From assembly GCA_964612595.1 (NCBI GenBank), contig CAZTFB010000003.1, forward strand, positions 98,272-149,340: DNA of 51,069 nt. The letters are read 5' to 3'. A model generated the notes under the pieces. That model saw only the letters and a list, made by a program, of their open reading frames with translations. It was not told the origin of the DNA and did no database searches. A program made the position numbers and the translations under genes. This stretch comes from an uncultured Gammaproteobacteria bacterium. Lineage in GTDB: Bacteria; Patescibacteriota; Microgenomatia; UBA1406; HO2-37-13b. Shown one piece after another: positions 1-51,069 of this stretch (positions are counted from its first letter, which is position 1; every line of letters starts with the position of its first letter).

Positions 1-155
1 CTGACATAAAAACTGGCACAGTCTTCTCGTTCACTCTAAAAGGCATTGCGGCTGGGTCTGCAATGTTTTCGTTTGATAAAGACCTAACAATAACTGCAAC
101 AAACGGCGTTAATACCCTAGGCAGCGCTGAGTCTGTTACGATCACCGTTCAATAA
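1..155 (+). CDS. cohesin-like domain protein, C-terminal fragment (gene starts upstream of the window)
   Basis: Frame +3 is open from base 3 and reads DIKTGTVFSFTLKGIAAGSAMFSFDKDLTITATNGVNTLGSAESVTITVQ*. This is colinear with the C-terminus of the 3204..3749 protein ([48 protein letters not shown]). The TAA at 153-155 overlaps the next ATG (TAATG). Confidence 0.75.
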   Translation, partial: DIKTGTVFSFTLKGIAAGSAMFSFDKDLTITATNGVNTLGSAESVTITVQ

Positions 156-3151
156 TGAAAATAGCATCACGCATAAACAGACAGAGAGGTGAAGTTGCCT
201 CATTTTTAACCATTGTCTCAATGGTTGTTCTTTCTTTTGGTATTCTTCTTGGTTATCAGTTAAACAGAAATGCAGCACCAATAAATCCAGCTCCCCAAGC
301 AGCTGCTCCCGCTCCATCAAAACCAATTCCTGCGGACGGCGTCGATAGACACGACGAGGTATGTTTTCCTGGTGGCGATAAGAATCAACAAGTACGTGAC
401 AAATATTGCCGAACACGAATGTATCCCAATCGCATAATGAGAGACGTCATTGAAAAAGCTGATGTTCGAGCGAAGCAGGTATTTGAATCAATTTTTAAGT
501 CAACCACCGATCAATCCGTGCGCAATCCTCATCTTTTATCTATAACAAGTGATGATAAGCGTACCCTGATGATTTATGGTGGCTTATGTCTGAATCGTAG
601 CTCACTTAGTGGAAGCGAGCGACTCTCAACTGATGATGTGGAAGTATATATAAGTTTATTTGGTGTACGAAAATATTATGATGATAAAGGTGCTGTTGGC
701 ATCGTCAGCAATGATAAGAATGATGCATTAAAGTACAAAATCGCCGCAGCTGAAGACAAAGCTGGCTCAAACAATACCGATGAACTTTTCGTTGCAAAAG
801 CTCGAGTGGGAGTTTGTACCTTTACAAACGGAAGAGTTGATGTTACTGACTATAAAAATGTCGACAACCCATTGTTGTTTAATATTCAAACAACGAAAGC
901 CAGCATTGAAAGCGCAATCGCACGTGCGGAAAAGGATCCTACACTTAACCAAAAATTCGATAAAAAAGCCTGTGAAGTCTACATTCACCTTAGAGATAAT
1001 ATTACTGTAGGCACAAACAACAAACCCAAAGACACATATAATATATTTAAGATTGATTTGCGTGAATATCTTGGTGACGAAGCTGCTACGATTTGTGATC
1101 CATCAACGACGCCCACACCAACAATAAGTGAGTCTCCTACTCCCACTTCCCCTACTGTAACCATTTCAACCTCACCAACACCAACAGATGAGGAGCGCAG
1201 ACTAGCTTCACCAACACCACAAACAGCCCAATGTTTCGAAAAATGTATTCCAACTACTCAATGTGGAGCAGATCCTTTGACTGGTAAAGCAATGTCCTGT
1301 TTTAACGCTACAAATCTTAATGTTTTGCCACCAATCTTACCAACAGGTGGGCAGGTTGATAACAATATTGATAATCCTTCCAACAGCCTCAAGTTATGCC
1401 AGAAAGGTGATCTCAACTGTCTTTGTCTACCACAAAGATGCCAGTTTAATCCAGAATCATGCACTAATAAATCAGATGCGTGTGAAAAAAATGATGTGCC
1501 AACGCCACTAATAACAAAAATACCTAATGAAACACCAACAGTCCCCACATCGACTCCTCCTATATCAGCCTGTGTCTTTGATGCGCTTGCCTATGTACAG
1601 GAGTGTGCTAGTATCGATCCAAAAACAGGTCAGTGTAAAAAGGATTCCACGGGTCGTTTCATAGCTAAACCAATAGAGAAAGGGGTTCTCACTACATCGT
1701 GGGGTGCAAGCAATAACAAACAGATTGCCGGAGGGCGATATGGCAGCAATCCAGCTACGCCATTTTCATTCATACAAAATAGTCAAGTCCCTGGCGCCTT
1801 TGATAATATAATAAGGCGATTCCCCTACTATAAAGATGCTTCCCTCGCATCTTTAACATATCTTGATTATCATGCAGAATTTCCTATGCCAGCAGGACGC
1901 AATCCACTTGAAGTTGGTTCGCCTGCGGACTTTACGCCAGAGGGCAGATCAAAGAATCCAATACTTATCGCACCCATTAATCAATATCCAGATGAACAGT
2001 ACTTTAACAGAGAAGATGCGCAGGTAAGATTGTATGCAGATTTTGCAAACAAAGGATACAGAGTTGTTCCTGATGGTAACAGAATTGACTATTGTAACAA
2101 TATTCATGATCTGACCGGTGTATATGGATTAGATTGCAATGAGATAGAATTTGAGGCGAATAGAGTTAATCCTAATGTTGATCCAGCTACGAGGGATCCA
2201 CGCGACACAATTGCAGGTCTTACTGTAGGGTGCGGTCAATCAATCGTATACGGTTGGACTCTTCAAAAATGTAATCCCGAACCAGCGGACTATCTTTTTG
2301 TCATAGATGTATCAACATCCATGTCAACCGGTAAAGATCTTTCTGGTGAAGTTAAGCTCGATGCAGCTAAAAAGTCACTCCTTTCATTCATAGATACAGT
2401 ACAAAAGTATAGTAAAGACAGCAGAGCTGCACTTATACAGTTTAGTTCACCAGACAATACGCGAACAGTTAAAGGATTTACGCCTGATCTAGAAAGTGTA
2501 AAGGCCGCTGTCAATTCAAATCTTACGGTTAAACAAGGCACCTGTATCGAGCATGGCATGCAGGAAACCATAAGCTTGATTCAAAGCAACGCCTCATCTA
2601 ACAGAAAAACATATGTGATTTTCCTAACCGATGGACTTCCCAACTGTCCTGATGGAACTCCAAGTCAGGAAAGCATTGCTAGAATTGGTGTGCATGGTAC
2701 TACTTTACGCGGGATGGCAAATGTTACTACGTACAGTATTGGCTATGGAGATCCTAACAAGGAAGGTGTTGGAGCAGACGTAGAACTCTTTAATGTAATC
2801 AAGCTTATAGCTAAGAGTGAAAATCATGCGTTCTCAACAAGCAGAGACGTGGCCATCGGCGACATTTATAAGACTATAGAAACTGAGTTAAATGCTTGTG
2901 CACGCTCCGAAGCAGCATTTGCAAACTACATAACTTCCCAGGATATAAATGGCGATGGCGTCATCAATACCATAGATCTCTTCCTTATATATGATAATTA
3001 CTTTGCACGCGGCCAGAATCTTCCAGAAGATCTTAATGGCGATCAAATTGTTAACTCACTTGATGTGTCGATAATCGTCAACAACATGGGTAAAGTAGTC
3101 CCCCAGGAAAATAATACTGCTCAAAAATCTATTGGTGACGTCTTCAATTAA
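155..3151 (+). CDS. large surface protein: signal-anchor, PT linkers, conserved Cys-bracketed module, vWA/MIDAS domain, C-terminal dockerin pair
   Basis: 998-aa ORF. N-terminal RQRGEVASFLTIVSMVVLSFGILLG hydrophobic segment. PT-rich linkers. FVIDVSTSMS (about 2297-2326) is a DxSxS MIDAS motif, followed by FLTDGLPN. The C-terminus has DINGDGVINTIDL and DLNGDQIVNSLDV (about 2942-3070), two dockerin-type Ca-binding segments. Confidence 0.85.
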   Translation: MKIASRINRQRGEVASFLTIVSMVVLSFGILLGYQLNRNAAPINPAPQAAAPAPSKPIPADGVDRHDEVCFPGGDKNQQVRDKYCRTRMYPNRIMRDVIEKADVRAKQVFESIFKSTTDQSVRNPHLLSITSDDKRTLMIYGGLCLNRSSLSGSERLSTDDVEVYISLFGVRKYYDDKGAVGIVSNDKNDALKYKIAAAEDKAGSNNTDELFVAKARVGVCTFTNGRVDVTDYKNVDNPLLFNIQTTKASIESAIARAEKDPTLNQKFDKKACEVYIHLRDNITVGTNNKPKDTYNIFKIDLREYLGDEAATICDPSTTPTPTISESPTPTSPTVTISTSPTPTDEERRLASPTPQTAQCFEKCIPTTQCGADPLTGKAMSCFNATNLNVLPPILPTGGQVDNNIDNPSNSLKLCQKGDLNCLCLPQRCQFNPESCTNKSDACEKNDVPTPLITKIPNETPTVPTSTPPISACVFDALAYVQECASIDPKTGQCKKDSTGRFIAKPIEKGVLTTSWGASNNKQIAGGRYGSNPATPFSFIQNSQVPGAFDNIIRRFPYYKDASLASLTYLDYHAEFPMPAGRNPLEVGSPADFTPEGRSKNPILIAPINQYPDEQYFNREDAQVRLYADFANKGYRVVPDGNRIDYCNNIHDLTGVYGLDCNEIEFEANRVNPNVDPATRDPRDTIAGLTVGCGQSIVYGWTLQKCNPEPADYLFVIDVSTSMSTGKDLSGEVKLDAAKKSLLSFIDTVQKYSKDSRAALIQFSSPDNTRTVKGFTPDLESVKAAVNSNLTVKQGTCIEHGMQETISLIQSNASSNRKTYVIFLTDGLPNCPDGTPSQESIARIGVHGTTLRGMANVTTYSIGYGDPNKEGVGADVELFNVIKLIAKSENHAFSTSRDVAIGDIYKTIETELNACARSEAAFANYITSQDINGDGVINTIDLFLIYDNYFARGQNLPEDLNGDQIVNSLDVSIIVNNMGKVVPQENNTAQKSIGDVFN

Positions 3152-3166
3152 GCCTCGTATTTTCTC

Positions 3167-3196
3167 TTGACAAACATCTTTAAAACCACGTACAAT
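3167..3196 (+). promoter_or_regulatory. sigma70-type promoter (TTGACA-18 nt-TACAAT) driving a leaderless cohesin-like gene
   Basis: TTGACA at 3167-3172, 18-nt spacer, TACAAT at 3191-3196, ATG at 3204 seven nt downstream. The architecture and the CTTGACAAACA string match the promoter at 12241. Confidence 0.6.
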
Positions 3197-3203
3197 GTTT
3201 CAC

Positions 3204-3749
3204 ATGGATCAATCTAAAACTCTTCAACCTAATAAGAATATAGCCCTCATTGGAATAGTATTTTTTGTATTTGCAGTAAGTCTTATTATGGGACTTATCT
3301 TTGCACAGAAGAAATCCTCACCTACGAATAATAATGCAGAGGAAAATCAGCTTGGCTCAACTCAGCTTATGCTAAAGCCCCAAGTAACCTCACTTCAGAA
3401 AGGTGAAAGTACACAAGTAATGGTTGAGATTGCCGGATCCCCCTCTCAAGCGGCAGATATTGTCATTACCTTCGATCCAAAGCTTCTCAGAGCCTCGGAC
3501 ATAGTAAATGGCGATGTTTTCCCCGACTTACTACGCAGCGAAATAAAAGAGAACCAGCTTATTGTATCCTCAGCCGTCGACCCAAACAATCCTACCAATC
3601 TTAAAACAGGAGTCATATTCAGCTTTACAGTTACTGCAATGGAATCTGGATCAGCTGCACTTGAATTTAATAAAGATCTTACGATTACTGCGCATAGTGG
3701 TACTAACACACTTGGGTCTGCCGAACCAGTTACCATATCCGTAAAATAA
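3204..3749 (+). CDS. membrane-anchored single-cohesin-like protein
   Basis: The ORF track starts at 3195, but that ATG lies inside the -10 box, so ATG 3204 is favoured. One N-terminal TM helix ([21 protein letters not shown]). Cohesin-like signature [20 protein letters not shown] ... [20 protein letters not shown] resembles clostridial cohesins (F-x-YDP-x-x-L ... G-x-F). Confidence 0.75.
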
Positions 3750-3769
3750 AGTAGACGTTAGATGAAACT

Positions 3770-6268
3770 ATGAATATATTTAAAAGAAAAAATCGCCATC
3801 AAAGAGGTGAAGTTGCTTCGTTATTGACCATAGTGTCTATGCTTGTTATTACGGCAGGTATTATTATTGGCACAAACTTCAGTCAATCCTCTCGATCGAT
3901 CAATACTGCCCCTCTTGCTGCAGGTGGCCCAACACCTATAGATCTGGGGTACACAGGCGGGAGATGGTTCGACGGTTCACAAGGTTTGATCTGTGCCGCA
4001 GAATTTACCTGTAATGCTGATCCTATTATTCAAGTACTTGAAATTCGATCTCTTGACGGAACTCAGAAATTTAGCTTAGCCACCGATGCAACAGGTCGTG
4101 GTATTCCAGACGGTTCCCCTATCGGCAAGTCAATAACCGGATCGTGTAGCAACAGATCGTACGGTATTTCTGTAAACTGGGATCCACGAATTGAATACAC
4201 AGATGCGCAAAAAAGAAACATAAAAAGATCGACGGGCTATGATATAAAGAAAGGCCAAATACTATTAAGCGTTCGTCAATCAGCGACAGAACAACGATAC
4301 TTTGTATATGATAGACCTACGTGGCTTACGGGTGGCGAAGATGCAATTTTTTACTTTGAATTTGATGCTAAAACAGCTGGTATTACACGAAGATATTCAC
4401 AGATTGCCAAAGGTAAAAAAGGGTGTGCTCCAGAAATTACTGCTACTGTCACACCAACAACTCCATTGTCTGGAACGCCATCACCAACACCTACAAGCAT
4501 CACATCACCAACACCTTCACCAACCGGAACATTGACGTCAACTCCAATACCATCAGCAACACCAACTGGTACAGCAACATCAACACCTACGTCGACCCTT
4601 ACACCAACACCAAGTTGTGGAGGTCCAACCTGCCCTCCACCAACAAATACGCCAACACCAACACCAAGTTGTGGAGGTCCAACCTGCCCTCCACCAACAA
4701 ATACGCCAACACCAATTGTCGGAAATGCATGTAACTATAACGCCCTCGTATACATCCAAGAATGTACGCCAAACGCTAAAGGTGAATGCGAACGCGACAC
4801 AAAAGGCAACTTCATCGCACGCGCACTACCTGCTTCGGAGCTTGCTAAATTTGGCACTATTAATAATAGGCAACTTGCGGGTGGACGTTATGGATCAGAA
4901 CCCGCTTCACGATTTAGCCTATTCACAGGCAATCCAACCGAAGCAACCAGTATTATCAGCACCTTCCCCTACTTTAGTGGCATTCTGGGATCCCAACTTG
5001 CATACTTTAGGTATGATGTGTCACAACCAGTTCCTGCAGGTGTAGACCCACTGAAAAGGACAACGGGAACCACAGGTATATTTATACCTCCTACATTCAC
5101 ACACCCTAATGAACGCTATCCGAACATGGAAACTGCAAGCGTGCGTCTTACATTAAAAAGACCAGACTATAGAATTGTTCCTAGGGGTAATGAAACAAAG
5201 TATTGTAGAAACAATATTTCCGGTGGTTTTATCGGAGCATGTGACCCATCTGCTTACTCCTATCCTGTAGACAACTCTGTCGATCTATCTAAAAGAGATC
5301 CTCGAGATACCATTAACGGTCTTATCGTCGGCTGTGGGCAAAACATAGTGTATGGATGGACAGTGCAAAAATGTGTATCTAACTTTGACTATGTTTTTGT
5401 CATGGATACCTCTACTTCAATGATAACGACCAGAGACATTACAACAGGCAAACTCAAGAAGGACGCAGCAAGCGATGCATTGCAAAACTTCCTCACAAAT
5501 ATTAAAAATTCTGGAGGTGATCATCGAGCATCACTCCTACAATTCAGTAGCAGAAGAAATACTCGCACTGTCGTCCCCTTTACTAATAATATAGATACCG
5601 TAAAAGCTGCTGCTCTAAATGATTTAAAGTATGAAGAAGGAACATGTATTGAGTGTGGTATTCGCGAAACCATTAACCTCCTTACGAATTTCAGAGCTGA
5701 TAAATCTAGAAACGTAGTAGTGGTATTCCTTACAGATGGCTTACCAAATAGTGATCCAGGAAATCCACGTGCAGGTGGCTACGAAGGCGAAATCACGACA
5801 GAGGCTAACAGACTAAAAGCGATGAATATAGCTGCAACTGGATCCACTCCACCAACTGTCATTGCAATCGGCTATGGCAACCCTGTTGCCGCCTCAAACC
5901 CTGATCCACGAGAGTTAGGTACTGCTGAACTTACTCGCGTGATCAAACTTATATCCACTGATGACACATGGGCATTTTCAACAGCTGCTAACATAAGTAT
6001 TAGTGAGGTATTTAGACGTGTAGAGAGTAGTCTTAACTCTTGTTCAAAATCAGAGGCTCTTCATGCAGCATTCATGAAGGCAAAGGATATTAATGGTGAC
6101 GGAATTATTAACACCGTTGATCTCTTCGCGCTGTACGATACTTACTTCCAACAAGGACAAGGACTTTCGGGTGATTTGAACGACGATGGTGTCATTAATT
6201 CGCTCGATGTTTCCCTCATGATTGGTGATCTGGGTACAGTAGTGAGTCCAGAGCTCGAATCACAATGA
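3770..6268 (+). CDS. large surface protein, paralog of 155..3151: signal-anchor, PT/Cys linker, conserved module, vWA/MIDAS, dockerin pair
   Basis: 832-aa ORF. The N-terminus HQRGEVASLLTIVSMLVITAGIIIG is nearly identical to the 155 ORF. Also has FVMDTSTSM MIDAS, FLTDGLPN, and C-terminal DINGDGIINTVDL ... DLNDDGVINSLDV. Confidence 0.85.
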   Translation: MNIFKRKNRHQRGEVASLLTIVSMLVITAGIIIGTNFSQSSRSINTAPLAAGGPTPIDLGYTGGRWFDGSQGLICAAEFTCNADPIIQVLEIRSLDGTQKFSLATDATGRGIPDGSPIGKSITGSCSNRSYGISVNWDPRIEYTDAQKRNIKRSTGYDIKKGQILLSVRQSATEQRYFVYDRPTWLTGGEDAIFYFEFDAKTAGITRRYSQIAKGKKGCAPEITATVTPTTPLSGTPSPTPTSITSPTPSPTGTLTSTPIPSATPTGTATSTPTSTLTPTPSCGGPTCPPPTNTPTPTPSCGGPTCPPPTNTPTPIVGNACNYNALVYIQECTPNAKGECERDTKGNFIARALPASELAKFGTINNRQLAGGRYGSEPASRFSLFTGNPTEATSIISTFPYFSGILGSQLAYFRYDVSQPVPAGVDPLKRTTGTTGIFIPPTFTHPNERYPNMETASVRLTLKRPDYRIVPRGNETKYCRNNISGGFIGACDPSAYSYPVDNSVDLSKRDPRDTINGLIVGCGQNIVYGWTVQKCVSNFDYVFVMDTSTSMITTRDITTGKLKKDAASDALQNFLTNIKNSGGDHRASLLQFSSRRNTRTVVPFTNNIDTVKAAALNDLKYEEGTCIECGIRETINLLTNFRADKSRNVVVVFLTDGLPNSDPGNPRAGGYEGEITTEANRLKAMNIAATGSTPPTVIAIGYGNPVAASNPDPRELGTAELTRVIKLISTDDTWAFSTAANISISEVFRRVESSLNSCSKSEALHAAFMKAKDINGDGIINTVDLFALYDTYFQQGQGLSGDLNDDGVINSLDVSLMIGDLGTVVSPELESQ
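4601..4708 (+). repeat. perfect tandem duplication, 2 x 54 bp, inside the linker of the 3770 ORF
   Basis: 4601-4654 and 4655-4708 are identical (acaccaacaccaagttgtggaggtccaacctgccctccaccaacaaatacgcca). They encode TPTPSCGGPTCPPPTNTP twice. Confidence 0.9.
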
Positions 6269-7059
6269 AACAATTAGTGCTTGTATCAAGTGCCCTTTTT
6301 CTTGCTTTCGGTATTGTGCTTGGCACACTCTTTCTTCAGTCCGATAAACCTCTCGCTCTCCTTTCAGAAGCAAAAGTTACCACACCACCTTACTGCCCTA
6401 TTAATCTCACTCTTTATGTACATGAAATTAATAAAAACGGTGAAGAGGTTCCCCTTACTATCGAATCTAATCTAGACATCGATGTCTTACAATGGAGTAT
6501 TACTGATGGACAAAACCTTATTTCTCAACCACTTTACTTTAACCAAATTCCGCGAATGGAATATATTCTAAGATCCGATACCCTAACATTTGCATCTTCA
6601 CCCCTTACACAAGACATATATCAAAAAGGTGATGAGACGTTTCTTACGTTAAACTACCAGAATGAATTGTTCAACATTGTTAAACAAGAAATCGCAACAT
6701 GTAGTTCACCCAATAAACCTGAACTTTGTTCTACACTCGGTTCAAATGAAGATGCTGCTTTTCCAACAACTGCACTAGATACCATAAATGGCATTACACT
6801 AGATTGTAATATGCAACTTGAAGCAGGATGGGTCGTACAACGACGACCTTCCGACATAAACCAATCGTCACAGTCAGCAGCGCCATCGACTACTGAATGT
6901 GACTTAAACAATGATGGTACCTGTAATACATTTGACCTATTTATTGTGTTGGATAATTATGGAAAAAATGGGTTAGACCTTCCTGGAGATGTAAATGGAG
7001 ATAATAAAGTAAATGCGCTTGACTATACACTCATGACAAGCAGGATTTCTCTCTTGTAA
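6265..7059 (+). CDS. secreted/anchored protein with C-terminal dockerin pair
   Basis: 264-aa ORF whose start overlaps the previous stop (ATGA). Has an N-terminal TM helix. C-terminus is CDLNNDGTCNTFDLFIVLDNYG ... DVNGDNKVNALDYTLM. Carries the tail of the conserved module (DTINGITLDCNMQLEAGWVVQRR). Confidence 0.75.
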   Translation: MKQLVLVSSALFLAFGIVLGTLFLQSDKPLALLSEAKVTTPPYCPINLTLYVHEINKNGEEVPLTIESNLDIDVLQWSITDGQNLISQPLYFNQIPRMEYILRSDTLTFASSPLTQDIYQKGDETFLTLNYQNELFNIVKQEIATCSSPNKPELCSTLGSNEDAAFPTTALDTINGITLDCNMQLEAGWVVQRRPSDINQSSQSAAPSTTECDLNNDGTCNTFDLFIVLDNYGKNGLDLPGDVNGDNKVNALDYTLMTSRISLL

Positions 7060-7088
7060 TATTGCCTTATCTTATCTAGAATGATCGT

Positions 7089-8774
7089 ATGTACGTCGTA
7101 AAGACTGCTCATATTTTTATAGTATTATTCCTACTTTCCCTGCTCGGTACGGGCTCTGTGGCCTACGGACAATCCAAGCCTGAGATTACCTATGTAAGAA
7201 ACGCCGATATTGGCTTCACTATTTCAAATATTACACCCTCACGTCAATGGGACTATATTCTATATTCTGATTTTTGTTTTAGCGCAAATCCCCCTTCAAA
7301 CGCCAGCGCCTCGGTTCAAGTAACTATGGATCTTAAAGACACCTCAAACCCCTCTCTAGAGAAAGAGGAGGTTATCGGTGCTGCTGTAAACCAGCTCATT
7401 ACAAACCCCGCAACAACTCGTTGTGGCTCTAGTAGGCTCCGCCGATTAACTGCGAATGCACCCTTTAATATTCCTCCTCGTGACAGATGGACTGAAAGTT
7501 GTCCAAGAATAAAGGTTAAAGTTATTACAAAGGGGCCATGGAGACCATTCCCTCAAGAAGACGTGGCCTACATCGAAAGAAGTTTCTTATGCCCTGATGG
7601 TGTTGTCGAAGATCCTGATCCTACTGCCACAACATCACCAAGCAGACCGACGGGAAGTGCTGGTCCAACACGTATCCCCTTTCGACCTCGACCAACATCT
7701 GTACCAACAAGCTCACCTACCCCTGAGCCTAATGCTATTGAAGGTCGTATCACTGTTTTCTCTTGTGCACAGCCAGAAAATGTTACCTTAAGTTATTGTG
7801 ATGATCCAAGTGGTTCAAGCTGTAGCGATATTAACCTATCGCCTACAAAACAAGATCAAGCGATATGGCTCGACGACGAGACGAATGAGCGCACATTTAT
7901 ATATAGATATCGCATAACGAAAGATAAAGCAGGAAATGAGCTCGACACGAGCAAGAAATACACTATATATAACGCAAACGCGCGCATAAAGAGATTTAAG
8001 GATGCAACCATAGAGTCATTCCCTTCACTCAAAGAAGACAAGAAAGAAGTTTCAGTGCCTGGTACACATGATCTTTCTGTGTATGCGGCCGCCCAAACTT
8101 GTGCATGTGTCTTTCATGCACGAGCTCATGTACGTGATGCAGATACGGGAGAAATTACCACCGCTCTTGATGAAGCCCTCGTTCCAGGCAAAGACTTAAC
8201 TTTCGGCAGCGCGAATGATATGCAAATAATTTCAAGAGGTGACAAACCTGTGAGCCCCTTTACAAATGGAATATTAGATGTTTTAGAAAGTCTTCATGAC
8301 ATAAATTACAGCAACACGGTCGGCCCATGGACACCGTACGGCATTGATGGCATGGCACACGTTCGTCTTTATGCACCAGGCTACAGTGTTGTTAAACAGC
8401 GCTGCCAAACAACTGCCCAAAGCCAGGTTCATGCCTGCCCAGGGGGCTCACTCGAAAGAGAGTCAACCTTTACTGATGACCATAACTTTGTGGGTTTCAG
8501 AGTTGCCTGCGGCGTTGATGTATCGTACGACTGGTATATAAGAAAAAATGCAGGGACCGCTGATGTAGCAGTCATGCGTGTGACCAAACCAGAAGATGTT
8601 GACATAAATAATGATGGATTTATAAATACTGCCGATCTTGTTGCTTGTATAGATGAATGGGGTACAGAATCAGGGTCCTATACTTGTGATATAAATAAGG
8701 ATAAAGCAGTAGATGCACTTGATTTATCACTCGTTACCAGTTTGCAAGGCGTAGACGTTAATGAAGCTCAATAA
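7089..8774 (+). CDS. secreted protein with conserved N-terminal domain, PT linker, Cys-bracketed module and dockerin pair
   Basis: 561-aa ORF with a signal peptide (…GTGSVAYGQ). The N-terminal domain is paralogous to the 12883 ORF (RQWDYILYSDFCFSANPPSN vs NRWDYMLSGGLCFTNNPPSN). C-terminus is DINNDGFINTADL ... DINKDKAVDALDLSLV. Confidence 0.8.
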   Translation: MYVVKTAHIFIVLFLLSLLGTGSVAYGQSKPEITYVRNADIGFTISNITPSRQWDYILYSDFCFSANPPSNASASVQVTMDLKDTSNPSLEKEEVIGAAVNQLITNPATTRCGSSRLRRLTANAPFNIPPRDRWTESCPRIKVKVITKGPWRPFPQEDVAYIERSFLCPDGVVEDPDPTATTSPSRPTGSAGPTRIPFRPRPTSVPTSSPTPEPNAIEGRITVFSCAQPENVTLSYCDDPSGSSCSDINLSPTKQDQAIWLDDETNERTFIYRYRITKDKAGNELDTSKKYTIYNANARIKRFKDATIESFPSLKEDKKEVSVPGTHDLSVYAAAQTCACVFHARAHVRDADTGEITTALDEALVPGKDLTFGSANDMQIISRGDKPVSPFTNGILDVLESLHDINYSNTVGPWTPYGIDGMAHVRLYAPGYSVVKQRCQTTAQSQVHACPGGSLERESTFTDDHNFVGFRVACGVDVSYDWYIRKNAGTADVAVMRVTKPEDVDINNDGFINTADLVACIDEWGTESGSYTCDINKDKAVDALDLSLVTSLQGVDVNEAQ

Positions 8775-11700
8775 TAAAGGATCGGTAACGGGTTTGCTTG
8801 TTGCTGGTATTAGTGTTGTTGCGCTCATTGCGACAGTCGTAGGTATCGCTCAAAATAACGCTTCACGAAAAGCATCCGAAGCGGCACTTAACTCAACAGG
8901 TGTCATGTTGCAAGAAAATACCCTTAAAGTAGAGCGTCTTGACGATACTCATCTCGAAATATCAGGTATGATTTGTTACTCCCGCCATCTCCAAAGTGGT
9001 GGAAAAGAAGACTGGACATTATGGGTAACCGACAATCGAGGTAAACCAATGGATGGCGATAATGATGGAAGTCATATTGATGGGGGTCGACTTTCTGTAG
9101 CCGGTAATGGTAGCTTTCCAGCAACCTGTGAGTATGTCGACCGCGCAGCGGGTATTGGAAAAATGCTTGATAAGAATCAAAAACAGCCTCACCGATTTTC
9201 AGTTATTGCGACCTCATCACGACGTTTAACCCCAAGCTACTGTCCTGAGATATACCTCCACTATAGAGGGTCATGGTTCTCGGGCACGCCATTTGCAAAA
9301 ATTGCGCTTGATAAGATCGAGGGTGCCTGTGGACCCACGTCTGAGCCAACACCTACCGACAATCCAACCTCAACAGTACCAACTGATGAGCCCGAAGAAA
9401 CGCCAGCGCCAACTGACATACTCGCAACACCGACCTTTACCCCCACACCAACGCCCGACGGTACTATAAGCGGTCGTATCTCTATCTATGGCTGTAAAAA
9501 ACCAAACCGCGCATCGGTTGATTTTTGTACTGGAGAAACCTGTGATGAACTCAATGGCGGGAAGATTATTTCGCTGCCATTTACTTCCGGCCCATCAGCA
9601 CAAGGCGTTTGGCTTGATGATACAAATGATGATAATACATGGATATACAACTATAGAATAAGTGTCGATAAAGATAATAATCCATTGGAACCATCTAAAA
9701 CCTACTTTTTATCGCGAGCATTGGGGTGGTTTGACAACGATGCGCTGTTTATTGATTCTGAGCGAGAGCAAGCTGAAAAGCTACGAGTGAAACCAGGCAC
9801 ACAGAGAGACTTTAAGGTTTATGCCTCTCGCACATGTGGTTGTGCATTTGATGCTGTTGCTTATGTGAAAGACACAAGTGGCAATATCATTACTGAGCTC
9901 GATAATAAACCTGGCATATACGGAACTGCCAATAATAAACAGTTTTATGATCGCGGCGACAAACCCGTGGAATCAGTCCCATTCAATAATTTGGGAAGCA
10001 ATCCTGGTCGTATAGATGTGCATATTACTGACTTAGGTGATTTTAGAGACTCCCGTACATGGGGTCGTGACGCACTAGCTGCTGTAAAGCTCTATGCTGA
10101 TGACTATCGCGTAGTAAAACAAGAATGCACAAGCAAAAATGCAAGTACACCGTCGTGTCCTGGATATACCACAACATGGAGTGAAACTGATATGACTAAA
10201 CTGCGCAATCCGAAGATATTTGAAAACCTTCGAGTTGCATGTAATACAAATCTTGAGTATGGTTGGATCATCGAAAAGATTCCTCCTACCCCTACTCCAC
10301 AGCCCCCAGCAGCACAACCACCAGTGGGTGGAGCACCGATTGGCTCAATAGCATGCGCACTACGTGACGACAACAATGCGAATGCAGCACAAAACGAAGG
10401 TTGTAAACCACGCAACTTCAGAATTAAAGAAATAAAAGAGCGAACTGCTAATCTTGAGTGGGATATTGCAGACAACTGTCCAACGTTTGTACGCGGTACC
10501 GATCGCTACTGGATAATTGTTAAAGATAAGGACACAGGTGAGATCGTCGCTTCTCGGAAAGGAATGAAAGACGAAGATGCTGGTGTAAAAACTAGTGATC
10601 GCAACCCAGGAGAACCCCCACACCAAGTCAGTGTTGTACGTAGAGAATATTATGATGAAGGCCAAGAGTATACAGCTTATCTTTACTCCTACTTAGATAA
10701 TAATGCCTCCTGTATGAGTAGTCCAGTATCGCTCAACTTTACGGGTGTTGCGCGCGATGACTCTGAAGAACCTGAGGAGCCAGGTGACCCAGGTAGTGGT
10801 GGCGGTGTATGTCCACAGTGGTGTGCAAACGAATCATACTGTAGAAGTCAAGGTTACGTACCAAAAGATCCACCGGCTGGTGAGCACTGTAGCGTCGCTG
10901 GCGACAAGTGGTGTTGTCCACCTGGAACCGAACCCCCTGGCGGTGGCGGTAGTGGCCCAGGCAACCCTGGCCAGCCAGGAAATCCTCCAGGACCAGGAGG
11001 ACAAGGCGTATGTCCCGCTAACTCTCGAGGCATCCCGGGGTTCGAGGGAGAGTCATTTACAAAATTTAGCCCAGAAAGTGATCGTGAGGTATGTTTGAGC
11101 TATTATCAAGGCACACAACCTGTTGATGCCAGTGATGGTGGATTCTGTTGTAGAACGGGCTCATCAAGCAATCCTGGACGTGGAGGCTCAGGGAGCAATG
11201 AATATGGAACATGCGATACTGCACAGAATGAGTATGGTATCGGTGGCCGACCACCAGCATTTAAATATGCTAATCTTGCTGAACGACAGTGTCGCGATAT
11301 GGGTGGAGACTGTAGTGCTCAAAAATCTCGCAATGGCTCTGGATACTGTAGCAAGGTCGCTGCGCCAACATCCACAGCAGTATGCCCATCAACCCATAAC
11401 AAGATCCTAGTTCCTCCTGGTGTGTGTGCTCCAGATGATATTGTACGTGTACGTAACTTGGGTAAAAATGAGGTATGCTGTAAAAAACAACCCTCATCAC
11501 CAGAAATTCCTTCTTGCGCTTCAAAAGGAATTGATAAGTCCGGTTCAAACGAAAGATGTAGCGCATATGCAGTGAAACTTGAAGGACAAGAGTTTATTTG
11601 TAAAAGTGACAGTGGTCTTACACATCGATGTTGTAAAGCAGATGCTAAAGTAGACGATAGAACTGCTGGAAATGCCAAGTGTATTCCACTTGAGCTGCCT

Positions 11701-12240
11701 AAAAGCTTGTTTACTGTGCGCTTTAAGGGTACGACTGAGTTTGCTGATGCAATAACAGTTAACCCCCTCACCGTGTGCAAAGGGGTAACATGTAAAGAGA
11801 TAGTTGGTGATATCCATATACAATTCAAGCCATGGGGTGGTGAATACTCTTTTGATGTGCCACTCGAAAATTTAGATGCTGGTAAGCTCACAATTGGATG
11901 CAACATATCTCTTTCCGATTCTAGATTTACCCCCTGTCGAACTTTCACTATCGAAATACCTAAAGATAGTGGAGGTTGTCGAGAATACCTCATAAGCATT
12001 AAAGACAATAAAATGACTAAAAATGAACCCGGTGGGAATTGTAAGGCCGGTACTTCAGCCCAGGTTGAACCTGAGCAGCTCGATGTGAATGGAGACGGCG
12101 TGATAAATACCATCGATCTACAATACCTCTACGACGAATACGGCGCCGAAGGCGCAACAACATCAGATGTAAATAAAGATGGTACGGTCAATGCGCTCGA
12201 TCTCTCCGTATTTATGGACTCTTTCGGGACCGAGCTCTAA
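8761..12240 (+). CDS. very large surface protein: anchor, PT linker, conserved module, FN3-like module, four Cys-rich CC-motif repeats, dockerin pair
   Basis: 1159-aa ORF. FN3-like stretch PRNFRIKEIKERTANLEWD...YTAYLYSY. Repeated modules end in WCCPPG, FCCRTG, VCCKKQ and RCCKAD. C-terminus is DVNGDGVINTIDLQYLYDEYGAEGATTSDVNKDGTVNALDLSVFM. Confidence 0.85.
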   Translation: MKLNNKGSVTGLLVAGISVVALIATVVGIAQNNASRKASEAALNSTGVMLQENTLKVERLDDTHLEISGMICYSRHLQSGGKEDWTLWVTDNRGKPMDGDNDGSHIDGGRLSVAGNGSFPATCEYVDRAAGIGKMLDKNQKQPHRFSVIATSSRRLTPSYCPEIYLHYRGSWFSGTPFAKIALDKIEGACGPTSEPTPTDNPTSTVPTDEPEETPAPTDILATPTFTPTPTPDGTISGRISIYGCKKPNRASVDFCTGETCDELNGGKIISLPFTSGPSAQGVWLDDTNDDNTWIYNYRISVDKDNNPLEPSKTYFLSRALGWFDNDALFIDSEREQAEKLRVKPGTQRDFKVYASRTCGCAFDAVAYVKDTSGNIITELDNKPGIYGTANNKQFYDRGDKPVESVPFNNLGSNPGRIDVHITDLGDFRDSRTWGRDALAAVKLYADDYRVVKQECTSKNASTPSCPGYTTTWSETDMTKLRNPKIFENLRVACNTNLEYGWIIEKIPPTPTPQPPAAQPPVGGAPIGSIACALRDDNNANAAQNEGCKPRNFRIKEIKERTANLEWDIADNCPTFVRGTDRYWIIVKDKDTGEIVASRKGMKDEDAGVKTSDRNPGEPPHQVSVVRREYYDEGQEYTAYLYSYLDNNASCMSSPVSLNFTGVARDDSEEPEEPGDPGSGGGVCPQWCANESYCRSQGYVPKDPPAGEHCSVAGDKWCCPPGTEPPGGGGSGPGNPGQPGNPPGPGGQGVCPANSRGIPGFEGESFTKFSPESDREVCLSYYQGTQPVDASDGGFCCRTGSSSNPGRGGSGSNEYGTCDTAQNEYGIGGRPPAFKYANLAERQCRDMGGDCSAQKSRNGSGYCSKVAAPTSTAVCPSTHNKILVPPGVCAPDDIVRVRNLGKNEVCCKKQPSSPEIPSCASKGIDKSGSNERCSAYAVKLEGQEFICKSDSGLTHRCCKADAKVDDRTAGNAKCIPLELPKSLFTVRFKGTTEFADAITVNPLTVCKGVTCKEIVGDIHIQFKPWGGEYSFDVPLENLDAGKLTIGCNISLSDSRFTPCRTFTIEIPKDSGGCREYLISIKDNKMTKNEPGGNCKAGTSAQVEPEQLDVNGDGVINTIDLQYLYDEYGAEGATTSDVNKDGTVNALDLSVFMDSFGTEL

Positions 12241-12270
12241 TTGACAAACAATTCACAACATATCTATAAT
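12241..12270 (+). promoter_or_regulatory. sigma70-type promoter (TTGACA-18 nt-TATAAT) driving a leaderless cohesin-like gene
   Basis: TTGACA at 12241-12246, 18-nt spacer, TATAAT at 12265-12270, ATG at 12277 six nt downstream. The TTG used as a start in the ORF track is the -35 hexamer. Confidence 0.65.
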
Positions 12271-12276
12271 GAATGC

Positions 12277-12879
12277 ATGGACACTCTCGCTGTTACTGTG
12301 CGTAAAGATCTTAAGGATTTTTTTACCCTTAGCCCCCAGGTAAAGTTCTTACTCACCATACAGCTCATCATTCTTTTCATTCTCAGCATTCTTATTGGTG
12401 TCATGTTTTCGCCCAAGTTCAAACAGAATGTCCTTCATCAAACGATACCAAATACCACCTTGAAGAACACACAAGACACGGGTGTGCGCCTTGTCTTGTT
12501 GCCTCAAGATAAATTCATCAAGCTTGGTGATGAAATCACTTTTTATGTCACTATGAGCGGAGACCCCGCATATGCAGTAGATACCGTCATTCAATATGAC
12601 CCAACTGTACTCCTTGTGAGGTCGGTTGAAAACGGAGACGTTTTTGATCGCATCATCTTAAATCAACTCGAATCTGGTTTAATCACCTTCTCTGCTGCTT
12701 ATGAACCTGGAAAAAATACATTTAAAAAAGAAGGTATTGTGCTAACGTTTAAGGCAAAAGCGTTAAAAAAGTCCCAAGAAACAATCATTCATTTCGACCT
12801 AGATCGCACAATAGCTGCCCAGGATGGCAAAAACATATTACATACGGCAGAGCCAGCCATTTTACATATATTTGATTAA
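12277..12879 (+). CDS. membrane-anchored single-cohesin-like protein
   Basis: TM helix FLLTIQLIILFILSILIGVMF. Cohesin-like signature VIQYDPTVLLVRSVENGDVF ... GIVLTFKAKALKKSQETIIHF. The start is moved from TTG 12241 to ATG 12277 (see promoter). Confidence 0.75.
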   Translation: MDTLAVTVRKDLKDFFTLSPQVKFLLTIQLIILFILSILIGVMFSPKFKQNVLHQTIPNTTLKNTQDTGVRLVLLPQDKFIKLGDEITFYVTMSGDPAYAVDTVIQYDPTVLLVRSVENGDVFDRIILNQLESGLITFSAAYEPGKNTFKKEGIVLTFKAKALKKSQETIIHFDLDRTIAAQDGKNILHTAEPAILHIFD

Positions 12880-12882
12880 ACA

Positions 12883-14997
12883 ATGAAAACTTTATCACTC
12901 GCCGTTATAGCACTCATGACAATAGGCCTTTTTGTCGGCGTGTCGTTTGTCACCAATCCACGATTACAGCAGCGTACCACCGAGGCATCAGTACCTCCTG
13001 AGCTTGTAGAAGTTACAAATCAGGATGTATCTATCGAGTTTACTAGCCTTGCTCCTCATAACCGATGGGACTACATGCTATCTGGTGGGCTTTGTTTTAC
13101 CAATAACCCGCCTTCAAACGGAAAATGGAAAGTCGCCGTCTATCACGATGACCTACTGAGCCCTGAAATTCCCATCGGTGCAAGTGTACAAAAAGCCGTA
13201 GGCAATCCATCAACGGCACGCTGCCGAGATGGTTCCCCCATGCTTTTATTTAATGCACCAATAAATATGCCTCCCTCGAGTAGATTGCCCGAAGGTGCAG
13301 ATTGTTTACCCGCCGGAAATCTTGATGTGCGTGTCGATACCGCTGGACCGCCATGGCAGATTCAGCCAGAAGTAGCAACAATTGACCGTGGCTATTTTTG
13401 TCCAGATGAACCTAACCCTACTGGAGATCCAAACAGTACCCCTACCCCTGCCGCTCCAGGGACAATAACTGTGAATCTCCAACTCGAAGGTGATTGGAAA
13501 TCAAACTTTAATGAATTTCAAGCTACAGCGATGACATGCGACTTCGCTGAGGACGGTCTCCCCGATTGGGAAACGTGCGGTTCAGGAGGTAATAAAACCT
13601 CAAACACAGATGTGACACGTAAAGGAAGTGGTAGCTCGATAAATAAAACGGTGAATCTTACTATTTCAGACACTCCTGGAGGACCAAAGGCGCTCGTCCT
13701 TTTCTATGACTATAAACGAACCGACGGAAAAGCAGATAATACTGGTGTCAAGGTTGAACCTATAAATAATACCAACTGTGGACCTTCATATGTAGATTTT
13801 GGAGCTTATGTCTGTGGTGTTGAACTTGGTGCTGCTGGTCTTACAACCACATTTAAGCTCAAAATACCAACACCAAATGCAACAACTTATGAATTGCGCC
13901 TTGGAAAGGAAGAAGCAGAAACTCGTGAAATTCTTGATCCGTGTACACATGCAATAGATTCAAATAATAAACAAGGTACAGTCGCAACCGGCGAACGGGG
14001 TCAGTGTAGTTCTGTAGCAGTAGGTAATAATTTTAAAGTCACATATCATAATAGCGGAAGCACTGAAGAAAAATTATACTGGTTGCTTGGTCGATGTAAT
14101 GGAACCTATGATGAAAATGAGGGCTATTGTGAGATAAACGCACCAGTTGAAACAACTGAGCTCGTGCAAAATTTCTTTGAGCTTGAAAATGCGACAACGC
14201 TTGCCGCTGGACAGGTTCTTGTGTGTACCTTTGATAAATCTAAATATCCAACTACGGAAAATGAGGCAAACGTGCGAAGTTCTGGAGCTGTGGTTTGCGA
14301 GAGTGTTGCACCTACACCTACACCTATTAACTCCCCCACGCCAACCGTTGCGCCAACAGCTACCAATACTCCAACCCCAACAGCATCAACTAATCCGCCA
14401 ACGGCGACTCCCACCCCAAGCGGTGCTGAGTCAGACTATTTCACAGGTATTTCTTTCTACAATGGTTCATCAAAAGCCGTCACAAGTATTACTACAATAA
14501 CCTGTTATGGCCCAGATAGATCGCAATGTGTATCTGAACTTGTCAACACCTCCATTCAGCCTCGCCAAAGGGGCACTGTTGAGACTAATCTCGTTTTACC
14601 ACGTAATGTGAACGAATATAGTGTGAAGTGTCGTGTCACTTTTGAAGGTAGTTCATCGCCTATAAATTGTCCGAACGAGGTTGTAACCCCTATTCGACAA
14701 AATGTGATCTATCGTATTGTCGCATCTGAGGCTGGAGGAATATCGGGCCAAGGCGTCACAGAGATTGATGCATGTGATGTAAATAAAGATTCCTGTTGTA
14801 ATGCAAATGATTTCTCAGTGGTTGCAACCAAGTATGCACAAGAGGTTGAGCCTACAGCTCAAAATTCCTCAGATATTAATGGAGACGGCATAATTAATGG
14901 ATTCGATCTTGTATTTACTCAAGCTAATTTCGGCAAGGGATTAGGATGCCAGTTCAATCTTGCTCCAGAATTGAAACCTGAACTGCGTCGGGATTAG
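12883..14997 (+). CDS. secreted protein with conserved N-terminal domain, PT linker and dockerin-like pair
   Basis: 704-aa ORF with an N-terminal TM/signal segment. The N-terminal domain is paralogous to the 7089 ORF. PT linker APTPTPINSPTPTVAPTATNTPTPT. C-terminus is DVNKDSCCNANDFSVV ... DINGDGIINGFDLVF. Confidence 0.8.
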   Translation: MKTLSLAVIALMTIGLFVGVSFVTNPRLQQRTTEASVPPELVEVTNQDVSIEFTSLAPHNRWDYMLSGGLCFTNNPPSNGKWKVAVYHDDLLSPEIPIGASVQKAVGNPSTARCRDGSPMLLFNAPINMPPSSRLPEGADCLPAGNLDVRVDTAGPPWQIQPEVATIDRGYFCPDEPNPTGDPNSTPTPAAPGTITVNLQLEGDWKSNFNEFQATAMTCDFAEDGLPDWETCGSGGNKTSNTDVTRKGSGSSINKTVNLTISDTPGGPKALVLFYDYKRTDGKADNTGVKVEPINNTNCGPSYVDFGAYVCGVELGAAGLTTTFKLKIPTPNATTYELRLGKEEAETREILDPCTHAIDSNNKQGTVATGERGQCSSVAVGNNFKVTYHNSGSTEEKLYWLLGRCNGTYDENEGYCEINAPVETTELVQNFFELENATTLAAGQVLVCTFDKSKYPTTENEANVRSSGAVVCESVAPTPTPINSPTPTVAPTATNTPTPTASTNPPTATPTPSGAESDYFTGISFYNGSSKAVTSITTITCYGPDRSQCVSELVNTSIQPRQRGTVETNLVLPRNVNEYSVKCRVTFEGSSSPINCPNEVVTPIRQNVIYRIVASEAGGISGQGVTEIDACDVNKDSCCNANDFSVVATKYAQEVEPTAQNSSDINGDGIINGFDLVFTQANFGKGLGCQFNLAPELKPELRRD

Positions 14998-15301
14998 AAG
15001 ATTTGGTTTTTTTAGCTGACTTCTTTGTTGCAACTACCGGAAACACCCCTAGATCTTTAAGCTTCCACATAAACAAGGCTCCTTTTCGACGTGCGCCCGA
15101 ATCAACGACAAACTGCAGAGCTTTTAACAATATCGGGCGCGGTAGTTGTTTTGAGAGTTTGATATAAAGACTTTTACGTTTTTCATCGTCTAGCTTCTCC
15201 GCAAGATGGACACCAAACGACTGATATTCACGCGAAATATAACGATCTTTTGTAGGATTAAACGTCTTTAATACGTCCTTAATGGAGTCCATATTCCCCA
15301 T
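14954..15301 (-). CDS. small basic hypothetical protein, divergent from the ATP-grasp operon
   Basis: 115-aa ORF with no family recognised. It shares a divergent promoter region with the 15341 gene. Its 3' end overlaps the convergent 12883 ORF by 44 nt. The tail is K/S/T/D-rich (ATKKSAKKTKSSNPD). Confidence 0.45.
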   Translation of the reverse strand: MGNMDSIKDVLKTFNPTKDRYISREYQSFGVHLAEKLDDEKRKSLYIKLSKQLPRPILLKALQFVVDSGARRKGALFMWKLKDLGVFPVVATKKSAKKTKSSNPDAVQVSILEQD

Positions 15302-15340
15302 TAGTATACAGTATTGTAATAGCCCATAATATGATATAAT

Positions 15341-16054
15341 ATGAGCATGTTTGCACCATTAATACAGTACTTAATTCGTAGCGGTATTTCAGAGTACACC
15401 ATACTCATGTTACTCTTTTTGCCCGTTGTGACTGTTCTCATTACTATCGCGCGCTACGTTATTGGTTGGAGAACCATAAACATCTATACGACAGTATTAC
15501 TTTCATACGCGTTATTCGATCTTGGTTACATTCGCAAAGGCTCAATAGACTATGCCAGTACTATTTTTTATGGGAGTCTGTTATTCGTCATCACATCAAC
15601 TATCGCAATTATGGTTCACTCTTGGCTACATAGTATTCGTCTCCATTATCTCTCAAAAGTAAGTATAGTCACATCTTTCGCAACAGTTGGTGTATTTGCT
15701 CTTCTTTACGCATCAACATTTTTAAAAGAAATTTCACTCAACGATATAACACCCCTCACAATTTTATTATTTATAATTTCAATTGAAGCTCTTGTGAAGT
15801 CATATGTTCGCCACGGTATGAAAAAAGCTCTCAATCTTATGGTATTGACAATCATTCTTACAGCCCTTATTTTTATGCTTATGAGCCAAGAAGTCCTTCA
15901 AAATGCGCTCATTGACTATCCAGAATTATCTCTCCTTATGATAGTGGCAAGTTTTGTTGTCGGAAAATGGCGTGGCCTAAAGCTAGTAGAATACGTACGT
16001 TTTAGAAATATCTTAAGCCAAAACTCCTATGATTCTGAAGATATTAGCGAATAG
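15341..16054 (+). CDS. polytopic (about 7 TM) membrane protein, first gene of the ATP-grasp cluster
   Basis: 237-aa ORF that is hydrophobic throughout. An extended -10 (TGATATAAT, 15332-15340) sits immediately upstream. The second ATG at 15347 lies 6 nt after the -10, so the true leaderless start may be 15347. Confidence 0.75.
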   Translation: MSMFAPLIQYLIRSGISEYTILMLLFLPVVTVLITIARYVIGWRTINIYTTVLLSYALFDLGYIRKGSIDYASTIFYGSLLFVITSTIAIMVHSWLHSIRLHYLSKVSIVTSFATVGVFALLYASTFLKEISLNDITPLTILLFIISIEALVKSYVRHGMKKALNLMVLTIILTALIFMLMSQEVLQNALIDYPELSLLMIVASFVVGKWRGLKLVEYVRFRNILSQNSYDSEDISE

Positions 16055-17465
16055 ATCGCGCATTCTCGGTCTTAATGAACGCAATATCTCGTACGTTAAA
16101 AAGTACAATCTCCCCTCTGCTCGAAAAATTGCTGATAATAAACTTCTCACGAAAAAAATCCTTGCTGAAATTGAAGTGCCAACTACTCGCGTTTTACATA
16201 TAATTAAAAACACTGAGCAACTAAGCAAGCTCGATATCGAAACTCTTCCCAAATCGTTCGTTGTCAAACCAGGCAGTGGTGTTGCAGGTCAAGGAATTGA
16301 AATAATATATAACCGCGACAAACAAGGTAACTTTATCAATGCATTAGGTCAAAAAATTTCTCCTGAAGCACTCAACTCTCTCATGGCTAGTATTTTGGAG
16401 GGCGCATTCTCACTCAACTATAGCCCCGATAAGGTTCTCATCGAAGAACGAGTCCAACCCCACCATAAACTCCGTCCGTATAGTTACAAAGGGGTACCCG
16501 ACATACGCGTTATTGTATTTAAAAATGTGCCAGTAATGGCAATGATTCGCTGGCCGACGAAAGATTCTGCTGGCAGAGCTAACTTTTCACAGGGTGCTGC
16601 AGGTAGTGGTATCGATTTGGCCACAGGTATTACAACACATACAATAAAAGAAACAAAAGAAGGTCGTATTGTTGATCTTGAATTTGTGGAAAATACGCGC
16701 ATTCGTTATTCAGGTTTTAAAGTCCCCTATTGGGATAAAATCCTTACTAATGCAGTTAAGTCGGCGAAAGCTGCTGGCCTCGGATTCTGCGGTGTTGACT
16801 TTCTTATTGATCGAGAACGAGGCCCCCTTGTTGTTGAAATCAATGCTCGTCCTGGATTGCGTATTCAACTTGCGAATCAGGATGGTCTTAGGTGGCGACT
16901 TGCGCAAATAAAGCACGTTCGTGTAAAAACACTTGCGCATGGCGTGAGATTAGGCAAAGATCTTTTTGGAGGTGAGGTCGAGGAAGAAATTGAGGCTATT
17001 GCAGGTAAAAAAGTTATCGGCCTCATTCAGCCTGTAAAGCTGTATCATAAGTCGGAGAAGCGTAGCTCAACAGTTATGGCGAAAATCGATACAGGAGCGA
17101 CCTATTCATCTATTGATCGACAGGTCGCAATAGATTTGGGCTATGGGAAGGCAGTCAAGGAGTTTGAGTCTCTTGATATTCCAAAACAGATTCCTACCCG
17201 AGAAGAAGGTGTTGCTATTAGTGAGAAATACCATACCATGCTTACTGAGGGAAATAGTGATATAGTCAATACAGAAGTCATTATTAATAGTAATGGTCGA
17301 AGTTATCGCATAATATTAGGAATTCGAGCAAAGATGCAAGATAAGGAGTTTTTAGTCCATGCCACGGTTATAGACCGCACAAATTTAGCTTATCCAATGA
17401 TTGTGGGAAAAAAAGATCTTAGCGACTTTCTTGTCGATACTACTAAAAAAACTTTGATCACATGA
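16029..17465 (+). CDS. ATP-grasp ligase (alpha-L-glutamate-ligase-related/RimK-like) fused to a C-terminal retropepsin-like aspartic peptidase domain
   Basis: 478-aa ORF. The N-terminus ILGLNERNISYVKKYNLPSARKIADNKLLTKKIL and VVKPGSGVAGQGIEII ... GVDFLIDRERGPLVVEINARPG are ATP-grasp signatures. The C-terminal MAKIDTGATYSSID carries a D-T-G-A aspartic protease motif. Confidence 0.75.
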   Translation: MILKILANRSRILGLNERNISYVKKYNLPSARKIADNKLLTKKILAEIEVPTTRVLHIIKNTEQLSKLDIETLPKSFVVKPGSGVAGQGIEIIYNRDKQGNFINALGQKISPEALNSLMASILEGAFSLNYSPDKVLIEERVQPHHKLRPYSYKGVPDIRVIVFKNVPVMAMIRWPTKDSAGRANFSQGAAGSGIDLATGITTHTIKETKEGRIVDLEFVENTRIRYSGFKVPYWDKILTNAVKSAKAAGLGFCGVDFLIDRERGPLVVEINARPGLRIQLANQDGLRWRLAQIKHVRVKTLAHGVRLGKDLFGGEVEEEIEAIAGKKVIGLIQPVKLYHKSEKRSSTVMAKIDTGATYSSIDRQVAIDLGYGKAVKEFESLDIPKQIPTREEGVAISEKYHTMLTEGNSDIVNTEVIINSNGRSYRIILGIRAKMQDKEFLVHATVIDRTNLAYPMIVGKKDLSDFLVDTTKKTLIT

Positions 17466-18322
17466 GAAACTACGTAATACTCTCCTCGAAACCCGAACAT
17501 GTATCTAAGTATAAATTTAAACAGCACACGTATTCTTATTCAAATGTATCAATATTTCTTAATCCAGCAGACAAAAAACAAAAAATCAAGGTGCTGATTA
17601 ATGGTACAGACGTCACTACATTTAATTTCGTGTATTTTCGTACTTGGAGAAAGTATGAAAACATTGCAACCCCGATAGCCTTATGCTTAAAGTCACTCAA
17701 AATTCCCTTTATTGATTCTGAAGTTGCTCGCAATCTATTAGATTCAAAGTCATTTGAGTATGTCACATTTATTCAAAATAATCTTCCAATTCCTCGCACA
17801 GTCATCGCTCATGCAGTACAATTAACATCTTTAGAACATGAATTGATGTCGTTTTTGACATACCCATTTATTCTTAAACTATCTGAAGCTAAACAAGGAC
17901 TAGATAACTATCTAGTTCGCTCACATAAAGAACTTTGCGAAATTCTTACATCCTACTCAGACGACCAGCTTTTTATAGCACAAGAATTTATTCCTAATGT
18001 AAGCGATTACCGATTGGTCATGACAAATTATGCATTATCCTACGCATACCAGAGAATACGAAGTGCGGACTCGCCTTCCCACCTTAACAACATATCGCAG
18101 GGAGCAAAGCGAAGAAGAGTCGCGAACATTACAGCGATACATGAACTCACTCTATTGGCTGCAAAGGCGAGCAAATTGCTTCACAGAGAAATATGTGGTG
18201 TTGACATTATTATTGATGCAAAAACCCAAAAGCCATATTTGTTAGAAGCAAACTCATCACCGCAACTTACCTATCTTCCAGTTCTTAAAAAAGTTAAAGC
18301 ATTTCTCAGCACATATGAATAA
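17462..18322 (+). CDS. RimK-like ATP-grasp ligase (paralog 1)
   Basis: 286-aa ORF with an ATGA overlap. Signatures: FILKLSEAKQGLDNYLV, FIAQEFIPNVSDYRLVM, ICGVDIIIDAKTQKPYLLEANSSPQL. Confidence 0.75.
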   Translation: MRNYVILSSKPEHVSKYKFKQHTYSYSNVSIFLNPADKKQKIKVLINGTDVTTFNFVYFRTWRKYENIATPIALCLKSLKIPFIDSEVARNLLDSKSFEYVTFIQNNLPIPRTVIAHAVQLTSLEHELMSFLTYPFILKLSEAKQGLDNYLVRSHKELCEILTSYSDDQLFIAQEFIPNVSDYRLVMTNYALSYAYQRIRSADSPSHLNNISQGAKRRRVANITAIHELTLLAAKASKLLHREICGVDIIIDAKTQKPYLLEANSSPQLTYLPVLKKVKAFLSTYE

Positions 18323-19208
18323 AAAAATACTCATTTTATCCTCACTAAGTCCCAAGAACCCTGGTGTAATGAAGACATTCGCCACGACTATCAAAAATAA
18401 GGGCTCGTTTTGTGTGACAACCTACAAGAATATTGCACTTGTTCTCGATGCTGCGTCGAAGAATAGCACAATATATGTTGATGGATCTGTTGTAAATCTT
18501 GCGGGCGTGTATTTTAGAGTACTATCAAAATACAGATCTTTAGCGCTTTCTTTAGCCCAAGTATTGCAAGATAAAGGGATCCCATTTGTAAATTCGATCG
18601 TTGGAGCTGAAACATTCGATGGAAAAGTGCTTGACTACATCTTGCTGTATAAAGAATTTCCAATTCCTAAGACGTTGGTTGCATATCCTGAGTGGATAGT
18701 AAAAAATACAACTCTTATCCATAAACATCTTTCATTTCCTTATATTTTAAAAACTGCGAATGGAAAAATGGGTTTGGACAACTATCTTGTGGATGATACA
18801 ACAAATCTTCAGGATATTCTTAAAAACTATTCGGACAGTGAACTTTTTTGCTTGCAAGAGTTTATACCAAACGAGTGTGACTACAGGATTATTGTTATTG
18901 GATATAAAGCAAAACAAATATATAGTAGGACAAGAGATGCATCATCCACATCTCACCTTAACAATGTCACACAAGGAGCAAAGCGAACTGACTTCACAAC
19001 AGAGTCAATGCCTGAGATCTGTACACTTGCTGAAAAAGCCGCAAAACACCTGCGTCGGGACATCTGTGGAGTTGATATTATCGTAGATTCATCTAGAAGA
19101 AACATGTATATTTTGGAGGTCAATTCTTCATCGCCTGGCTTACCTTATCCCTCATCCCACAGACTGATTGGCGCATTCCTTGAAACGAAATTTTTATCAA
19201 ACAAATAA
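18315..19208 (+). CDS. RimK-like ATP-grasp ligase (paralog 2)
   Basis: 297-aa ORF colinear with the previous gene. Signatures: YILKTANGKMGLDNYLV, FCLQEFIPNECDYRIIV, ICGVDIIVDSSRRNMYILEVNSSSPGL. Confidence 0.75.
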   Translation: MNKKILILSSLSPKNPGVMKTFATTIKNKGSFCVTTYKNIALVLDAASKNSTIYVDGSVVNLAGVYFRVLSKYRSLALSLAQVLQDKGIPFVNSIVGAETFDGKVLDYILLYKEFPIPKTLVAYPEWIVKNTTLIHKHLSFPYILKTANGKMGLDNYLVDDTTNLQDILKNYSDSELFCLQEFIPNECDYRIIVIGYKAKQIYSRTRDASSTSHLNNVTQGAKRTDFTTESMPEICTLAEKAAKHLRRDICGVDIIVDSSRRNMYILEVNSSSPGLPYPSSHRLIGAFLETKFLSNK

Positions 19209-20012
19209 ACTACTAAACATTTCCTTATTTCTTTTATCTGGACCTTTGCCCTCAAATCCTGGAACTTCGAGGATAACAGGAATGTTTTTTGTGCGGACAT
19301 CTGAAAAGAAGGTCTTCATGCCATCAAGGCCGATTTCGCCCTGCCCTATATTTTCATGACGGTCGTGCTGCGAACCGCACGATGTTTTTGAATCGTTTGC
19401 ATGAATGCACGCAATTTTATCTATGCCAATCATTCGCTCTACGTCGTCGAACCAGCATGTGACAGTTGTCTTATCGCGAATATCAACTCCCGAAGCAAAA
19501 AGGTGCTGGGTATCAATACAAAATCTAATACGTTGGGAGTTTGTTTTTGCAAGAATTTCGAGACATTGCTCAAGATTATATACAACACGTTTTTCAGATG
19601 CCATATTTTCTACTAAAATGTGTTGGGACGTGGGAGTATTGTCCAGTATGTGCGTAAGACTTTCGCAGATTTTTTCGATACTGCCGCTTCCAATATGTAC
19701 GATCGTTCCGTTACTACCTAAAACTGAACCGATCTGTAGATAGTTTATGAGCGATTCTACAGAAAGCATATGAAGTTTCTCGTTTTCACTCCCAAGATTG
19801 ACTAAATATATGGCATGGAAGAAGAGTGCTTGCATATTTGCAGCTTTATACGCAGATCGAAAAACTTCGATCTGCTCTTCTGCATATATGTTGGGTTTAA
19901 ATGAGCGCGGTGATGATACAAAAATCTGCATAGCATTAAACTCCTCTGCCACCGCGCGCGCAACTGATTTGTCCAAACCACCTGCAATAGAAACATGCCC
20001 ACCTATGATCAT
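19197..20012 (-). CDS. nfo: endonuclease IV (AP endonuclease family 2)
   Basis: 271-aa ORF. Motifs: MIIGGHVSIAGG, FFHAIYLVNLGS, IVHIGS, ILVENMA, FCIDTQHLFASG, CIHANDSK, DRHENIGQGEIG, VILEVP. These fit the Nfo metal-ligand pattern. Confidence 0.9.
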   Translation of the reverse strand: MIIGGHVSIAGGLDKSVARAVAEEFNAMQIFVSSPRSFKPNIYAEEQIEVFRSAYKAANMQALFFHAIYLVNLGSENEKLHMLSVESLINYLQIGSVLGSNGTIVHIGSGSIEKICESLTHILDNTPTSQHILVENMASEKRVVYNLEQCLEILAKTNSQRIRFCIDTQHLFASGVDIRDKTTVTCWFDDVERMIGIDKIACIHANDSKTSCGSQHDRHENIGQGEIGLDGMKTFFSDVRTKNIPVILEVPGFEGKGPDKRNKEMFSSLFV

Positions 20013-20020
20013 AATATGTA

Positions 20021-20554
20021 CTAATCGGCCGCAAGGCGGATTTTTATTTCAGCTCGTATTTCCTCAAAAACTTGGTTGAGCTTTTCTTGCTCTTCACCTG
20101 TAAAATCCTGTAACACATACGAATAACCATCGATTCTGTTCTTAGGATCTCTTCCATCGACTCCAATGCGCACGCGCCAAAAATTCACGTCTCCGAGACT
20201 CTCTTCAACAGAAGTTATACCATTATGAACCTTTGGCCCTTTGCCTTGCTGTATCTTCCATGAACCAAAACTGATATCAAGGTCATCATGAACGACAAAA
20301 ACATCACTGACGTTTAATTTGTAGAAGTTCACCACTGCCGCTACCGCTTTTCCACTATCATTCATAAATGTAGAGGGCTTTAATAAAAGATACTTTTCAT
20401 CGCCAACTTTAATCTCTGCAACCATGCCATAAAATTTCTTTTCTTCGCGCCATACAACATCGCCATCTACCCAATCTAAAAACATAAACCCAACATTATG
20501 CCGATTTTTTGCGTATTTCTCACCTGGATTTCCTAGCCCAACAAGCAGTTTCAT
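20021..20554 (-). CDS. pth: peptidyl-tRNA hydrolase
   Basis: 177-aa ORF starting MKLLVGLGNPGEKYAKNRHNVGFMFLD, with VVHDDLDISFG. A -10 (TATACT, 20562-20567, minus strand) lies 7 nt before the ATG. Confidence 0.9.
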   Translation of the reverse strand: MKLLVGLGNPGEKYAKNRHNVGFMFLDWVDGDVVWREEKKFYGMVAEIKVGDEKYLLLKPSTFMNDSGKAVAAVVNFYKLNVSDVFVVHDDLDISFGSWKIQQGKGPKVHNGITSVEESLGDVNFWRVRIGVDGRDPKNRIDGYSYVLQDFTGEEQEKLNQVFEEIRAEIKIRLAAD

Positions 20555-20591
20555 AGAATATAGTATACTGTACTTTCAGCTCATATAGCAT

Positions 20592-20672
20592 GCCGGGGTG
20601 GCGAAATGGTAGACGCGCACGCTTCAGAAGCGTGTGTCGCAAGACATGGAGGTTCGAGTCCTCTCTCCGGCA
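20592..20672 (+). tRNA. tRNA-Leu (anticodon CAG), class II with long variable arm, no encoded CCA
   Basis: Hand-folded. Acceptor GCCGGGG/CTCCGGC (one G-U). Anticodon stem CACGC/GCGTG with loop TTCAGAA. 13-nt variable arm. T arm GGAGG-TTCGAGT-CCTCT. Confidence 0.85.
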
Positions 20673-20731
20673 CAACTTGTGCATAGCTTTTAATAAAAAC
20701 TTAATTTCTTCTATGTATACTACCTACGACC

Positions 20732-21091
20732 ATGGGTACACCCACTAAAAAATGGACCATCGAGTACTACAAAACTCCCTCTGGCAGATTCTCACCTGTT
20801 GCTATATTTATTGAAGGCCTTGCACCAAAAGCACAAGCAAAGCTGTCAACCATATTAAGACTTATGAGGGAGTTTGGTCCGCAAATTGGTTGGCCGCATG
20901 TCAAAAAAATGGTTGGTTTTCCATTGTGGGAAATACGTATTTTAGGTCAAGATAGTATTCGGATACTTTATTTTATTCCAAATAACAAAACAGTCTTACT
21001 ACTTCACGGTTTTATTAAAAAGAAACAAAAAACTCCATATAATGAAATCAAAACAGCTTTAGCTCGTTACAATAAATACATAGCTCATTGA
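20732..21091 (+). CDS. type II toxin, RelE/HigB (Gp49-like) family
   Basis: 119-aa ORF. WTIEYYKTPSGRFSPVAIFIEGL ... LWEIRILGQDSIRILYFIPNNKTVLLLHGFIKKKQKTP is typical of Gp49/HigB-like toxins. It is followed by an HTH antitoxin gene. Confidence 0.75.
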   Translation: MGTPTKKWTIEYYKTPSGRFSPVAIFIEGLAPKAQAKLSTILRLMREFGPQIGWPHVKKMVGFPLWEIRILGQDSIRILYFIPNNKTVLLLHGFIKKKQKTPYNEIKTALARYNKYIAH

Positions 21092-21102
21092 TGAGAATAC
21101 GT

Positions 21103-21132
21103 TTGACATATATCACAATATTGTGATATTAT
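21103..21132 (+). promoter_or_regulatory. promoter of the antitoxin gene with an embedded 20-bp perfect palindrome (putative operator)
   Basis: TTGACA at 21103-21108, 18-nt spacer, TATTAT at 21127-21132, ATG at 21139 six nt later. The palindrome ATATCACAAT/ATTGTGATAT at 21110-21129 fills the spacer. Confidence 0.6.
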
Positions 21133-21138
21133 CACGTT

Positions 21139-21429
21139 ATGAAAAACTATACTAATTGGGATGACCATGAAAGAGACTTGCTAAAAAATCCTGAATTTAG
21201 GGCTGCATTGAAGGAGGTTGAACTAGAATATCAGATTGCCCGAGCTGTGATTGCTGCTCGAATTCATAAAGGGCTTAGTCAAAGTGAATTAGCTGTCAAA
21301 CTCTCAACGCAACAATCAGTTATCTCGCGAGTAGAAAATGCAAAGACTGTCCCATCTCTTTCTTTCCTGAGACGACTTGCTACTGCACTAGATTCAACTC
21401 TTCAAGTAAGATTTGAATCGGCGAAGTAA
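21139..21429 (+). CDS. XRE-family helix-turn-helix antitoxin (HigA-like)
   Basis: 96-aa ORF. The HTH is KGLSQSELAVKLSTQQSVISRVENAK. It sits immediately downstream of the toxin. Confidence 0.8.
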   Translation: MKNYTNWDDHERDLLKNPEFRAALKEVELEYQIARAVIAARIHKGLSQSELAVKLSTQQSVISRVENAKTVPSLSFLRRLATALDSTLQVRFESAK

Positions 21430-21447
21430 ACGGCCTACTTTGGGGTA

Positions 21448-22419
21448 ATGTTGTATTTTATAGCTCAGTTTGTATATACTCAAATCATGTTTAACTTCGG
21501 TGAGCCCAATCTACACACGGTAAAGAAGCATATCGGTATTCTTGCAATGCAGGCTGCGTTTCTCGTAGTTTTAGCGATCGGTTATGGCGGGTTGAGCATC
21601 AATGCATACCTCCAGGAAGCATCGATTCCCACAGATGTTACTTCTCCGCTTGCATACGACAGTTCGTCGCCTAATGAACCTGTAGAAAATACTGTTGAAA
21701 GCGAAGTGTTAGGTGCAGAAACTGAAGATCTTGAATCTGAAGCCGATATTGAACCGACCACTATCCCCCAACCACCCCAAAAAGAGTACTCCATAGCAAT
21801 ATATGGCGACTCGATGGTTGATACCATGGGTGAACGACTTGAGTACTTAGAACATGCTCTTTTAGAGCGCTACCCCGAAACAACGTTCCGCCTTTATAAC
21901 TACGGCGTTGGCTCACAGAATATTCACGACGGACTTGAGCGATGGAACAAACCGCTAAGACATATGGATCGTAGTTATCCGGCGATTACTGAACTAAAGC
22001 CAGACATTATTATAGTGGGCTCGTTCGCCTATAATGTACTCGTCCCCCACGATAGAAATGCCCACTGGCTCGGCTATACAGAACTTGTCCAGCGAGCACA
22101 ACGTCTATCCTCACAGGTATATATGCTCGCTGAGATTGCGCCGATGCGTCGAGGGTTTGGCTTTGGTCCAAACGGGGTAAATTGGGAACCATCAACGGCA
22201 TGGAGCCATACAGAAAAGATTATTGAACAGCTAGAAAATGTACTTGGACTCTCACGAACGTTAAATATTCCCGTCATTGATGCCTATACCCCGTCGCTGC
22301 AGGAAGGAGTTAAAGAAGGTAAACGTGAATTGGTGAACCCAAGCGATAATATTCATCCTTCAGTCGAGGGACATAAGTTTATAGCGAAAACGATTGTAGA
22401 CGTGATTAATTTTAAGTAG
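21448..22419 (+). CDS. membrane-anchored SGNH/GDSL hydrolase
   Basis: 323-aa ORF with an N-terminal TM helix. Block I is IAIYGDSMVD (GDS). YNYGVGSQN gives the Gly/Asn blocks. C-terminal NPSDNIHPS gives DxxH. Confidence 0.75.
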   Translation: MLYFIAQFVYTQIMFNFGEPNLHTVKKHIGILAMQAAFLVVLAIGYGGLSINAYLQEASIPTDVTSPLAYDSSSPNEPVENTVESEVLGAETEDLESEADIEPTTIPQPPQKEYSIAIYGDSMVDTMGERLEYLEHALLERYPETTFRLYNYGVGSQNIHDGLERWNKPLRHMDRSYPAITELKPDIIIVGSFAYNVLVPHDRNAHWLGYTELVQRAQRLSSQVYMLAEIAPMRRGFGFGPNGVNWEPSTAWSHTEKIIEQLENVLGLSRTLNIPVIDAYTPSLQEGVKEGKRELVNPSDNIHPSVEGHKFIAKTIVDVINFK

Positions 22420-22426
22420 AACAAAC

Positions 22427-23773
22427 TTAGTATGGAAGCTGTGCATGTTGCTTTTGTGAACCGAATCCAAAGTAACCTTTAACCTCATTCTCTAAGCGAT
22501 GAAGTGGCTCTTGAATATGCTGATTTGTCCTAAACTGATTCACTGCACCAAAATATACACCATCATTTGATGCTGCCTGTAAAACTTCAGGAACTCGCTT
22601 AAATCCTTTTTTTGCAAACTCGCCACCTAGCTTTCCACCTGTCCACCTACCTGCTAGTGCAACCTTCATGCCTGTTTTTGTAGCTACCCAGTTTGTGGCT
22701 GATGCTCCAGCAAAGGCCTTTATTGTATCTGCATTTCCTGCCTGGACATCATCATAAATACCATAGCCAATAAGCGGTGCAGCAATAGCAGTCTCGACAG
22801 TTGCATGTTGTATTAAATGCCCAGGGGCTGAATTTGATAAGCGCTGGACAACTGGACCAGATCTTGCGACTACTGCGGCATAGCGAGGATTAACAAAATT
22901 ACGTGCGGCTCCCATCCACTGACCGCCTACTGCCCCAAGCACTGCCTGCGAAGCTAACTTTGACCCGTTAAAATCTCCATCATAGGCTTGAAATCCCAGC
23001 TCAATTCCTGCACTTCCAACTGCACCTTGCACTGAACGATATGCCAACGCAGTACCGATTGCACTTGAGCCAGAAGACACCGCACTAGCGACAACACCGG
23101 ATGAAGCAACAGCGGGAACCGCAATACCTGCGCCTGCCACAGCTGCTCCGGCTACAGCAGAACCCATTACAGGATAATATATTGAATCTGGAATTCCTTG
23201 ATCTGGAGGCATGTCGAATACATCATTGCCCACAAAATACGGGTCTGACTTAACCCCAGTTTCAGAAAGTAGATCAATATAATCACTTTGTTCGCTAAGG
23301 CAGCGGACACAATTCCCGGTTGGATCGGTATATGATATTGGATTATTAAGTGCATATGCATATCTATGAGGCCCTTCTTTCTTATCTGCCTGAATAAACT
23401 GTCCCAGCTGGGGGCTATAAAATCGTGCACCTGCATGGTAAACTCCTGCTTTATCAAGCTCACGATGTCCAGTAAACTTTCTCTCCAAGGAGATATCTGC
23501 ATCCTTCATGTCCGTACCATATGGATAATACTCCTCGATTTTTGTATCACTATCCCCATTAATAACTCTGCTTGAACCTAGATAATCTTTTACAACAAGC
23601 GACTCATTTTCAATATTTTTAATCAATACCGCCTGGTTCGAAATTGGTATGTATAATTTCTGCGACGTTGTGCTTGCAGTAACAATACTTGGAGATAAAA
23701 GAAATAGAGCAATAGTTAAAAATCCTAATTTGATAATAAATCTCGCTTTAGAATATATACTTATTCTCCCCAT
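22427..23773 (-). CDS. stand-alone RHS repeat-associated core domain protein with its own signal peptide and a Gly/Ala-rich C-terminal domain (tip 2)
   Basis: 448-aa ORF with signal-like FLTIALFLLSPSIVTAS. Core domain: VKDYLGSSRVI ... YYPYGTDM ... FTGHRELDKAGVYHAGARFYSPQLGQFIQADKKEGPHRYAYALNNPISYTDPTGN. This is followed by AVAGAAVAGAGIAVPAVASSG glycine-zipper-like segments. Confidence 0.75.
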   Translation of the reverse strand: MGRISIYSKARFIIKLGFLTIALFLLSPSIVTASTTSQKLYIPISNQAVLIKNIENESLVVKDYLGSSRVINGDSDTKIEEYYPYGTDMKDADISLERKFTGHRELDKAGVYHAGARFYSPQLGQFIQADKKEGPHRYAYALNNPISYTDPTGNCVRCLSEQSDYIDLLSETGVKSDPYFVGNDVFDMPPDQGIPDSIYYPVMGSAVAGAAVAGAGIAVPAVASSGVVASAVSSGSSAIGTALAYRSVQGAVGSAGIELGFQAYDGDFNGSKLASQAVLGAVGGQWMGAARNFVNPRYAAVVARSGPVVQRLSNSAPGHLIQHATVETAIAAPLIGYGIYDDVQAGNADTIKAFAGASATNWVATKTGMKVALAGRWTGGKLGGEFAKKGFKRVPEVLQAASNDGVYFGAVNQFRTNQHIQEPLHRLENEVKGYFGFGSQKQHAQLPY

Positions 23774-25200
23774 CCTCTTGCAATCATTGTGTAATCTTCC
23801 TTATGAACAATACCAAAGTAATACATTTCTGATTCTAAAGCTGAGGCAGCAGCTGGCCATTTACCCTTAGTTACAGCAAGCTGGGGTATACTAACCAGCT
23901 TACTCCTTGGTACAGTCATTTGAGCAACACCTCCACCTTGGCCATAGTAGGCCGCAACGCTAAAATCAGTAGTCCACGATGTGCCACAGTTTGCATCACC
24001 AGGACAAATAGCCTGTTCCCAGGCTTGATCCCGTATGATCTGATCCATTGCCTCACCCATGTCAAGTCTTGCTGTAACTATATCACTAATTAGAGCATTT
24101 GTATCTCCTTTGTGCCCATAAAGCCAACTTTGTTTTGCAATAGAAGGTTGAATATCTCTACCCGCAGCATATGTTCTTAAGCCTTTATAGACGGTAACTA
24201 AATCGTCTGGCGCACCAATATGATCTTCAGGAACTCTCAAGGGAAGACCCTCGGGAACTTCTGTCCAGCTAAGCCATTGTCCTTTATTATTTTTTGGCAG
24301 CTGAGGAAGTAAACTCCAATTTGGAGGTAGGTCTGATCTTGCTGCCATCTGTGCCCCTGCCTCAACAGCATTCACGCAGTGCGGATTAGACAAACACGCT
24401 CCTACTCCGATCTGCGCCCCACCTAGTAGGCCCACTGAACTTGTTGCTCCTGCGCCTGCACTCATTGCTCCAATAGCTGCAGGAGCAGCGACTGCTCCCA
24501 GATACCCTACACTTGCACCTGCAACACCACCGATAATACCTGCTCCCACCACTCGTGCTGGTTCTTGAACTGAACCATACTGTGCAACCTGACTTCCTCT
24601 TTCATAGCCTGTACCAAAACCAGCACCGAATGCACCACCGCCTATAATAATTGCGGCAATGACCAGAGGCACAATCTTTCCTGATGGGTCTGTATATACC
24701 GTTGGGTTTGCCGCCGCATACATGTATCTATTTGGACCTTGTACTTTGTCCGCAGAGACAAACATACCCATTTCTGGGTTATAAAATCGTGCACCTGCAT
24801 GATAGACACCGGTATCGGCAAGACTTCTGTGACTCGTGAACTGTTTGTCTGTCAGAGTGGTCGGCTCACCACTTGTCATGCCGTATGGATAGTATTCCTG
24901 TTGTTGTGTCCCTTTGTTTGATTCGATTATGCGTGTGGAAGTTATGTGGTCTTGGATGAGGAGATGCTCTTCTCCATCGCTTGTTTTCATAAAGGTCGAG
25001 CTTGCTCCTGTGGGAATATAAAGCTTGCTAACTCGTTTTTCTACTACTTGCGTGCGAGTTGGCTCTGGGACATCTGGTTGCTGTGCTTGTGAAAGGTTAA
25101 TACGAGCTAGAGGAATAAGAAATAAATACGTCAGTGAAAAAACTGACGCTGTAAGGAGGGCAATCAATTTACTGAGTGACTTCTTCTTCATATTGACCAA
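23761..25200 (-). CDS. stand-alone RHS repeat-associated core domain protein with its own signal peptide and a distinct C-terminal putative toxin domain (tip 1)
   Basis: 479-aa ORF with signal-like KLIALLTASVFSLTYLFLIPLARINLSQA. Core domain: IQDHITSTRII ... YYPYGMTSG ... FTSHRSLADTGVYHAGARFYNPEMGMFVSADKVQGPNRYMYAAANPTVYTDPSGK. Then a Gly-rich hydrophobic region and a globular C-terminal domain. Confidence 0.75.
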   Translation of the reverse strand: MVNMKKKSLSKLIALLTASVFSLTYLFLIPLARINLSQAQQPDVPEPTRTQVVEKRVSKLYIPTGASSTFMKTSDGEEHLLIQDHITSTRIIESNKGTQQQEYYPYGMTSGEPTTLTDKQFTSHRSLADTGVYHAGARFYNPEMGMFVSADKVQGPNRYMYAAANPTVYTDPSGKIVPLVIAAIIIGGGAFGAGFGTGYERGSQVAQYGSVQEPARVVGAGIIGGVAGASVGYLGAVAAPAAIGAMSAGAGATSSVGLLGGAQIGVGACLSNPHCVNAVEAGAQMAARSDLPPNWSLLPQLPKNNKGQWLSWTEVPEGLPLRVPEDHIGAPDDLVTVYKGLRTYAAGRDIQPSIAKQSWLYGHKGDTNALISDIVTARLDMGEAMDQIIRDQAWEQAICPGDANCGTSWTTDFSVAAYYGQGGGVAQMTVPRSKLVSIPQLAVTKGKWPAAASALESEMYYFGIVHKEDYTMIARGWGE

Positions 25201-28200
25201 AGAGATAAATTTGTTTTGTTGGTTTTTGGAGATTGGTTGGTTCGTATTCCTCTTGTAAGTTCATTGCTCCACCCTCGTCATAGTAGAACATATATACCTT
25301 CTTAAAATTCTCGTCCGTACATGTGCCCTTTTTATTATTCTTAAGCCCCAAGAATATTAATTCACCTTCTCGATTGTAACGATAACAGTTATTATCATCG
25401 TTTCTCATTCCTCCCTCGTTCGTATAGCCAATATCGTACGATCGCGTAGTTACTCCTAATGTCTGCTCTATCGGACCGCTTGTTGGAGAAACAGATGGAC
25501 TTACGAGCGGTAATGACTTTGTTGGACCACCGGTTGGGATAGGTGACGGTGAAGCTTCAGGCCCTGGAGGTGTTATGCTTACTTCTGGTACGAGCTCTGC
25601 CTGCTCCTCACCCGTAATTTCTACTGTCTTTGGGGCAAAGAACGGATATGTTGCTGAATATTTCATTACAACACTATCCTTTTCGTTCTTCTTTAACATA
25701 CGTCCAAAGAGATCATATTCATATTCGGTGTTATATACTGGAGATTTTACAGACGTGAGCTGTGAGAACCCGTCATAGCCATAATCAAAAAGCGTCGTAC
25801 GACCCGGAATGGCTTCTTCAAGCGTATCGATTTCGCTGAACTTATTGTAAGAAATGCTTTGTTTTATAAGGTCAAAATCCACAACACCAGAGCCAAAAAC
25901 TGCAGCCTTCTTTGATACACCCAAGATTTTAAGTCTCCCTAATGTGTCGAATACATTAGTATTTGTATACTCCGTTCCTTTAAACTCCGCTTGTGCAATT
26001 CTTTGGTTGCCGAACTTATCATACGAAGCACCTTTGAATACATCTTTACCATCAACCATCATTTTTGCCACTCTACCTTCACGATCGTATTCTTTATTAA
26101 GTCTCGTGCCGTCAGGAAATTCTGATGCTATTTCTTGTGATAATTGATTGTAACTTGTAGCGAAGTCTTTTGCGTTCGAGAACGTAGAGATGCGCGTTTT
26201 TATCAAGCGCTGGCCACCATCATATATGAACTCTTTTGTTCCAGTTAAATGATGTACCTTTGTTAATTTACCCAAAGCAAATGCACCTGCGTCATACACA
26301 TAGGTAACCTCTGTGTTTAGCATTTTGTTGTATAACTCTCCATCGCTGAGACTGTAGTATTTTTTCTTAATCAATCTACCCATAACATCGTACTCATAAC
26401 CAACATCTTCTCGCGGCTGACTTATTTCGAGTATCTTATTGCCATACACATCGTATTCAAAACGGTATTGACCAAGAGATGGATCTTGAGAAAAGATTAA
26501 GCGGCCAGATTTATCATAATCAAACATTGATTCAGTTTTTGTTCCAGTAGCATCCATAATGGTAGTTTTTGTTGCTTGTTCTAGTAATGGCTTAGCATAT
26601 TCATTAATAGTCATCAAGATTTTTTGCTTTGTGCGGTCTTGTGTAAATGCATATTTACCTCGACCCCAGACATCAGCAATCGCAATTTTCTCTACACCAT
26701 TTGGATCGGTATTTTTCGTACCTAGAATACTATATTCTGTTGTAGACGTGAATTTTTGACCTGATTCAGTTTCGATCCTTGTCGACGAAAGCGGTCTGCG
26801 CAAAGCATCAAATTGAACCTCTGAACTCACAACTTGTGGTATATCGGCAACAAATTGTGGTTGTACTGCTGCGATATTATTAACGTCGATCGTTACCGGT
26901 GTTGTGGTTTGTAATTCAAAGGTCTTTGAAGTGCTTCCATCAGCATGGTATTCGTTGTTTGTGACTTTTCTTACATCTACCCCATCAACACTTGTACGAA
27001 GCATCTGTGCTTGACGAACTTGTCCAAGTCCATCGTAAAATTTGTCAGAGACTTGAAAGTGCTTTTGACCATCCTGTGTTTGAGATGTAAGTTGTGCAGA
27101 GCGAACAACTAGACCATTGTTACCCTGTTCAAAAAAATGCGTTCGTGATGATGCGGTATCCATGGTGCTACCTGGATTCTCTGGATCTGGAGCAAACTGT
27201 GCTATCATTCTCCCAAGTGCATCAAATTCCATTCTACTTACGGCATAGGCCTCAGGAGCATCTTGTATTTGTGTTTTAATAGTTGTGGGAAGTTGCAATA
27301 AGAAATTGTAATCTTGAAGTATCTTCTTAAAACCTAGAGCGTTCTTCTCCTCCGTAAGAAGTGTGTGATAATACGGATCATAAGTTTTCTCAGACATCAA
27401 CACGACGTCATTCTTTGGATCGGCTACCTTTTTAATGTTTGTTTTTGGTGCATAAGTTCTTGTAATATTTCCCTTGCGCAAATCTGTATCGTTCTTATCA
27501 CCAGAGAGATCATCGTACTCATAACCCTCAACAGTTACGTGTGAGTCATCAATCCACGTTTCCTTCTGGGTAAGTAAGCCGTATTTTGGCTGCATCTCCT
27601 CCGCAGAAAGCTCCCAATAATTCTTATCGAAATTATCATAATATGATTTTGTTCTCCCCCATTGGCAAGTCAAGTTTTCGGGTCCACAATTTTCCACGTT
27701 TGAGGCATAGGTTAAGGACGCCAAACTTTTAATCCATTTCTCTCCAGACGTGAGATAATAACTGTAACCGTATCTATTATCCGTTTTATCCACGTCTACC
27801 CCATCTTGATCAACCTCTCCATAGTTTACGCTTAAGGTCTGATTTCCATATTCATCGTGAGCTAATACCCTCTGTAATGTGCGAAGCTCTGATTTTCCAG
27901 CGCCTTTCACTTTATCCTTAAACGCAAGAGGCACAAAATCTTTAGCAGGCTCTCTCTGAATACTTGTTGTATCGTACGTATATAGGAACAGCGGCTGGCT
28001 TCTTCTTTCGTTTTTACAGCCGTCAGATGGATTTAGTCCATCCATTCCATCGAAGCGATATCTAAAAACTATATTTGTTTCCTGGGCCACATCTCTTGAG
28101 TCACCTCGATATATAACCTGCCTATAGGGTTGGCCTTTAGCTGGGTGGGGTTCAAAGCACCCATTACCGAAGTTGGCTTGATTAAAAAATGTATCTGTAT

Positions 28201-36974: not shown

Positions 36975-38210
36975 ATGAAATCCCTGCTGCTACGACTGTT
37001 TTTATTCGTGATATTTGCCGTTGTGTTGTTTTTCCTCATAGGCTTTGCCCGCGGATATCGTCTCGATTTTAAACAACAGACCTTCTCATCAACAGGCATA
37101 CTTGTTGCCTCATCCGCCCCAGATGGTGCAAAAATTCTCGTCAATGGCGAACTTAAGGGCGCAACCAACTCAAACATTAGCGTAAAACCTGGCGTATATG
37201 ACGTGGAAATAGCCCAAGATGGCTACCTTTCTTGGAAGAAACGCCTCACTATCAAAGGTGAACTTGTTATCAAAGCTGATGCATTACTCTTCCCTATTAA
37301 TCCTAGCCTTTCACCTTTAACATCATTCGGTGTCGTCAAGGCTGTTTCGACGAGAACACATGAAAAAACCATTATCTTTACGAATATGGACGACGCGGAA
37401 AAAGACGGTATCTATCTTATAGACAATAGAGACAATCCACTTGCCCGTATAAACGGCCAAAAACTTCTCGCCCTACAATCGATTTTTCCTGGAGACTACA
37501 CGTTTGAAAATACGGAGATTGAGTTTTCACCTAATGAAAAACAAATGCTTGTTTCCTTTACAGAAACAATCACACCTACGCCAACACTCCGCAATAAAAA
37601 ACCAGAACCGCAAACCACCATCAAAGCAATTTATCTTCTTTCAACAGATGATGTAACCCTCAGCCCGTTTGACGTCACCAATTCTGTTAATGCAATTCGT
37701 GAGGCTTGGAAAGCTGAAGAGATTGAAGTGCGAGGCAAGCTCATCGAAACGTTTAAAAAACCTATCGTCAAATCAAGCGCTGCATTTAATATCTTAGGAT
37801 TCTCGCCAGACGAAACAAAAATTCTCTACGTTGCAACACAAAGCGCCACCATTGAACAAGTGATAAAGCCGGCGCTCATAGCCTCAAATCAAACCCCTGA
37901 GGAGCGAACACTCACACCAGGCGCAGTATACATATATGACAAAAAAGAAGATAAAAACTTTAAAATTGCTGAGTCTTTTGAACCTGAGACACCACTTTTC
38001 TGGTATGTTGACTCCCAGCATGTCGTCATACGTCAGCCCGAAGGAATTGCGATTGTTGATTATGATGGTACAAACAAGCGCCTTGTCTATTCAGGACCCA
38101 TTCAGTCCGACTTTATTTCAACTACACGAGATGGCAAATTGTTAATTCTCACAAACTTCAATAGTTCGACACGAACGCTTCCCGATGTATACTCTGTGGG
38201 AATCCGTTAA
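36975..38210 (+). CDS. PEGA-domain membrane-anchored protein
   Basis: 411-aa ORF with an N-terminal TM helix. ILVASSAPDGAKILVNGELKGATNSNISVKPGVYDVEIAQDGYLSWKKRLTI is a PEGA-type beta-sandwich motif. TATAAT (36963-36968) lies 6 nt before the ATG. Confidence 0.7.
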   Translation: MKSLLLRLFLFVIFAVVLFFLIGFARGYRLDFKQQTFSSTGILVASSAPDGAKILVNGELKGATNSNISVKPGVYDVEIAQDGYLSWKKRLTIKGELVIKADALLFPINPSLSPLTSFGVVKAVSTRTHEKTIIFTNMDDAEKDGIYLIDNRDNPLARINGQKLLALQSIFPGDYTFENTEIEFSPNEKQMLVSFTETITPTPTLRNKKPEPQTTIKAIYLLSTDDVTLSPFDVTNSVNAIREAWKAEEIEVRGKLIETFKKPIVKSSAAFNILGFSPDETKILYVATQSATIEQVIKPALIASNQTPEERTLTPGAVYIYDKKEDKNFKIAESFEPETPLFWYVDSQHVVIRQPEGIAIVDYDGTNKRLVYSGPIQSDFISTTRDGKLLILTNFNSSTRTLPDVYSVGIR

Positions 38211-38235
38211 GACCATTTCTGTATAATAAAATCGT

Positions 38236-38952
38236 ATGATATCTGTCCCAAAGTCTATGTCTAATGGCGAGTTTTATCGTATTCTTGCCCTTCGTACGAT
38301 CGGAAATTTTTTAGTTATTTTTTCGATTTATATGATTAGTTGGGTTTTTTATAAACCTGCTATTGAGGAAGTTAAATATGCTTTTAATCAAATTGTGGGT
38401 AAAAAATATGTGCTTGCGGATGAAGCACCTGGATTTACTCAGCCAGAAAATAATGGTCCAAAGGGTCTCCTTGCCGATGCACTCAACATAAATAACGTTG
38501 AGGTTTTAGTGCCAAAAGACCCAAGTTTTTCGATTTTAGTCCCAAAATTAGGCGCAAATGCGAACATTGTTGCTAACGTGGATAGTTCGAATACAGAACA
38601 ATATCTCCCTGCACTTGAGGCTGGTGTCGCCCACGCAGCTGGCACAAAATTTCCCGGCGAGCGTGGCCACATTTATCTGTTCGCCCACTCAACAAACACG
38701 TTTAATAACGTAAGTCGCTATAATGCAATTTTTTACTTATTGTATAAACTCGAACCTGGAGATGAGGTCAATCTTTACTATCAGGGTGTACGACATAAAT
38801 ATAAGGTAACAGGTAAAGCAATCGTTGACCCTTCTGAGATTGAATACATTACACGAAAAACCGATACAGAATTTCTCACGCTTCAAACTTGTTGGCCCCC
38901 AGGAACGATTGCCCAACGTATGTTGATCTTTGCTGAGCCCTCTGTAAAGTAG
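38236..38952 (+). CDS. sortase-family transpeptidase
   Basis: 238-aa ORF with an N-terminal TM helix. Has HIYLFAHS (catalytic His region) and FLTLQTCWPPG (TLxTC catalytic Cys motif). Confidence 0.8.
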   Translation: MISVPKSMSNGEFYRILALRTIGNFLVIFSIYMISWVFYKPAIEEVKYAFNQIVGKKYVLADEAPGFTQPENNGPKGLLADALNINNVEVLVPKDPSFSILVPKLGANANIVANVDSSNTEQYLPALEAGVAHAAGTKFPGERGHIYLFAHSTNTFNNVSRYNAIFYLLYKLEPGDEVNLYYQGVRHKYKVTGKAIVDPSEIEYITRKTDTEFLTLQTCWPPGTIAQRMLIFAEPSVK

Positions 38953-38956
38953 AAAG

Positions 38957-38987
38957 TAGGACCAGGTCCTGTCAGGATCGCGCCCTG
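38957..38987 (+). repeat. REP-like element copy 1 (consensus TAGGACCAGGTCCTGTCAGGATCGCGCCCTG)
   Basis: Exact string taggaccaggtcctgtcaggatcgcgccctg. It contains the palindrome GGACCAGGTCC. Its 3' TG completes an extended -10 (TGTTATAAT) for aclB. Confidence 0.85.
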
Positions 38988-39001
38988 TTATAATATATGC
39001 C

Positions 39002-40183
39002 ATGTCACGAGTAAAAATTACTGAATTCAAGGCTAAATCAATTGTCCTCCCCCAGCTAGGTCAAAAATATACGGGAATACAAGTTAATACAACACTGCAT
39101 AACTGGAACCAAAAAGTAGCCACACTACCACCTTCACAAACATACGTAGTTAAAGTTGATCAAGGCGTAAAGAAACGTGCAAAAAATGGGCTACTTAAAC
39201 TGGATATAAGCTCAGACAAGGTTAAAAATGCTATTGAGTTGCTCGGAGCAAAAGGATTCACCTCATTTTTAGTTGAGCCATTCTCTGCCCATAAACAAAC
39301 TGAGGAGCGATATCTTGCCCTTCAAAGAGTTCGTGAAGGCGTAAAAATGTGGTTCCATAAGCAAGGAGGTATCGATATCGAAGAGACAAGCAAAGGTTCT
39401 CGTATAGAAGCATTCCTTGTTGATAAGGAGAGTGAGATTAAAAAAGCTTCTGAGGCTAGCATGATACCTTATGATATTCTTAAGTCATTGATTGATATAT
39501 TTAAAAAGGAGTATTTTGCGTTTTTAGAAATTAATCCTCTTTTAATAGCCAAAAATAAGTTGAGCTTACTTGACCTTGCTGTCGAAGTTGATAGTGCAGG
39601 TGATTATTTTGTCACATCGTGGCAAAAGAGCGATTTTGTTCAAAATAGTTCATCTTTTGTTGAACAAGCAAACGTTGCAGAGCTCTCTAAGAAAAGTCCT
39701 TCGTCTTTTAGTCTTGAGGTTTTAAATAAGGATGGCGGAATTTGGATGCTCCTCTCTGGTGGAGGCGCGAGCCTTGTGATTGCGGACGAATATTACAATC
39801 TTGGAAAAGGTGCACTCATTGGAAACTATGGTGAATATAGCGGAGCGCCGAACGCAGATGAAACGTATGAGTATGCGAAACAAATTATCTCGTTATTATT
39901 AAAGAGTAAGGCGAAGAAAAAGATTTTACTGATTGCAGGGGGCGTTGCCAATTTTACAGACGTAAGTATAACATTTAGAGGAATTGTGAGAGCGCTGGGA
40001 GAACGCTTAGATCAACTCAAGGCTCAAAAGGTTGCAGTGTATGTCAGACGTGGTGGTCCTCAACAGGAAAAAGGGTTGACGTTGATGCGCGACTTTGTTT
40101 CAAAGTCCCAACTCGGAGGATATATCTCTGGCCCTACATTGAGCTTAGATGAAATTGTTAAGAAATCATTAGATTCACTATGA
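39002..40183 (+). CDS. aclB: ATP-citrate lyase, beta (ATP-grasp, SucC-like) subunit
   Basis: 393-aa ORF colinear with the N-terminal part of eukaryotic ACLY. Matches: VVKVDQGVKKRAKNGLL, FLVEPF, FAFLEINPL, LDLAVEVDSAGDY, IWMLLSGGGASLVIAD, GNYGEYSGAPNADETYEYAKQII, IAGGVANFTDV, VYVRRGGPQQEKGL. Confidence 0.85.
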   Translation: MSRVKITEFKAKSIVLPQLGQKYTGIQVNTTLHNWNQKVATLPPSQTYVVKVDQGVKKRAKNGLLKLDISSDKVKNAIELLGAKGFTSFLVEPFSAHKQTEERYLALQRVREGVKMWFHKQGGIDIEETSKGSRIEAFLVDKESEIKKASEASMIPYDILKSLIDIFKKEYFAFLEINPLLIAKNKLSLLDLAVEVDSAGDYFVTSWQKSDFVQNSSSFVEQANVAELSKKSPSSFSLEVLNKDGGIWMLLSGGGASLVIADEYYNLGKGALIGNYGEYSGAPNADETYEYAKQIISLLLKSKAKKKILLIAGGVANFTDVSITFRGIVRALGERLDQLKAQKVAVYVRRGGPQQEKGLTLMRDFVSKSQLGGYISGPTLSLDEIVKKSLDSL

Positions 40184-41970
40184 GTATTAAACAACTATTA
40201 GACGACACGAAGCTAAACAAGACACGGTCTTGTATTATCATCGGCAATCATCCACCGATCATTCAGTCTATGCTCGACTTTGACTATATGATCGGCCGAA
40301 ATGAGCCTTCTATTAAGGCCATCATTGCAGGTGGGCGTAAATTTGAGCGTTACTTTTTTGGCGAACGCGAGATTGCGATCCCGGTATATGGAAGTGGGCG
40401 CGATCTTTTTAGGACCAGGTCCTGGAAGGATCGCGCCCTGTTCCTGAATGTAAGCTCGGGTAGGCGTGTTTTAGCTTCGACGATTGAGCTGCTTGAAAAC
40501 GTTCCGAACATAGAAGGCGGCGTGTTGTTCGCCGAAAATATGCCGGAACAACACGCCACAGATCTTATTACGTATGCAAAAGCAAAGGATGTGTGGATTA
40601 TTGGCCCTGCTAGTGTGGGTCTTTTGGTGCCGGGCAAGCTAAAGCTCGGCGCGATTGCGGGCGTCGATTATGCACAACTAAAAAGCGCCCGCGCTGCAAC
40701 ACGCGGCAATGTTGCCGTTTTTTCAGCCTCAGGTGGCATGACCAATGAACTTATCTGGAATGTAACAAAGGCTGGTCATGCCCTGTCAATTGCATTGCAT
40801 TTTGGCGGCGATCGTTTCCCCATCTTCTCCCCTGCCGAAGCATTTCTTATTGCCGAAGCTGATAAAGCTACCGAATATATCGTTTATTATGGTGAACTCG
40901 GTGGAGATGACGAATATGAACTCGTTCGCCTTAAAAAAGAGGGCACACTGACAAAACCTGTATTCGCATGCATTGCAGGAACTATTTCAGATCTTTTTGA
41001 AGAACCTCCACAGTTTGGACACGCAAAAGCAATGGCAAAAACCCAAGGTGAATCTGCCCAAGCAAAGCGAACTGCGCTGCGAGAAGCAGGCATTTATACG
41101 CCAGATACATTTGCAGAATTCCTCGCATTGCTTGATACTATTCCTATGCAAAAACATACAGATCATGATGAAATTGAGCTCGGCACTCGCAAAAAATCCC
41201 TCTTTATGAGCTCAATTTCACGCGAGAAAGATGGCAAAGTTGAAGTTCTCGGTACTGACCTGACTGAGCTAAGTTCCTCCACATCATTTGCAGAACTGCT
41301 CATTTCGATGTTTTTGGGTACTAAAATTCAATCCAAGGAAGTTGTCGCGTTCGTTGATACTGTGCTCAAATTACTCATAGATCATGGCCCGCATGTGTCG
41401 GGCGTCGTTAATACAATGATTACAGCACGCGCTGGTAGAGATATGGTCTCATCTTTAGCATCTGGCATCTTAACCATCGGTCCCCGCTTTGGCGGGGCAA
41501 TAAACGAAGCGGCACACAACTGGTTTTCTGCGGTTGAAAACGGCGTGCCGGCCGAAGATTTTGTCGAATCCTTCGCGGCAAAAAAACAATACATCTCCGG
41601 GATTGGCCATAAAAAATATCGTACTGACAATCCCGACCCTCGAGTAGCCAAACTTCTCACGTTCGTTGAGGGTCTCAATAAGAAAAAATACACCACATTT
41701 GCACAACAGGTAGAGGCTATTACCACAGACAAAAGAGCCAACCTGATCCTTAATCTGGACGGTGCGGTTGCAGCAATCATGCTTGATCTTCTTGCTGAAA
41801 AAGAAGGATTTACACCTGAAAAACTTAAGGAATGCATCGACACAGAATTTTTTAATGCGCTTTTCATTTTCCCCCGCTCGGCTGGTTTTATAGCACATTA
41901 TCTTGACCAAAAGCGCCTTGATGAAGGCCTCTTCCGCCTCCCCGACGACGAAGTCATGTTTGCAGAGTAG
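40180..41970 (+). CDS. aclA: ATP-citrate lyase, alpha (CoA-binding plus citrate-synthase-like) subunit
   Basis: 596-aa ORF. Matches ACLY: MLDFDYM, IIGPASVGLLVPGKLKLG, SASGGMTNE, the phosphohistidine loop QFGHAKAMA, DHGPHVSGVVNTMITARAGRDMVSSLASGILTIGPRFGGA, GIGHKKYRTDNPDPR, FPRSAGFIAHYLDQKRLDEGLFR. Confidence 0.88.
   Translation: MSIKQLLDDTKLNKTRSCIIIGNHPPIIQSMLDFDYMIGRNEPSIKAIIAGGRKFERYFFGEREIAIPVYGSGRDLFRTRSWKDRALFLNVSSGRRVLASTIELLENVPNIEGGVLFAENMPEQHATDLITYAKAKDVWIIGPASVGLLVPGKLKLGAIAGVDYAQLKSARAATRGNVAVFSASGGMTNELIWNVTKAGHALSIALHFGGDRFPIFSPAEAFLIAEADKATEYIVYYGELGGDDEYELVRLKKEGTLTKPVFACIAGTISDLFEEPPQFGHAKAMAKTQGESAQAKRTALREAGIYTPDTFAEFLALLDTIPMQKHTDHDEIELGTRKKSLFMSSISREKDGKVEVLGTDLTELSSSTSFAELLISMFLGTKIQSKEVVAFVDTVLKLLIDHGPHVSGVVNTMITARAGRDMVSSLASGILTIGPRFGGAINEAAHNWFSAVENGVPAEDFVESFAAKKQYISGIGHKKYRTDNPDPRVAKLLTFVEGLNKKKYTTFAQQVEAITTDKRANLILNLDGAVAAIMLDLLAEKEGFTPEKLKECIDTEFFNALFIFPRSAGFIAHYLDQKRLDEGLFRLPDDEVMFAE
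40410..40440 (+). repeat. REP-like element copy 2, in frame inside aclA
   Basis: taggaccaggtcctggaaggatcgcgccctg differs from the consensus at 2 positions. It is translated as (F)RTRSWKDRAL. An inverted partial copy GGGCGCGATC (40396-40405) pairs with GATCGCGCCC (40429-40438). Confidence 0.8.
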
Positions 41971-41995
41971 GACCAGGTCCTGTCAGGTTCGCGCC
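41968..41995 (+). repeat. REP-like element copy 3 (left flank of the RAYT gene)
   Basis: taggaccaggtcctgtcaggttcgcgcc, one mismatch to the consensus. Its TAG is the aclA stop codon. The RAYT stop (TGA, minus strand, 41983-41985) lies inside it. Confidence 0.85.
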
Positions 41996-42561
41996 TTTTT
42001 TAGCCAAGGTATTTTTCCGTTCAATCCTTTCGCACTTGACCAGGGATACTCCTTTGGCGCATTTTGATAGCTCTTTAAACTTGCCGGATTCTCGTGAATG
42101 TAGCCTGTCACAATCTGAAAATACGCTTCGTTTTTTACAATAATTGCTTTATACCTACCCTGAAATAGGTGGCCAACATACTTATATTTGAGCGAGTAGT
42201 ACATAGAATATCTAGTAAGTAACGACTTCATAAATCTCTGCATACTTGTAATTCTCGATTGTTCAAGTAGAAAGTGAAAATGATTTGGCATCAAACAATA
42301 TGCATATAAGCATATCTCTTCAGCGTAATTCTTTATACGAGAAGCTCTGGTTATCAAGCGTTGAAGTTGTTGCGAATTATACCCATTATTAGATAAGTAT
42401 GACAGAAGCTGACTTGATGGAATTAAATACAACATCATACACTCAGTAAAATATCGATAGTCATCAGGAGAATGGAAAATCACTGCTTTATTTACTCCCC
42501 TATTGAAAACGTGATAGATTCCGCCAGCAACGTATTGTTTCCTCTCGTGTTTTGGGGGCAT
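41983..42561 (-). mobile_element. IS200-like Y1 (HUH) transposase of the REP-associated tyrosine transposase (RAYT) type
   Basis: 192-aa ORF. GIYHVFNRGVNKAVIF, the HUH motif in CLMPNHFHFLLE, and the catalytic Tyr region GHLFQGRYKAIIV. It is flanked by inverted REP copies 3 and 4, the classical REP-RAYT arrangement. Confidence 0.8.
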
Positions 42562-42608
42562 AGAATACTAGGATAAAGTATGAAGATTAAATTATTCTGA
42601 ACACGTTG

Positions 42609-42638
42609 AGGGCGCGATCCTGACAGGACCTGGTCCTA
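42609..42638 (-). repeat. REP-like element copy 4 (right flank of the RAYT gene, inverted)
   Basis: agggcgcgatcctgacaggacctggtccta is the reverse complement of the consensus. Its terminal CTA (42636-42638) is the TAG stop of the oxidoreductase beta gene. Confidence 0.85.
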
Positions 42639-43490
42639 AATGAATTCCTTAGTTATTTCCACAAAGTCAATAAATCTTTCTCTGTCAACCAGCTGTTTTT
42701 CTTCGAGTTGTGGCAACTGATCTGTATACGTCGGGCGATTGTTCTCATATATAACGCCAATGGGAAATTTTTCCTCCTGTGTTGACTGCAGAGCACGCTC
42801 CATAGCTATCTTAAAATTCGTAGGGTCATAGCCCTCTTCAAGATCGTATGCCTTATCTCGATAATATTCATACGTATTTATCTTGTTAAACGTCACGCAC
42901 GGCTGCAGAACATTCACTAATGAAAATCCCTTATGCGCCAATCCCTTTTTTATGAGATCGATCAGCTGCAGCGCATTTCCCGCGAAGCCTTGTGCAACAA
43001 AACTTGCGCCCTGACTTAAAGTAAGCGCTAACGGATTCAGGGGCGCATCAAGCGTTCCAGACGGCGTAGATTTCGATTTTTGGCCTGATTGTGAGCGAGG
43101 CGATACTTGACCCGTTGTAAGCCCGTAAACGCCGTTATCGTGGACTACAACGGTAATATCGTGGTTTCCACGGCACGCATGGAGTATATGATTGCCGCCC
43201 TCGCCATAACAATCACCATCACCCACAATGCAAATGACTGGCATAGTATGTTGGGCCATCTTCATGCCGATTGCTTGGGGCAATGCGCGTCCGTGTAAAC
43301 TATGAAATCCATACGCGTGGAGGACGTCATTCATATTCCCAGAACACCCTATCCCAAAAGCCACCATAATATCCCAAGGATGATAGCCAAGATCAACAAA
43401 CGCACGCTTTATACTTGCCCCAATAGCCCAGTCTCCGCAACCCGGACACCAGGTTGGTGTGTTGCCGTTAAATTCTTCGAGTGTTGACAT
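42636..43490 (-). CDS. 2-oxoacid:ferredoxin oxidoreductase, beta (TPP-binding) subunit
   Basis: Start set at ATG 43490 (MSTLEEFNGNTPTWCPGCGD...). The 24 upstream codons in the ORF track (…RRDPDRTWSY) are a translation of REP copy 5. Motifs: GIGCSG, IVGDGDCYGEGGNH, VHDNGVYGLTTGQ. Confidence 0.85.
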   Translation of the reverse strand: MSTLEEFNGNTPTWCPGCGDWAIGASIKRAFVDLGYHPWDIMVAFGIGCSGNMNDVLHAYGFHSLHGRALPQAIGMKMAQHTMPVICIVGDGDCYGEGGNHILHACRGNHDITVVVHDNGVYGLTTGQVSPRSQSGQKSKSTPSGTLDAPLNPLALTLSQGASFVAQGFAGNALQLIDLIKKGLAHKGFSLVNVLQPCVTFNKINTYEYYRDKAYDLEEGYDPTNFKIAMERALQSTQEEKFPIGVIYENNRPTYTDQLPQLEEKQLVDRERFIDFVEITKEFI

Positions 43491-43491
43491 A

Positions 43492-43519
43492 TAGGACCAG
43501 GTCCTGTCAGGATCGCGCC
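43492..43519 (+). repeat. REP-like element copy 5, between the oxidoreductase alpha and beta genes
   Basis: taggaccaggtcctgtcaggatcgcgcc. The alpha-subunit ORF ends inside it (…ARS*, TGA at 43507-43509 on the minus strand). The beta-subunit ATG is 1 nt from its end. Confidence 0.85.
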
Positions 43520-45240
43520 TTAACGAAATTAATAATCTCCTCAACGAAAAACTGGCGACCATCGTATTTTAGTAGTTTTTCTTTTATATCAATGCCTGTT
43601 TCTTGTCGCAAGAGCCGACCAAACTGGCCGCGGCTATTATTTTCGACTAAGATGTAGCGGCCTTTATGTTTAAATAGCGGAGCGATTGCTTCTACATTGA
43701 GCGGAAACACATGCGTAAAATGAATCATAGCAACCTTTTTTTTCTCGCCTTCCAAGTACTCCATCGCATCCAAAATCACCCCTTTGTTACTCCCCCATGT
43801 GACAAAAATATCATCGGCCTCCTCAAGATTTCCATATGTTTGAGCCGCTTTAAAATGGGTTTTTAGATATGTCTCATTTTTGCGATCGCGCTTTTCTACC
43901 TGCGACTTCCTATTCTCAGCTCCTTCAAACGAATGTCCATACTCGTCGTGTTCATACGAATTAGTTTGATAATGCTTACCTTCTTGGCCTGGAATTAGCA
44001 TAGGCGAAATGCCATCATCGGTTAGTTTGTAGCGCAAATACGCCTCATCTTCGACGCTTCGCACAATCTTTCCACGCTCAATTTCGAAGCTTTTTGAGAA
44101 AAGATCAAAAGCCATCTTTGACGTCGACCAATAACTTTCAGAAAGATGTTTATCGCTCATAACAATCACGGGCGTTTGATATATATCTGCAAGATTAAAG
44201 GCTTCGGCGGATAAATGATACATTTCTTCTACATCTCCCGGTGCAAGAATTATTTTAGGGAACTCACCATGGCCAGAATGGACCGCATAGAGCAAATCTC
44301 CCTGCTCGGTCCATGTCGGGAGACCCGTAGCTGGACCAGGTCGCTGACTCAAAAATATAACGAGCGGCACTTCGGCAATGCCGGCGAGCGAAACGGCCTC
44401 ATTCATAAGGGCAAATCCGCCGCCCGAAGTGCCGCAGGCCGCCCTAGCTCCTGCGAAACTTCCCCCGATCGCAGTCATAATGACCGAAATTTCATCTTCT
44501 GCATGGCGCACGATCATGCCCGTCGTGCTGGCCCAACTTGCCAATCGCTCAATAACTGTAGATGACGGCGTCATAGGATATGCGACATAGAGACGGCAAT
44601 CTCCTGTTACTGCGCCAAGAGAAAACGCATCATTGCCTGTCATAACCATTTGAGGCTCTGCAACAGCCCTTGGTAAGAAGTCTGTAATAATTTCTTCCTT
44701 CGCATTTTTCAGAACATGATCGTATCCCGCTTGTGCCAAACTTTTATTCATTGCCACAACTTCTTCCCCTTTATCGCCAAAAGCTTGCTCGATCATATCG
44801 AATAGGTCCTGGATACGCCATTGCAACAAAGCGATCGACGCGCCAACAGCGACTGTATTCATCATAACGGTGGAACCCTTAAGATCACGCACAATCTTTT
44901 TAATCGGGACTTCTATACTGTGCGCTGGCGGTTGAAAATCAGCGGGAAACAACTCTTTATCATAAATAATGCGACTCTCGGAGGTAAGGCGATCCTTGTG
45001 GAAGGTATAGGTGTCGGGATTGAGACATACTAGAACATCGATATAGTTTTTCGATGATCGAACTTTCTTTGGAGAAATATGTATTTCGAACGTATTATGC
45101 CCGCCTCGAATAAGTGATGGATACTCCGCATACGAGGCGGTATTGTACCCTGCTTTTGTGGCAAGCTTTGAGAAATCGACACCAACGGTCATAATACCAA
45201 ATCCCGCTTCACCGCCGATTTTCCACAAAAGCGTGTCCAT
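43507..45240 (-). CDS. 2-oxoacid:ferredoxin oxidoreductase, alpha subunit (gamma-alpha fusion type)
   Basis: 577-aa ORF. N-terminal gamma-like domain (KIGGEAGFGIMTVG...EYPSLIRGGHNTF) followed by the alpha domain (MTGNDAFSLGAVTGDCRLYVAYPMTPSS, CGTSGGGFALMNEAVSLAG). Confidence 0.85.
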   Translation of the reverse strand: MDTLLWKIGGEAGFGIMTVGVDFSKLATKAGYNTASYAEYPSLIRGGHNTFEIHISPKKVRSSKNYIDVLVCLNPDTYTFHKDRLTSESRIIYDKELFPADFQPPAHSIEVPIKKIVRDLKGSTVMMNTVAVGASIALLQWRIQDLFDMIEQAFGDKGEEVVAMNKSLAQAGYDHVLKNAKEEIITDFLPRAVAEPQMVMTGNDAFSLGAVTGDCRLYVAYPMTPSSTVIERLASWASTTGMIVRHAEDEISVIMTAIGGSFAGARAACGTSGGGFALMNEAVSLAGIAEVPLVIFLSQRPGPATGLPTWTEQGDLLYAVHSGHGEFPKIILAPGDVEEMYHLSAEAFNLADIYQTPVIVMSDKHLSESYWSTSKMAFDLFSKSFEIERGKIVRSVEDEAYLRYKLTDDGISPMLIPGQEGKHYQTNSYEHDEYGHSFEGAENRKSQVEKRDRKNETYLKTHFKAAQTYGNLEEADDIFVTWGSNKGVILDAMEYLEGEKKKVAMIHFTHVFPLNVEAIAPLFKHKGRYILVENNSRGQFGRLLRQETGIDIKEKLLKYDGRQFFVEEIINFVKARS

Positions 45241-45273
45241 ACATTAAGAATAACACAAGGCACGATGCAGAAG

Positions 45274-45304
45274 AAGACCTGGTCTTGTTTAGGATCGTGC
45301 CGTG
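45274..45304 (+). repeat. variant REP-like element copy 6
   Basis: aagacctggtcttgtttaggatcgtgccgtg aligns with the consensus (AGACCTGGTCT for GGACCAGGTCC; AGGATCGTGCC for AGGATCGCGCC). An inverted partial copy GGCACGAT lies at 45259-45266. It supplies the last codons and stop (ARS*) of the amidohydrolase. Confidence 0.7.
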
Positions 45305-46746
45305 TTGTGCAGTTCCTCAACAAGTCGCTTAACATCCCCATTTATATTATCACCGCGCTTCGCGCGCTCCAACAACGATACCCCGACATCATCATTCCTC
45401 GGATCGTTCAATATCTTATGCAGCCGTGCATCAAACATTACCGTTTCGCCCATACTTCTTCCCTCAAATTTCGCAGGCGTCTCCGAAAAATACCTATACG
45501 CCTCATCAAACGTAAGCTTCTGGTTTGCATACAAAGCCTGCATAGCACACCATATCGCAAAAAGTGGCGAAGCCGGCATACGATCTGTTCCAAACATCAT
45601 ATTGACCCTCGCCTCATGTAGCGTCTTATGTGGCGATATCGCCGCGATTCTTTCTTCTCCCAACCGATCAACATACCCATAATCTGTTAAGAAATTCGGC
45701 TGTGGCCCAGCCCAGATGCCCATTTCTTTAATCCCCTCAATCGCCTCTTGCGAAGGTAGTTCAATATGTTCAACGCGGAATCTTGTACCGTCGAACCCGC
45801 GATCTTCTGCAATTCTTTGCCATGCTTCTGCGAGCTTGATTGCATCATCAATCGCCCTATCTCCTATCGCATGTACGGCAACCTCACGAACGCCAAGCTC
45901 TGCGGCTCTCCCCATGACCTCAATAGCAATGCTACTGTCCAAGGTTGAAAATCCATGCGGAAACTCTGTTTCGGGCTTCGCATCAGTGTAGTCTTCGTAC
46001 ATGTGTGCACTATGCGAACCAAGTGTTCCATCAAGGAGAAACTTAATGCCAATCCATTTAAGATCGTCTTGAGTAAGTTCACCGCTATGCAAAGCAGCCT
46101 TTATTTCTTCAACTGCATCTGGGCCAACCTGCCCTAAATGCATAATATAACCCCGTGTAATAGGGAAAGGCTCAGACCGCTCAGCCTCCCATTTCTTGCG
46201 CAGCTGAGCAATAATCACAAGATCTCGGCCGCTGCGCACACCCATATCATGCACATACGATATCCCAGATTTCACCCTCGACTCTAAAACTTTTTCAAGC
46301 GAATCCCTCAGCTCATCATCTCCTACAGATGCAAAGGCAATATTTTTTGCGACAGTCGCATAATGTTCGCTTACTTTTCCTTCATCGGTAATATTACCAT
46401 ACAGTTCTTTTCCTTCAGCAAAGGCTCGTACCTGTGAAAGCATTGCAGAATTTGCAATTCCCCCATGGTTTGATGGATCAAGAACCACAATCGGCAAACT
46501 TTGAGAAATAGCATCCAATTCTTCAGCGGTTATACCCATCTCAGCAGCTTTTCTGAAGAGAATGGACCCCTGGTAGCCACTTTCTATACGCTCAAGACAT
46601 TCCTGCTGAATAGAAGCAAGCATTTCGGCTTTTGTAGTTGCGTTTTCCAAGGAAGGATCGCGAAGTACACCAGAATATGCGTCGGCAATGACGTGATCGT
46701 GAGCGTCGGTAATGACTGGAAGTACAAGTCGCTCGGACGTTGACAT
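45289..46746 (-). CDS. amidohydrolase-family (Amidohydro_3-like) metal-dependent hydrolase
   Basis: 485-aa ORF. Has ITDAHDHV (HxH), VAVHAIGDRAID, FRVEHIELPS and MFGTDRMP, the ligand pattern of TIM-barrel amidohydrolases. Confidence 0.75.
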   Translation of the reverse strand: MSTSERLVLPVITDAHDHVIADAYSGVLRDPSLENATTKAEMLASIQQECLERIESGYQGSILFRKAAEMGITAEELDAISQSLPIVVLDPSNHGGIANSAMLSQVRAFAEGKELYGNITDEGKVSEHYATVAKNIAFASVGDDELRDSLEKVLESRVKSGISYVHDMGVRSGRDLVIIAQLRKKWEAERSEPFPITRGYIMHLGQVGPDAVEEIKAALHSGELTQDDLKWIGIKFLLDGTLGSHSAHMYEDYTDAKPETEFPHGFSTLDSSIAIEVMGRAAELGVREVAVHAIGDRAIDDAIKLAEAWQRIAEDRGFDGTRFRVEHIELPSQEAIEGIKEMGIWAGPQPNFLTDYGYVDRLGEERIAAISPHKTLHEARVNMMFGTDRMPASPLFAIWCAMQALYANQKLTFDEAYRYFSETPAKFEGRSMGETVMFDARLHKILNDPRNDDVGVSLLERAKRGDNINGDVKRLVEELHNTARS

Positions 46747-46761
46747 ACAGCCTTATTATAG

Positions 46762-46792
46762 CACGGCACGATCCTAAAAAGACACGGTCTTA
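46762..46792 (-). repeat. variant REP-like element copy 7 (inverted relative to copy 6)
   Basis: The reverse complement reads taagaccgtgtctttttaggatcgtgccgtg. Its terminal TTA (46790-46792) is the TAA stop of ndk. Confidence 0.7.
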
Positions 46793-47371
46793 TTTCATCA
46801 CTTCCTCATCTGTTCTGCGGTAGCTGTAGATGTCGTCAATATTAAACCAGAGACCAACCTCAAATGCCGCTTCTTCCACATTGCCCGATGCGTGGATAAG
46901 ATTTTTTATTGGGCGGTTACCATTGTTGGCAAGTGCTGATGAATCGAACGAGTAATCACCTCGAATAGTACCCATCTCTGCTTTAAGTGGAAGCGTATGC
47001 CCTACCATCTTACGTACGAGCTCAACTGCATGTGGGCCTTCAAGGACCATAGCGAACACAGGGCCAGAAGAGATAAAATCAACAAGCCATCCTTGAATTA
47101 CCTTACCAATTTCCATTGGGTCGTCGGTGCCGAGTTCTTTTTTTGCGTCTTTTCCTAGAGCTTCGTAGTTCTCAAGGGTTTTTTTACCCATGCCTTCAAT
47201 GAACTCCGTTCTATCGAGTGGATAGTGTTTATTTGCGAGTTCTTTGGTGACGAGCATCATGCGTGCAGCGACCAATTTGAGACCTACCTTTTCAAAGCGT
47301 CCAATGACTTCGCCAATTAAGCCGCGGGCTACCGCATCATGTTTGAGTACGACCAATGTTTGTTCTTTCAT
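46790..47371 (-). CDS. ndk: nucleoside diphosphate kinase (long form with an internal insertion)
   Basis: 193-aa ORF. Has EQTLVVLKHDAVARGLIGEVIGRFEKVGLKLVAARMM, GPVFAMVLEG, TIRGDY and NLIHASGNVEEA (active-site His). Confidence 0.8.
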   Translation of the reverse strand: MKEQTLVVLKHDAVARGLIGEVIGRFEKVGLKLVAARMMLVTKELANKHYPLDRTEFIEGMGKKTLENYEALGKDAKKELGTDDPMEIGKVIQGWLVDFISSGPVFAMVLEGPHAVELVRKMVGHTLPLKAEMGTIRGDYSFDSSALANNGNRPIKNLIHASGNVEEAAFEVGLWFNIDDIYSYRRTDEEVMK

Positions 47372-47527
47372 ATAGGGCTATATTAACTGGAATGAAGGAA
47401 TTTTGCAACTATGGTTTTATGGTTAACTTGTATACAATGAATAGGAGAATAGCAACAATGAGGAATAGGGCTAATCCTATGTTCGCTAAATTATTTGCTT
47501 TAATGAGTTCTTCGCTTTGTTTTTGGT

Positions 47528-47710
47528 TTAAGAGTGCCATTGTAAGAATATTGCAAAAACTAGTAACGATATGGCGCCCACAAAATTTGTTGTTACTGTA
47601 CGTATTTTGCTTCTAAAACTAACAAAAGTCAACCGTGGGACGATGAATATTGCACTGAACCACGTTGCAGAAAGGTTAATCAAGAAATCGGAAAGTATTA
47701 TGAATACCAT
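47528..47710 (-). CDS. small hydrophobic protein (hypothetical)
   Basis: 60-aa ORF with two hydrophobic stretches. On the minus strand TAAAAT (47717-47722) sits 6 nt before the ATG, the same leaderless layout as other host genes. It competes with an overlapping plus-strand ORF (47356..47616), judged less likely. Confidence 0.35.
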   Translation of the reverse strand: MVFIILSDFLINLSATWFSAIFIVPRLTFVSFRSKIRTVTTNFVGAISLLVFAIFLQWHS

Positions 47711-47775
47711 GGGAGTATTTTAGGAAATGAAGATTAAGAAATTGTTAGAAAGTTGGCGTAGAAGGAGTTGAAAAT

Positions 47776-47877
47776 ATGGCACAAAAAAACCGCCTCAGTA
47801 AGCTGTTTACTACTGGACTAGCAGATCTTCGCTGTCCAACCCCTGTCCTTGTCGGACAGAAAGTTCTATTCGTATAG
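47776..47877 (+). CDS. candidate 33-aa small ORF with canonical SD (uncertain; may instead be part of a structured RNA)
   Basis: GAAGGAG (47761-47767) lies 8 nt before ATG 47776. Reads MAQKNRLSKLFTTGLADLRCPTPVLVGQKVLFV*. It lies almost entirely within a long inverted repeat (arms about 47783-47815 and 47876-47904). Confidence 0.25.
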   Translation: MAQKNRLSKLFTTGLADLRCPTPVLVGQKVLFV

Positions 47878-47949
47878 TAATAAACAGCCTATCAAGGCGG
47901 TTATCCAGCTGTATTTGGGCTCTTGCTGCGCAAATACAGCTGGACTCAT
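47866..47949 (-). CDS. candidate 27-aa small ORF behind the conserved AAGGAG-CTGAG-ATG start module
   Basis: The minus strand reads gaaAAGGAGctgagATG AGT CCA ..., giving MSPAVFAQQEPKYSWITALIGCLLLYE*. The C-terminal half is hydrophobic. It overlaps the convergent 47776 ORF by 12 nt. Confidence 0.3.
   Translation of the reverse strand: MSPAVFAQQEPKYSWITALIGCLLLYE
47905..47943. repeat. second copy of the CCAGCTGTATTTG/CAAATACAGCTGG hairpin
   Basis: The 13-bp stem is identical to that at 35832-35872. The 13-nt loops are related when the copy at 47905 is read on the minus strand (GCAGGTAGCGC vs GCAGCAAGAGC on the minus strand). Confidence 0.8.
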
Positions 47950-48021
47950 CTCAGCTCCTTTTCTATGTAAAGAAGCTTAGAAGAGCGCCCCTGGTGATGA
48001 GCCAGGGGCTATCTCTGATGA
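47945..48021 (-). repeat. island intergenic module, copy A (hairpin GCCCCTGG-7 nt-CCAGGGGC plus SD/ATG box)
   Basis: ctcatctcagctccttttctatgtaaagaagcttagaagagcgcccctggtgatgagccaggggctatctctgatga. The left part matches copy B almost base for base. The right part (tatctctgatga) matches copy C. Confidence 0.85.
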
Positions 48022-48355
48022 CAGCAGACAATTTCAGGAGTCTACTCGTTCCTGAATCCTTTTGAATGTAGGATTAAACTGAGCAGTTGTTAACCATGCT
48101 CAGGGTTTTGCTAATTGTTCTTTCATCTCAGCTTTTTCGCCTTGATGTTGCACAACCACAATCAGCAAAGGTTATGCCAAGCCTTTTTGGGAGCTCACCC
48201 CCTGTTAGCTGACCAAAGGCTAACGTGGCTCTATCCGCAAGAGCATCGCGGGAATGGCTTTTCACTGTTGCCTTCGTACCATTCCTTGTCTGTTTTTAAC
48301 GTCCGCGGCAACTCGGACGGATGACAGGCGGATCGCGGATTCGCATTACGACCTC

Positions 48356-48793
48356 CTAGAAGTTATCTATGCCAACCCCGCCCGTTGAACGGGCGAGTTT
48401 GACAAGCACCGGATTTGACACCTCCATGGCAAAGCCATGGACCCGGGTTCCCGGGATCTCCGACGGCTTCAGCGCCGCAATGGAGGTGTCTTCGTCAGTA
48501 AGAACTACGATTTCAGGCCGGTAGAGCGCATCTCCAGCCTTGATCGCGTCCTCGATGTACTTATGGGCCGCACGGACTGCGGCCGCGATGTCCGTGCCGC
48601 CACCCGAGAAGTTCCCGTCTGCGAACTTTTTGATGAGTTCGCGGGCTTCTTCGGGGGTAGAGGCACGGTGGACAGTGCTGAGATTTGTGTCGAAGACCGA
48701 CACGAAAACCTCAGCATCACCGTCTAAGACGGCCTTGAGGCGGTTCAACACCTGCGAGCCGCCCACGACTGTCCTGCTGAAACCTGAGGACAC
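48356..48793 (-). CDS. vWA-domain protein, 5' end unresolved (possibly truncated or frameshifted)
   Basis: High GC3 frame. vWA pattern: FVSVFDT..., FSGGGTDIAAAV (MIDAS Thr loop), EIVVLTDEDT, VHGFAMEV, LARSTGGVGI. The first in-frame canonical start after the upstream gene's stop is GTG 48793, which would remove beta-strand 1 (KLAAYHVSSGFS). The ORF-track ATG 48937 lies in a low-GC3 frame overlapping the upstream gene by 101 nt. Confidence 0.5.
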   Translation of the reverse strand: MSSGFSRTVVGGSQVLNRLKAVLDGDAEVFVSVFDTNLSTVHRASTPEEARELIKKFADGNFSGGGTDIAAAVRAAHKYIEDAIKAGDALYRPEIVVLTDEDTSIAALKPSEIPGTRVHGFAMEVSNPVLVKLARSTGGVGIDNF

Positions 48794-48836
48794 GTGGTAT
48801 GCCGCGAGCTTTTTATTTTTTTTGGTGAGAGCTACC

Positions 48837-49328
48837 TCACCATGGACACTCGGTCGTCTCCGTGCCCGGGATCGCGGGCTCGCTGCCCCACACGAGGGCG
48901 TGCGAGCTCCAAAACGCGACGCTGTTGGGCGTCGCATTCCAATCCCAGGGCTCGGGTTCGGCCTTGTGCCCGATGAAAGCGGTGACGAGGACGTAGGCCC
49001 CCATCGCCGCCTCCGCGCCGTCGGCTATCTTGAGGATGACCACGACGGTCGAGCAAGGCTCGGGTTGGCGGTTCTTGACGAACCGTGTCAACCCGAACCT
49101 TTTGGGCCGCTGTGCGTATACGATCTGGTCGCCGGGCCCCGTGGCGACACAGACCGTCTCGCCGATTTGCCGACCGAAGTCGACCTCTTCGACGAGAAAT
49201 GCCCTGCCTCCAACGTCTATCTGCGCCAGTGCGGCTGGCAGGATTGCCGCGACTGACGCATGAAGGTGGGAGTTGTACCGGTCGAAGACCGGCTCTCCCC
49301 CCTTCAACGTGCCGATTTGATTCCCCAT
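48837..49328 (-). CDS. hypothetical protein (GC-rich island)
   Basis: 163-aa ORF with very high third-position GC. It has a strong SD: AGGAGG, 4 nt, then ATG (ttaAGGAGGtgtcATG). No family recognised. Confidence 0.65.
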   Translation of the reverse strand: MGNQIGTLKGGEPVFDRYNSHLHASVAAILPAALAQIDVGGRAFLVEEVDFGRQIGETVCVATGPGDQIVYAQRPKRFGLTRFVKNRQPEPCSTVVVILKIADGAEAAMGAYVLVTAFIGHKAEPEPWDWNATPNSVAFWSSHALVWGSEPAIPGTETTECPW

Positions 49329-49428
49329 GACACCTCCTTAAGGTTGTGAGGGGTTTATTACGGCGACAAAAGTAACGACTAAAATCTTAGTAATTACATC
49401 TGCCGCCGCAAAAAATCGGCTAATAATG

Positions 49429-49512
49429 TTAAATAACTTCCGTTCGGTTTATGGATTGATTACCATATTCCTGCTTGTCAATGTTCAGAGTTAAAGCCAC
49501 GCTTTCACTCAT
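49429..49512 (-). CDS. candidate 27-aa small ORF behind the conserved AAGGAG-CTGAG-ATG start module
   Basis: The minus strand reads gaaAAGGAGctgagATG AGT GAA ..., giving MSESVALTLNIDKQEYGNQSINRTEVI*. It lies in an AT-rich spacer between GC-rich genes. Confidence 0.35.
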   Translation of the reverse strand: MSESVALTLNIDKQEYGNQSINRTEVI

Positions 49513-49630
49513 CTCAGCTCCTTTTCAATGTAAAGAAGCTTAGAAGAGTGCCCCTGGTGATGAACCAGGGGCCTCCCCGATGTTTTACGTCATACGGGTG
49601 TTGACGGAGGATGGTCAGTCGTCCTCGTCC
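49508..49630 (-). repeat. island intergenic module, copy B (full length: acidic-tail codons, stop, CGTCA hairpin, GCCCCTGG hairpin, SD/ATG box)
   Basis: Shares ccgatgttttacgtca[tc]acgggtgttgacggaggatggt[ct]agtc with copy C. Shares ctcatctcagctcctttt...gaagag[ct]gcccctggtgatga with copy A. Confidence 0.85.
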
Positions 49631-49977
49631 GCCTGCTGGTGATTTGGCCCTTGCTGAGTGTGGCGTTGTTCTGCCTCAATCCTGCGGAGCCAGTTCTGGT
49701 GCCTCGTTCGCATACGTGTCGCCACGGCGTCGACAATTTCGTCCTTGTCGACGCCATTGTTCACGCCCATTTGAAGGGTCACCTCCTCATTCAGACGGGA
49801 GATGATTCTCATTGCGGTGTCACAACTGCCGGTGGCGAAGAGTACCTCGCGCCACTCTTTGCCATCTTCTTCAACGTGCCTCCTCACCACCTCAAAACGA
49901 GGTGGCCAGCCTCTCAAGCTGAGGAGGCGGTCCGTCAGCGTGATATTGAACAATTGGCAGAATTCATCGTTTCTCAC
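49615..49977 (-). CDS. hypothetical protein with acidic C-terminal tail (GC-rich island)
   Basis: 120-aa ORF with a GTG start preceded by AAAGGAG and a 7-nt spacer. Ends ...QQADEDD*. No family recognised. Confidence 0.6.
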   Translation of the reverse strand: MRNDEFCQLFNITLTDRLLSLRGWPPRFEVVRRHVEEDGKEWREVLFATGSCDTAMRIISRLNEEVTLQMGVNNGVDKDEIVDAVATRMRTRHQNWLRRIEAEQRHTQQGPNHQQADEDD

Positions 49978-50175
49978 CTTGTTACTCCTTTAGGTGTGAG
50001 CTTAGCTCATAGGCGGGTAAGGTTTTTGCTCTCTCGCGAGAGACATTGTGGGTACAAAAAACATGCAAAGTCGTCTTAGTACTCACAATGCCTCCCGTAA
50101 GGAGAACAACCAAATCCTGTCTAAAAAGTACACGGAGCAAAATTACTCCTCACAGCGCTTGATAATCTCAAGCGC

Positions 50176-50277
50176 TTTGAAGAGTGCCCCTGGTGATGAG
50201 TCAGGGGCTATCTCTGATGATTCCCGATGTTTTACGTCACACGGGTGTTGACGGAGGATGGTTAGTCCTCGTCGTCC
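50176..50277 (-). repeat. island intergenic module, copy C (acidic-tail codons, stop, CGTCA hairpin, GCCCCTGA/TCAGGGGC hairpin)
   Basis: tttgaagagtgcccctggtgatgagtcaggggctatctctgatgattcccgatgttttacgtcacacgggtgttgacggaggatggttagtcctcgtcgtc. Confidence 0.85.
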
Positions 50278-50996
50278 AGCGGGTTGAGGCTGCCGCAGAA
50301 CTCGTCGTCATGCGGGTCGTAGACCCGCTTGGCGACGACCGCGTCGTCGACCGTGTCGTCGACATCGTCGCCCTGCCCGCCCTTTTTCTCGTTTCGGCTC
50401 CGCCACGCGGCGGAGCCGAAGTTGTGCTCCGCTTCCCACTCGAACGAGTGGGGCTGGAGCACACGCTCCGCGCCGCTCCACACCCGGAGGGCATTGAACT
50501 CAATGCCCTGGATGTGGTCGCTCTGTCCCTCGATGACAATGAGGGACCTTTGCACCTGCGCCCGCAGCCGCAGGCCAACCACCGCAGCGGCCGCGGTGGA
50601 TTGGTTTGAATGTGCGTGGTGTTGACCACGCACAAGACTCACTGACGTGCGAGGCGGGAGGATTCGAACCTCCCAGCCCCCCTCCTTGAGGGGGCGTAGC
50701 GCCCCCTTCTTCATCCAGGGAAACCCCTGGATGGCGACGACGGTGCCCTCGAAGGCACCGTTGCCGACTACCTCCACCTGGCCTGCGCTGCTGCGGGCCT
50801 TGTAGCCCGCAGTGCTGACCAGCACCGGGGCGTCGGTATACCAGCCCGAAAAGGGCTGGCCGACGACCATGTTCACGAGGGGCCCGATTTCCGCGCCGTA
50901 GCGCAGAATCAGGCCCCCCTCGCTGTCCACGGTCACGTTGACCGTGGACAGCATGAGGACACGAGAGTACGTATCCACAAAGTACGCAGTGGTCAT
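50262..50996 (-). CDS. hypothetical protein with acidic C-terminal tail; the central part is an atypical, highly structured, tRNA-like segment
   Basis: 244-aa ORF with high GC3 at both ends (MTTAYFVDTYSRV... and ...DPHDDEFCGSLNPLDDED*). GC3 drops across about 50600-50670. An SD-like AAAGG lies 8 nt before the ATG. Confidence 0.5.
   Translation of the reverse strand: MTTAYFVDTYSRVLMLSTVNVTVDSEGGLILRYGAEIGPLVNMVVGQPFSGWYTDAPVLVSTAGYKARSSAGQVEVVGNGAFEGTVVAIQGFPWMKKGALRPLKEGGWEVRILPPRTSVSLVRGQHHAHSNQSTAAAAVVGLRLRAQVQRSLIVIEGQSDHIQGIEFNALRVWSGAERVLQPHSFEWEAEHNFGSAAWRSRNEKKGGQGDDVDDTVDDAVVAKRVYDPHDDEFCGSLNPLDDED
50648..50694 (-). other. tRNA-like 3' fragment (anticodon-arm-like hairpin, T arm, acceptor 3' strand), not a complete tRNA
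   Basis: The minus strand reads CCCCC-TCAAGGA-GGGGG GCTG GGAGG-TTCGAAT-CCTCC CGCCTCG CA. The T loop is a perfect GTTCGAATC consensus. No matching 5' acceptor strand or D arm lies upstream, and position 33 would be C. Confidence 0.4.
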
Positions 50997-51069
50997 CGCT
51001 TCTACCTTTCATGCTACTCCACCAGACCATCTGGTGAAGGTCCCCTTTCGGGAGACACTGTGAGAACGA

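Follow-up and report, generated by a model that had tools for sequence, protein, structure and literature searches.

A putative non-cellulosomal cohesin-dockerin surface display locus in a Roizmanbacterium

The window analysed here is a stretch of DNA of 51,069 nt, and all coordinates follow its numbering, 5' to 3' on the strand shown. An ORF check of the window reproduced the gene positions given in a preliminary description of the locus. A span of about 35 kb contains four cohesin-type and seven dockerin genes, interleaved and co-oriented. Three small cohesin proteins, termed anchors (A0-A2), and six large dockerin proteins, termed payloads (P1-P6), are encoded as follows.

3-155, plus strand: A0, the last 50 aa of a 191-aa TM-anchored protein with a single cohesin, truncated at the window edge
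155-3151, plus strand: P1, 998 aa; hydrophobic N-terminal segment at aa 12-36 (hydropathy), Cys-rich region, PT linkers at aa 310-349 and 449-469, shared beta module, VWA domain with MIDAS at aa 714-897 (nt 2294-2845), C-terminal dockerin at aa 930-981 (nt 2942-3097)
3167-3196, plus strand: predicted A1 promoter, TTGACA-18-TACAAT, 7 nt upstream of the ATG at 3204, 11 of 12 consensus matches
3204-3749, plus strand: A1, 181 aa; short cytoplasmic N-terminus, one TM helix, linker of ~25 aa, one cohesin (about nt 3357-3746)
3770-6268, plus strand: P2, 832 aa; N-terminal segment, 98-aa PT/S-rich linker at aa 220-317, shared beta module, VWA with MIDAS at nt 5393-5833, dockerin at nt 6086-6241
6265-7059, plus strand: P3, 264 aa; dockerin at nt 6901-7056 (Pfam Dockerin_1 37.2 bits)
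7089-8774, plus strand: P4, 561 aa; classical signal peptide (..SVAYG/QS), three beta-sandwich regions, dockerin at nt 8601-8756 (Dockerin_1 28.3 bits)
8761-12240, plus strand: P5, 1159 aa; conserved N-terminal 510 aa shared with P4, variable Cys-/Gly-rich middle (46 Cys), dockerin at nt 12082-12237 (Dockerin_1 36.6 bits)
12241-12270, plus strand: predicted A2 promoter, TTGACA-18-TATAAT, 6 nt upstream of the ATG at 12277, 12 of 12 consensus matches
12277-12879, plus strand: A2, 200 aa; cytoplasmic helix, one TM helix with the conserved motif FxxSxxxG, linker, cohesin (about nt 12478-12876)
12883-14997, plus strand: P6, 704 aa; N-terminal domain shared with P4, PT linker at aa 473-518, dockerin at nt 14776-14940 (Dockerin_1 26.4 bits)

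By protein comparison the host is a Roizmanbacterium (CPR/Patescibacteria) with a reduced genome of about 0.9 Mb. MreB is 68-80% identical to that of Roizmanbacteria/Microgenomates MAGs and the closed chromosome of a close relative measures 938 kb, both in agreement with the earlier suggestion of a reduced bacterium. The same strain is present in the sequencing runs SRR15237799 and SRR15237815.

Two anchors were recovered with Pfam Cohesin (PF00963, gathering score 24.1 bits). A2 (ORF 12241/12277-12879) scored 41.4 bits (E 2e-10), and A1 (ORF 3195/3204-3749), whose orthologues are likewise called at 181 aa, scored 24.1 bits (E 4.6e-5), exactly the gathering score; the two match each other by BLASTP at E 1e-21. 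A0 gave no Pfam Cohesin match at the cut-off. Its partial ORF is 60% identical to the C-terminal end of A1 and matches a local cohesin HMM (E 8.5e-13), and a contig (L095) overlapping window positions 1-4630 with 0 mismatches supplies the full 191-aa A0 of the same strain, which carries an N-terminal TM helix and a cohesin and is 49% identical to A1. Three small proteins with a TM helix and a single cohesin had been described; this holds for A1 and A2 by Pfam Cohesin and for A0 by paralogy and the overlapping contig, the TM helix of A0 lying outside the window.

A structural check of the cohesin call, run on A2 only, returned a confident cohesin fold. The AlphaFold (AF2) model has a pLDDT of 96-98 across the cohesin domain, and cohesins fill the top 37 Foldseek matches in the PDB (best 6kgf_C, E 1.2e-10, TM 0.78), the best of them at TM 0.76-0.79 and rmsd 2.2-2.4 Å. 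As modelled, A2 has the nine-stranded beta-sandwich (jelly-roll) fold of solved cohesins. The profile of the anchor family reaches cohesins in the PDB; a single-sequence PDB search with A2 gave no match.

Dockerin pairs had been proposed for the six large proteins, and all six exceed the Dockerin_1 (PF00404) gathering score of 22.9 bits (25.8-37.2 bits). Translation in six frames yields 14 copies of the 12-residue Ca-loop motif versus 0.01 in 200 shuffles, always in pairs with loop starts 28-32 residues apart. Twelve of these matches make up the six pairs of P1-P6, while the other two form a seventh pair in a minus-strand Rhs protein at 25169-30256. All 14 loops read D-x-N/D-x-D/N-x-x-x-N/D-x-x-D, keeping the Ca ligands at positions 1, 3, 5, 9 and 12. 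The dockerin of each payload retains its own signature across genomes, and the P4 and P5 family profiles match dockerins only in the PDB. Taken together, Pfam profiles, the predicted A2 fold and Ca-loop counts bear out the overall cohesin/dockerin observation. The apparatus as first outlined, with its anchors and six payloads, stands and is larger than claimed, extending to the following genes.

Contig L095 3452-4243, just upstream and outside the window: LPETG cohesin-like protein with a PT-rich stalk and a C-terminal LPETG signal
22427-25200, minus strand: two cassettes (23761-25200 and 22427-23773), each with a signal peptide, an Rhs C-terminal core motif ending DPxG and a Gly/Ala-rich hydrophobic C-terminus, as read from translations
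25169-30256, minus strand: Rhs/YD-repeat protein, 1695 aa, with an N-terminal dockerin at aa 70-122 (nt 29891-30049), beyond the range of the preliminary description
38236-38952, plus strand: sortase gene (Pfam Sortase 83 bits)

The upstream protein is probably a fourth, sortase-anchored cohesin. It matches the local HMM at E 6.8e-9 and scores 19 bits with Pfam Cohesin, under the 24.1 cut-off; its C-terminus (..SSLPETGNIEPTTVAIAIGLGLTIISIIIKMLL) bears an LPXTG sorting signal and the genome encodes a sortase, that of the window being the candidate enzyme for this substrate. The GC-rich right end of the window gave no Rfam match.

The Rhs protein is a probable seventh payload, judged by its domains. 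Pfam RHS_repeat scores 43.4 bits (gathering score 22), and the N-terminal dockerin, kept in the OZ246401.1 orthologue, is found by the local dockerin HMM at E 1.3e-13, with Pfam Dockerin_1 at 17.6 bits, below 22.9. The Rhs core motif (..DPxG) is not on the shell polypeptide but sits in the two separate downstream ORFs, which have their own signal peptides. Both cassettes also occur in OZ246401.1, and they match no Pfam family at E<=1, C-termini included.

The MIDAS-containing VWA domains proposed for the payloads are present above the Pfam threshold in two, P1 (VWA_2 55.6 bits, VWA 44.4 bits, Dockerin_1 32.9 bits) and its paralogue P2 (41% identity over 533 aa; VWA_2 48.7 bits, Dockerin_1 25.8 bits). 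Their MIDAS residues are D718/S720/S722/T796/D826 in P1 and D546/S548/S550/T625/D656 in P2. PT/S-rich linkers were confirmed in five of the six payloads, the exception being P3 (6265-7059), and the Cys-rich character of the payloads is real (Cys 2.2-4.0% versus about 0% in the anchors). An FN3 module suggested for P5 found no support in Pfam, which at E<=10 assigns no family to residues 511-663, nor to the unassigned payload fragments and N-termini. The AF2 model of P4 (10-sequence alignment, mean pLDDT 60.8) is all-beta, and its Foldseek matches are only weak, low-TM multi-Ig/Fn3-like ones (integrin legs, RbmA, PitB). P4 thus appears to be an all-beta protein in which no enzyme fold was found, the matches being too non-specific to name domains. 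The label adhesin has a weak basis for four payloads; it draws on the VWA/MIDAS domains of two proteins and on all-beta models of low confidence for one more. The N-terminal hydrophobic segments of several payloads may stay uncleaved, making these payloads membrane proteins themselves.

Each of the three anchor genes is preceded by a predicted consensus promoter 6-7 nt from the ATG. The A1 promoter is conserved in two related loci (L087 and L088) and the A2 promoter in three (L087, L088 and L089). These predicted promoters are placed for leaderless transcripts, suggesting that the anchors, or sockets, can be made independently of their dockerin-bearing plugs. In A0, A1 and A2 alike the cohesin sits on a short linker of about 25 residues, which may possibly leave it beneath the wall.

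Other genomes were scanned with a pattern drawn from a 14-sequence alignment; a cluster look-up of more distant members of the small-protein family returned no taxonomy. The order of anchor and payload genes is kept in at least six related genomes (OZ246401.1, OLB23, two RIFCSP Roizmanbacteria, CAZKVU01 and CAZTOA01), and A2 and P6 adjoin in every genome examined. This order is preserved down to about 30-40% protein identity, which argues for a functional unit. We consider it probable that the locus encodes a cohesin-dockerin system, not cellulosomal in nature, for cell-surface display in this Roizmanbacterium. The model builds on observed features, namely the identities of the domains, the fold, the Ca-ligand residues and a gene order that is conserved.

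In the anchors, conservation is stronger in the TM helix and N-terminus than in the cohesin; within FxxSxxxG the Gly is invariant and the Phe and Ser are nearly so, which suggests fixed membrane partners. The locus lies among stable housekeeping genes (Pth, AP endonuclease, ATP-grasp) in all relatives, and a Saccharibacterium dockerin protein is essential in co-culture (PMC10633639). These observations would fit an envelope-building system in which cohesin-dockerin contacts link structural proteins, wall-spanning or S-layer-like, to the membrane and the integrity of the cell depends on them irrespective of the partner. We regard this as unlikely. Across orthologues P5 is conserved at both ends and highly variable in the centre, and P4 gains or loses a domain, a pattern that suits interaction surfaces better than structural lattices; moreover, VWA/MIDAS modules bind ligands and Rhs modules deliver toxins.

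The absence of GH, CBM and SLH modules noted in the preliminary description was confirmed, none being credible in Pfam at E<=1. A cellulosome is rejected on its three defining features, each of which was tested for and not found. The window and syntenic loci encode single-cohesin proteins only and no multi-cohesin scaffoldin; Pfam at E<=1 assigns no GH, PL, CE or CBM family to the seven window payloads; and there is no credible substrate-targeting CBM, the sole CBM-type listing being Agarase_CBM in P4 (E 0.2, 11.7 bits versus a cut-off of 26.3). A minimal, divergent polysaccharide-degrading complex, a true cellulosome analogue whose unassigned payload regions are unrecognised carbohydrate-active or -binding modules that target glycans of plants, algae or host envelopes, would draw on other evidence. 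Large stretches of P1, P5 and P6 match no family, dockerin-like proteins of SR1 have been interpreted as carbon-degradation genes (PMC3812714), and a P4 orthologue in a syntenic locus (P0050, GCA_964556475.1) has a pectate-lyase domain (PF00544) inserted before its dockerin, so that enzyme payloads are possible in the system. Against it, along with the missing enzyme families and scaffoldin, PDB profile searches yield dockerins only and the payload domains that can be identified are VWA and Rhs. We consider such a complex quite unlikely.

It is also conceivable, at low probability, that the modules are present without pairing with one another, the dockerins acting as Ca-binding stabilising modules or binding other targets and the small cohesins binding something else. 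Many non-cellulolytic genomes carry cohesin or dockerin modules without a known partner (PMC11557425). The P5 dockerin, its stop codon and A2 share one reading frame, and an AF2 model of the fused P5 dockerin-A2 chain, from an alignment without dockerin rows, gave an excellent cohesin and left the dockerin unfolded at pLDDT <50, so that the model does not inform on an interface. The interleaved clustering of four cohesin-type and seven dockerin genes, its persistence at 30-40% identity and the intact Ca ligands in 14 of 14 loops all speak against this possibility. The VWA payloads are most improbably pilus-associated, TadG-like or modular-pilin-like adhesins with the dockerin secondary and the N-terminal [KR]-G-[ES]-[IV]-[AS]-x-x-L as a prepilin-type signal: VWA modules are found on TadG proteins and type IV pilins, type IV pili reportedly drive episymbiosis in Saccharibacteria, and P1, P2, P5 and non-orthologous payloads of relatives share the motif where the hydrophobic segment begins, but the N-termini of P1, P2 and P5 have no Pfam TadE/Tad or pilin match at E<=10 and no Glu at +5, the window holds no pilus assembly genes, and orthologues replace this N-terminus by an ordinary signal peptide.

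Returning to the display system, the tethering of adhesin-like proteins to cohesin receptors had been proposed, and part of this stands: the modules are genuine, and TM single-cohesin proteins accompany dockerin-tagged proteins that lack a recognisable carbohydrate-active domain. We infer cohesin-dockerin pairing, the topology, surface exposure and a role in attachment through host binding. Three paralogous membrane proteins of about 190 aa, each with one cohesin on its ~25-residue linker, would serve as sockets, with the LPETG cohesin on its PT-rich stalk as a fourth, attached to the wall by sortase. The plugs would be seven secreted dockerin proteins, comprising two with VWA/MIDAS, four Cys-rich, predicted all-beta proteins without a recognisable catalytic domain, and one Rhs-repeat shell. 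After Sec export, the dockerins would bind the cohesins in a Ca2+-dependent manner, holding the payloads non-covalently at the envelope while PT linkers project them outward. MIDAS sites and beta-sandwich modules could then bind ligands on a partner cell or surface, and the docked Rhs cage, with the separately encoded toxin-like cassettes, may damage the partner.

More speculatively, and with odds that we place well short of even, CPR bacteria of this clade may have a plug-in surface on which a few fixed membrane and wall cohesin sockets display interchangeable, fast-evolving host-binding dockerin proteins and an Rhs toxin cage, together forming a contact-dependent attachment-and-attack organelle made from components of the cellulosome. 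The dockerin signature of each payload would then encode its socket and hence its depth in the envelope. If true, no earlier natural case would be known in which cohesin-dockerin pairing serves an interbacterial parasitic or episymbiotic interaction.

To our knowledge, host recognition and attachment in CPR bacteria are largely obscure apart from type IV pili, and literature searches found no description of a locus of this type in the group. The locus offers a small, conserved candidate set for host attachment, with four sockets and seven plugs, two of which have metal-dependent adhesion domains and one of which is an Rhs cage. Sockets and plugs lend themselves to expression and pairwise testing in vitro, for which the organism need not be cultured, and they could supply orthogonal Ca-dependent affinity pairs for protein engineering.

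Single-cohesin anchoring proteins include OlpA and OlpC of Clostridium thermocellum, which have SLH domains, and ScaE of Ruminococcus flavefaciens, which has a sortase signal. PDB 4dh2 (Coh-OlpC) is among the fold matches of A2. As in those proteins, each envelope-attached protein here has one cohesin, predicted to hold single dockerin proteins at the surface, and the LPETG cohesin-like protein with its accompanying sortase gene resembles ScaE. Those proteins rely on SLH domains or sortase, whereas an N-terminal TM helix attaches three of the four anchors here. The locus also lacks the primary multi-cohesin scaffoldin, the CBM and the dockerin-borne glycoside hydrolases of cellulosome producers, and it belongs to a CPR host of ~0.9 Mb.

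VWA-tipped adhesins are known as Gram-positive pilus tip adhesins, TadG and VWA-bearing type IV pilins. P1 and P2 resemble them in a predicted extracellular VWA with complete MIDAS on a long stalk-like protein; here a C-terminal dockerin would provide the attachment, in place of a pilus or of an isopeptide formed by sortase. The Rhs protein and cassettes are similar to Rhs/YD-repeat polymorphic toxins in their long RHS-repeat shell and in C-terminal core motifs ending DPxG followed by variable C-termini. They differ in the N-terminal dockerin of the shell and in the encoding of the core end and toxin-like parts as separate ORFs.

The cohesin fold and Ca-dockerins also occur outside cellulose breakdown in the cohesin of Archaeoglobus fulgidus (PDB 2xdh) and the glycosidase/toxin complexes of Clostridium perfringens (PDB 2vo8, 2jh2, 2ozn/2jnk), structures that were among our fold or sequence matches. 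C. perfringens joins secreted enzymes to one another, not to a membrane receptor, and neither system has VWA or Rhs cargo or an interleaved anchor/payload operon. Among CPR bacteria, SEML1_0315 of the cultivated Saccharibacterium Southlakia epibionticum is an essential dockerin-domain envelope protein for which its authors suggest host adhesion or glycan targeting (PMC10633639). It too is a CPR dockerin protein, there on the cell envelope of an epibiont, the likeness being by description rather than by sequence, and the main text of that paper mentions no cohesin. Similar in layout to the anchors are the TM-helix-anchored single-cohesin 'scaffoldins' of presumably non-cellulolytic Firmicutes such as Lachnoclostridium sp. 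MSJ-17, where many dockerin proteins are likewise other than plant-fibre enzymes (PMC11557425). In those Firmicutes the TM helix is C-terminal and the genes are scattered, whereas the anchors of the present locus have a strongly conserved helix at the N-terminus and share one conserved operon with the payloads, including VWA and Rhs cargo. The Roizmanbacterium locus would extend the cohesin-dockerin principle to a new type of envelope anchor, an N-terminal TM helix with a conserved SxxxG-type motif, and to new classes of cargo.

Over its first 15 kb, the window carries a single co-oriented, closely packed row of genes for small TM-anchored single-cohesin proteins (anchors A0–A2) and large, presumably secreted dockerin-bearing proteins (payloads P1–P6):

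3–155, A0 (ORF cut by the window edge)
155–3151, P1
3204–3749, A1
3770–6268, P2
6265–7059, P3
7089–8774, P4
8761–12240, P5
12277–12879, A2
12883–14997, P6

Pfam Cohesin was detected in A2 (41.4 bits) and in A1, where 24.1 bits equals the gathering score exactly, and P1–P6 all exceeded the Dockerin_1 gathering score (25.8–37.2 bits). P1 and P2 matched VWA/VWA_2 and carry complete MIDAS motifs (D718, S720, S722, T796 and D826 in P1; D546, S548, S550, T625 and D656 in P2). Neither glycoside hydrolases nor CBM or SLH families came up in Pfam at E≤1 in the nine-gene row; the sole CBM-type listing was an Agarase_CBM in P4, far below threshold (11.7 bits, cut-off 26.3, E 0.2). The preliminary description had made each of these calls from the sequence alone and is confirmed as a whole as an observation; its FN3 module lacks profile support, with no Pfam family in that stretch at E≤10, and its interpretation as a tethering apparatus for adhesin-like proteins is partly supported. 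Pfam rescans of payload fragments without family assignment were likewise empty at E≤10.

An AlphaFold model of A2 from a 39-sequence alignment reached pLDDT 96–98 in the ectodomain, and its 37 best PDB matches in Foldseek were cohesins, every one. The closest was CaCohA2 (6kgf_C; E 1.2e-10, TM 0.78, rmsd 2.4 Å), and the matches included the Archaeoglobus fulgidus and Clostridium perfringens cohesins, which are non-cellulosomal. PDB cohesins were also reached by sequence with the family profile (1aoh, E 4.7e-4). The 12-residue calcium-loop motif of dockerins occurs 14 times in the window's six-frame translation versus 0.01 in shuffles, without exception in pairs whose partners are 28–32 residues apart and with all five ligand positions occupied in each loop, and the P4 and P5 family profiles matched only dockerins in the PDB.

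The locus fits a cell-surface display system. We infer its cohesin–dockerin pairing, topology and function as follows: secreted proteins with a dockerin tag would be bound in a Ca-dependent way by cohesin sockets in the membrane and probably by one on the wall, and the cargo so displayed would comprise the VWA/MIDAS proteins, the Rhs shell and the Cys-rich all-beta proteins. In a fused dockerin–cohesin AlphaFold chain, the dockerin part had pLDDT <50. For a display system in a CPR bacterium of ~0.9 Mb, interaction with partner cells or surfaces is the most likely role; an envelope-structural system seems rather unlikely.

The proposed wall-anchored socket lies upstream of the window, on a same-strain Logan contig (L095) that matches window 1–4630 with 0 mismatches and continues upstream, where it yields a full-length A0 of 191 aa, TM helix included:

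L095 3452–4243, LPETG protein (263 aa), just upstream of A0
L095 4240–4767, adjoining 175-aa protein with one dockerin-like calcium loop at its end (DINQDGCVLLND)
window 38236–38952, sortase gene

In the LPETG protein, a signal peptide precedes a cohesin-like domain that Pfam scores under cut-off (19 bits; local HMM E 6.8e-9), and a PT-rich stalk leads to LPETG and a hydrophobic tail; the protein is probably a sortase-anchored cohesin. Together with the single-loop protein it is also found in L092 and L093. A PEGA-domain protein adjoins the sortase gene (36975–38952) and a WecG/TagA-type glycosyltransferase lies at 34730–35485, both signs of a Gram-positive-like envelope. At the upstream border of the locus, a divergently oriented gene (L095 2662–3369, minus strand; L092 7833–8564, minus strand) encodes a protein with a glutaredoxin fold and a long tail rich in Pro and Ala, possibly relevant to the Cys-rich payloads.

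All three anchors have one architecture: a short cytoplasmic helix at the N-terminus is followed by a single TM helix, a linker of ~25 residues that varies in sequence, and one cohesin. A0 and A1 are 49% identical, A1 and A2 30%. The N-terminus and TM helix (TLxPQxKFLL...FxxSxxxGxxFSPKF; window ~3230–3320 and ~12330–12420) show stronger conservation than the cohesin domain, which suggests a membrane partner or oligomerisation; the FxxSxxxG pattern, with one Gly invariant and Phe and Ser nearly so, hints at helix–helix packing within the membrane. Perfect or near-perfect sigma-70 consensus promoters with an 18-nt spacer stand 6–7 nt 5' of each anchor ATG and are kept in relatives:

12241–12270, A2 promoter, TTGACA-18-TATAAT (12/12)
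3167–3196, A1 promoter, TTGACA-18-TACAAT
L095 about 4765–4810, A0 promoter, TTGACA-18-TAAAAT

Their position implies that the anchor genes have their own, probably leaderless, transcripts inside the operon, separate from those of the payloads.

P5 orthologues have conserved ends and a highly variable middle, and the P4 AlphaFold model is moderately confident, its fold matches being generic Ig/Fn3-like arrays. One relative's P4 orthologue, P0050 (GCA_964556475.1, L085 10001–12775), bears an inserted pectate-lyase domain (PF00544) that separates the conserved beta modules from the dockerin, as a cryptic polysaccharide-degrading complex might; Pfam recognised no CAZyme domain in the dockerin proteins of the window at E≤1, and we judge that reading unlikely. 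Dockerins group by payload rather than by genome, with per-payload signatures constant across genomes, which suggests payload-specific constraints and possibly reflects socket specificity. That cohesin and dockerin modules are unpaired is quite improbable. Pilus-linked adhesins are highly improbable. The hydrophobic segment of P1, P2 and P5 (155–270, 3770–3890 and 8761–8860), as also in L081 and L089 orthologues, starts with a recurrent [KR]-G-[ES]-[IV]-[AS]-x-x-L motif that recalls N-termini of the TadG-like or prepilin type; Pfam gives this no support, and Glu at +5 is absent.

The Rhs protein proposed as cargo of the display system is encoded further downstream, beyond the range of the preliminary description:

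25169–30256, minus strand, Rhs/YD-repeat shell protein (1695 aa) with N-terminal dockerin
23761–25200, minus strand, cassette 1, downstream of the Rhs gene
22427–23773, minus strand, cassette 2, downstream of the Rhs gene

The seventh dockerin pair lies at residues 70–122 of the shell protein (local dockerin HMM E 1.3e-13; Pfam 17.6 bits, under cut-off) and is kept in a relative's orthologue. Either cassette runs from its own signal peptide through an Rhs C-terminal core motif ending DPxG to a Gly/Ala-rich hydrophobic C-terminus, so that shell and cassettes apparently form a split Rhs system; the layout recurs in OZ246401.1.

The closest locus-carrying relative is OZ246401.1, whose chromosome is closed and measures 938,475 bp, and the window MreB is 68–80% identical to those of Roizmanbacteria/Microgenomates MAGs. 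The order P1-A1-P2-P3-P4-P5-A2-P6 is intact in OZ246401.1 (protein identity 55–79%), retained in Microgenomates OLB23 and, with rearrangement, still kept in two RIFCSP Roizmanbacteria, CAZKVU01 and CAZTOA01 (identity down to ~30–40%); A2 and P6 are neighbours in all syntenic genomes compared. By pattern scan, the A2 type occurs in only 4 of 185,579 species representatives; exhaustive HMMER search revealed a broader family, with 463 representatives matching at E≤1e-10, and among the top 150 about 120 match over their full length (180–220 aa). The locus is followed by a 7TM_transglut membrane protein and three ATP-grasp (RimK-like/sugar-transfer-associated) genes (15341–19208); each of the syntenic relatives examined likewise has 7TM_transglut after the locus, with between one and three ATP-grasp genes.

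Elsewhere in the window, 39002–41970 and 43507–45240 encode ATP-citrate-lyase-like subunits (Citrate_bind/ATP-grasp; CoA-ligase and citrate-synthase domains) and a 2-oxoacid:ferredoxin oxidoreductase, a set unusual for a CPR genome. Since the first gene has copies 70% identical in OZ246401.1 and 63% in CAZTOA01, it is a lineage trait, not a chimera. The right end (about 47400–51069) has GC 0.55 versus about 0.40–0.47 elsewhere; ORFs of the two strands overlap there, and Rfam matches nothing. This stretch may be foreign DNA or the product of an assembly join. Mobile-element traces surround the locus:

20732–21091, Gp49-like (HigB-type toxin) gene
32193–32579, putative phage metallopeptidase gene
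41983–42561, IS200-like transposase gene

Cellulosome producers possess single-cohesin anchoring proteins, attached through SLH domains in OlpA/OlpC and by sortase in ScaE, and the system described here would follow the same working principle. The locus is not a cellulosome, because a multi-cohesin scaffoldin, a dockerin-borne CAZyme in the window and a CBM are all missing. Within CPR, an SR1 genome paper assigns both a 'cellulosome anchoring protein' and a dockerin-like protein to carbon degradation (PMC3812714), and a cultivated Saccharibacterium is reported to have an essential dockerin protein (PMC10633639). The literature searched, in which few subscription journals are represented, describes neither a conserved cohesin-anchor/dockerin-payload operon in CPR nor VWA or Rhs cargo, an absence that is weak evidence. 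The mode of action proposed here would also match that of single-cohesin proteins held by a TM helix, which were recently catalogued in non-cellulolytic Firmicutes (PMC11557425).

Follow-up and report, generated by a model that had tools for sequence, protein, structure and literature searches.

The locus considered here raises the question of what an ultra-small Microgenomates (CPR) bacterium joins and cuts with four adjacent genes, which encode a seven-helix membrane protein, a ligase-retropepsin fusion and two RimK-like proteins. The genes occupy positions 15341-19208 on the forward strand of the window (the whole stretch of 51,069 nt that was analyzed), and consecutive genes overlap (spacing -26, -4 and -8 nt, in order). 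The last gene, at 18315-19208, runs 12 nt into a convergent nfo-like gene, and a 39-nt spacer separates the gene at 15341 from a divergent 115-aa ORF. Because the ORFs are long, the family matches highly significant and the full-length homologs counted in hundreds, the pattern is not due to chance. All five ORFs listed in an initial annotation of this DNA were recovered in place, and its domain calls proved correct in Pfam and NCBIfam profile searches. The features are as follows.

14954-15301, reverse strand: divergent 115-aa ORF, a lineage-restricted neighbor outside the conserved core (homolog search)
15332-15340, forward strand: candidate promoter, TGATATAAT, resembling an extended -10 element, within the 39-nt divergent spacer (direct sequence reading)
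15341-16054, forward strand: membrane protein of the 7TM_transglut family, 237 aa, a RloB-like 7TM module without ectodomain (PF14402)
16029-16990, forward strand: RloC-type ATP-grasp amidoligase domain, N-terminal part of the fusion (about residues 1-320; PF14397, TIGR02291)
17004-17465, forward strand: C-terminal retropepsin-like PF05618 domain of the fusion protein, RloA/RimB-type, residues 326-478 (family profile, fold)
17462-18322, forward strand: accessory RimK-like ATP-grasp ligase A, 286 aa (PF08443, 1.1e-15)
18315-19208, forward strand: accessory RimK-like ATP-grasp ligase B, 297 aa, tandem paralog of A (PF08443, 2e-17)

The fusion gene (16029-17465, forward strand; 478 aa) contains KIDTGATYSSID. 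Residues 9-303 match PF14397 ATPgrasp_ST (E=8.8e-59) and TIGR02291 (E=6.3e-74); the latter score (248.8 bits) lies under the equivalog cut-off of 314.2, so orthology of the ligase to RloC is not established. The AF2 model of the whole protein (pLDDT 90.2) has RimK (5zct) and ArgX/LysX as top fold matches, and K80, E139, D257, E270 and N272 of the ligase are invariant in 78/78 fusion homologs, the set over which residue conservation was counted. The second domain carries the motif KIDTGA (17082-17099). A single-sequence search gave a weak PF05618/RloA3 match over residues 328-473, and the family profile run against solved structures matched RloA 9g58 (4.5e-7), RloA2 9g59 (5e-7) and 2pma (8.6e-6). 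The model of the isolated domain (pLDDT 94.7) has the retropepsin fold expected from the initial annotation: Lpg0085 (2pma), RloA (9g58) and RloA2 (9g59) were the top Foldseek matches, followed only by retropepsins (RVP domains of Ddi1, HIV protease). In the HMM alignment, K352, D354, R427 and R450 of the fusion correspond to K46, D48, R114 and R137 of RloA, mutation of which impairs poly-E cleavage (PMC12239564); judged from this alignment, the fusion retains the catalytic aspartate along with the three basic positions used by RloA for poly-glutamate binding. Of the 78 homologs, 69 have an intact K352-x-D354-T-G-A...R427...R450...G460 signature. The domain has zero Cys and no signal peptide, and the peptidase is located in the cytoplasm.

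The 15341 protein matches PF14402 7TM_transglut above the gathering score (E=3e-13; profile positions 58-247 of 248, the 7TM part only) and the C-terminal 7TM part of the NCBIfam RloB model (3.6e-14; positions 313-506 of 508). It has seven hydrophobic segments, with 12 K+R residues on the C-side loops vs 4 on the N-side, which predicts an N-out/C-in topology. Family-wide conservation is seen for a cytoplasmic motif (G208, G212-L-R214, E217, R220-F221) and for an intramembrane E149. The true start of the gene is probably the ATG at 15347, because many homologs begin at residue 3 of the ORF, this ATG is invariant among the compared loci, and position 15341 is GTG in L002. The window, L001, L002, L010 and L003 share the upstream TGATATAAT element without any change, the remainder of the L003 spacer having diverged. 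Since a generic promoter scan did not flag this element, it is put forward as an inferred candidate promoter of the operon.

In a comparison of 80 species-level genomes, the 7TM gene lies directly upstream of the fusion gene on the same strand in 76-78, and the two overlap or are at most 20 nt apart in 71/76 loci. These two genes are the conserved unit, and their pairing is obligatory. Accessory ATP-grasp genes number from 0 to about 5 per locus, so the three ligases of the window represent one state of a variable array. The initial annotation had asked whether the three are kept as a unit in relatives, and they are not: among the 56 loci whose downstream sequence extends for 4 kb or more, no accessory RimK-like gene follows in 25, one in 15, two in 12 and three in four, and the closest relatives, L001 and L010 (85-87% identity), carry a single RimK paralog each. 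It had also regarded the ligase-peptidase fusion and the lack of a transglutaminase domain as unusual; both are standard in every Patescibacterial locus sampled, and the fusion of ligase and peptidase occurs elsewhere as well (RimBK, L092-type clusters).

Ligases A and B share 42% identity. The start of ligase A overlaps the fusion stop by 4 nt; the protein carries a Mg/ATP motif (GVD...LEAN) and scores 65 bits against TIGR00768 (cut-off 143), reaching no equivalog. The best solved relative of ligase B is RimK (5zct, 1.1e-5), and each of its nearest relatives in metagenomes (L081-L088) is located immediately 3' of a 7TM and fusion cassette. The accessory ligases appear to be functionally linked to this cassette, because they are adjacent to it in 31/56 loci, the closest relatives of both window paralogs always adjoin a cassette, and in L119 one is fused into the core protein (926 aa; ATPgrasp_ST + PF05618 + ATP-grasp_3). 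Four relatives (L059, L060, L068, L080) have a degenerate retropepsin, which reads DTSR and is without K352, the R427 hairpin and R450, and carry an added HExxH MATCAP metallocarboxypeptidase domain, suggesting that the ligase requires a partner peptidase. Relatives of the cassette have the PF08014 MATCAP domain fused to or beside the ligase. MATCAP/CCP carboxypeptidases remove residues that the ATP-grasp TTL/TTLL enzymes add to the acidic C-terminal tail of tubulin; this cycle is a working analogy only, the window using a retropepsin and not MATCAP.

Neighborhoods of ATP-grasp, 7TM-inactive-transglutaminase and peptidase genes, with peptide ligation and peptidase processing, were reportedly predicted by Iyer, Abhiman, Burroughs and Aravind in 2009 (Mol Biosyst 5:1636). 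To our knowledge, that work describes no fused ligase-retropepsin, ectodomain-less form, variable ligase array or Patescibacterial MATCAP displacement. The four-gene locus is a variant of the Rlo/Rim systems. Its assignment to the ATP-grasp/7TM_transglut/PF05618 association was borne out, and this association is now partly characterized as RloABC (PMC12239564) and RimABK/RimBK (PMC11957791). The view that the substrates are uncharacterized no longer holds in vitro, where RloA and RimB cleave poly-Glu, and still holds for the physiological Rlo substrate.

With RloABC of Pseudomonas the window shares a PF05618 DTGA retropepsin with conserved poly-Glu-binding K/R residues, a PF14402 7TM module with the cytoplasmic motif G-L-R-x-x-E-Y-x-R-F, and a TIGR02291/PF14397-type ATP-grasp. 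However, RloA is secreted and disulfide-stapled, whereas the window peptidase is joined to the ligase C-terminus and has neither signal peptide nor Cys pair. RloB has a periplasmic inactive transglutaminase domain that the window protein lacks, the Patescibacterial loci differ in gene order and have up to about five additional ATP-grasp genes, and the window comes from a Patescibacterium, which is taken to be monoderm. Lormand et al. (mBio, 2025) reported 96% of RloB matches in Proteobacteria, and loss of the RloA peptidases is suppressed by deletion of rloB or rloC (PMC12239564). Since the peptidase is cytoplasmic and the ectodomain absent here, unlike in Pseudomonas, the Rlo mechanism may not transfer.

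The RimABK/RimBK systems (Little et al., JBC, 2025; PMC11957791) likewise couple, and sometimes fuse, a cytoplasmic retropepsin to a glutamate ligase of the RimK superfamily. Poly-Glu is taken off RpsF by RimB, which also stimulates poly-Glu synthesis by RimK; in RimB and RimBK the peptidase cuts poly-Glu and has a modulating effect on the ligase, and the natural RimBK hybrid, reported mainly from Flavobacteriales and Rhodobacterales, is proteolytically active (PMC11957791). In RimBK the peptidase is N-terminal to a bona fide RimK, whereas the window fusion has its ligase at the N-terminus, and this ligase is of the ATPgrasp_ST/RloC type (27 bits against PRK10446, cut-off 331). The rim loci as described (PMC11957791, PMC12239564) are without a 7TM partner, which the window has. 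The L092-type metagenomic clusters resemble the window in joining an N-terminal ligase and a C-terminal retropepsin in one chain of 459 aa, flanked by RimK-like ligases; however, their ligase domain is RimK-type and not ATPgrasp_ST, a canonical RimK with Rimk_N domain adjoins the fusion, and there is no 7TM gene.

On balance, we lean towards reading the locus as the Patescibacterial form of the Rlo/Rim module of acidic-tail ligase and retropepsin, running a cytoplasmic, membrane-docked make-and-trim cycle for acidic peptides. Against this reading, a search of the cassette neighborhoods across clades for a recurrent acceptor gene found none. An unlikely alternative is a self-contained switch, in which the cytoplasmic C-terminal tail of the 7TM protein would be polyglutamylated by the ligase(s) and trimmed by the retropepsin or MATCAP, tail length tuning its activity, by analogy with RimK on S6 and with TTL/TTLL and MATCAP/CCP on tubulin. 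The tail as acceptor would account for the 7TM protein being the sole universally co-conserved partner. Its C-terminus is predicted to be cytoplasmic, the tail after the conserved juxtamembrane motif is short across the family (median 11 aa), and MATCAP-bearing relatives have acidic 7TM tails. An EE or EEE ending is found in 18/35 RloB-length 7TM proteins and a D or E ending in 43/143 short-form proteins (both counts phylogenetically uncorrected), the window tail being ...YDSEDISE; RimK-type ligases prime on C-terminal Glu-Glu (PMC11957791). However, the 7TM proteins of Paceibacteria type have ...RFRKIISNQ at the C-terminus and some others have K-rich tails, and their fusions keep an intact K-DTGA-R-R signature.

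It is quite unlikely that the ATPgrasp_ST ligase(s) add amino acids to a lipid-linked or glycan precursor of the cell envelope held by the 7TM protein, with the peptidase editing the decoration. The peptidase has conserved poly-E-binding residues and lies in the cytoplasm, and the recurrent neighbors, among the families identified, are ribosomal proteins, NusG, SecE and MreB, with no glycosyltransferases. A non-peptide acceptor is nevertheless possible because the ligase family PF14397 is named 'sugar-transfer associated' in Pfam. Also in its favor, the phenotypes of Pseudomonas rlo mutants concern cell shape, sensitivity to beta-lactams, biofilm formation and tolerance of hypo-osmotic conditions, membrane vesicles are overproduced by a Shewanella mutant in a 7TM-transglutaminase gene, and surface-protein genes in a conserved block neighbor the Microgenomates cassettes.

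In about 32 loci secE-nusG-rplKAJL precedes the cassette in the same orientation, at a distance of 75-300 nt, and RimK, RimB and RimBK provide a precedent for the tailing of soluble proteins, ribosomal or other, as by RimK on S6; it is very doubtful, though, that the cassette is such a translation regulator with the 7TM protein only as signal input. L7/L12 retains its canonical C-terminal Lys in 28/32 of the rplL-linked loci, this synteny is confined to some clades and missing from the window, and the ligases score ~25-27 bits where the S6-ligase equivalog (PRK10446) has a cut-off of 331.

The 115-aa ORF does end in a K/S/T-rich tail, which the initial annotation had proposed as a substrate or graspetide core. 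Its homologs occur only in nine Microgenomates-type loci (10 genomes with the window), L005 and L007 carrying it in the opposite orientation, and the ORF has no match in Pfam, PDB or PHROG. Residues 4-85 form a conserved core, but the tail is variable or missing (absent in L003, L005 and L009); since it is not conserved, a role of the ORF as substrate core is not supported. This largely refutes the highly improbable reading as a RiPP or graspetide system, in which the ATP-grasps would act on a ribosomal precursor by cyclization or decoration, the adjacent polar K/S/T/D tail being the core and the retropepsin the leader peptidase: PsnB-type ligases are among the fold matches of the fusion model, but ranked under RimK and ArgX, the match to the graspetide ligase model is just E=0.0067, and the operon has no intergenic space for a small precursor gene. 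Just as improbable are ordinary primary-metabolism ATP-grasps clustered by chance (LysX/ArgX, F420 or H4MPT glutamyl ligases, Ddl, GshB, cyanophycin synthetase), all of whose models give weak sub-threshold matches, but with scores far under the equivalog cut-offs (LysX 72 vs 276 bits, MptN 62 vs 350, Ddl 26 vs 243), every NCBIfam equivalog match of the three ligases being below cut-off, and with the pairing with a 7TM protein and a peptidase obligatory across 76-78 genomes.

In the favored make-and-trim cycle, the 7TM protein, homologous to the membrane half of RloB, would have its N-terminus outside and its conserved basic C-terminal motif inside, and through this motif would most likely dock the cytoplasmic bifunctional enzyme; it may also be a product exporter, a signal sensor or itself the target. 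The RloC-type ATP-grasp domain would spend ATP and add amino acids, most likely alpha-linked glutamate, to an acceptor that we infer to be a carboxylate, giving an acidic oligo- or poly-peptide, free or as a protein tail. The retropepsin domain would be active as a dimer inside an oligomeric enzyme and would cut long acidic runs, thereby limiting chain length and resetting the modification, and might also stimulate the ligase, as RimB stimulates RimK. The two RimK-like paralogs would be optional extension ligases that widen or lengthen the product.

The operon comprises four genes on the forward strand, and the ORF coordinates in the initial annotation are all correct in the window.

Genes of the operon
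15341-16054, + strand: gene 1, 7TM_transglut protein (PF14402)
16029-17465, + strand: gene 2, ATP-grasp protein (PF14397/TIGR02291) with a C-terminal KIDTGA domain
17462-18322, + strand: gene 3 (ligase A), RimK-like protein (PF08443)
18315-19208, + strand: gene 4 (ligase B), RimK-like protein (PF08443)

Successive genes overlap (spacings of -26, -4 and -8 nt), and the 3' end of gene 4 overlaps a convergent AP-endonuclease gene by 12 nt. The ATP-grasp part of the fusion protein encoded by gene 2 scores 199 bits against PF14397 (cut-off 31.4) and 248.8 bits against the RloC-type model TIGR02291 (equivalog cut-off 314.2). On these profile scores the ligase is a member of the PF14397 family and a putative RloC-type enzyme, orthology to RloC being unproven. 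The model of the whole fusion protein has a pLDDT of 90.2, and its N-terminal domain is most like RimK and ArgX/LysX. The window has the look of a genome fragment from Microgenomates (OP11, Patescibacteria). The closest named relatives of the fusion protein are from Microgenomates OLB23 (85%), Roizmanbacteria and Woesebacteria, and one relative is encoded on a 938-kb chromosome. Ligases A and B, 42% identical to each other, score 58 and 64 bits against PF08443 (cut-off 21) and keep the Mg/ATP ligand motif GVD...LE(A/V)N; K, D, E and N are invariant in both accessory-ligase alignments, A7 and A8. They stay below the cut-off of 143 for TIGR00768 (65 and 91 bits) and score about 25 bits against the S6-ligase equivalog PRK10446 (cut-off 331). 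No match to the pre-ATP-grasp domain Rimk_N (PF18030) was found in either, whereas the true RimK of metagenome locus L092 has one. All ligases of the operon fall below the equivalog cut-offs for LysX, MptN, CofF, Ddl, GshB, cyanophycin synthetase and S6 ligase, which agrees with their original reading as something other than primary-metabolism enzymes. Klebsiella CfmP, also considered, is a TupA-like ATP-grasp unrelated to this system.

The C-terminal domain of the fusion protein (residues 326-478) has the retropepsin fold first proposed for it. Among the HMM searches suggested at that stage, PF14402, PF14397 and PF08443 gave matches; the single-sequence match of the C-terminal domain to PF05618 is sub-threshold (21.7 bits, gathering score 27), and precomputed PF05618 annotation is present on most of the fusion homologs. 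A family profile built from 90 sequences matches the solved structures of RloA (9g58, 4.5e-7), RloA2 (9g59, 5e-7) and Lpg0085 (2pma, 8.6e-6). Modelled alone, the domain reaches a pLDDT of 94.7, and Foldseek places 2pma, 9g58 and 9g59 at the top, with nothing but Ddi1 RVP domains and retroviral proteases below them. The active-site KIDTGA is present, with D354 and G356 conserved. In the HMM alignment the RloA segments AKLDTGA, TARPV and TDRSAFQYPLLIG pair with K352-I-D354-T-G-A, R427 and D449-R450...G460 of the fusion protein. The D-to-R spacings on the 9g58 chain are 66 and 89, equal to those of P. aeruginosa RloA D48/R114/R137 as reported (PMC12239564), and the R-R spacing is 23 in RloA and in the fusion protein alike. 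Fusion residues K352, R427 and R450 thus stand at the poly-Glu-binding positions K46, R114 and R137 of RloA and are kept in 69-74 of 78 homologs; mutations of RloA D48, K46, R114 and R137 impair poly-Glu cleavage (PMC12239564). Three features set the domain apart from RloA: an insert of two helices (about 45 residues) behind the DTGA strand, the absence of Cys from residues 326-478, and the absence of a signal peptide, the domain being preceded by a cytoplasmic ATP-dependent one. Its place C-terminal to the cytoplasmic ATP-grasp, without a signal peptide, implies that the retropepsin must act in the cytoplasm, like RimB.

The 7TM protein (237 aa) consists of the 7TM module alone, covering positions 58-247 of the PF14402 profile and 313-506 of the RloB model. 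Seven hydrophobic segments and a K+R bias of 12 to 4 predict an N-out/C-in topology, in agreement with RloB, whose N-terminal ectodomain is periplasmic (PMC12239564). A word-indexed search with this protein returned 11 close relatives only, and an exhaustive profile search was used instead, which gave 900 representatives. Among the best 149 of the 900, 79 are no longer than 265 aa, 41 exceed 470 aa (RloB-length, matched over their C-terminal 7TM part) and the remainder are intermediate. The lack of a transglutaminase domain, initially regarded as unusual, is therefore a common condition. The module of the window is homologous to that of the 470-545-aa proteins, and the Patescibacterial partners are all 213-254 aa long (n=76). 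In the cassette of metagenome locus L108 the 7TM partner (532 aa) has PKD as its ectodomain in place of the transglutaminase; since ectodomain-free, RloB-length and PKD forms occur in one family, the ectodomain is a variable add-on. The best-conserved feature of the family is a cytoplasmic juxtamembrane motif, G-[KR]-W-x-G-L-R-x-x-E-[YL]-x-R-F, from which we infer a docking surface for the ligase. Also conserved are the intramembrane Glu E149 and R-x-x-x-G in loop 1.

Relatives were collected by a one-genome-per-species scan, which gave 80 loci; ORFs were called mechanically and searched with the proteins of the window. Where a title names a lineage, it is nearly always one of the Patescibacteria (Microgenomates, Roizmanbacteria, Woesebacteria, Dojkabacteria/WS6, Moranbacteria, Paceibacteria and Minisyncoccia); several labels in ENA ("uncultured Gammaproteobacteria/Saccharibacteria") seem to have been assigned automatically. 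In 76-78 of the 80 loci the 7TM gene directly precedes the fusion gene in the same orientation; it is absent only at contig ends, and in 71 of 76 it overlaps the fusion gene or lies within 20 nt of it. The pairing is thus obligatory, and the conserved unit is a two-gene cassette of 7TM and fusion genes. Ligase residues K80, E139, D257, E270 and N272 are invariant in all 78 full-length fusion proteins, 69 of which have the complete retropepsin signature intact. The accessory ligases are optional: among the 56 loci with at least 4 kb of downstream sequence, a conservative count gave none in 25, one in 15, two in 12 and three in 4, and looser clustering raises the number to as many as five per locus. 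One RimK paralog is present in L001 and L010, which at 85-87% identity are closest to the window, and two are present in OLB23, as in the window. With the number so variable, the three ligases of the first reading do not form a conserved unit. They are nevertheless linked to the core. Accessory ligases mostly abut the core genes on the same strand, one is fused to the core in L119/L121 (926 aa; ATPgrasp_ST, PF05618 and ATP-grasp_3), and when the search was reversed, the eight metagenomic proteins closest to the window paralogs were all encoded immediately downstream of a cassette, more distant RimK-like proteins sitting in other contexts. For the collection scan the RimK-paralog alignment A7 was too diverse, and the narrower A8 was used. 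In L009, L087 and L088 the fusion gene is followed by a gene for a 613-aa protein; these proteins are not clear fusions of the two RimK paralogs, since only one RimK-like domain in them is good and the C-terminal half could not be assigned.

The peptidase of the cassette is interchangeable. Proteins of about 815 aa in L059, L060, L068 and L080 retain a retropepsin remnant that reads DTSR for DTGA and lacks R450, the R427 hairpin, the helical insert and K352, and they carry an appended, intact HExxH MATCAP/DUF1704 domain (TIGR02421 "QEGLA"). Simple replacement of the retropepsin by MATCAP was discarded, as the alignment shows the degenerate retropepsin kept and MATCAP added. Other loci have stand-alone MATCAP, DUF3541, GNAT-ATP-grasp or cyanophycin-synthetase-like ligases. 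The ligase is always accompanied by some peptidase, either an acidic-run endopeptidase or a carboxypeptidase, which fits an add/remove cycle on a peptide tail. DUF3541 (PF12060) recurs among the accessory genes (L011:10419-11375, L013, L050, L076, L119 and L128) and may belong to the system in some of its versions. The 926-aa triple fusion (L119:6587-10113, - strand, and L121) adjoins a 248-aa 7TM protein and a DUF3541 gene, and downstream of the fusion gene in L108:1042-6900 come a stand-alone MATCAP and then a double ATP-grasp.

RimB and RloA cut runs of at least eight Glu (PMC11957791, PMC12239564), poly-alpha-Glu synthesis by RimK is stimulated by RimB, and a RimB-RimK hybrid is proteolytically active (PMC11957791). 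Loss of RloA peptidases is suppressed by loss of rloB or rloC (PMC12239564). The mechanism proposed here is that the fusion enzyme would dock on the 7TM protein and, so docked, extend a carboxylate acceptor with an acidic peptide, probably of Glu. The retropepsin dimer of the fusion would trim this peptide, ligases A and B would extend or diversify the product, and the 7TM protein could export it, transmit a signal, or itself be the target.

Several acceptors were weighed. The tail that follows the juxtamembrane motif of the 7TM protein ends in EE or EEE in 18 of 35 RloB-length proteins, and 43 of the 143 short forms have D or E as the last residue; the tail in the window reads ...YDSEDISE. 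About half of the RloB-length proteins (P0157-P0280) thus end in Glu-Glu(-Glu) right after the motif, for example ...HAEEE, ...YSEEE and ...HVEE, an ending of which no mention was found in the Rlo paper (PMC12239564). RimK primes on the Glu-Glu end of S6 (PMC11957791), and by this likeness the 7TM tail may itself be the acceptor. In a further extension, the Glu-rich C-tail would prime the RloC-type and accessory ligases and the retropepsin or MATCAP would trim it, as a reversible, self-contained tail code. The acidic tail is not universal, for Paceibacteria-type tails end in ...ISNQ and yet have an intact peptidase signature, and the tail code is accordingly held to be improbable. If true, it would be a prokaryotic counterpart of tubulin glutamylation/tyrosination and would reveal what the Pseudomonas RloBC pair acts on, a substrate long sought. 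In L011-L053, L068 and L080 (e.g. L011:4137-7112), about 32 genomes of Dojkabacteria and relatives, the cassette follows secE-nusG-rplK-rplA-rplJ-rplL on the same strand at a distance of 75-300 nt, with a convergent MreB gene downstream in 29. The usual successor of rplL is rpoBC. L7/L12 was considered as acceptor because of this linkage and was rejected as unsupported, the canonical C-terminal Lys being kept in 28 of 32. The divergent 115-aa ORF (14954-15301, - strand), whose tail had been suggested as a substrate or graspetide-like core, was examined as well. Its homologs are confined to nine Microgenomates-type loci and lie on the opposite strand in two; residues 4-85 are well conserved and the K/S/T tail is variable or missing, and no match was found in Pfam, PDB or PHROG. 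With an unconserved tail, a single lineage and a flipping orientation it was dropped as a precursor, and judged by these comparisons it is no conserved substrate. A graspetide (RiPP) pathway was dismissed, there being no conserved core, a GRASP ligase model score of only E=0.0067, and no room in the operon for a small precursor ORF.

The 39-nt spacer between the 115-aa ORF and the operon holds an extended -10 consensus, TGATATAAT (15332-15340), found by manual reading and conservation; generic promoter and terminator scans gave fewer matches than shuffled controls. Both TGATATAAT and the second ATG (15347) are invariant in relatives down to 58% protein identity, many 7TM homologs start at this second ATG, and the first ATG is GTG in OLB23. 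We infer a candidate operon promoter at TGATATAAT and 15347 as the probable true start of the 7TM gene; the transcript may be leaderless.

Other features of the window were recorded. In a run of large secreted proteins (155-14997, + strand) every member terminates in a dockerin type I domain (998, 832, 561, 1159 and 704 aa), two of the dockerin proteins have VWA domains, and a 212-aa membrane-anchored cohesin protein (12241-12879) is encoded among them; the set resembles the cohesin-dockerin surface assembly of a cellulosome, here in a CPR bacterium. In Microgenomates loci L001-L010, synteny with the cassette takes in the cohesin gene, the 704-aa dockerin gene and the 115-aa ORF. At 20732-21429 (+ strand), a 119-aa Gp49-like ORF (PF05973, HigB-type) precedes one for a 96-aa HTH_3 protein. 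The two are probably a toxin-antitoxin pair and adjoin tRNA-Leu(CAG) (20592-20673) and a peptidyl-tRNA hydrolase-like gene (20021-20554, - strand). The region 22427-30256 (- strand) encodes a 1695-aa RHS-repeat protein (25169-30256) and then ORFs of 479 and 448 aa without a Pfam match, the latter containing an RHS-core-like stretch '...YAYALNNPISYTDPTG'; it may be a polymorphic toxin locus. From about 47400 to 51069 the GC content climbs from about 0.41 to 0.55-0.57, ORFs overlap on both strands and Rfam gave no match; this end may be of foreign origin, belong to a mobile element or mark an assembly join.

With RloABC the locus has in common the DTGA retropepsin fold and the basic poly-Glu-binding residues. 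RloA, however, is secreted, with a signal peptide and a conserved disulfide pair, and RloB has an inactive transglutaminase ectodomain; the window peptidase is predicted to be cytoplasmic and has no Cys, and its 7TM protein lacks the ectodomain. In having neither signal peptide nor Cys pair the peptidase resembles cytosolic RimB. In RimBK the RimB domain is N-terminal to a bona fide RimK (Rimk_N and RimK), whereas here the order is reversed and the fusion ligase is no true RimK (27 bits against PRK10446, cut-off 331, with no Rimk_N reported). By its domains the locus appears to work like RloABC and RimBK and yet belongs to neither. A recurrent three-gene cluster without a 7TM gene (L092:5094-8302 and about 20 similar metagenome loci, L089-L117) encodes a RimK-like protein (~310 aa), a RimK-like ATP-grasp with C-terminal PF05618 (~460 aa) and a bona fide RimK (301 aa, Rimk_N and RimK). 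It too has a ligase-then-peptidase fusion and is distinct from the published RimBK. Ligase-retropepsin fusions appear to have at least three origins: RimBK, the L092-type RimK-like-PF05618 form and the ATPgrasp_ST-PF05618 form.

In the literature searched, no description of the system in Patescibacteria was found; a phylogenomics paper on salinity names RimK in its reference list alone. In Pseudomonas, RloABC has effects on cell shape, biofilm formation, antibiotic sensitivity and osmotic tolerance (PMC12239564). The Patescibacterial form strips the system to two genes; with one cytoplasmic ligase-peptidase polypeptide and no ectodomain, it is a simpler object for finding product and acceptor. 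Its main value is as a minimal, experimentally tractable version of the system, and the Glu-Glu ends on many 7TM partners, RloB-length forms included, could offer a concrete and cheap route to the substrate across the family. Several Patescibacterial classes keep the cassette in genomes of about 1 Mb, and the repeated retropepsin-to-MATCAP swaps and repeated ligase gains suggest a selectable, tunable membrane function in these episymbionts.

Follow-up and report, generated by a model that had tools for sequence, protein, structure and literature searches.

A GC-rich, variable-cargo cassette locus in a Microgenomates bacterium, probably one instance of a locus conserved in CPR genomes

Genes and features of the locus

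The stretch of DNA analysed here, called the window, is 51,069 nt long, and the locus lies at its end. As shown in Table 1, four ORFs are encoded on the minus strand. In this lineage the cassettes stand in tandem and in one orientation, running from a leader (L) through a GC-rich ORF to a trailer (T1) and a two-hairpin element (H). The lineage-restricted cassettes of p244 and p120 lie upstream of a segment that holds p163 and the remnant of a vWA gene.

Table 1. Features at and just past the end of the window (window coordinates).
Feature	Position	Strand	Remarks
33-codon ORF (MAQKNRLSKLF...)	47777..47878	+	fixed right border of the variable region; not GC-rich
Palindromic hairpin, 13-bp stem CCAGCTGTATTTG..CAAATACAGCTGG	47905..47943	.	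host-type element
H copy 3	47944..48021	-	GC-rich P1 hairpin with conserved UCAUCA loop, then 17-bp P2; closes the last cassette
vWA remnant, CoxE-type	48356..48793	-	full gene ~450 aa; only the C-terminal 131 residues homologous
p163	48837..49328	-	intact; CPR-wide family
H copy 2	49507..49584	-	95% identical to copy 3
T1 after p120	49576..49630	-	final acidic codons of p120, its stop and a further 40 nt
p120	49615..49977	-	orphan GC-rich ORF
L copy 2	49978..50129	-	promoter-like box, structured 5′ region, uORF that stops 4 nt short of the p120 start
H copy 1	50135..50220	-	P2 sequence changed, helix retained
T1 after p244	50223..50277	-	93% identical to 49576..49630
p244	50262..50996	-	N-terminal ~170 residues are those of a family member
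L copy 1, 3′ part	50997..51069	-	remainder past the window end
Head sRNA gene (~190 nt) with terminator, and remainder of L copy 1	75-330 nt past window end

Composition and translation signals

In a scan of the window, the GC content of 1-kb segments was 0.36-0.48 across 1-48 kb and 0.54-0.60 across 48-51 kb. The four ORFs (48356-50996) have a GC content of 0.56-0.65 against 0.42 for the host, that is z = 3.8-6.3 relative to 95 host windows of 500 nt (mean 0.423, sd 0.036). Their GC3 in the annotated frames is 0.68-0.83, compared with 0.41-0.43 in the adjacent host genes, and they show the order GC3 > GC1 > GC2 that is typical of high-GC coding sequence. The spacers between them are at 0.44-0.48, with dips to 0.37 in 150-nt windows, and GC is down to 44% again 73 nt past the last ORF. 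The GC-rich island with AT-rich spacers described in an earlier, sequence-only reading of the window is therefore real; its start was placed too early, at 47.76 kb, as GC climbs from ~48.3 kb.

A real SD was found in 0 of 34 host ORFs, in agreement with that reading, and in many of them a TATAAT box stands directly before the ATG. Two of the three canonical SD sites reported previously precede p163 (AAGGAGG-4-ATG) and p120 (AAAGGAG-7-GTG); the third, AAGGAG-5-ATG, precedes a small ORF within repeat H. The p244 start has only a weak AAAGG and that of the vWA remnant has no SD. The acidic tails noticed before were found on p120 (ADEDD before the stop) and p244 (LDDED before the stop). Composition and translation signals of the GC-rich ORFs are thus unlike those of the host.

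p163 and the vWA remnant

The p163 family (also phrog_23674) has invariant His, Cys, Asp and Glu residues. There are 319 homologues; among the 120 matches listed, identity is 61-77% and all source names shown are CPR or the generic 'bacterium'. Hypothetical proteins of jumbo phages are 40-48% identical to p163. By the source names shown, the nearest homologues do not fall in a donor group of high-GC, non-CPR bacteria; the phage matches reach 40-48% only. The AF2 model of p163 (pLDDT 96) had no match in PDB. Because no Pfam family matched p163, it is by this test not recognizable as any of the described third components of MoxR-vWA systems.

The ORF taken earlier for a vWA protein has vWA homology, but it is a C-terminal fragment, 76% identical to residues 319-449 of the vWA protein in L039 and to residues 340-470 of that in L052. 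Its Pfam matches, VWA_2 and VWA_CoxE, are both sub-threshold. The N-terminal ~315 residues, in which the vWA domain would begin, are gone, and the window has no complete vWA domain with MIDAS, only the equivalent of residues 319-449 of 449. The MoxR gene, present in 7/7 relatives with a p163 locus, is missing too; p163 and the earliest start that the remnant could use are just 44 nt apart. In all of these relatives p163 is linked to the MoxR-vWA pair. The comparison indicates that in the window an old p163-MoxR-vWA operon has shrunk to an intact p163 and a vWA stump. The identity of vWA across lineages (65-72%) is close to that of RecA (73%) and would fit vertical descent as well as horizontal exchange.

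p244 and p120

The p244 family comprises 115 cluster representatives with variable C-termini, and the nearest relatives of p244 are 29-48% identical. Its AF2 model (pLDDT 83) had no match in PDB or BFVD. The homologue P0124 adjoins TrmB in L042, a CPR-like contig that is the single p244-family neighbourhood fetched with flanks. No homologue of p120 was found in a search of 5.8 billion proteins; a weak one (34% over 58 aa) forms the first cassette of the sister genome OLB23. Apart from PHROG 23674 (unknown function), the cargo gave nothing above threshold in Pfam, NCBIfam, PADLOC, PDB and BFVD.

Leader, trailer and hairpin modules

The AT-rich spacers are conserved modules, putatively regulatory or structural, common to sister species, and the content of the cassettes is unlike between these species. 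The 17-bp helix of H is kept in 12/12 copies from four genomes, with 97% of the cells paired and compensatory changes at 12 pairs. The whole H structure reached 92% against 40-52% in slid controls, and 0/500 shuffles scored as high. Its G-U pairs assign the structure to the sense strand. UCAUCAG and UCAUCAC are conserved motifs in the 12 copies, and a T-run after P1 or P2, the criterion for an intrinsic terminator, was seen in 0/12. Copies 2 and 3 of H form a 66-nt direct repeat on either side of the segment with p163 and the vWA remnant only.

The 5′ region of L copy 2 has predicted alternative pairings that include a GGGAGG, and four L segments can pair either as 1:2 and 3:4 or as 2:3, around the uORF. 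This structure is predicted from conservation and energy alone, and six sequences contained 0 compensatory changes. A near-identical L stands before p244 in the window and before a p146-type gene in the metagenome contig L034; a T1 copy of 90% identity follows p146 in L014. In OLB23 the leader is a hybrid between the window's two L copies, which fits a gain or loss of cassettes by recombination between L copies.

The repeated module is not of host type: within the window it was found only inside the variable locus. A scan of 185,579 species genomes with exact patterns (one type of H stem and the core of L) matched only the genomes S14, S15 and OLB23, at the loci described here. In Rfam, L, H, the head sRNA and the long leaders had no match at the gathering score, and tRNAs alone were matched.

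Host, assembly and borders of the site

The host is a CPR Microgenomates bacterium. Its POR protein is 91% identical to that of Microgenomates OLB23, 84% to that of L014 and 82% to that of L015.

The junction was compared in Logan contigs. Contigs of SRR15237799, SRR15237800, SRR22392799, SRR35845086 and DRR774217 cover island and host genes at 99.5-100% identity, and the host/island junction was assembled without a base of difference in five or more runs, which belong to at least three accession series and cover a divergent strain; a strain of a different study with this junction is 99.46% identical. Because the junction recurs in at least five independent assemblies, the GC-rich island is not a chimera, in line with the doubt already voiced about a chimeric join. 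L001, L002 and L004 carry the window 349 nt further, where the window's contigs end; beyond the ORFs they run at 44% GC and then into the sRNA gene common to the sister genomes.

The site is bordered by this head sRNA gene on one side and by the small conserved ORF adjoining ndk on the other, and the variable region begins directly after the head sRNA terminator. In nucleotide sequence, the segment of the small ORF matches L014 and L015 at 92% identity, but the predicted protein diverges past about residue 17, so that the product may be an RNA or just a short peptide. The hairpin beside it was correctly recognized as host-type: it is an 87% copy of 35833-35871, which itself follows the gene at 35873-36877, and no further copy occurs within the window. 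A Y1_Tnp gene with its own distinct REP-like repeats is found 6 kb off.

OLB23 has the same head sRNA and junction as the window, and its p120-like first cassette is at 69% GC. L014 and L015 carry segments of 50-66% GC with other ORFs at the same place. All three have GC-rich cargo there, and a cargo-free site is absent among them. Because gene content differs between such close relatives, genes are gained and lost here. TrmB adjoins the head sRNA gene in the three relatives assembled on that side (OLB23, L014 and L015) and probably does so at the window's own locus, whose contigs stop short of that point.

Equivalent loci across CPR

Eight further CPR loci, seven of the p163 family and one of the p244 family, have the same layout. 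A divergent TrmB-family regulator was seen at 7/8 of them. The cargo is preceded by a non-coding stretch of 0.7-1.6 kb, with sigma70-type promoters where it was read and, at one locus (L042), a short terminated RNA as well. The usual cargo set is p163, a bpMoxR AAA+ ATPase and a CoxE-type vWA protein of ~450 aa. Cargo GC is 0.40-0.66 versus 0.26-0.49 in the flanks, and the cargo is the richer in 8/8 loci. Among the cargo genes of the seven loci checked, most are preceded by an AAGGAGG-type SD, while nearly all host genes are without an SD. The nearest relatives of p163 and of the vWA fragment are 58-77% identical and stem, as do those of p244, from the same public collections; all neighbourhoods fetched for relatives of p163, the vWA fragment and p244 are equivalent loci in what look like small AT-rich CPR-type genomes, with the same GC excess.

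Discussion

The locus in the window probably represents a variable-cargo locus that is conserved in CPR (Patescibacteria), and not a one-off foreign island; we give this reading a probability of roughly 0.65.

Site-specific cassette capture with integron-like logic, in which H or L would serve as a folded single-strand site for a recombinase encoded elsewhere, such as a Y1 or tyrosine recombinase, is the strongest alternative, though an unlikely one. Tandem, co-oriented cassettes with unrelated ORFs and a conserved hairpin element between them speak for it, as do the 66-nt direct H repeats that flank the p163 segment, the Y1_Tnp gene at 6 kb distance and the contigs of three runs that break at one same base. 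The first of these, together with often orphan ORFs and strain-variable content, is shared with integron arrays and CALINs. However, no IntI-like tyrosine recombinase or attI was present in the available sequence around the array (window, L014, L015 and L032), and the R′′/R′ core sites of attC (RYYYAAC/GTTRRRY) were absent from 12/12 H copies read. The G-U pairs of H favour an RNA over a DNA hairpin, and the repeats of the Y1 gene are distinct. Unlike an integron cassette, each cassette here comes with a leader that contains an SD and a promoter-like box, and the single event that could be reconstructed, the hybrid leader of OLB23, resembles and is explained by plain homologous recombination.

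The sequence-only reading proposed that a donor of high GC, for example the bacterial host of an epibiont, was the recent source of the island, as a mobile element, a plasmid or a piece of phage DNA; we regard this origin as improbable. The strong shift in GC and GC3, the SD use unlike that of the host, the orphan p120, the distant relatives of p244, the similarity of p163 to a PHROG and to jumbo-phage proteins, and the different cassette content of close relatives all accord with it. Yet the same locus carries GC-rich ORFs in the sister genomes, which is largely the observation named beforehand as counting against an import, and the proposal is largely wrong. The closest homologues are in CPR-type genomes at the equivalent locus, 7/8 beside TrmB. 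The spacers are host-like in composition and are lineage-conserved modules, not donor DNA; import of the whole segment would have brought GC-rich spacers. No integrase, relaxase, transposase or phage structural gene, capsid included, was found across 47.7-51.07 kb and its 349-nt extension, nor within ~10 kb at the sister loci. Among the traits of a mobile island, atypical composition is present; mobility genes, an empty site and homologues in a donor group were not found. As to att-like bounds, the variable region starts after the head sRNA terminator, and the 66-nt H repeats belong to the wider module family.

Marginally less probable still is an ordinary decaying operon, in which p163-MoxR-vWA would be vertically inherited housekeeping genes, for example for the maturation of a metal cofactor, the extra ORFs junk and the repeats leftovers of local duplication. 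CoxD/CoxE-type pairs act in cofactor maturation, and the truncated vWA gene, the loss of MoxR, conservation near the RecA level and the invariant His and Cys of p163 agree with such a history. It is opposed by p244 and p120, which are long open frames with coding-type GC3, p244 aligning to its homologues over 170 residues; by modules that covary and are conserved between species; and by the turnover of cassette content in sister genomes. Decay also leaves the GC excess and the SD use unexplained. An assembly chimera of a CPR contig with a high-GC organism, suggested by the abrupt change of composition close to the contig end, is already refuted in practice by the recurrent junction and by the return to 44% GC ahead of an sRNA gene of the sister genomes.

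Several known systems resemble the locus in part. MoxR-vWA ternary systems have been described as trios that diversify as conflict systems, and the phyletic pattern given in that description covers actinobacteria, cyanobacteria, planctomycetes, chloroflexi and some proteobacteria without naming CPR (Kaur, Burroughs, Iyer & Aravind 2020, PMC7159879). Relatives of the locus likewise have a single operon for bpMoxR (PF20030), a CoxE-type vWA protein (PF05762) and a third, conserved protein, but the hosts here are tiny CPR genomes, and the copy in the window is without MoxR and the N-terminal part of vWA. With chromosomal accessory or defence hotspots the locus shares fixed borders and content that varies among relatives; unlike these, it contains no PADLOC defence genes and no mobile-element genes, and its cargo has one compositional and translational style superphylum-wide. 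The alternative pairings of L around a uORF recall attenuator-type leaders, and H, as a pair of stable stem-loops just past an ORF, recalls REP-like 3′ stem-loops; yet both are without an Rfam match and confined to one locus, and H lacks a U-tract.

For the conserved CPR locus favoured here, we propose that cassettes would be gained, lost and swapped by homologous recombination within the common L and H modules; neither a recombinase nor a mechanism for exchanging cassettes was identified. We infer from sequence features that L and H may have promoter, terminator or regulatory roles. L would combine a promoter with a regulated 5′ UTR whose alternative pairings mask or expose the SD-like GGGAGG beside the uORF, and H may be a processing, stabilizing or terminating structure at the 3′ end of the sense RNA. 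The site would be under the control of TrmB, and the cargo may take part in an interaction that varies between strains, for instance conflict, defence or contact with a host. Selection, or else GC-biased repair at a hotspot of recombination, would uphold the GC excess, and recent arrival would not be its cause.

The fuller picture, which we offer only tentatively as it is considerably less probable than the reading above, is that of a dedicated TrmB-adjoining expression and exchange site of CPR bacteria, with a long purine-motif leader RNA and GC-rich, SD-dependent cargo set in an otherwise AT-rich genome of genes without SD sites. In Microgenomates this site would form a cassette array free of integrase, with structured RNA elements as its bounds, and its compositional offset would be actively maintained. 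In a bolder variant, the 'standard bacterial' signals of the cargo might reflect expression outside the CPR cell. If this picture is true, the locus would be a system of gene cassettes that operates with no integron integrase, and biased gene conversion or selection at the level of DNA or RNA would keep up its compositional offset, which would not be due to recent transfer.

GC-rich genes at the end of the window

The GC-rich end of the window (~48.3–51 kb, the island) is the form that a conserved CPR locus takes in this genome. Mean GC of the window is ~42%; the values per kb stay between 0.36 and 0.48 up to 48 kb and are then 0.56, 0.54 and 0.60. At a resolution of 150 nt, GC above 0.55 was confined to four minus-strand ORFs, with 0.37–0.48 in between. 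These ORFs encode p163, p120 and p244 (named by length) and a vWA stump, and their GC lies 3.8 to 6.3 sd over that of the Microgenomates host, using 95 host 500-nt windows as reference. GC3 of the annotated frames was 0.68–0.83 in the order GC3 > GC1 > GC2, which is missing from alternative frames; host genes have a GC3 of 0.41–0.43. Strong SD sites were detected for p163 and p120 and for 0 of 34 host ORFs (window 1–47400). Measured against host ORFs and windows, these shifts confirm the GC-rich island with SD-bearing genes proposed by the sequence-only reading. The GC-rich segment stands, but GC rises near 48.3 kb and not at the proposed onset of 47.76 kb. Structured RNA genes in place of ORFs were ruled out by the coding-type GC3 and by protein-level homologues of p163 and p244.

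Coordinates and composition of features of the locus and its host genome
Feature	Sequence	Position	Strand	Remarks
Head sRNA-like gene, ~190 nt	L001	40–253		outside window
	L032	488–705
	L015	5670–5883
	L014	3755–3973
Small border ORF	window	47777–47878	+	92% nucleotide conservation with sister genomes
vWA-stump ORF	window	48356–48793	-	GC 0.59
p163 ORF	window	48837–49328	-	GC 0.64
p120 ORF	window	49615–49977	-	GC 0.56
p244 ORF	window	50262–50996	-	GC 0.65
Long non-coding leaders	L037	4949–6000
	L039	4402–6000
	L042	1578–2973
	L045	3824–5000
	L046	189–1704
	L052	5247–6506
Cargo	L045			GC 0.58–0.64 vs flanks 0.40
	L046			GC 0.55–0.57 vs flanks 0.33–0.41
	L041			GC 0.40–0.46 vs flanks 0.26–0.40
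REP-like repeats TAGGACCAGGTCCTGTCAGGATCGCGCC	window	38955–38989, 40408–40442, 41966–42000, 43490–43524
	window	42609–42640	-

In the host part, many ORFs have a TATAAT-like box 5–10 nt upstream of the ATG, a sign that leaderless mRNAs may be widespread. REP-like repeats are grouped around a Y1_Tnp (IS200/RAYT-like) gene at 41983–42561 and have no sequence relation to the island modules. An ATP-citrate-lyase-like gene pair (39002–41970 and 42636–45240; Citrate_bind, Ligase_CoA and Citrate_synt domains) adjoins a 2-oxoacid:ferredoxin oxidoreductase in this CPR genome. Within 2942–14909, several very large ORFs carry dockerin-like D-x-N-x-D-G-x-I-N repeats, a 38-nt family of 7 copies, at their ends.

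Continuity of the assembly

Contigs from many runs were retrieved with exact-protein look-ups. L001, L004, L005, L006 and L007 each carry the GC-rich ORFs, ndk and further host genes on one contig at 99.5–100% identity. L005, from a different accession series, showed 65 SNPs, every one in the host part. Since the host/island junction recurs in independent contigs that span it, a chimera was ruled out, and the misassembly that the sequence-only reading had kept in view is not borne out. Three contigs reach 349 nt past the window end, where the added DNA is back to 44% GC and contains a conserved RNA gene. Contigs of three different runs (L001, L002 and L004) stop at an identical base, their position 1, at the 5′ edge of the head sRNA region; the shared end suggests an assembly-graph branch from population variation or a repeat.

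Fixed borders and variable content in sister genomes

The POR protein near the island showed 91% identity to Microgenomates bacterium OLB23 and 84% and 82% to two MAGs, one of which is a 938-kb chromosome. In the sister MAG sequences L014 and L015, the stretch from the TrmB gene and the ~190-nt terminated RNA to ndk is raised in GC too (0.50–0.66), with ORFs that differ from those of the window (167, 146 and 523 aa in L014; 160 and 85 aa in L015). OLB23 has the RNA gene, junction and leader type of the window and, ahead of the contig end, a 69%-GC p120-like ORF; its upstream genes match L014 and L015 in synteny. The head RNA-like gene has two long hairpins as well as a strong intrinsic terminator. 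In its final 68 nt, L014 and the window lineage are 100% identical; an Rfam search gave no matching family. At the other border, the predicted peptide of the small conserved ORF diverges past residue ~17, and this may be an RNA or very short peptide gene.

Anatomy and exchange of the cassettes

Read in the sense direction, the locus begins with the head sRNA and its terminator, followed by L1, p244, T1, H1, L2, p120, T1, H2, p163, vWA stump, H3, host-type hairpin, small conserved ORF and ndk, where L is a leader, T1 a trailer and H an element of two hairpins (P1 and P2). The 12 copies of H (window, L014, L015 and the metagenome contig L034) have in common UCAUCAG, a P1 hairpin whose loop reads UCAUCAC and, as P2, a long helix. 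The sequence of the P1 stem comes in at least four versions (GCCCCUGG, CUCUCGCGGG, CGCCUGG and CCCCGCGG). P2 consists of 17 pairs; 97% of its cells are paired, and 12 pairs have changes on both sides. Over the whole structure 92% of cells are paired, compared with 40–52% in slid controls, and 0 of 500 shuffles matched the observed score. The many G-U pairs assign the predicted fold to the sense strand. Integron attC identity was ruled out for H, the core sites being absent. The 6 copies of L have in common a promoter-like box and a region predicted to form either two local hairpins with GNRA-type loops (GAAA, GCGA, GUGA) or one long helix, in which GGGAGG would be buried beside a uORF start. 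The L structure is a prediction only, because no double compensatory change was found among the 6 copies.

Exact L core and GCCCCUGG-type H patterns occurred, among 185,579 species genomes, only in S14, S15 and OLB23, at the known loci. The viral contigs scanned contained neither the H nor the L pattern. In metagenomes, the L pattern was found at a single true locus (L034) and in three coding regions by chance. The repeated module, formerly taken for a host-type repeat, is specific to the island locus.

The OLB23 leader is a hybrid, with its 5′ half as in window L1 and its 3′ half as in window L2; a crossover between L1 and L2, with the p244 cassette lost or gained, would produce exactly this leader. 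In L034, a leader almost identical to L1 is placed before a p146-type gene. Together, the hybrid leader and the L1-like leader support cassette exchange by homologous recombination in the common modules, and a site-specific mechanism of exchange is possible.

The island proteins

p163 is intact, with every invariant residue present. Its closest relatives are 319 proteins, with 61–77% identity among the 120 matches listed, whose source names, where given, are Parcubacteria, Kaiserbacteria, Kuenenbacteria, Wolfebacteria, Patescibacteria and plain 'bacterium'. It was the sole PHROGs match of the island, to a family of unknown function (PHROG 23674, E = 1.5e-25), and it is 40–48% identical to jumbo-phage hypothetical proteins, in whose neighbourhoods no clear MoxR/vWA partners were found. 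The AF2 model of p163 is confident (pLDDT 96), and a PDB search with the predicted fold gave no match.

The vWA protein of the sequence-only reading does have vWA homology, but it is a C-terminal remnant, alignable only to residues 319–449 of a ~450-aa vWA protein (76% identity). The window operon has lost MoxR and ~315 N-terminal vWA residues by deletion.

By residues 1 to ~170, p244 belongs to a family that counts 115 cluster representatives and varies at the C-terminus; one member sits in a TrmB-gap-gene arrangement. Fold and family searches with p244 gave no match, and a Pfam search of ten relatives and the sister cassettes was empty. p120 is an orphan. For the four island proteins, PADLOC and NCBIfam gave nothing usable. 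No PDB or BFVD entry was matched at E ≤ 0.001, whether by fold or by sequence.

A T-arm-like GGGAGGTTCGAATCCTCCC, a perfect tRNA T-arm match, followed by GCCTCGCA, lies inside p244 at 50650–50672. A tRNA/tmRNA fragment serving as att site was rejected: GGGAGGTTCGAATCCTCCC was called by ARAGORN at lowered thresholds only and is missing in the homologous genes of L012 and L042, and the protein alignment passes through it uninterrupted. We treat this match as probably due to chance or lineage-specific.

The locus in other CPR genomes

All seven p163 loci fetched encode p163, a bpMoxR ATPase (PF20030) and a ~450-aa vWA protein, with a VWA_CoxE match in most. A divergent TrmB gene followed by a gap of 0.7–1.6 kb was found at six; the remaining locus, L047, has an unannotated 269-aa gene on that side. 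Cargo GC exceeds flank GC at 8/8 non-Microgenomates loci, and at the seven loci checked, AAGGAGG-type SD sites precede most cargo genes and almost no flanking genes. The long non-coding leaders contain predicted strong sigma70-type promoters and many hairpins. RRGGAGAG occurs in leaders and gaps, exclusively on the sense strand, at 5–12 per kb, compared with 0.3–2 per kb elsewhere. No Rfam match was found for these leaders and gaps. In one CPR lineage (L039), a bAvd / 23S_rRNA_IVP-type gene (4024–4401) and AGAATTTAGAATTTAGG repeats (4402–5700) lie between TrmB and the cargo.

A reading of clear horizontal cargo transfer among CPR was not adopted: TrmB is far more diverged (26–44%) than the cargo, but the vWA proteins of five lineages are 65–72% identical, no better conserved than RecA (73%), which fits vertical descent and horizontal exchange alike. 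The similar identities of vWA and RecA make long residence of the cargo in CPR lineages plausible; its composition has not drifted towards that of the host. No description of the locus turned up in literature searches.

The sequence-only reading had explained the foreign composition by recent import from a high-GC donor. GC-rich cargo at all eight other CPR loci and at the same site in L014, L015 and OLB23 argues against this, and the reading as a self-mobile element is unsupported. As a form of the conserved locus, the island joins two lineage-restricted cassettes to a decayed p163-MoxR-vWA operon, and the spacers in which these are set are conserved and RNA-structured.

Much of bacterial diversity belongs to the CPR, whose accessory genes are mostly of unknown function. 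The locus is a conserved site whose genes, across classes, are repeatedly unlike the rest of their genome both in base composition and in translation signals; for methods of island finding, a compositional anomaly here does not equal recent import. It offers a handle on the role of the widespread trio of p163, bpMoxR and vWA, on whether local GC can stay far from genomic equilibrium without recent transfer, and on the uptake and expression of accessory genes in reduced CPR genomes.

Follow-up and report, generated by a model that had tools for sequence, protein, structure and literature searches.

Background

In the early mRNA of phage T7 and in the spacers of rRNA operons, conserved hairpins lie between cistrons and discrete mature RNAs end there; in T7, RNase III cuts inside the intercistronic hairpin, which stays on the upstream mRNA. 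Typical substrates of such RNase III processing are stems of roughly 20 bp in a polycistronic precursor. REP/BIME sequences are extragenic palindromes that are located near stop codons and can shape mRNA 3' ends, and the start-associated sequences and stoperators of mycobacteriophages are 13-bp asymmetric sites of which phage genomes contain tens of copies; they are either protein-binding sites, bound by the phage repressor, or linked to translation and located where real genes start to be translated. In T4-type phages, PeSL (promoter-early stem-loop) cassettes are composite intergenic motifs in which an upstream stop codon is followed by a stable stem-loop and then by SD and a start codon; about 50 copies flank ORFans in a plastic region and serve as exchange points between unrelated sequences (PMC2839356, PMC4122927). 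Hairpin-cluster intrinsic terminators comprise two to four hairpins that are less than 15 nt apart and start within 80 nt of the stop codon, with no obligatory U-tract (PMC8355165). At the level of gene content, the described systems to be compared are the MoxR-vWA ternary conflict systems (PMC7159879).

Here, we analyze three repeat modules, denoted A, B and C, in a GC-rich island at the end of a 51,069-nt stretch of the genome of a tiny parasitic bacterium of the Patescibacteria (CPR) (the window; Table 1). We propose, at a probability of about 50%, that the modules are transcribed spacer elements which punctuate separately accumulating, extremely structured mRNAs of this island, and that their copies were reassorted by recombination.

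Table 1. Features of the GC-rich island and another element of the window
Feature	Coordinates	Strand	Description
Hyper-structured GC-rich island	47601-51069	-	every 400-nt window at z of -5 to -16 on the minus strand; rest of the window near 0
RNA T1	50242-51048	-	carries ORF244 (50262-50996); fold z = -19.95
RNA T2	49612-50029	-	carries ORF120 (49615-49977); discrete, about 415 nt
RNA T3	48013-49353	-	ORF163 (48837-49328), last 131 aa of the vWA protein (48356-48748) and a 340-nt tail
Module C	50145-50277	-	minus-strand 5'->3' order HP0, HP1, block b, HP2, HP3; HP0 50250-50277 (TAA stop 50262-50264 in loop); HP1 50223-50245; block b 50209-50220; HP2 50186-50208
HP3 of module C	50145-50185	-	-25.8 kcal/mol
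Module B	49507-49629	-	HP0 49603-49629 (TGA stop 49615-49617 in loop); HP1 49576-49598; HP2 49550-49572; HP3 49507-49549
Module A	47944-48021	-	block b 48010-48021; HP2 47987-48009; HP3 47944-47986; without HP0 and HP1
Long e-f hairpin	50033-50101	-	sense -31.1, antisense -22.8 kcal/mol; 3' half of block e and the CACAATGTCTCTC arm
Long spacer (IG2) hairpin	49358-49411	-	sense -28.0, antisense -15.7 kcal/mol
sORF-A	47866-47949	-	27 codons; mostly a 15-bp hairpin (47904-47944, -33 kcal/mol)
sORF-B	49429-49512	-	27 codons; unrelated to sORF-A
Y1 transposase gene	41983-42561		flanked by GGACCAGGTCCTGTCAGG, unlike the island hairpin

Architecture of the repeat modules

The initial annotation of this DNA described three copies of a composite intergenic module, and these are real: all three are present at the positions originally given, and their similarity is far above the chance level, as judged from repeat families and from the comparison of the central hairpin with shuffled sequences. 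The 66-nt repeat family has three members (47944-48009, 49507-49572 at 95% and 50143-50208 at 65%), and the 55-nt family has two (49576-49630 and 50223-50277, 93%). The central hairpin, GCCCCTGG-TGATGAR-YCAGGGGC, occurs three times with at most one mismatch, compared to 0.00 expected from shuffles; there is no further copy in the 51 kb, so that the hairpin is confined to the island. Its arm, originally written as (C/T)CAGGGGC, has to be corrected to CCAGGGGC, the form found in 3 of the 3 copies.

The module is a chain of adjacent hairpins, which we denote HP0 to HP3, and several of its features had been overlooked. The acidic tail codons (GACGAGGA) are predicted to pair with CCATCCTCC, forming HP0, so that the stop codon is located in the loop of HP0. 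What had been read as an 'SD+ATG start box' forms the 3' arm, rich in purines, of HP3. Block b (TCATCAGAGATA) is common to modules A and C, and the spacers upstream of ORF120 (50082-50130) and of ORF244 (past the window end, L011:275-322) have a further block, e, of 48 nt in common. The boundaries of the shared blocks differ between the pairs of copies (a-c-d, b-c-d and a-b-c), and the left and right flanks of HP2, an 8-7-8 palindrome, assort independently among the copies.

The initial annotation named a lack of additional copies, both elsewhere in the element and in related ones, as evidence against its own proposal. Searches recovered none of blocks a-d: these are absent from the other 47.9 kb, from related CPR loci and from the public collections scanned, and phage and viral collections yielded no match. 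Beyond these blocks, only block e and the shared leader turned up. All three copies lie in one island, and other CPR islands carry unrelated spacer repeats of their own. A search with the Rfam 15 covariance models produced nothing relevant at E<=1 in 47000-51069 and nothing at E<=0.1 in L011, L020, L022 and L024.

Stability and conservation of the hairpins

The modules fold well below shuffled sequences (z = -6.2, -5.0 and -3.5), with energies of -12.6 to -17.4 kcal/mol for HP2 and -16.8 to -25.8 kcal/mol for HP3. The hairpins exist, and HP3 is kept by compensatory change: among its 17 pairs, the comparison of A/B with C reveals 5 double compensatory changes and 0 disruptions. The spacer hairpins are markedly more stable on the gene-sense strand, as is the case for HP3 of A and B (about -17 kcal/mol in the sense and about -12 kcal/mol in the antisense orientation) and for the long e-f and IG2 hairpins; the counterpart of the e-f hairpin upstream of ORF244 ends at 51050. 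The spacers that are absent from RNA contigs are still strongly folded, both with z = -7.1 in the sense orientation versus -5.8 and -5.5 in the antisense orientation. The strand bias of hairpin stability, which comes about through G-U pairs, points to RNA.

RNA units and their ends

In Logan contigs from 14 transcriptome runs of 6 studies, evidence that is blind to rare RNA and carries no strand information, the island is represented by three discrete RNAs (T1, T2 and T3), the sense orientation of which rests on adapter orientation and an assumed dUTP-type library. The 3' ends of these stable RNAs fall at or within the modules, each 5' end follows a long spacer hairpin by 2-6 nt, and the hairpin-rich spacers are absent from the RNA contigs; the coincidence of RNA ends with the modules, posed as a test in the initial annotation, is borne out in these contigs. 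The 3' end of T1 is at 50242 in the deepest run, 8 nt after HP0, with a second end at 50466-50471 in three runs. T2 spans 49612/49614 to 50028 in X37 and X38, where Illumina adapters are joined to its ends, and five further runs place the ends within 49612-49627 and 50027-50031; its 3' end is in the HP0 loop, 1-3 nt past the stop codon, and its 5' end is 4-5 nt after the e-f hairpin. For T3, six runs from three studies place the 3' end at 48013/48015, which is 4-6 nt 5' of the module A copy of HP2; its 5' end is at 49353, 5 nt after the IG2 hairpin. Each of the 5' ends, at 51044-51048, 50027-50029 and 49353, is found 3' of a hairpin of 20-23 bp. An RNA contig in two runs shows the same 30-34-nt leader joined to a different SD+ATG, and thus to another gene. 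The host gene ndk (nucleoside diphosphate kinase), a neighbour of the island, has zero contig depth in the four runs compared there.

A simple hairpin terminator, as originally suggested, is doubtful because the stable 3' ends precede HP2 and HP3. No RNA contig in the transcriptome runs ends 3' of either hairpin, HP2 is followed by RCUCUUCWAAGC with no terminator-type U-run, and a consensus scan of 47300-51069 detected no promoter-like site or classical terminator in the modules, the promoter hexamers in HP2 and HP3 being poor by eye. The 3' ends vary in position with respect to the hairpins (4-6 nt 5' of HP2 in A, in the HP0 loop in B, 8 nt 3' of HP0 in C), so that one single 3'-end mechanism is not evident. 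The two flanks of each RNA unit do not pair, which excludes a processing stem of the rRNA type, and no precursor spanning the spacers was observed in the Logan contigs, which miss rare RNA.

The best reading of this punctuation is that the modules are processing or termination spacers. The hairpin chain HP0-HP3 would begin within the last codons of the upstream gene; transcription would run through the island spacers, and cleavage, or termination and trimming, would take place in the short single-stranded linkers that adjoin the hairpins, while the small hairpin pieces would be degraded or otherwise lost. Both the SD-ATG box and the small ORFs of 27 codons would then be by-products of the purine-rich 3' arm of HP3.

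Genes of the island and proposed shuffling of the spacers

The neighbours of the island are cellular genes, namely, ndk, POR (pyruvate:ferredoxin oxidoreductase), mreB, an ATP-citrate-lyase-like gene and tRNAs. Within the island, ORF163 is a conserved CPR protein, the partner of MoxR-vWA, and homologues of this 155-163-aa protein (DUF), of MoxR and of vWA cluster in other CPR bacteria; here, the vWA gene is reduced to its last part and MoxR is missing. The partner protein has no Pfam family and no PDB fold match, and the PADLOC defence models yielded no match. Residues 1-170 of ORF244 are 41% identical to a 367-aa protein, its only homologue, relative to which ORF244 is truncated, with the tail replaced; no homologue of ORF120 was found.

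ORF244 and ORF120 are unrelated, yet share block e upstream and block a downstream, and the blocks in general are 93-97% identical whereas the genes between them are unrelated. This mosaic of blocks in the spacers of unrelated genes points to recombination. The initial view of the modules as modular, structured and intergenic is supported. The copies might have arisen and reassorted through recombination between spacers, as in the PeSL-mediated shuffling of T4-type phages, which would have given genes that are unrelated, orphan or truncated a common 5' block (e-f) and common 3' blocks (a, b, c, d). Nine contigs assembled from different samples carry an identical (100%) island, so that there is no sign of a turnover of cassettes; every assembly breaks off 349 nt past the window end, as would happen at a repeat or variable region.

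Hyper-structure of the island

Coding regions and spacers are both folded far beyond chance across the island. The folding z-scores range from -3 to -20 in the island and in the homologous DUF/MoxR/vWA clusters of other CPR, compared to about 0 in neighbouring genes; for the island and its counterparts in at least four other CPR genomes, folding energies lie 3-20 SD below those of dinucleotide shuffles and 3-13 SD below those of synonymous-codon shuffles. In the island and the homologous DUF-bpMoxR-vWA clusters, folding favours the sense strand, and the DUF gene has conserved hairpins that show compensatory changes, a covariation that supports hyper-structure.

The island-wide hyper-structure seems more remarkable than the three repeats. 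Tentatively, at somewhat less than even odds, the modules could be the punctuation of a class of transcription units for which we found no description, where the whole RNA (5' leader, coding sequence and spacers) is selected for base-pairing. If so, RNA-structure selection rather than a GC-rich donor would account for the high, foreign-looking G+C content that these clusters show in every host, and its benefit might be protection from RNases, a long mRNA lifetime or the controlled release of a conflict system.

Alternative explanations

The initial annotation took the module to be a terminator or attenuator combined with a functional SD-ATG start cassette that launches small leader ORFs, with CCATCCTCC as an anti-SD. 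The start box CTCATCTCAGCTCCTTTTC (plus strand) indeed recurs exactly at 47945 and 49508, with AAGGAG and then ATG at canonical spacing in A and B; in copy C, GAGGAG is followed by TTG, opening a 52-codon ORF; CCUCC is complementary to SD sequences; and both of the claimed 27-codon ORFs are present. However, the SD and ATG are sequestered in a hairpin arm, and copy C, with its compensatory changes, keeps the hairpin but not the box; the two small ORFs are unrelated to each other and called by no gene caller, sORF-A being mostly one hairpin; no RNA contig covers HP2, HP3 or the small ORFs in any transcriptome run, with neighbouring genes reaching word depths of 10-40; and the tail codons are the predicted pairing partner of CCATCCTCC, which would then not be a free anti-SD. 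Neither the start function nor the opened genes find support in these data, and the cassette interpretation appears decidedly unlikely. The 'fourth start box' (48123-48141, minus strand) amounts to an 11-nt exact match (AGCTGAGATGA, E about 0.3) that opens only about 8 codons, so that it appears to be either a chance-level match or a decayed remnant (half of HP3). Rather unlikely, too, is that the modules have no specific punctuation role, with the spacer hairpins being part of an island-wide selection for paired RNA (for example, shielding from single-strand-specific RNases), the likeness of the modules resulting from recent local duplication or gene conversion, and RNA ends falling wherever a few unpaired nucleotides are exposed. 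The hyper-structure of the whole of 47601-51069, coding regions included, the location of the RNA ends in short single-stranded linkers at varying positions with respect to the hairpins, and the unrelated repeats of other CPR islands are all compatible with this possibility, but the conservation of the HP3 structure between copies, the same distance (2-6 nt) of all three 5' ends from a long hairpin and the near-identity of the blocks around unrelated genes argue against it.

Two further explanations are less probable still. At the DNA level, a site-specific recombinase could use the HP2 palindrome as its core site, as in the attC sites of integrons or in dif modules, with the intervening genes as mobile cassettes; this is suggested by the orphan or truncated genes in one orientation with a conserved palindrome between them, by the independent assortment of the HP2 flanks and by the assembly break beyond the window end. 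Against this very improbable scenario, the annotated part of the window (about 4.7-51 kb) yielded neither an IntI tyrosine recombinase with attI beside the array nor any other integrase or recombinase, and its sole transposase is the Y1 transposase with its own, different REP sequence; the module consists of 3-4 separate local hairpins rather than a single attC-like bulged hairpin and is not framed by an R''/R' pair (RYYYAAC/GTTRRRY), given that there is no conserved GTTRRRY at its 3' edge and that CGTCAAC, the only R''-like string, is off consensus; the strand-biased stability points to RNA; and the nine identical contigs show no turnover. The least probable of the alternatives is three insertions of a small non-autonomous mobile element (MITE, REP or PATE). 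The genome does contain a REP family with the Y1 (RAYT-like) transposase, the REP sequence being present in five copies, two of which, inverted, flank the transposase gene. This family, however, shares no sequence with the modules, so that the latter do not belong to a REP/RAYT system; moreover, the module boundaries vary by pair, with no unit-length element with fixed ends and target duplications, and zero copies occur in the other 47.9 kb.

Comparison with known systems and implications

By themselves, the modules make up a small, local family of repeats, which shows that regulatory spacers can be shuffled among unrelated genes of a CPR genome, a cellular one, in a PeSL-like fashion. Their setting is a MoxR-vWA-type cluster, conserved across Patescibacteria, in which coding sequences are set codon by codon into conserved hairpins, and the RNAs of which accumulate in the island as discrete, sharp-ended species, whereas housekeeping genes nearby are undetectable. 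This would, if confirmed, be a testable case of strong mRNA-structure selection over whole operons, an alternative explanation for 'GC-rich islands' in AT-rich genomes, and an entry point for studies of RNA decay and processing in bacteria not yet culturable alone.

The homologues of the island core genes in other CPR form an operon of a small protein, a bpMoxR AAA+ ATPase and vWA beside a TrmB-type regulator and in this respect resemble the MoxR-vWA ternary systems; in the island, in contrast, MoxR is deleted and vWA is truncated. Like the T7 and rRNA spacers, the modules are intercistronic conserved hairpins with discrete RNA ends, but the stable island RNAs lack the main hairpins and there is no duplex between the 5' and 3' flanks. 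With hairpin-cluster terminators, the modules share hairpin number, spacing, nearness to the stop codon and the lack of a U-tract, whereas the island 3' ends are upstream of HP2/HP3 (1-22 nt past the stop or 4-6 nt 5' of HP2), not downstream; classical intrinsic terminators differ in that the modules have no GC-rich hairpin with a U-run and no RNA ends there. Similarly to REP/BIME, the modules are extragenic palindromes near stop codons, but they differ in sequence, are not dispersed over the genome and are mosaic rather than unit-length. The start-associated sequences and stoperators, to which the initial annotation compared the modules, are likewise short conserved motifs repeated at gene boundaries, whereas the modules are of an 80-130-nt, multi-hairpin RNA type with three copies in a cellular genome.

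A close resemblance is to PeSL: the modules, too, are composite and intergenic, extend from a stop codon across stem-loops to an SD and ATG, lie beside orphan genes (ORF120 has no homologue and ORF244 has one), and have mosaic copies that may be exchange points. The stem-loop of PeSL acts as a terminator or attenuator; the stem-loops of the modules are stable, and RNA ends coincide with the modules but are upstream of HP2 and HP3. The modules differ from PeSL in residing in a cellular CPR genome instead of a T4-type phage, in that no sigma-70-type promoter (-35/-10) is detectable, in having several hairpins rather than one and three copies rather than about 50, in that the module SD-ATG does not open the real downstream gene, and in that no mini-circles or indel polymorphism were seen.

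Repeated intergenic modules fold as chains of hairpins

The three intergenic modules with long common stretches described in the initial annotation (A, B and C) are indeed present on the minus strand and comprise a 66-nt and a 55-nt repeat family (see the table). Their central hairpin, GCCCCTGG-N7-CCAGGGGC, occurs three times with at most one mismatch (0.00 expected from shuffles) and nowhere else in the 51 kb; the arm that had been considered variant is CCAGGGGC in all copies. Pairwise comparison of the island's four spacers resolves these sequences into a mosaic of blocks a to e. The modules separate one intact gene, two truncated genes and one orphan, as follows from the status of ORF163, the vWA remnant, ORF244 and ORF120.

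RNA folding of the three copies yields, in each module, a chain of adjacent hairpins (HP0 to HP3), with z = -6.2, -5.0 and -3.5 compared to shuffles. In the predicted HP0, UCCUCCGUC is base-paired to the acidic tail codons GACGAGGA, which places the stop codon in the loop; this predicted pairing would account for the common 'acidic tail' and the CCATCCTCC box alike. HP1 is either the CGTCA/TGACG stem noticed previously or an alternative CCCG...CGGG stem, and HP2 is a GC-rich stem of -12.6 to -17.4 kcal/mol. HP3 follows directly, with the 5' arm ACUCUUCUAAGCUUCUUU and the 3' arm AAAGGAGCUGAGAUGAGU, the latter being the sequence that had been interpreted as an SD-ATG start box. This box is exact in A and B. 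Copy C contains a hairpin at the HP3 position with the same outer stem and a different inner stem (misaligned by MAFFT), in which all 17 pairs remain intact, 5 of them with both partners exchanged and 2 with one. The HP3 structure is conserved; the start box is not. Both 27-codon ORFs that had been assigned to the box exist, and sORF-A consists mostly of one 15-bp hairpin (-33 kcal/mol); the start box and these ORFs are most likely by-products of the purine-rich HP3 arm. The supposed fourth start box is merely an 11-nt match, at chance level.

Features of the island and its spacers (island features on the minus strand, RNA units from 5' to 3' end; d, dinucleotide shuffles; s, synonymous-codon shuffles)
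Feature	Coordinates	Content or location	Value
T1	51044/48 -> 50242	ORF244	z -19.95 (d); MFE -476 vs -352 ± 6 kcal/mol
T2	50027-50031 -> 49612-49627	ORF120	z -5.2 (d)
T3	49353 -> 48013/15	ORF163, vWA remnant, 340-nt tail	
ORF163 unit			z -9.6 (d)
Segment	48013-48836		z -9.2 (d)
ORF244	50262-50996		z -10.8 (s)
ORF120	49615-49977		z -2.9 (s)
ORF163	48837-49328		z -6.7 (s)
vWA remnant	48356-48748		z -9.9 (s)
ndk		host gene	z +0.1 (s)
mreB		host gene	z -0.3 (s)
sORF-A	47866-47949	27 codons	
sORF-B	49429-49512	27 codons	
e-f hairpin	50033-50101	block e and CACAATGTCTCTC arm	-31.1 kcal/mol
e-f counterpart	ends 51050	upstream of ORF244	
54-nt hairpin	49358-49411		-28.0 kcal/mol
66-nt repeat	47944-48009; 49507-49572 (95%); 50143-50208 (65%)		
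55-nt repeat	49576-49630; 50223-50277 (93%)		
Block a		tail codons, stop and CCATCCTCCGTCAACACCCGTRTGACGTAAAACATCGGG; B and C	
Block b		TCATCAGAGATA; A and C	
Block c		HP2 and RCTCTTCWAAGC; A, B and C	
Block d		start box; A and B	
Block e (48 nt)	50082-50130; L011:275-322	upstream of ORF120; upstream of ORF244, just past the window end (contig L011)	

RNA units end beside the spacer hairpins

Logan contigs from 14 transcriptome runs (six studies), which carry no strand and miss rare species, cover three segments separated by gaps, here denoted units T1 to T3. A long hairpin precedes each of the three 5' ends by 2-6 nt, namely the e-f hairpin, its counterpart upstream of ORF244 or the 54-nt hairpin. 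T2 is a discrete molecule of ~415 nt: one contig (run X37) reads adapter-49614...50028-adapter, and in another run (X38) the adapter abuts 49612, which puts the T2 3' terminus inside the HP0 loop, 1-3 nt beyond the TGA. In the deepest run, T1 ends 8 nt past HP0, and one run ends at 49595, the module B equivalent of this position. The low-coordinate end of T3, which six runs (three studies) place at 48013 or 48015, is located 4-6 nt 5' of module A HP2. HP2, HP3, both sORFs and the segments 49354-49611 and 50030-50241 are devoid of RNA contigs in the 14 runs, and contig depth is zero at the neighbouring ndk gene in the four runs compared. Both studies that show adapters agree in their orientation, with P5 at the low-coordinate side; given the common dUTP protocol, the island RNAs would be sense.

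In two metatranscriptomes, an RNA contig shares the leader 51015-51044/48 (-) and then continues with TCCCCCAGGAGGGGGACAACATGAATAAGA, a different SD and start; in some genome of that sample, this leader therefore stands before another gene. The junction of the leader with TCCCCCAGGAGGGGGACAACATGAATAAGA is absent from eight DNA runs.

The island and related CPR gene clusters are hyper-structured

A 400-nt scan of the whole window reveals a single continuous structured block on the minus strand (47601-51069, z -5 to -16), in which the minus-strand z is below that of the plus strand in 7 of 8 windows, whereas in the remaining 47.6 kb z scatters about 0. Synonymous-codon shuffles, which preserve protein and codon usage, give strongly negative z for the island genes compared to values near zero for the host genes ndk and mreB. 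The spacers absent from the RNA contigs are likewise structured and strand-biased, which argues for their transcription on the gene strand.

Homologues of the ORF163 family (hereinafter DUF), MoxR and vWA from four other CPR genomes, along with an ORF244 homologue, show z of -3 to -13 with synonymous-codon shuffles, with neighbouring genes at ~0; in two of these loci (L024 and L026), the structured block corresponds exactly to the long 5' leader plus these three genes, with the TrmB gene outside. RNAalifold was applied to six DUF genes with ~70% nucleotide identity, the structure being derived from the same alignment: 87% of the cells are paired, compared to 32-50% with partners slid and 82.7 ± 0.5% after shuffling, and 25 pairs are changed on both sides, compared to 4-12 and 13.7 ± 2.3, respectively (0 of 500 shuffles reach 25). 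We found no report in the literature of hyper-structured coding regions in CPR bacteria.

Hyper-structured, GC-rich clusters of DUF-bpMoxR-vWA and orphan genes were observed at L020 (~1500-8500), L022 (6000-9200), L024 (5600-9600), L026 (4800-11000) and L025 (329-1432). Including the cluster in the window, z ranges from -3 to -20 with dinucleotide and from -3 to -13 with synonymous-codon shuffles, the sense strand being favoured. At L020, four intergenic regions in a row (2632, 4125, 5855 and 6548, plus strand) carry a spacer motif peculiar to that island, a candidate structured RNA motif without a match in Rfam, in which ACTCGAA, a stem whose arms covary and whose loop contains GCACA, and CTTCGA appear in this order; a downstream GAGTGC-like segment is complementary to GCACTC. 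At L022, a hairpin repeat, GCCACGT-TCT-ACGTGGC with the prefix CCATCCTAC, is present in three copies (5568-5648 and 9579-9618) on both sides of the DUF-MoxR-vWA operon.

Genes of the island and their host

The island lies in the genome of a Patescibacteria (CPR) bacterium found in sludge and bioreactor samples. The G+C content is 42% for this host and 55-60% for the island (~47600 to the window end); the host genes include ndk, POR, mreB, those for dockerin/cohesin proteins and a Y1 transposase gene accompanied by a REP family of its own. ORF163 is a member of a strongly conserved CPR family (319 matches, 60-77% identity) that, in other CPR genomes, comes first in the operon DUF-bpMoxR AAA+ ATPase-vWA, adjoined by a divergent TrmB-type regulator. 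The only family match is phrog_23674 (unknown function), and the very confident AlphaFold2 model (48837-49328, minus strand; pLDDT 95, pTM 0.84) has no PDB fold match at E<0.25. In the island, MoxR is gone and vWA is reduced to its last 131 residues: at 48750-48840, the ORF163 stop and an A-run, AAAAAAAATAAAAAG, are followed directly by these codons, a deletion of the MoxR gene and ~320 vWA codons relative to the canonical operon. The vWA remnant is nonetheless transcribed and hyper-structured (z -11.6).

ORF244 is coding-like (GC3 0.83); over residues 1-170 it shares 41% identity with a 367-aa protein and diverges thereafter. Three RNA runs end inside ORF244, at 50466-50471 (adapter-joined in one). 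Homology to the 367-aa relative breaks off at this point (~residue 170-176), and ~20 nt upstream there is a perfect 9-bp hairpin, GGGCATTGA-GT-TCAATGCCC. ORF120 has no homologue among 5.8 billion proteins, and the island proteins have no match in PADLOC or NCBIfam. Two small hydrophobic ORFs (60 and 43 aa; 47409-47710, minus strand) without RNA contig coverage are situated in the AT-rich region that separates the island from ndk.

Across the island, nine contigs obtained from different samples show 100% identity. All DNA assemblies that extend past the window end break at the same base, 349 nt beyond, which suggests a neighbouring repeat or variable region; in this extension (L011:1-349), a canonical terminator, AACCCGC-TCCG-GCGGGTTTTTTT, and another hairpin precede the second block e copy.

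Further copies and alternative identities

The initial annotation called for a search for further copies of the module, and none were found: exact-pattern scans of viral contigs for HP2 and blocks a, d and e, exact searches of JGI metagenome contigs for HP2+CTCTTC and the shared leader, blastn of the island against phage and plasmid collections, and blastn of the modules against the rest of the window and related loci all returned nothing. There are three copies, all within one island of one organism. The exact 23-nt HP2, GCCCCTGNNTCATCACCAGGGGC, was detected once in each of 10 unrelated genomes (6 Chloroflexota) of a genome collection, compared to ~0.3 occurrences expected in random sequence; all these matches are intergenic with dissimilar flanks and resemble terminator-type hairpins of the usual stand-alone kind.

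Each of four readings (integron, REP/MITE, classical terminator and Rfam family) fails on a defining feature that was tested. The annotated part of the window (~4.7-51 kb) encodes no integrase, the modules lack the R''/R' sites and the single bulged hairpin of integron attC sites, and Rfam has no relevant match. The REP family of the window is a different one: the REP-like palindrome GGACCAGGTCCTGTCAGG, unrelated in sequence to the modules, occurs five times (0 expected; 38959, 40412, 41970, 42619(-) and 43494), and two inverted copies flank the Y1 (IS200/RAYT-type) transposase gene at 41983-42561. Variable and template repeats of a DGR are also rejected, with just ~15 nt of coding sequence common to the copies and no reverse transcriptase among the annotated genes, and an rRNA-like processing stem between 5' and 3' flanks would require a duplex that scores z of only 0.1 to 1.0. 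Within ORF244, 50649-50700 (-) resembles a tRNA T-arm (GGGAGG-UUCGAAU-CCUCCC). The tRNA-Sec model matches 50649-50782 weakly (23 bits, E 0.29); the T-arm is one of a chain of perfect coding-region hairpins rather than a tRNA remnant, and the protein alignment to P0123 continues uninterrupted across it.

Proposed role as transcribed spacers of hyper-structured mRNAs

The favoured reading of the modules is that of transcribed spacers that punctuate hyper-structured mRNAs. Under this model, the stable RNAs end at the few nucleotides left unpaired next to the spacer hairpins, fragments with the hairpins would be too small or too short-lived to appear in contigs, and the ends could stem from endonucleolytic processing of a precursor or from termination followed by trimming. 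Exonuclease arrest at a helix is consistent with the T1 3' end, located 8 nt past HP0, and also with that of T2, 9 nt past a predicted terminal helix formed by the leader and the last codons; the T3 end, immediately 5' of HP2, departs from this pattern. Behind the proposed spacers, we infer a primary transcript, processing enzyme(s) and a biological reason for the hyper-structure.

With respect to the origin of the modules, spread by recombination, as originally proposed, is supported, whereas the start-cassette function is not. Exchange between spacers by recombination is indicated jointly by the mosaic of blocks, the 5' and 3' blocks that unrelated ORFs have in common, the gene truncations and the leader's alternative junction. 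Among described systems, PeSL-mediated shuffling in T4-type phages is the nearest analogue (PMC2839356, PMC4122927). Unlike PeSLs, the modules lack the defining promoter, and the host is cellular; by analogy, they might work like PeSLs without belonging to the PeSL family.
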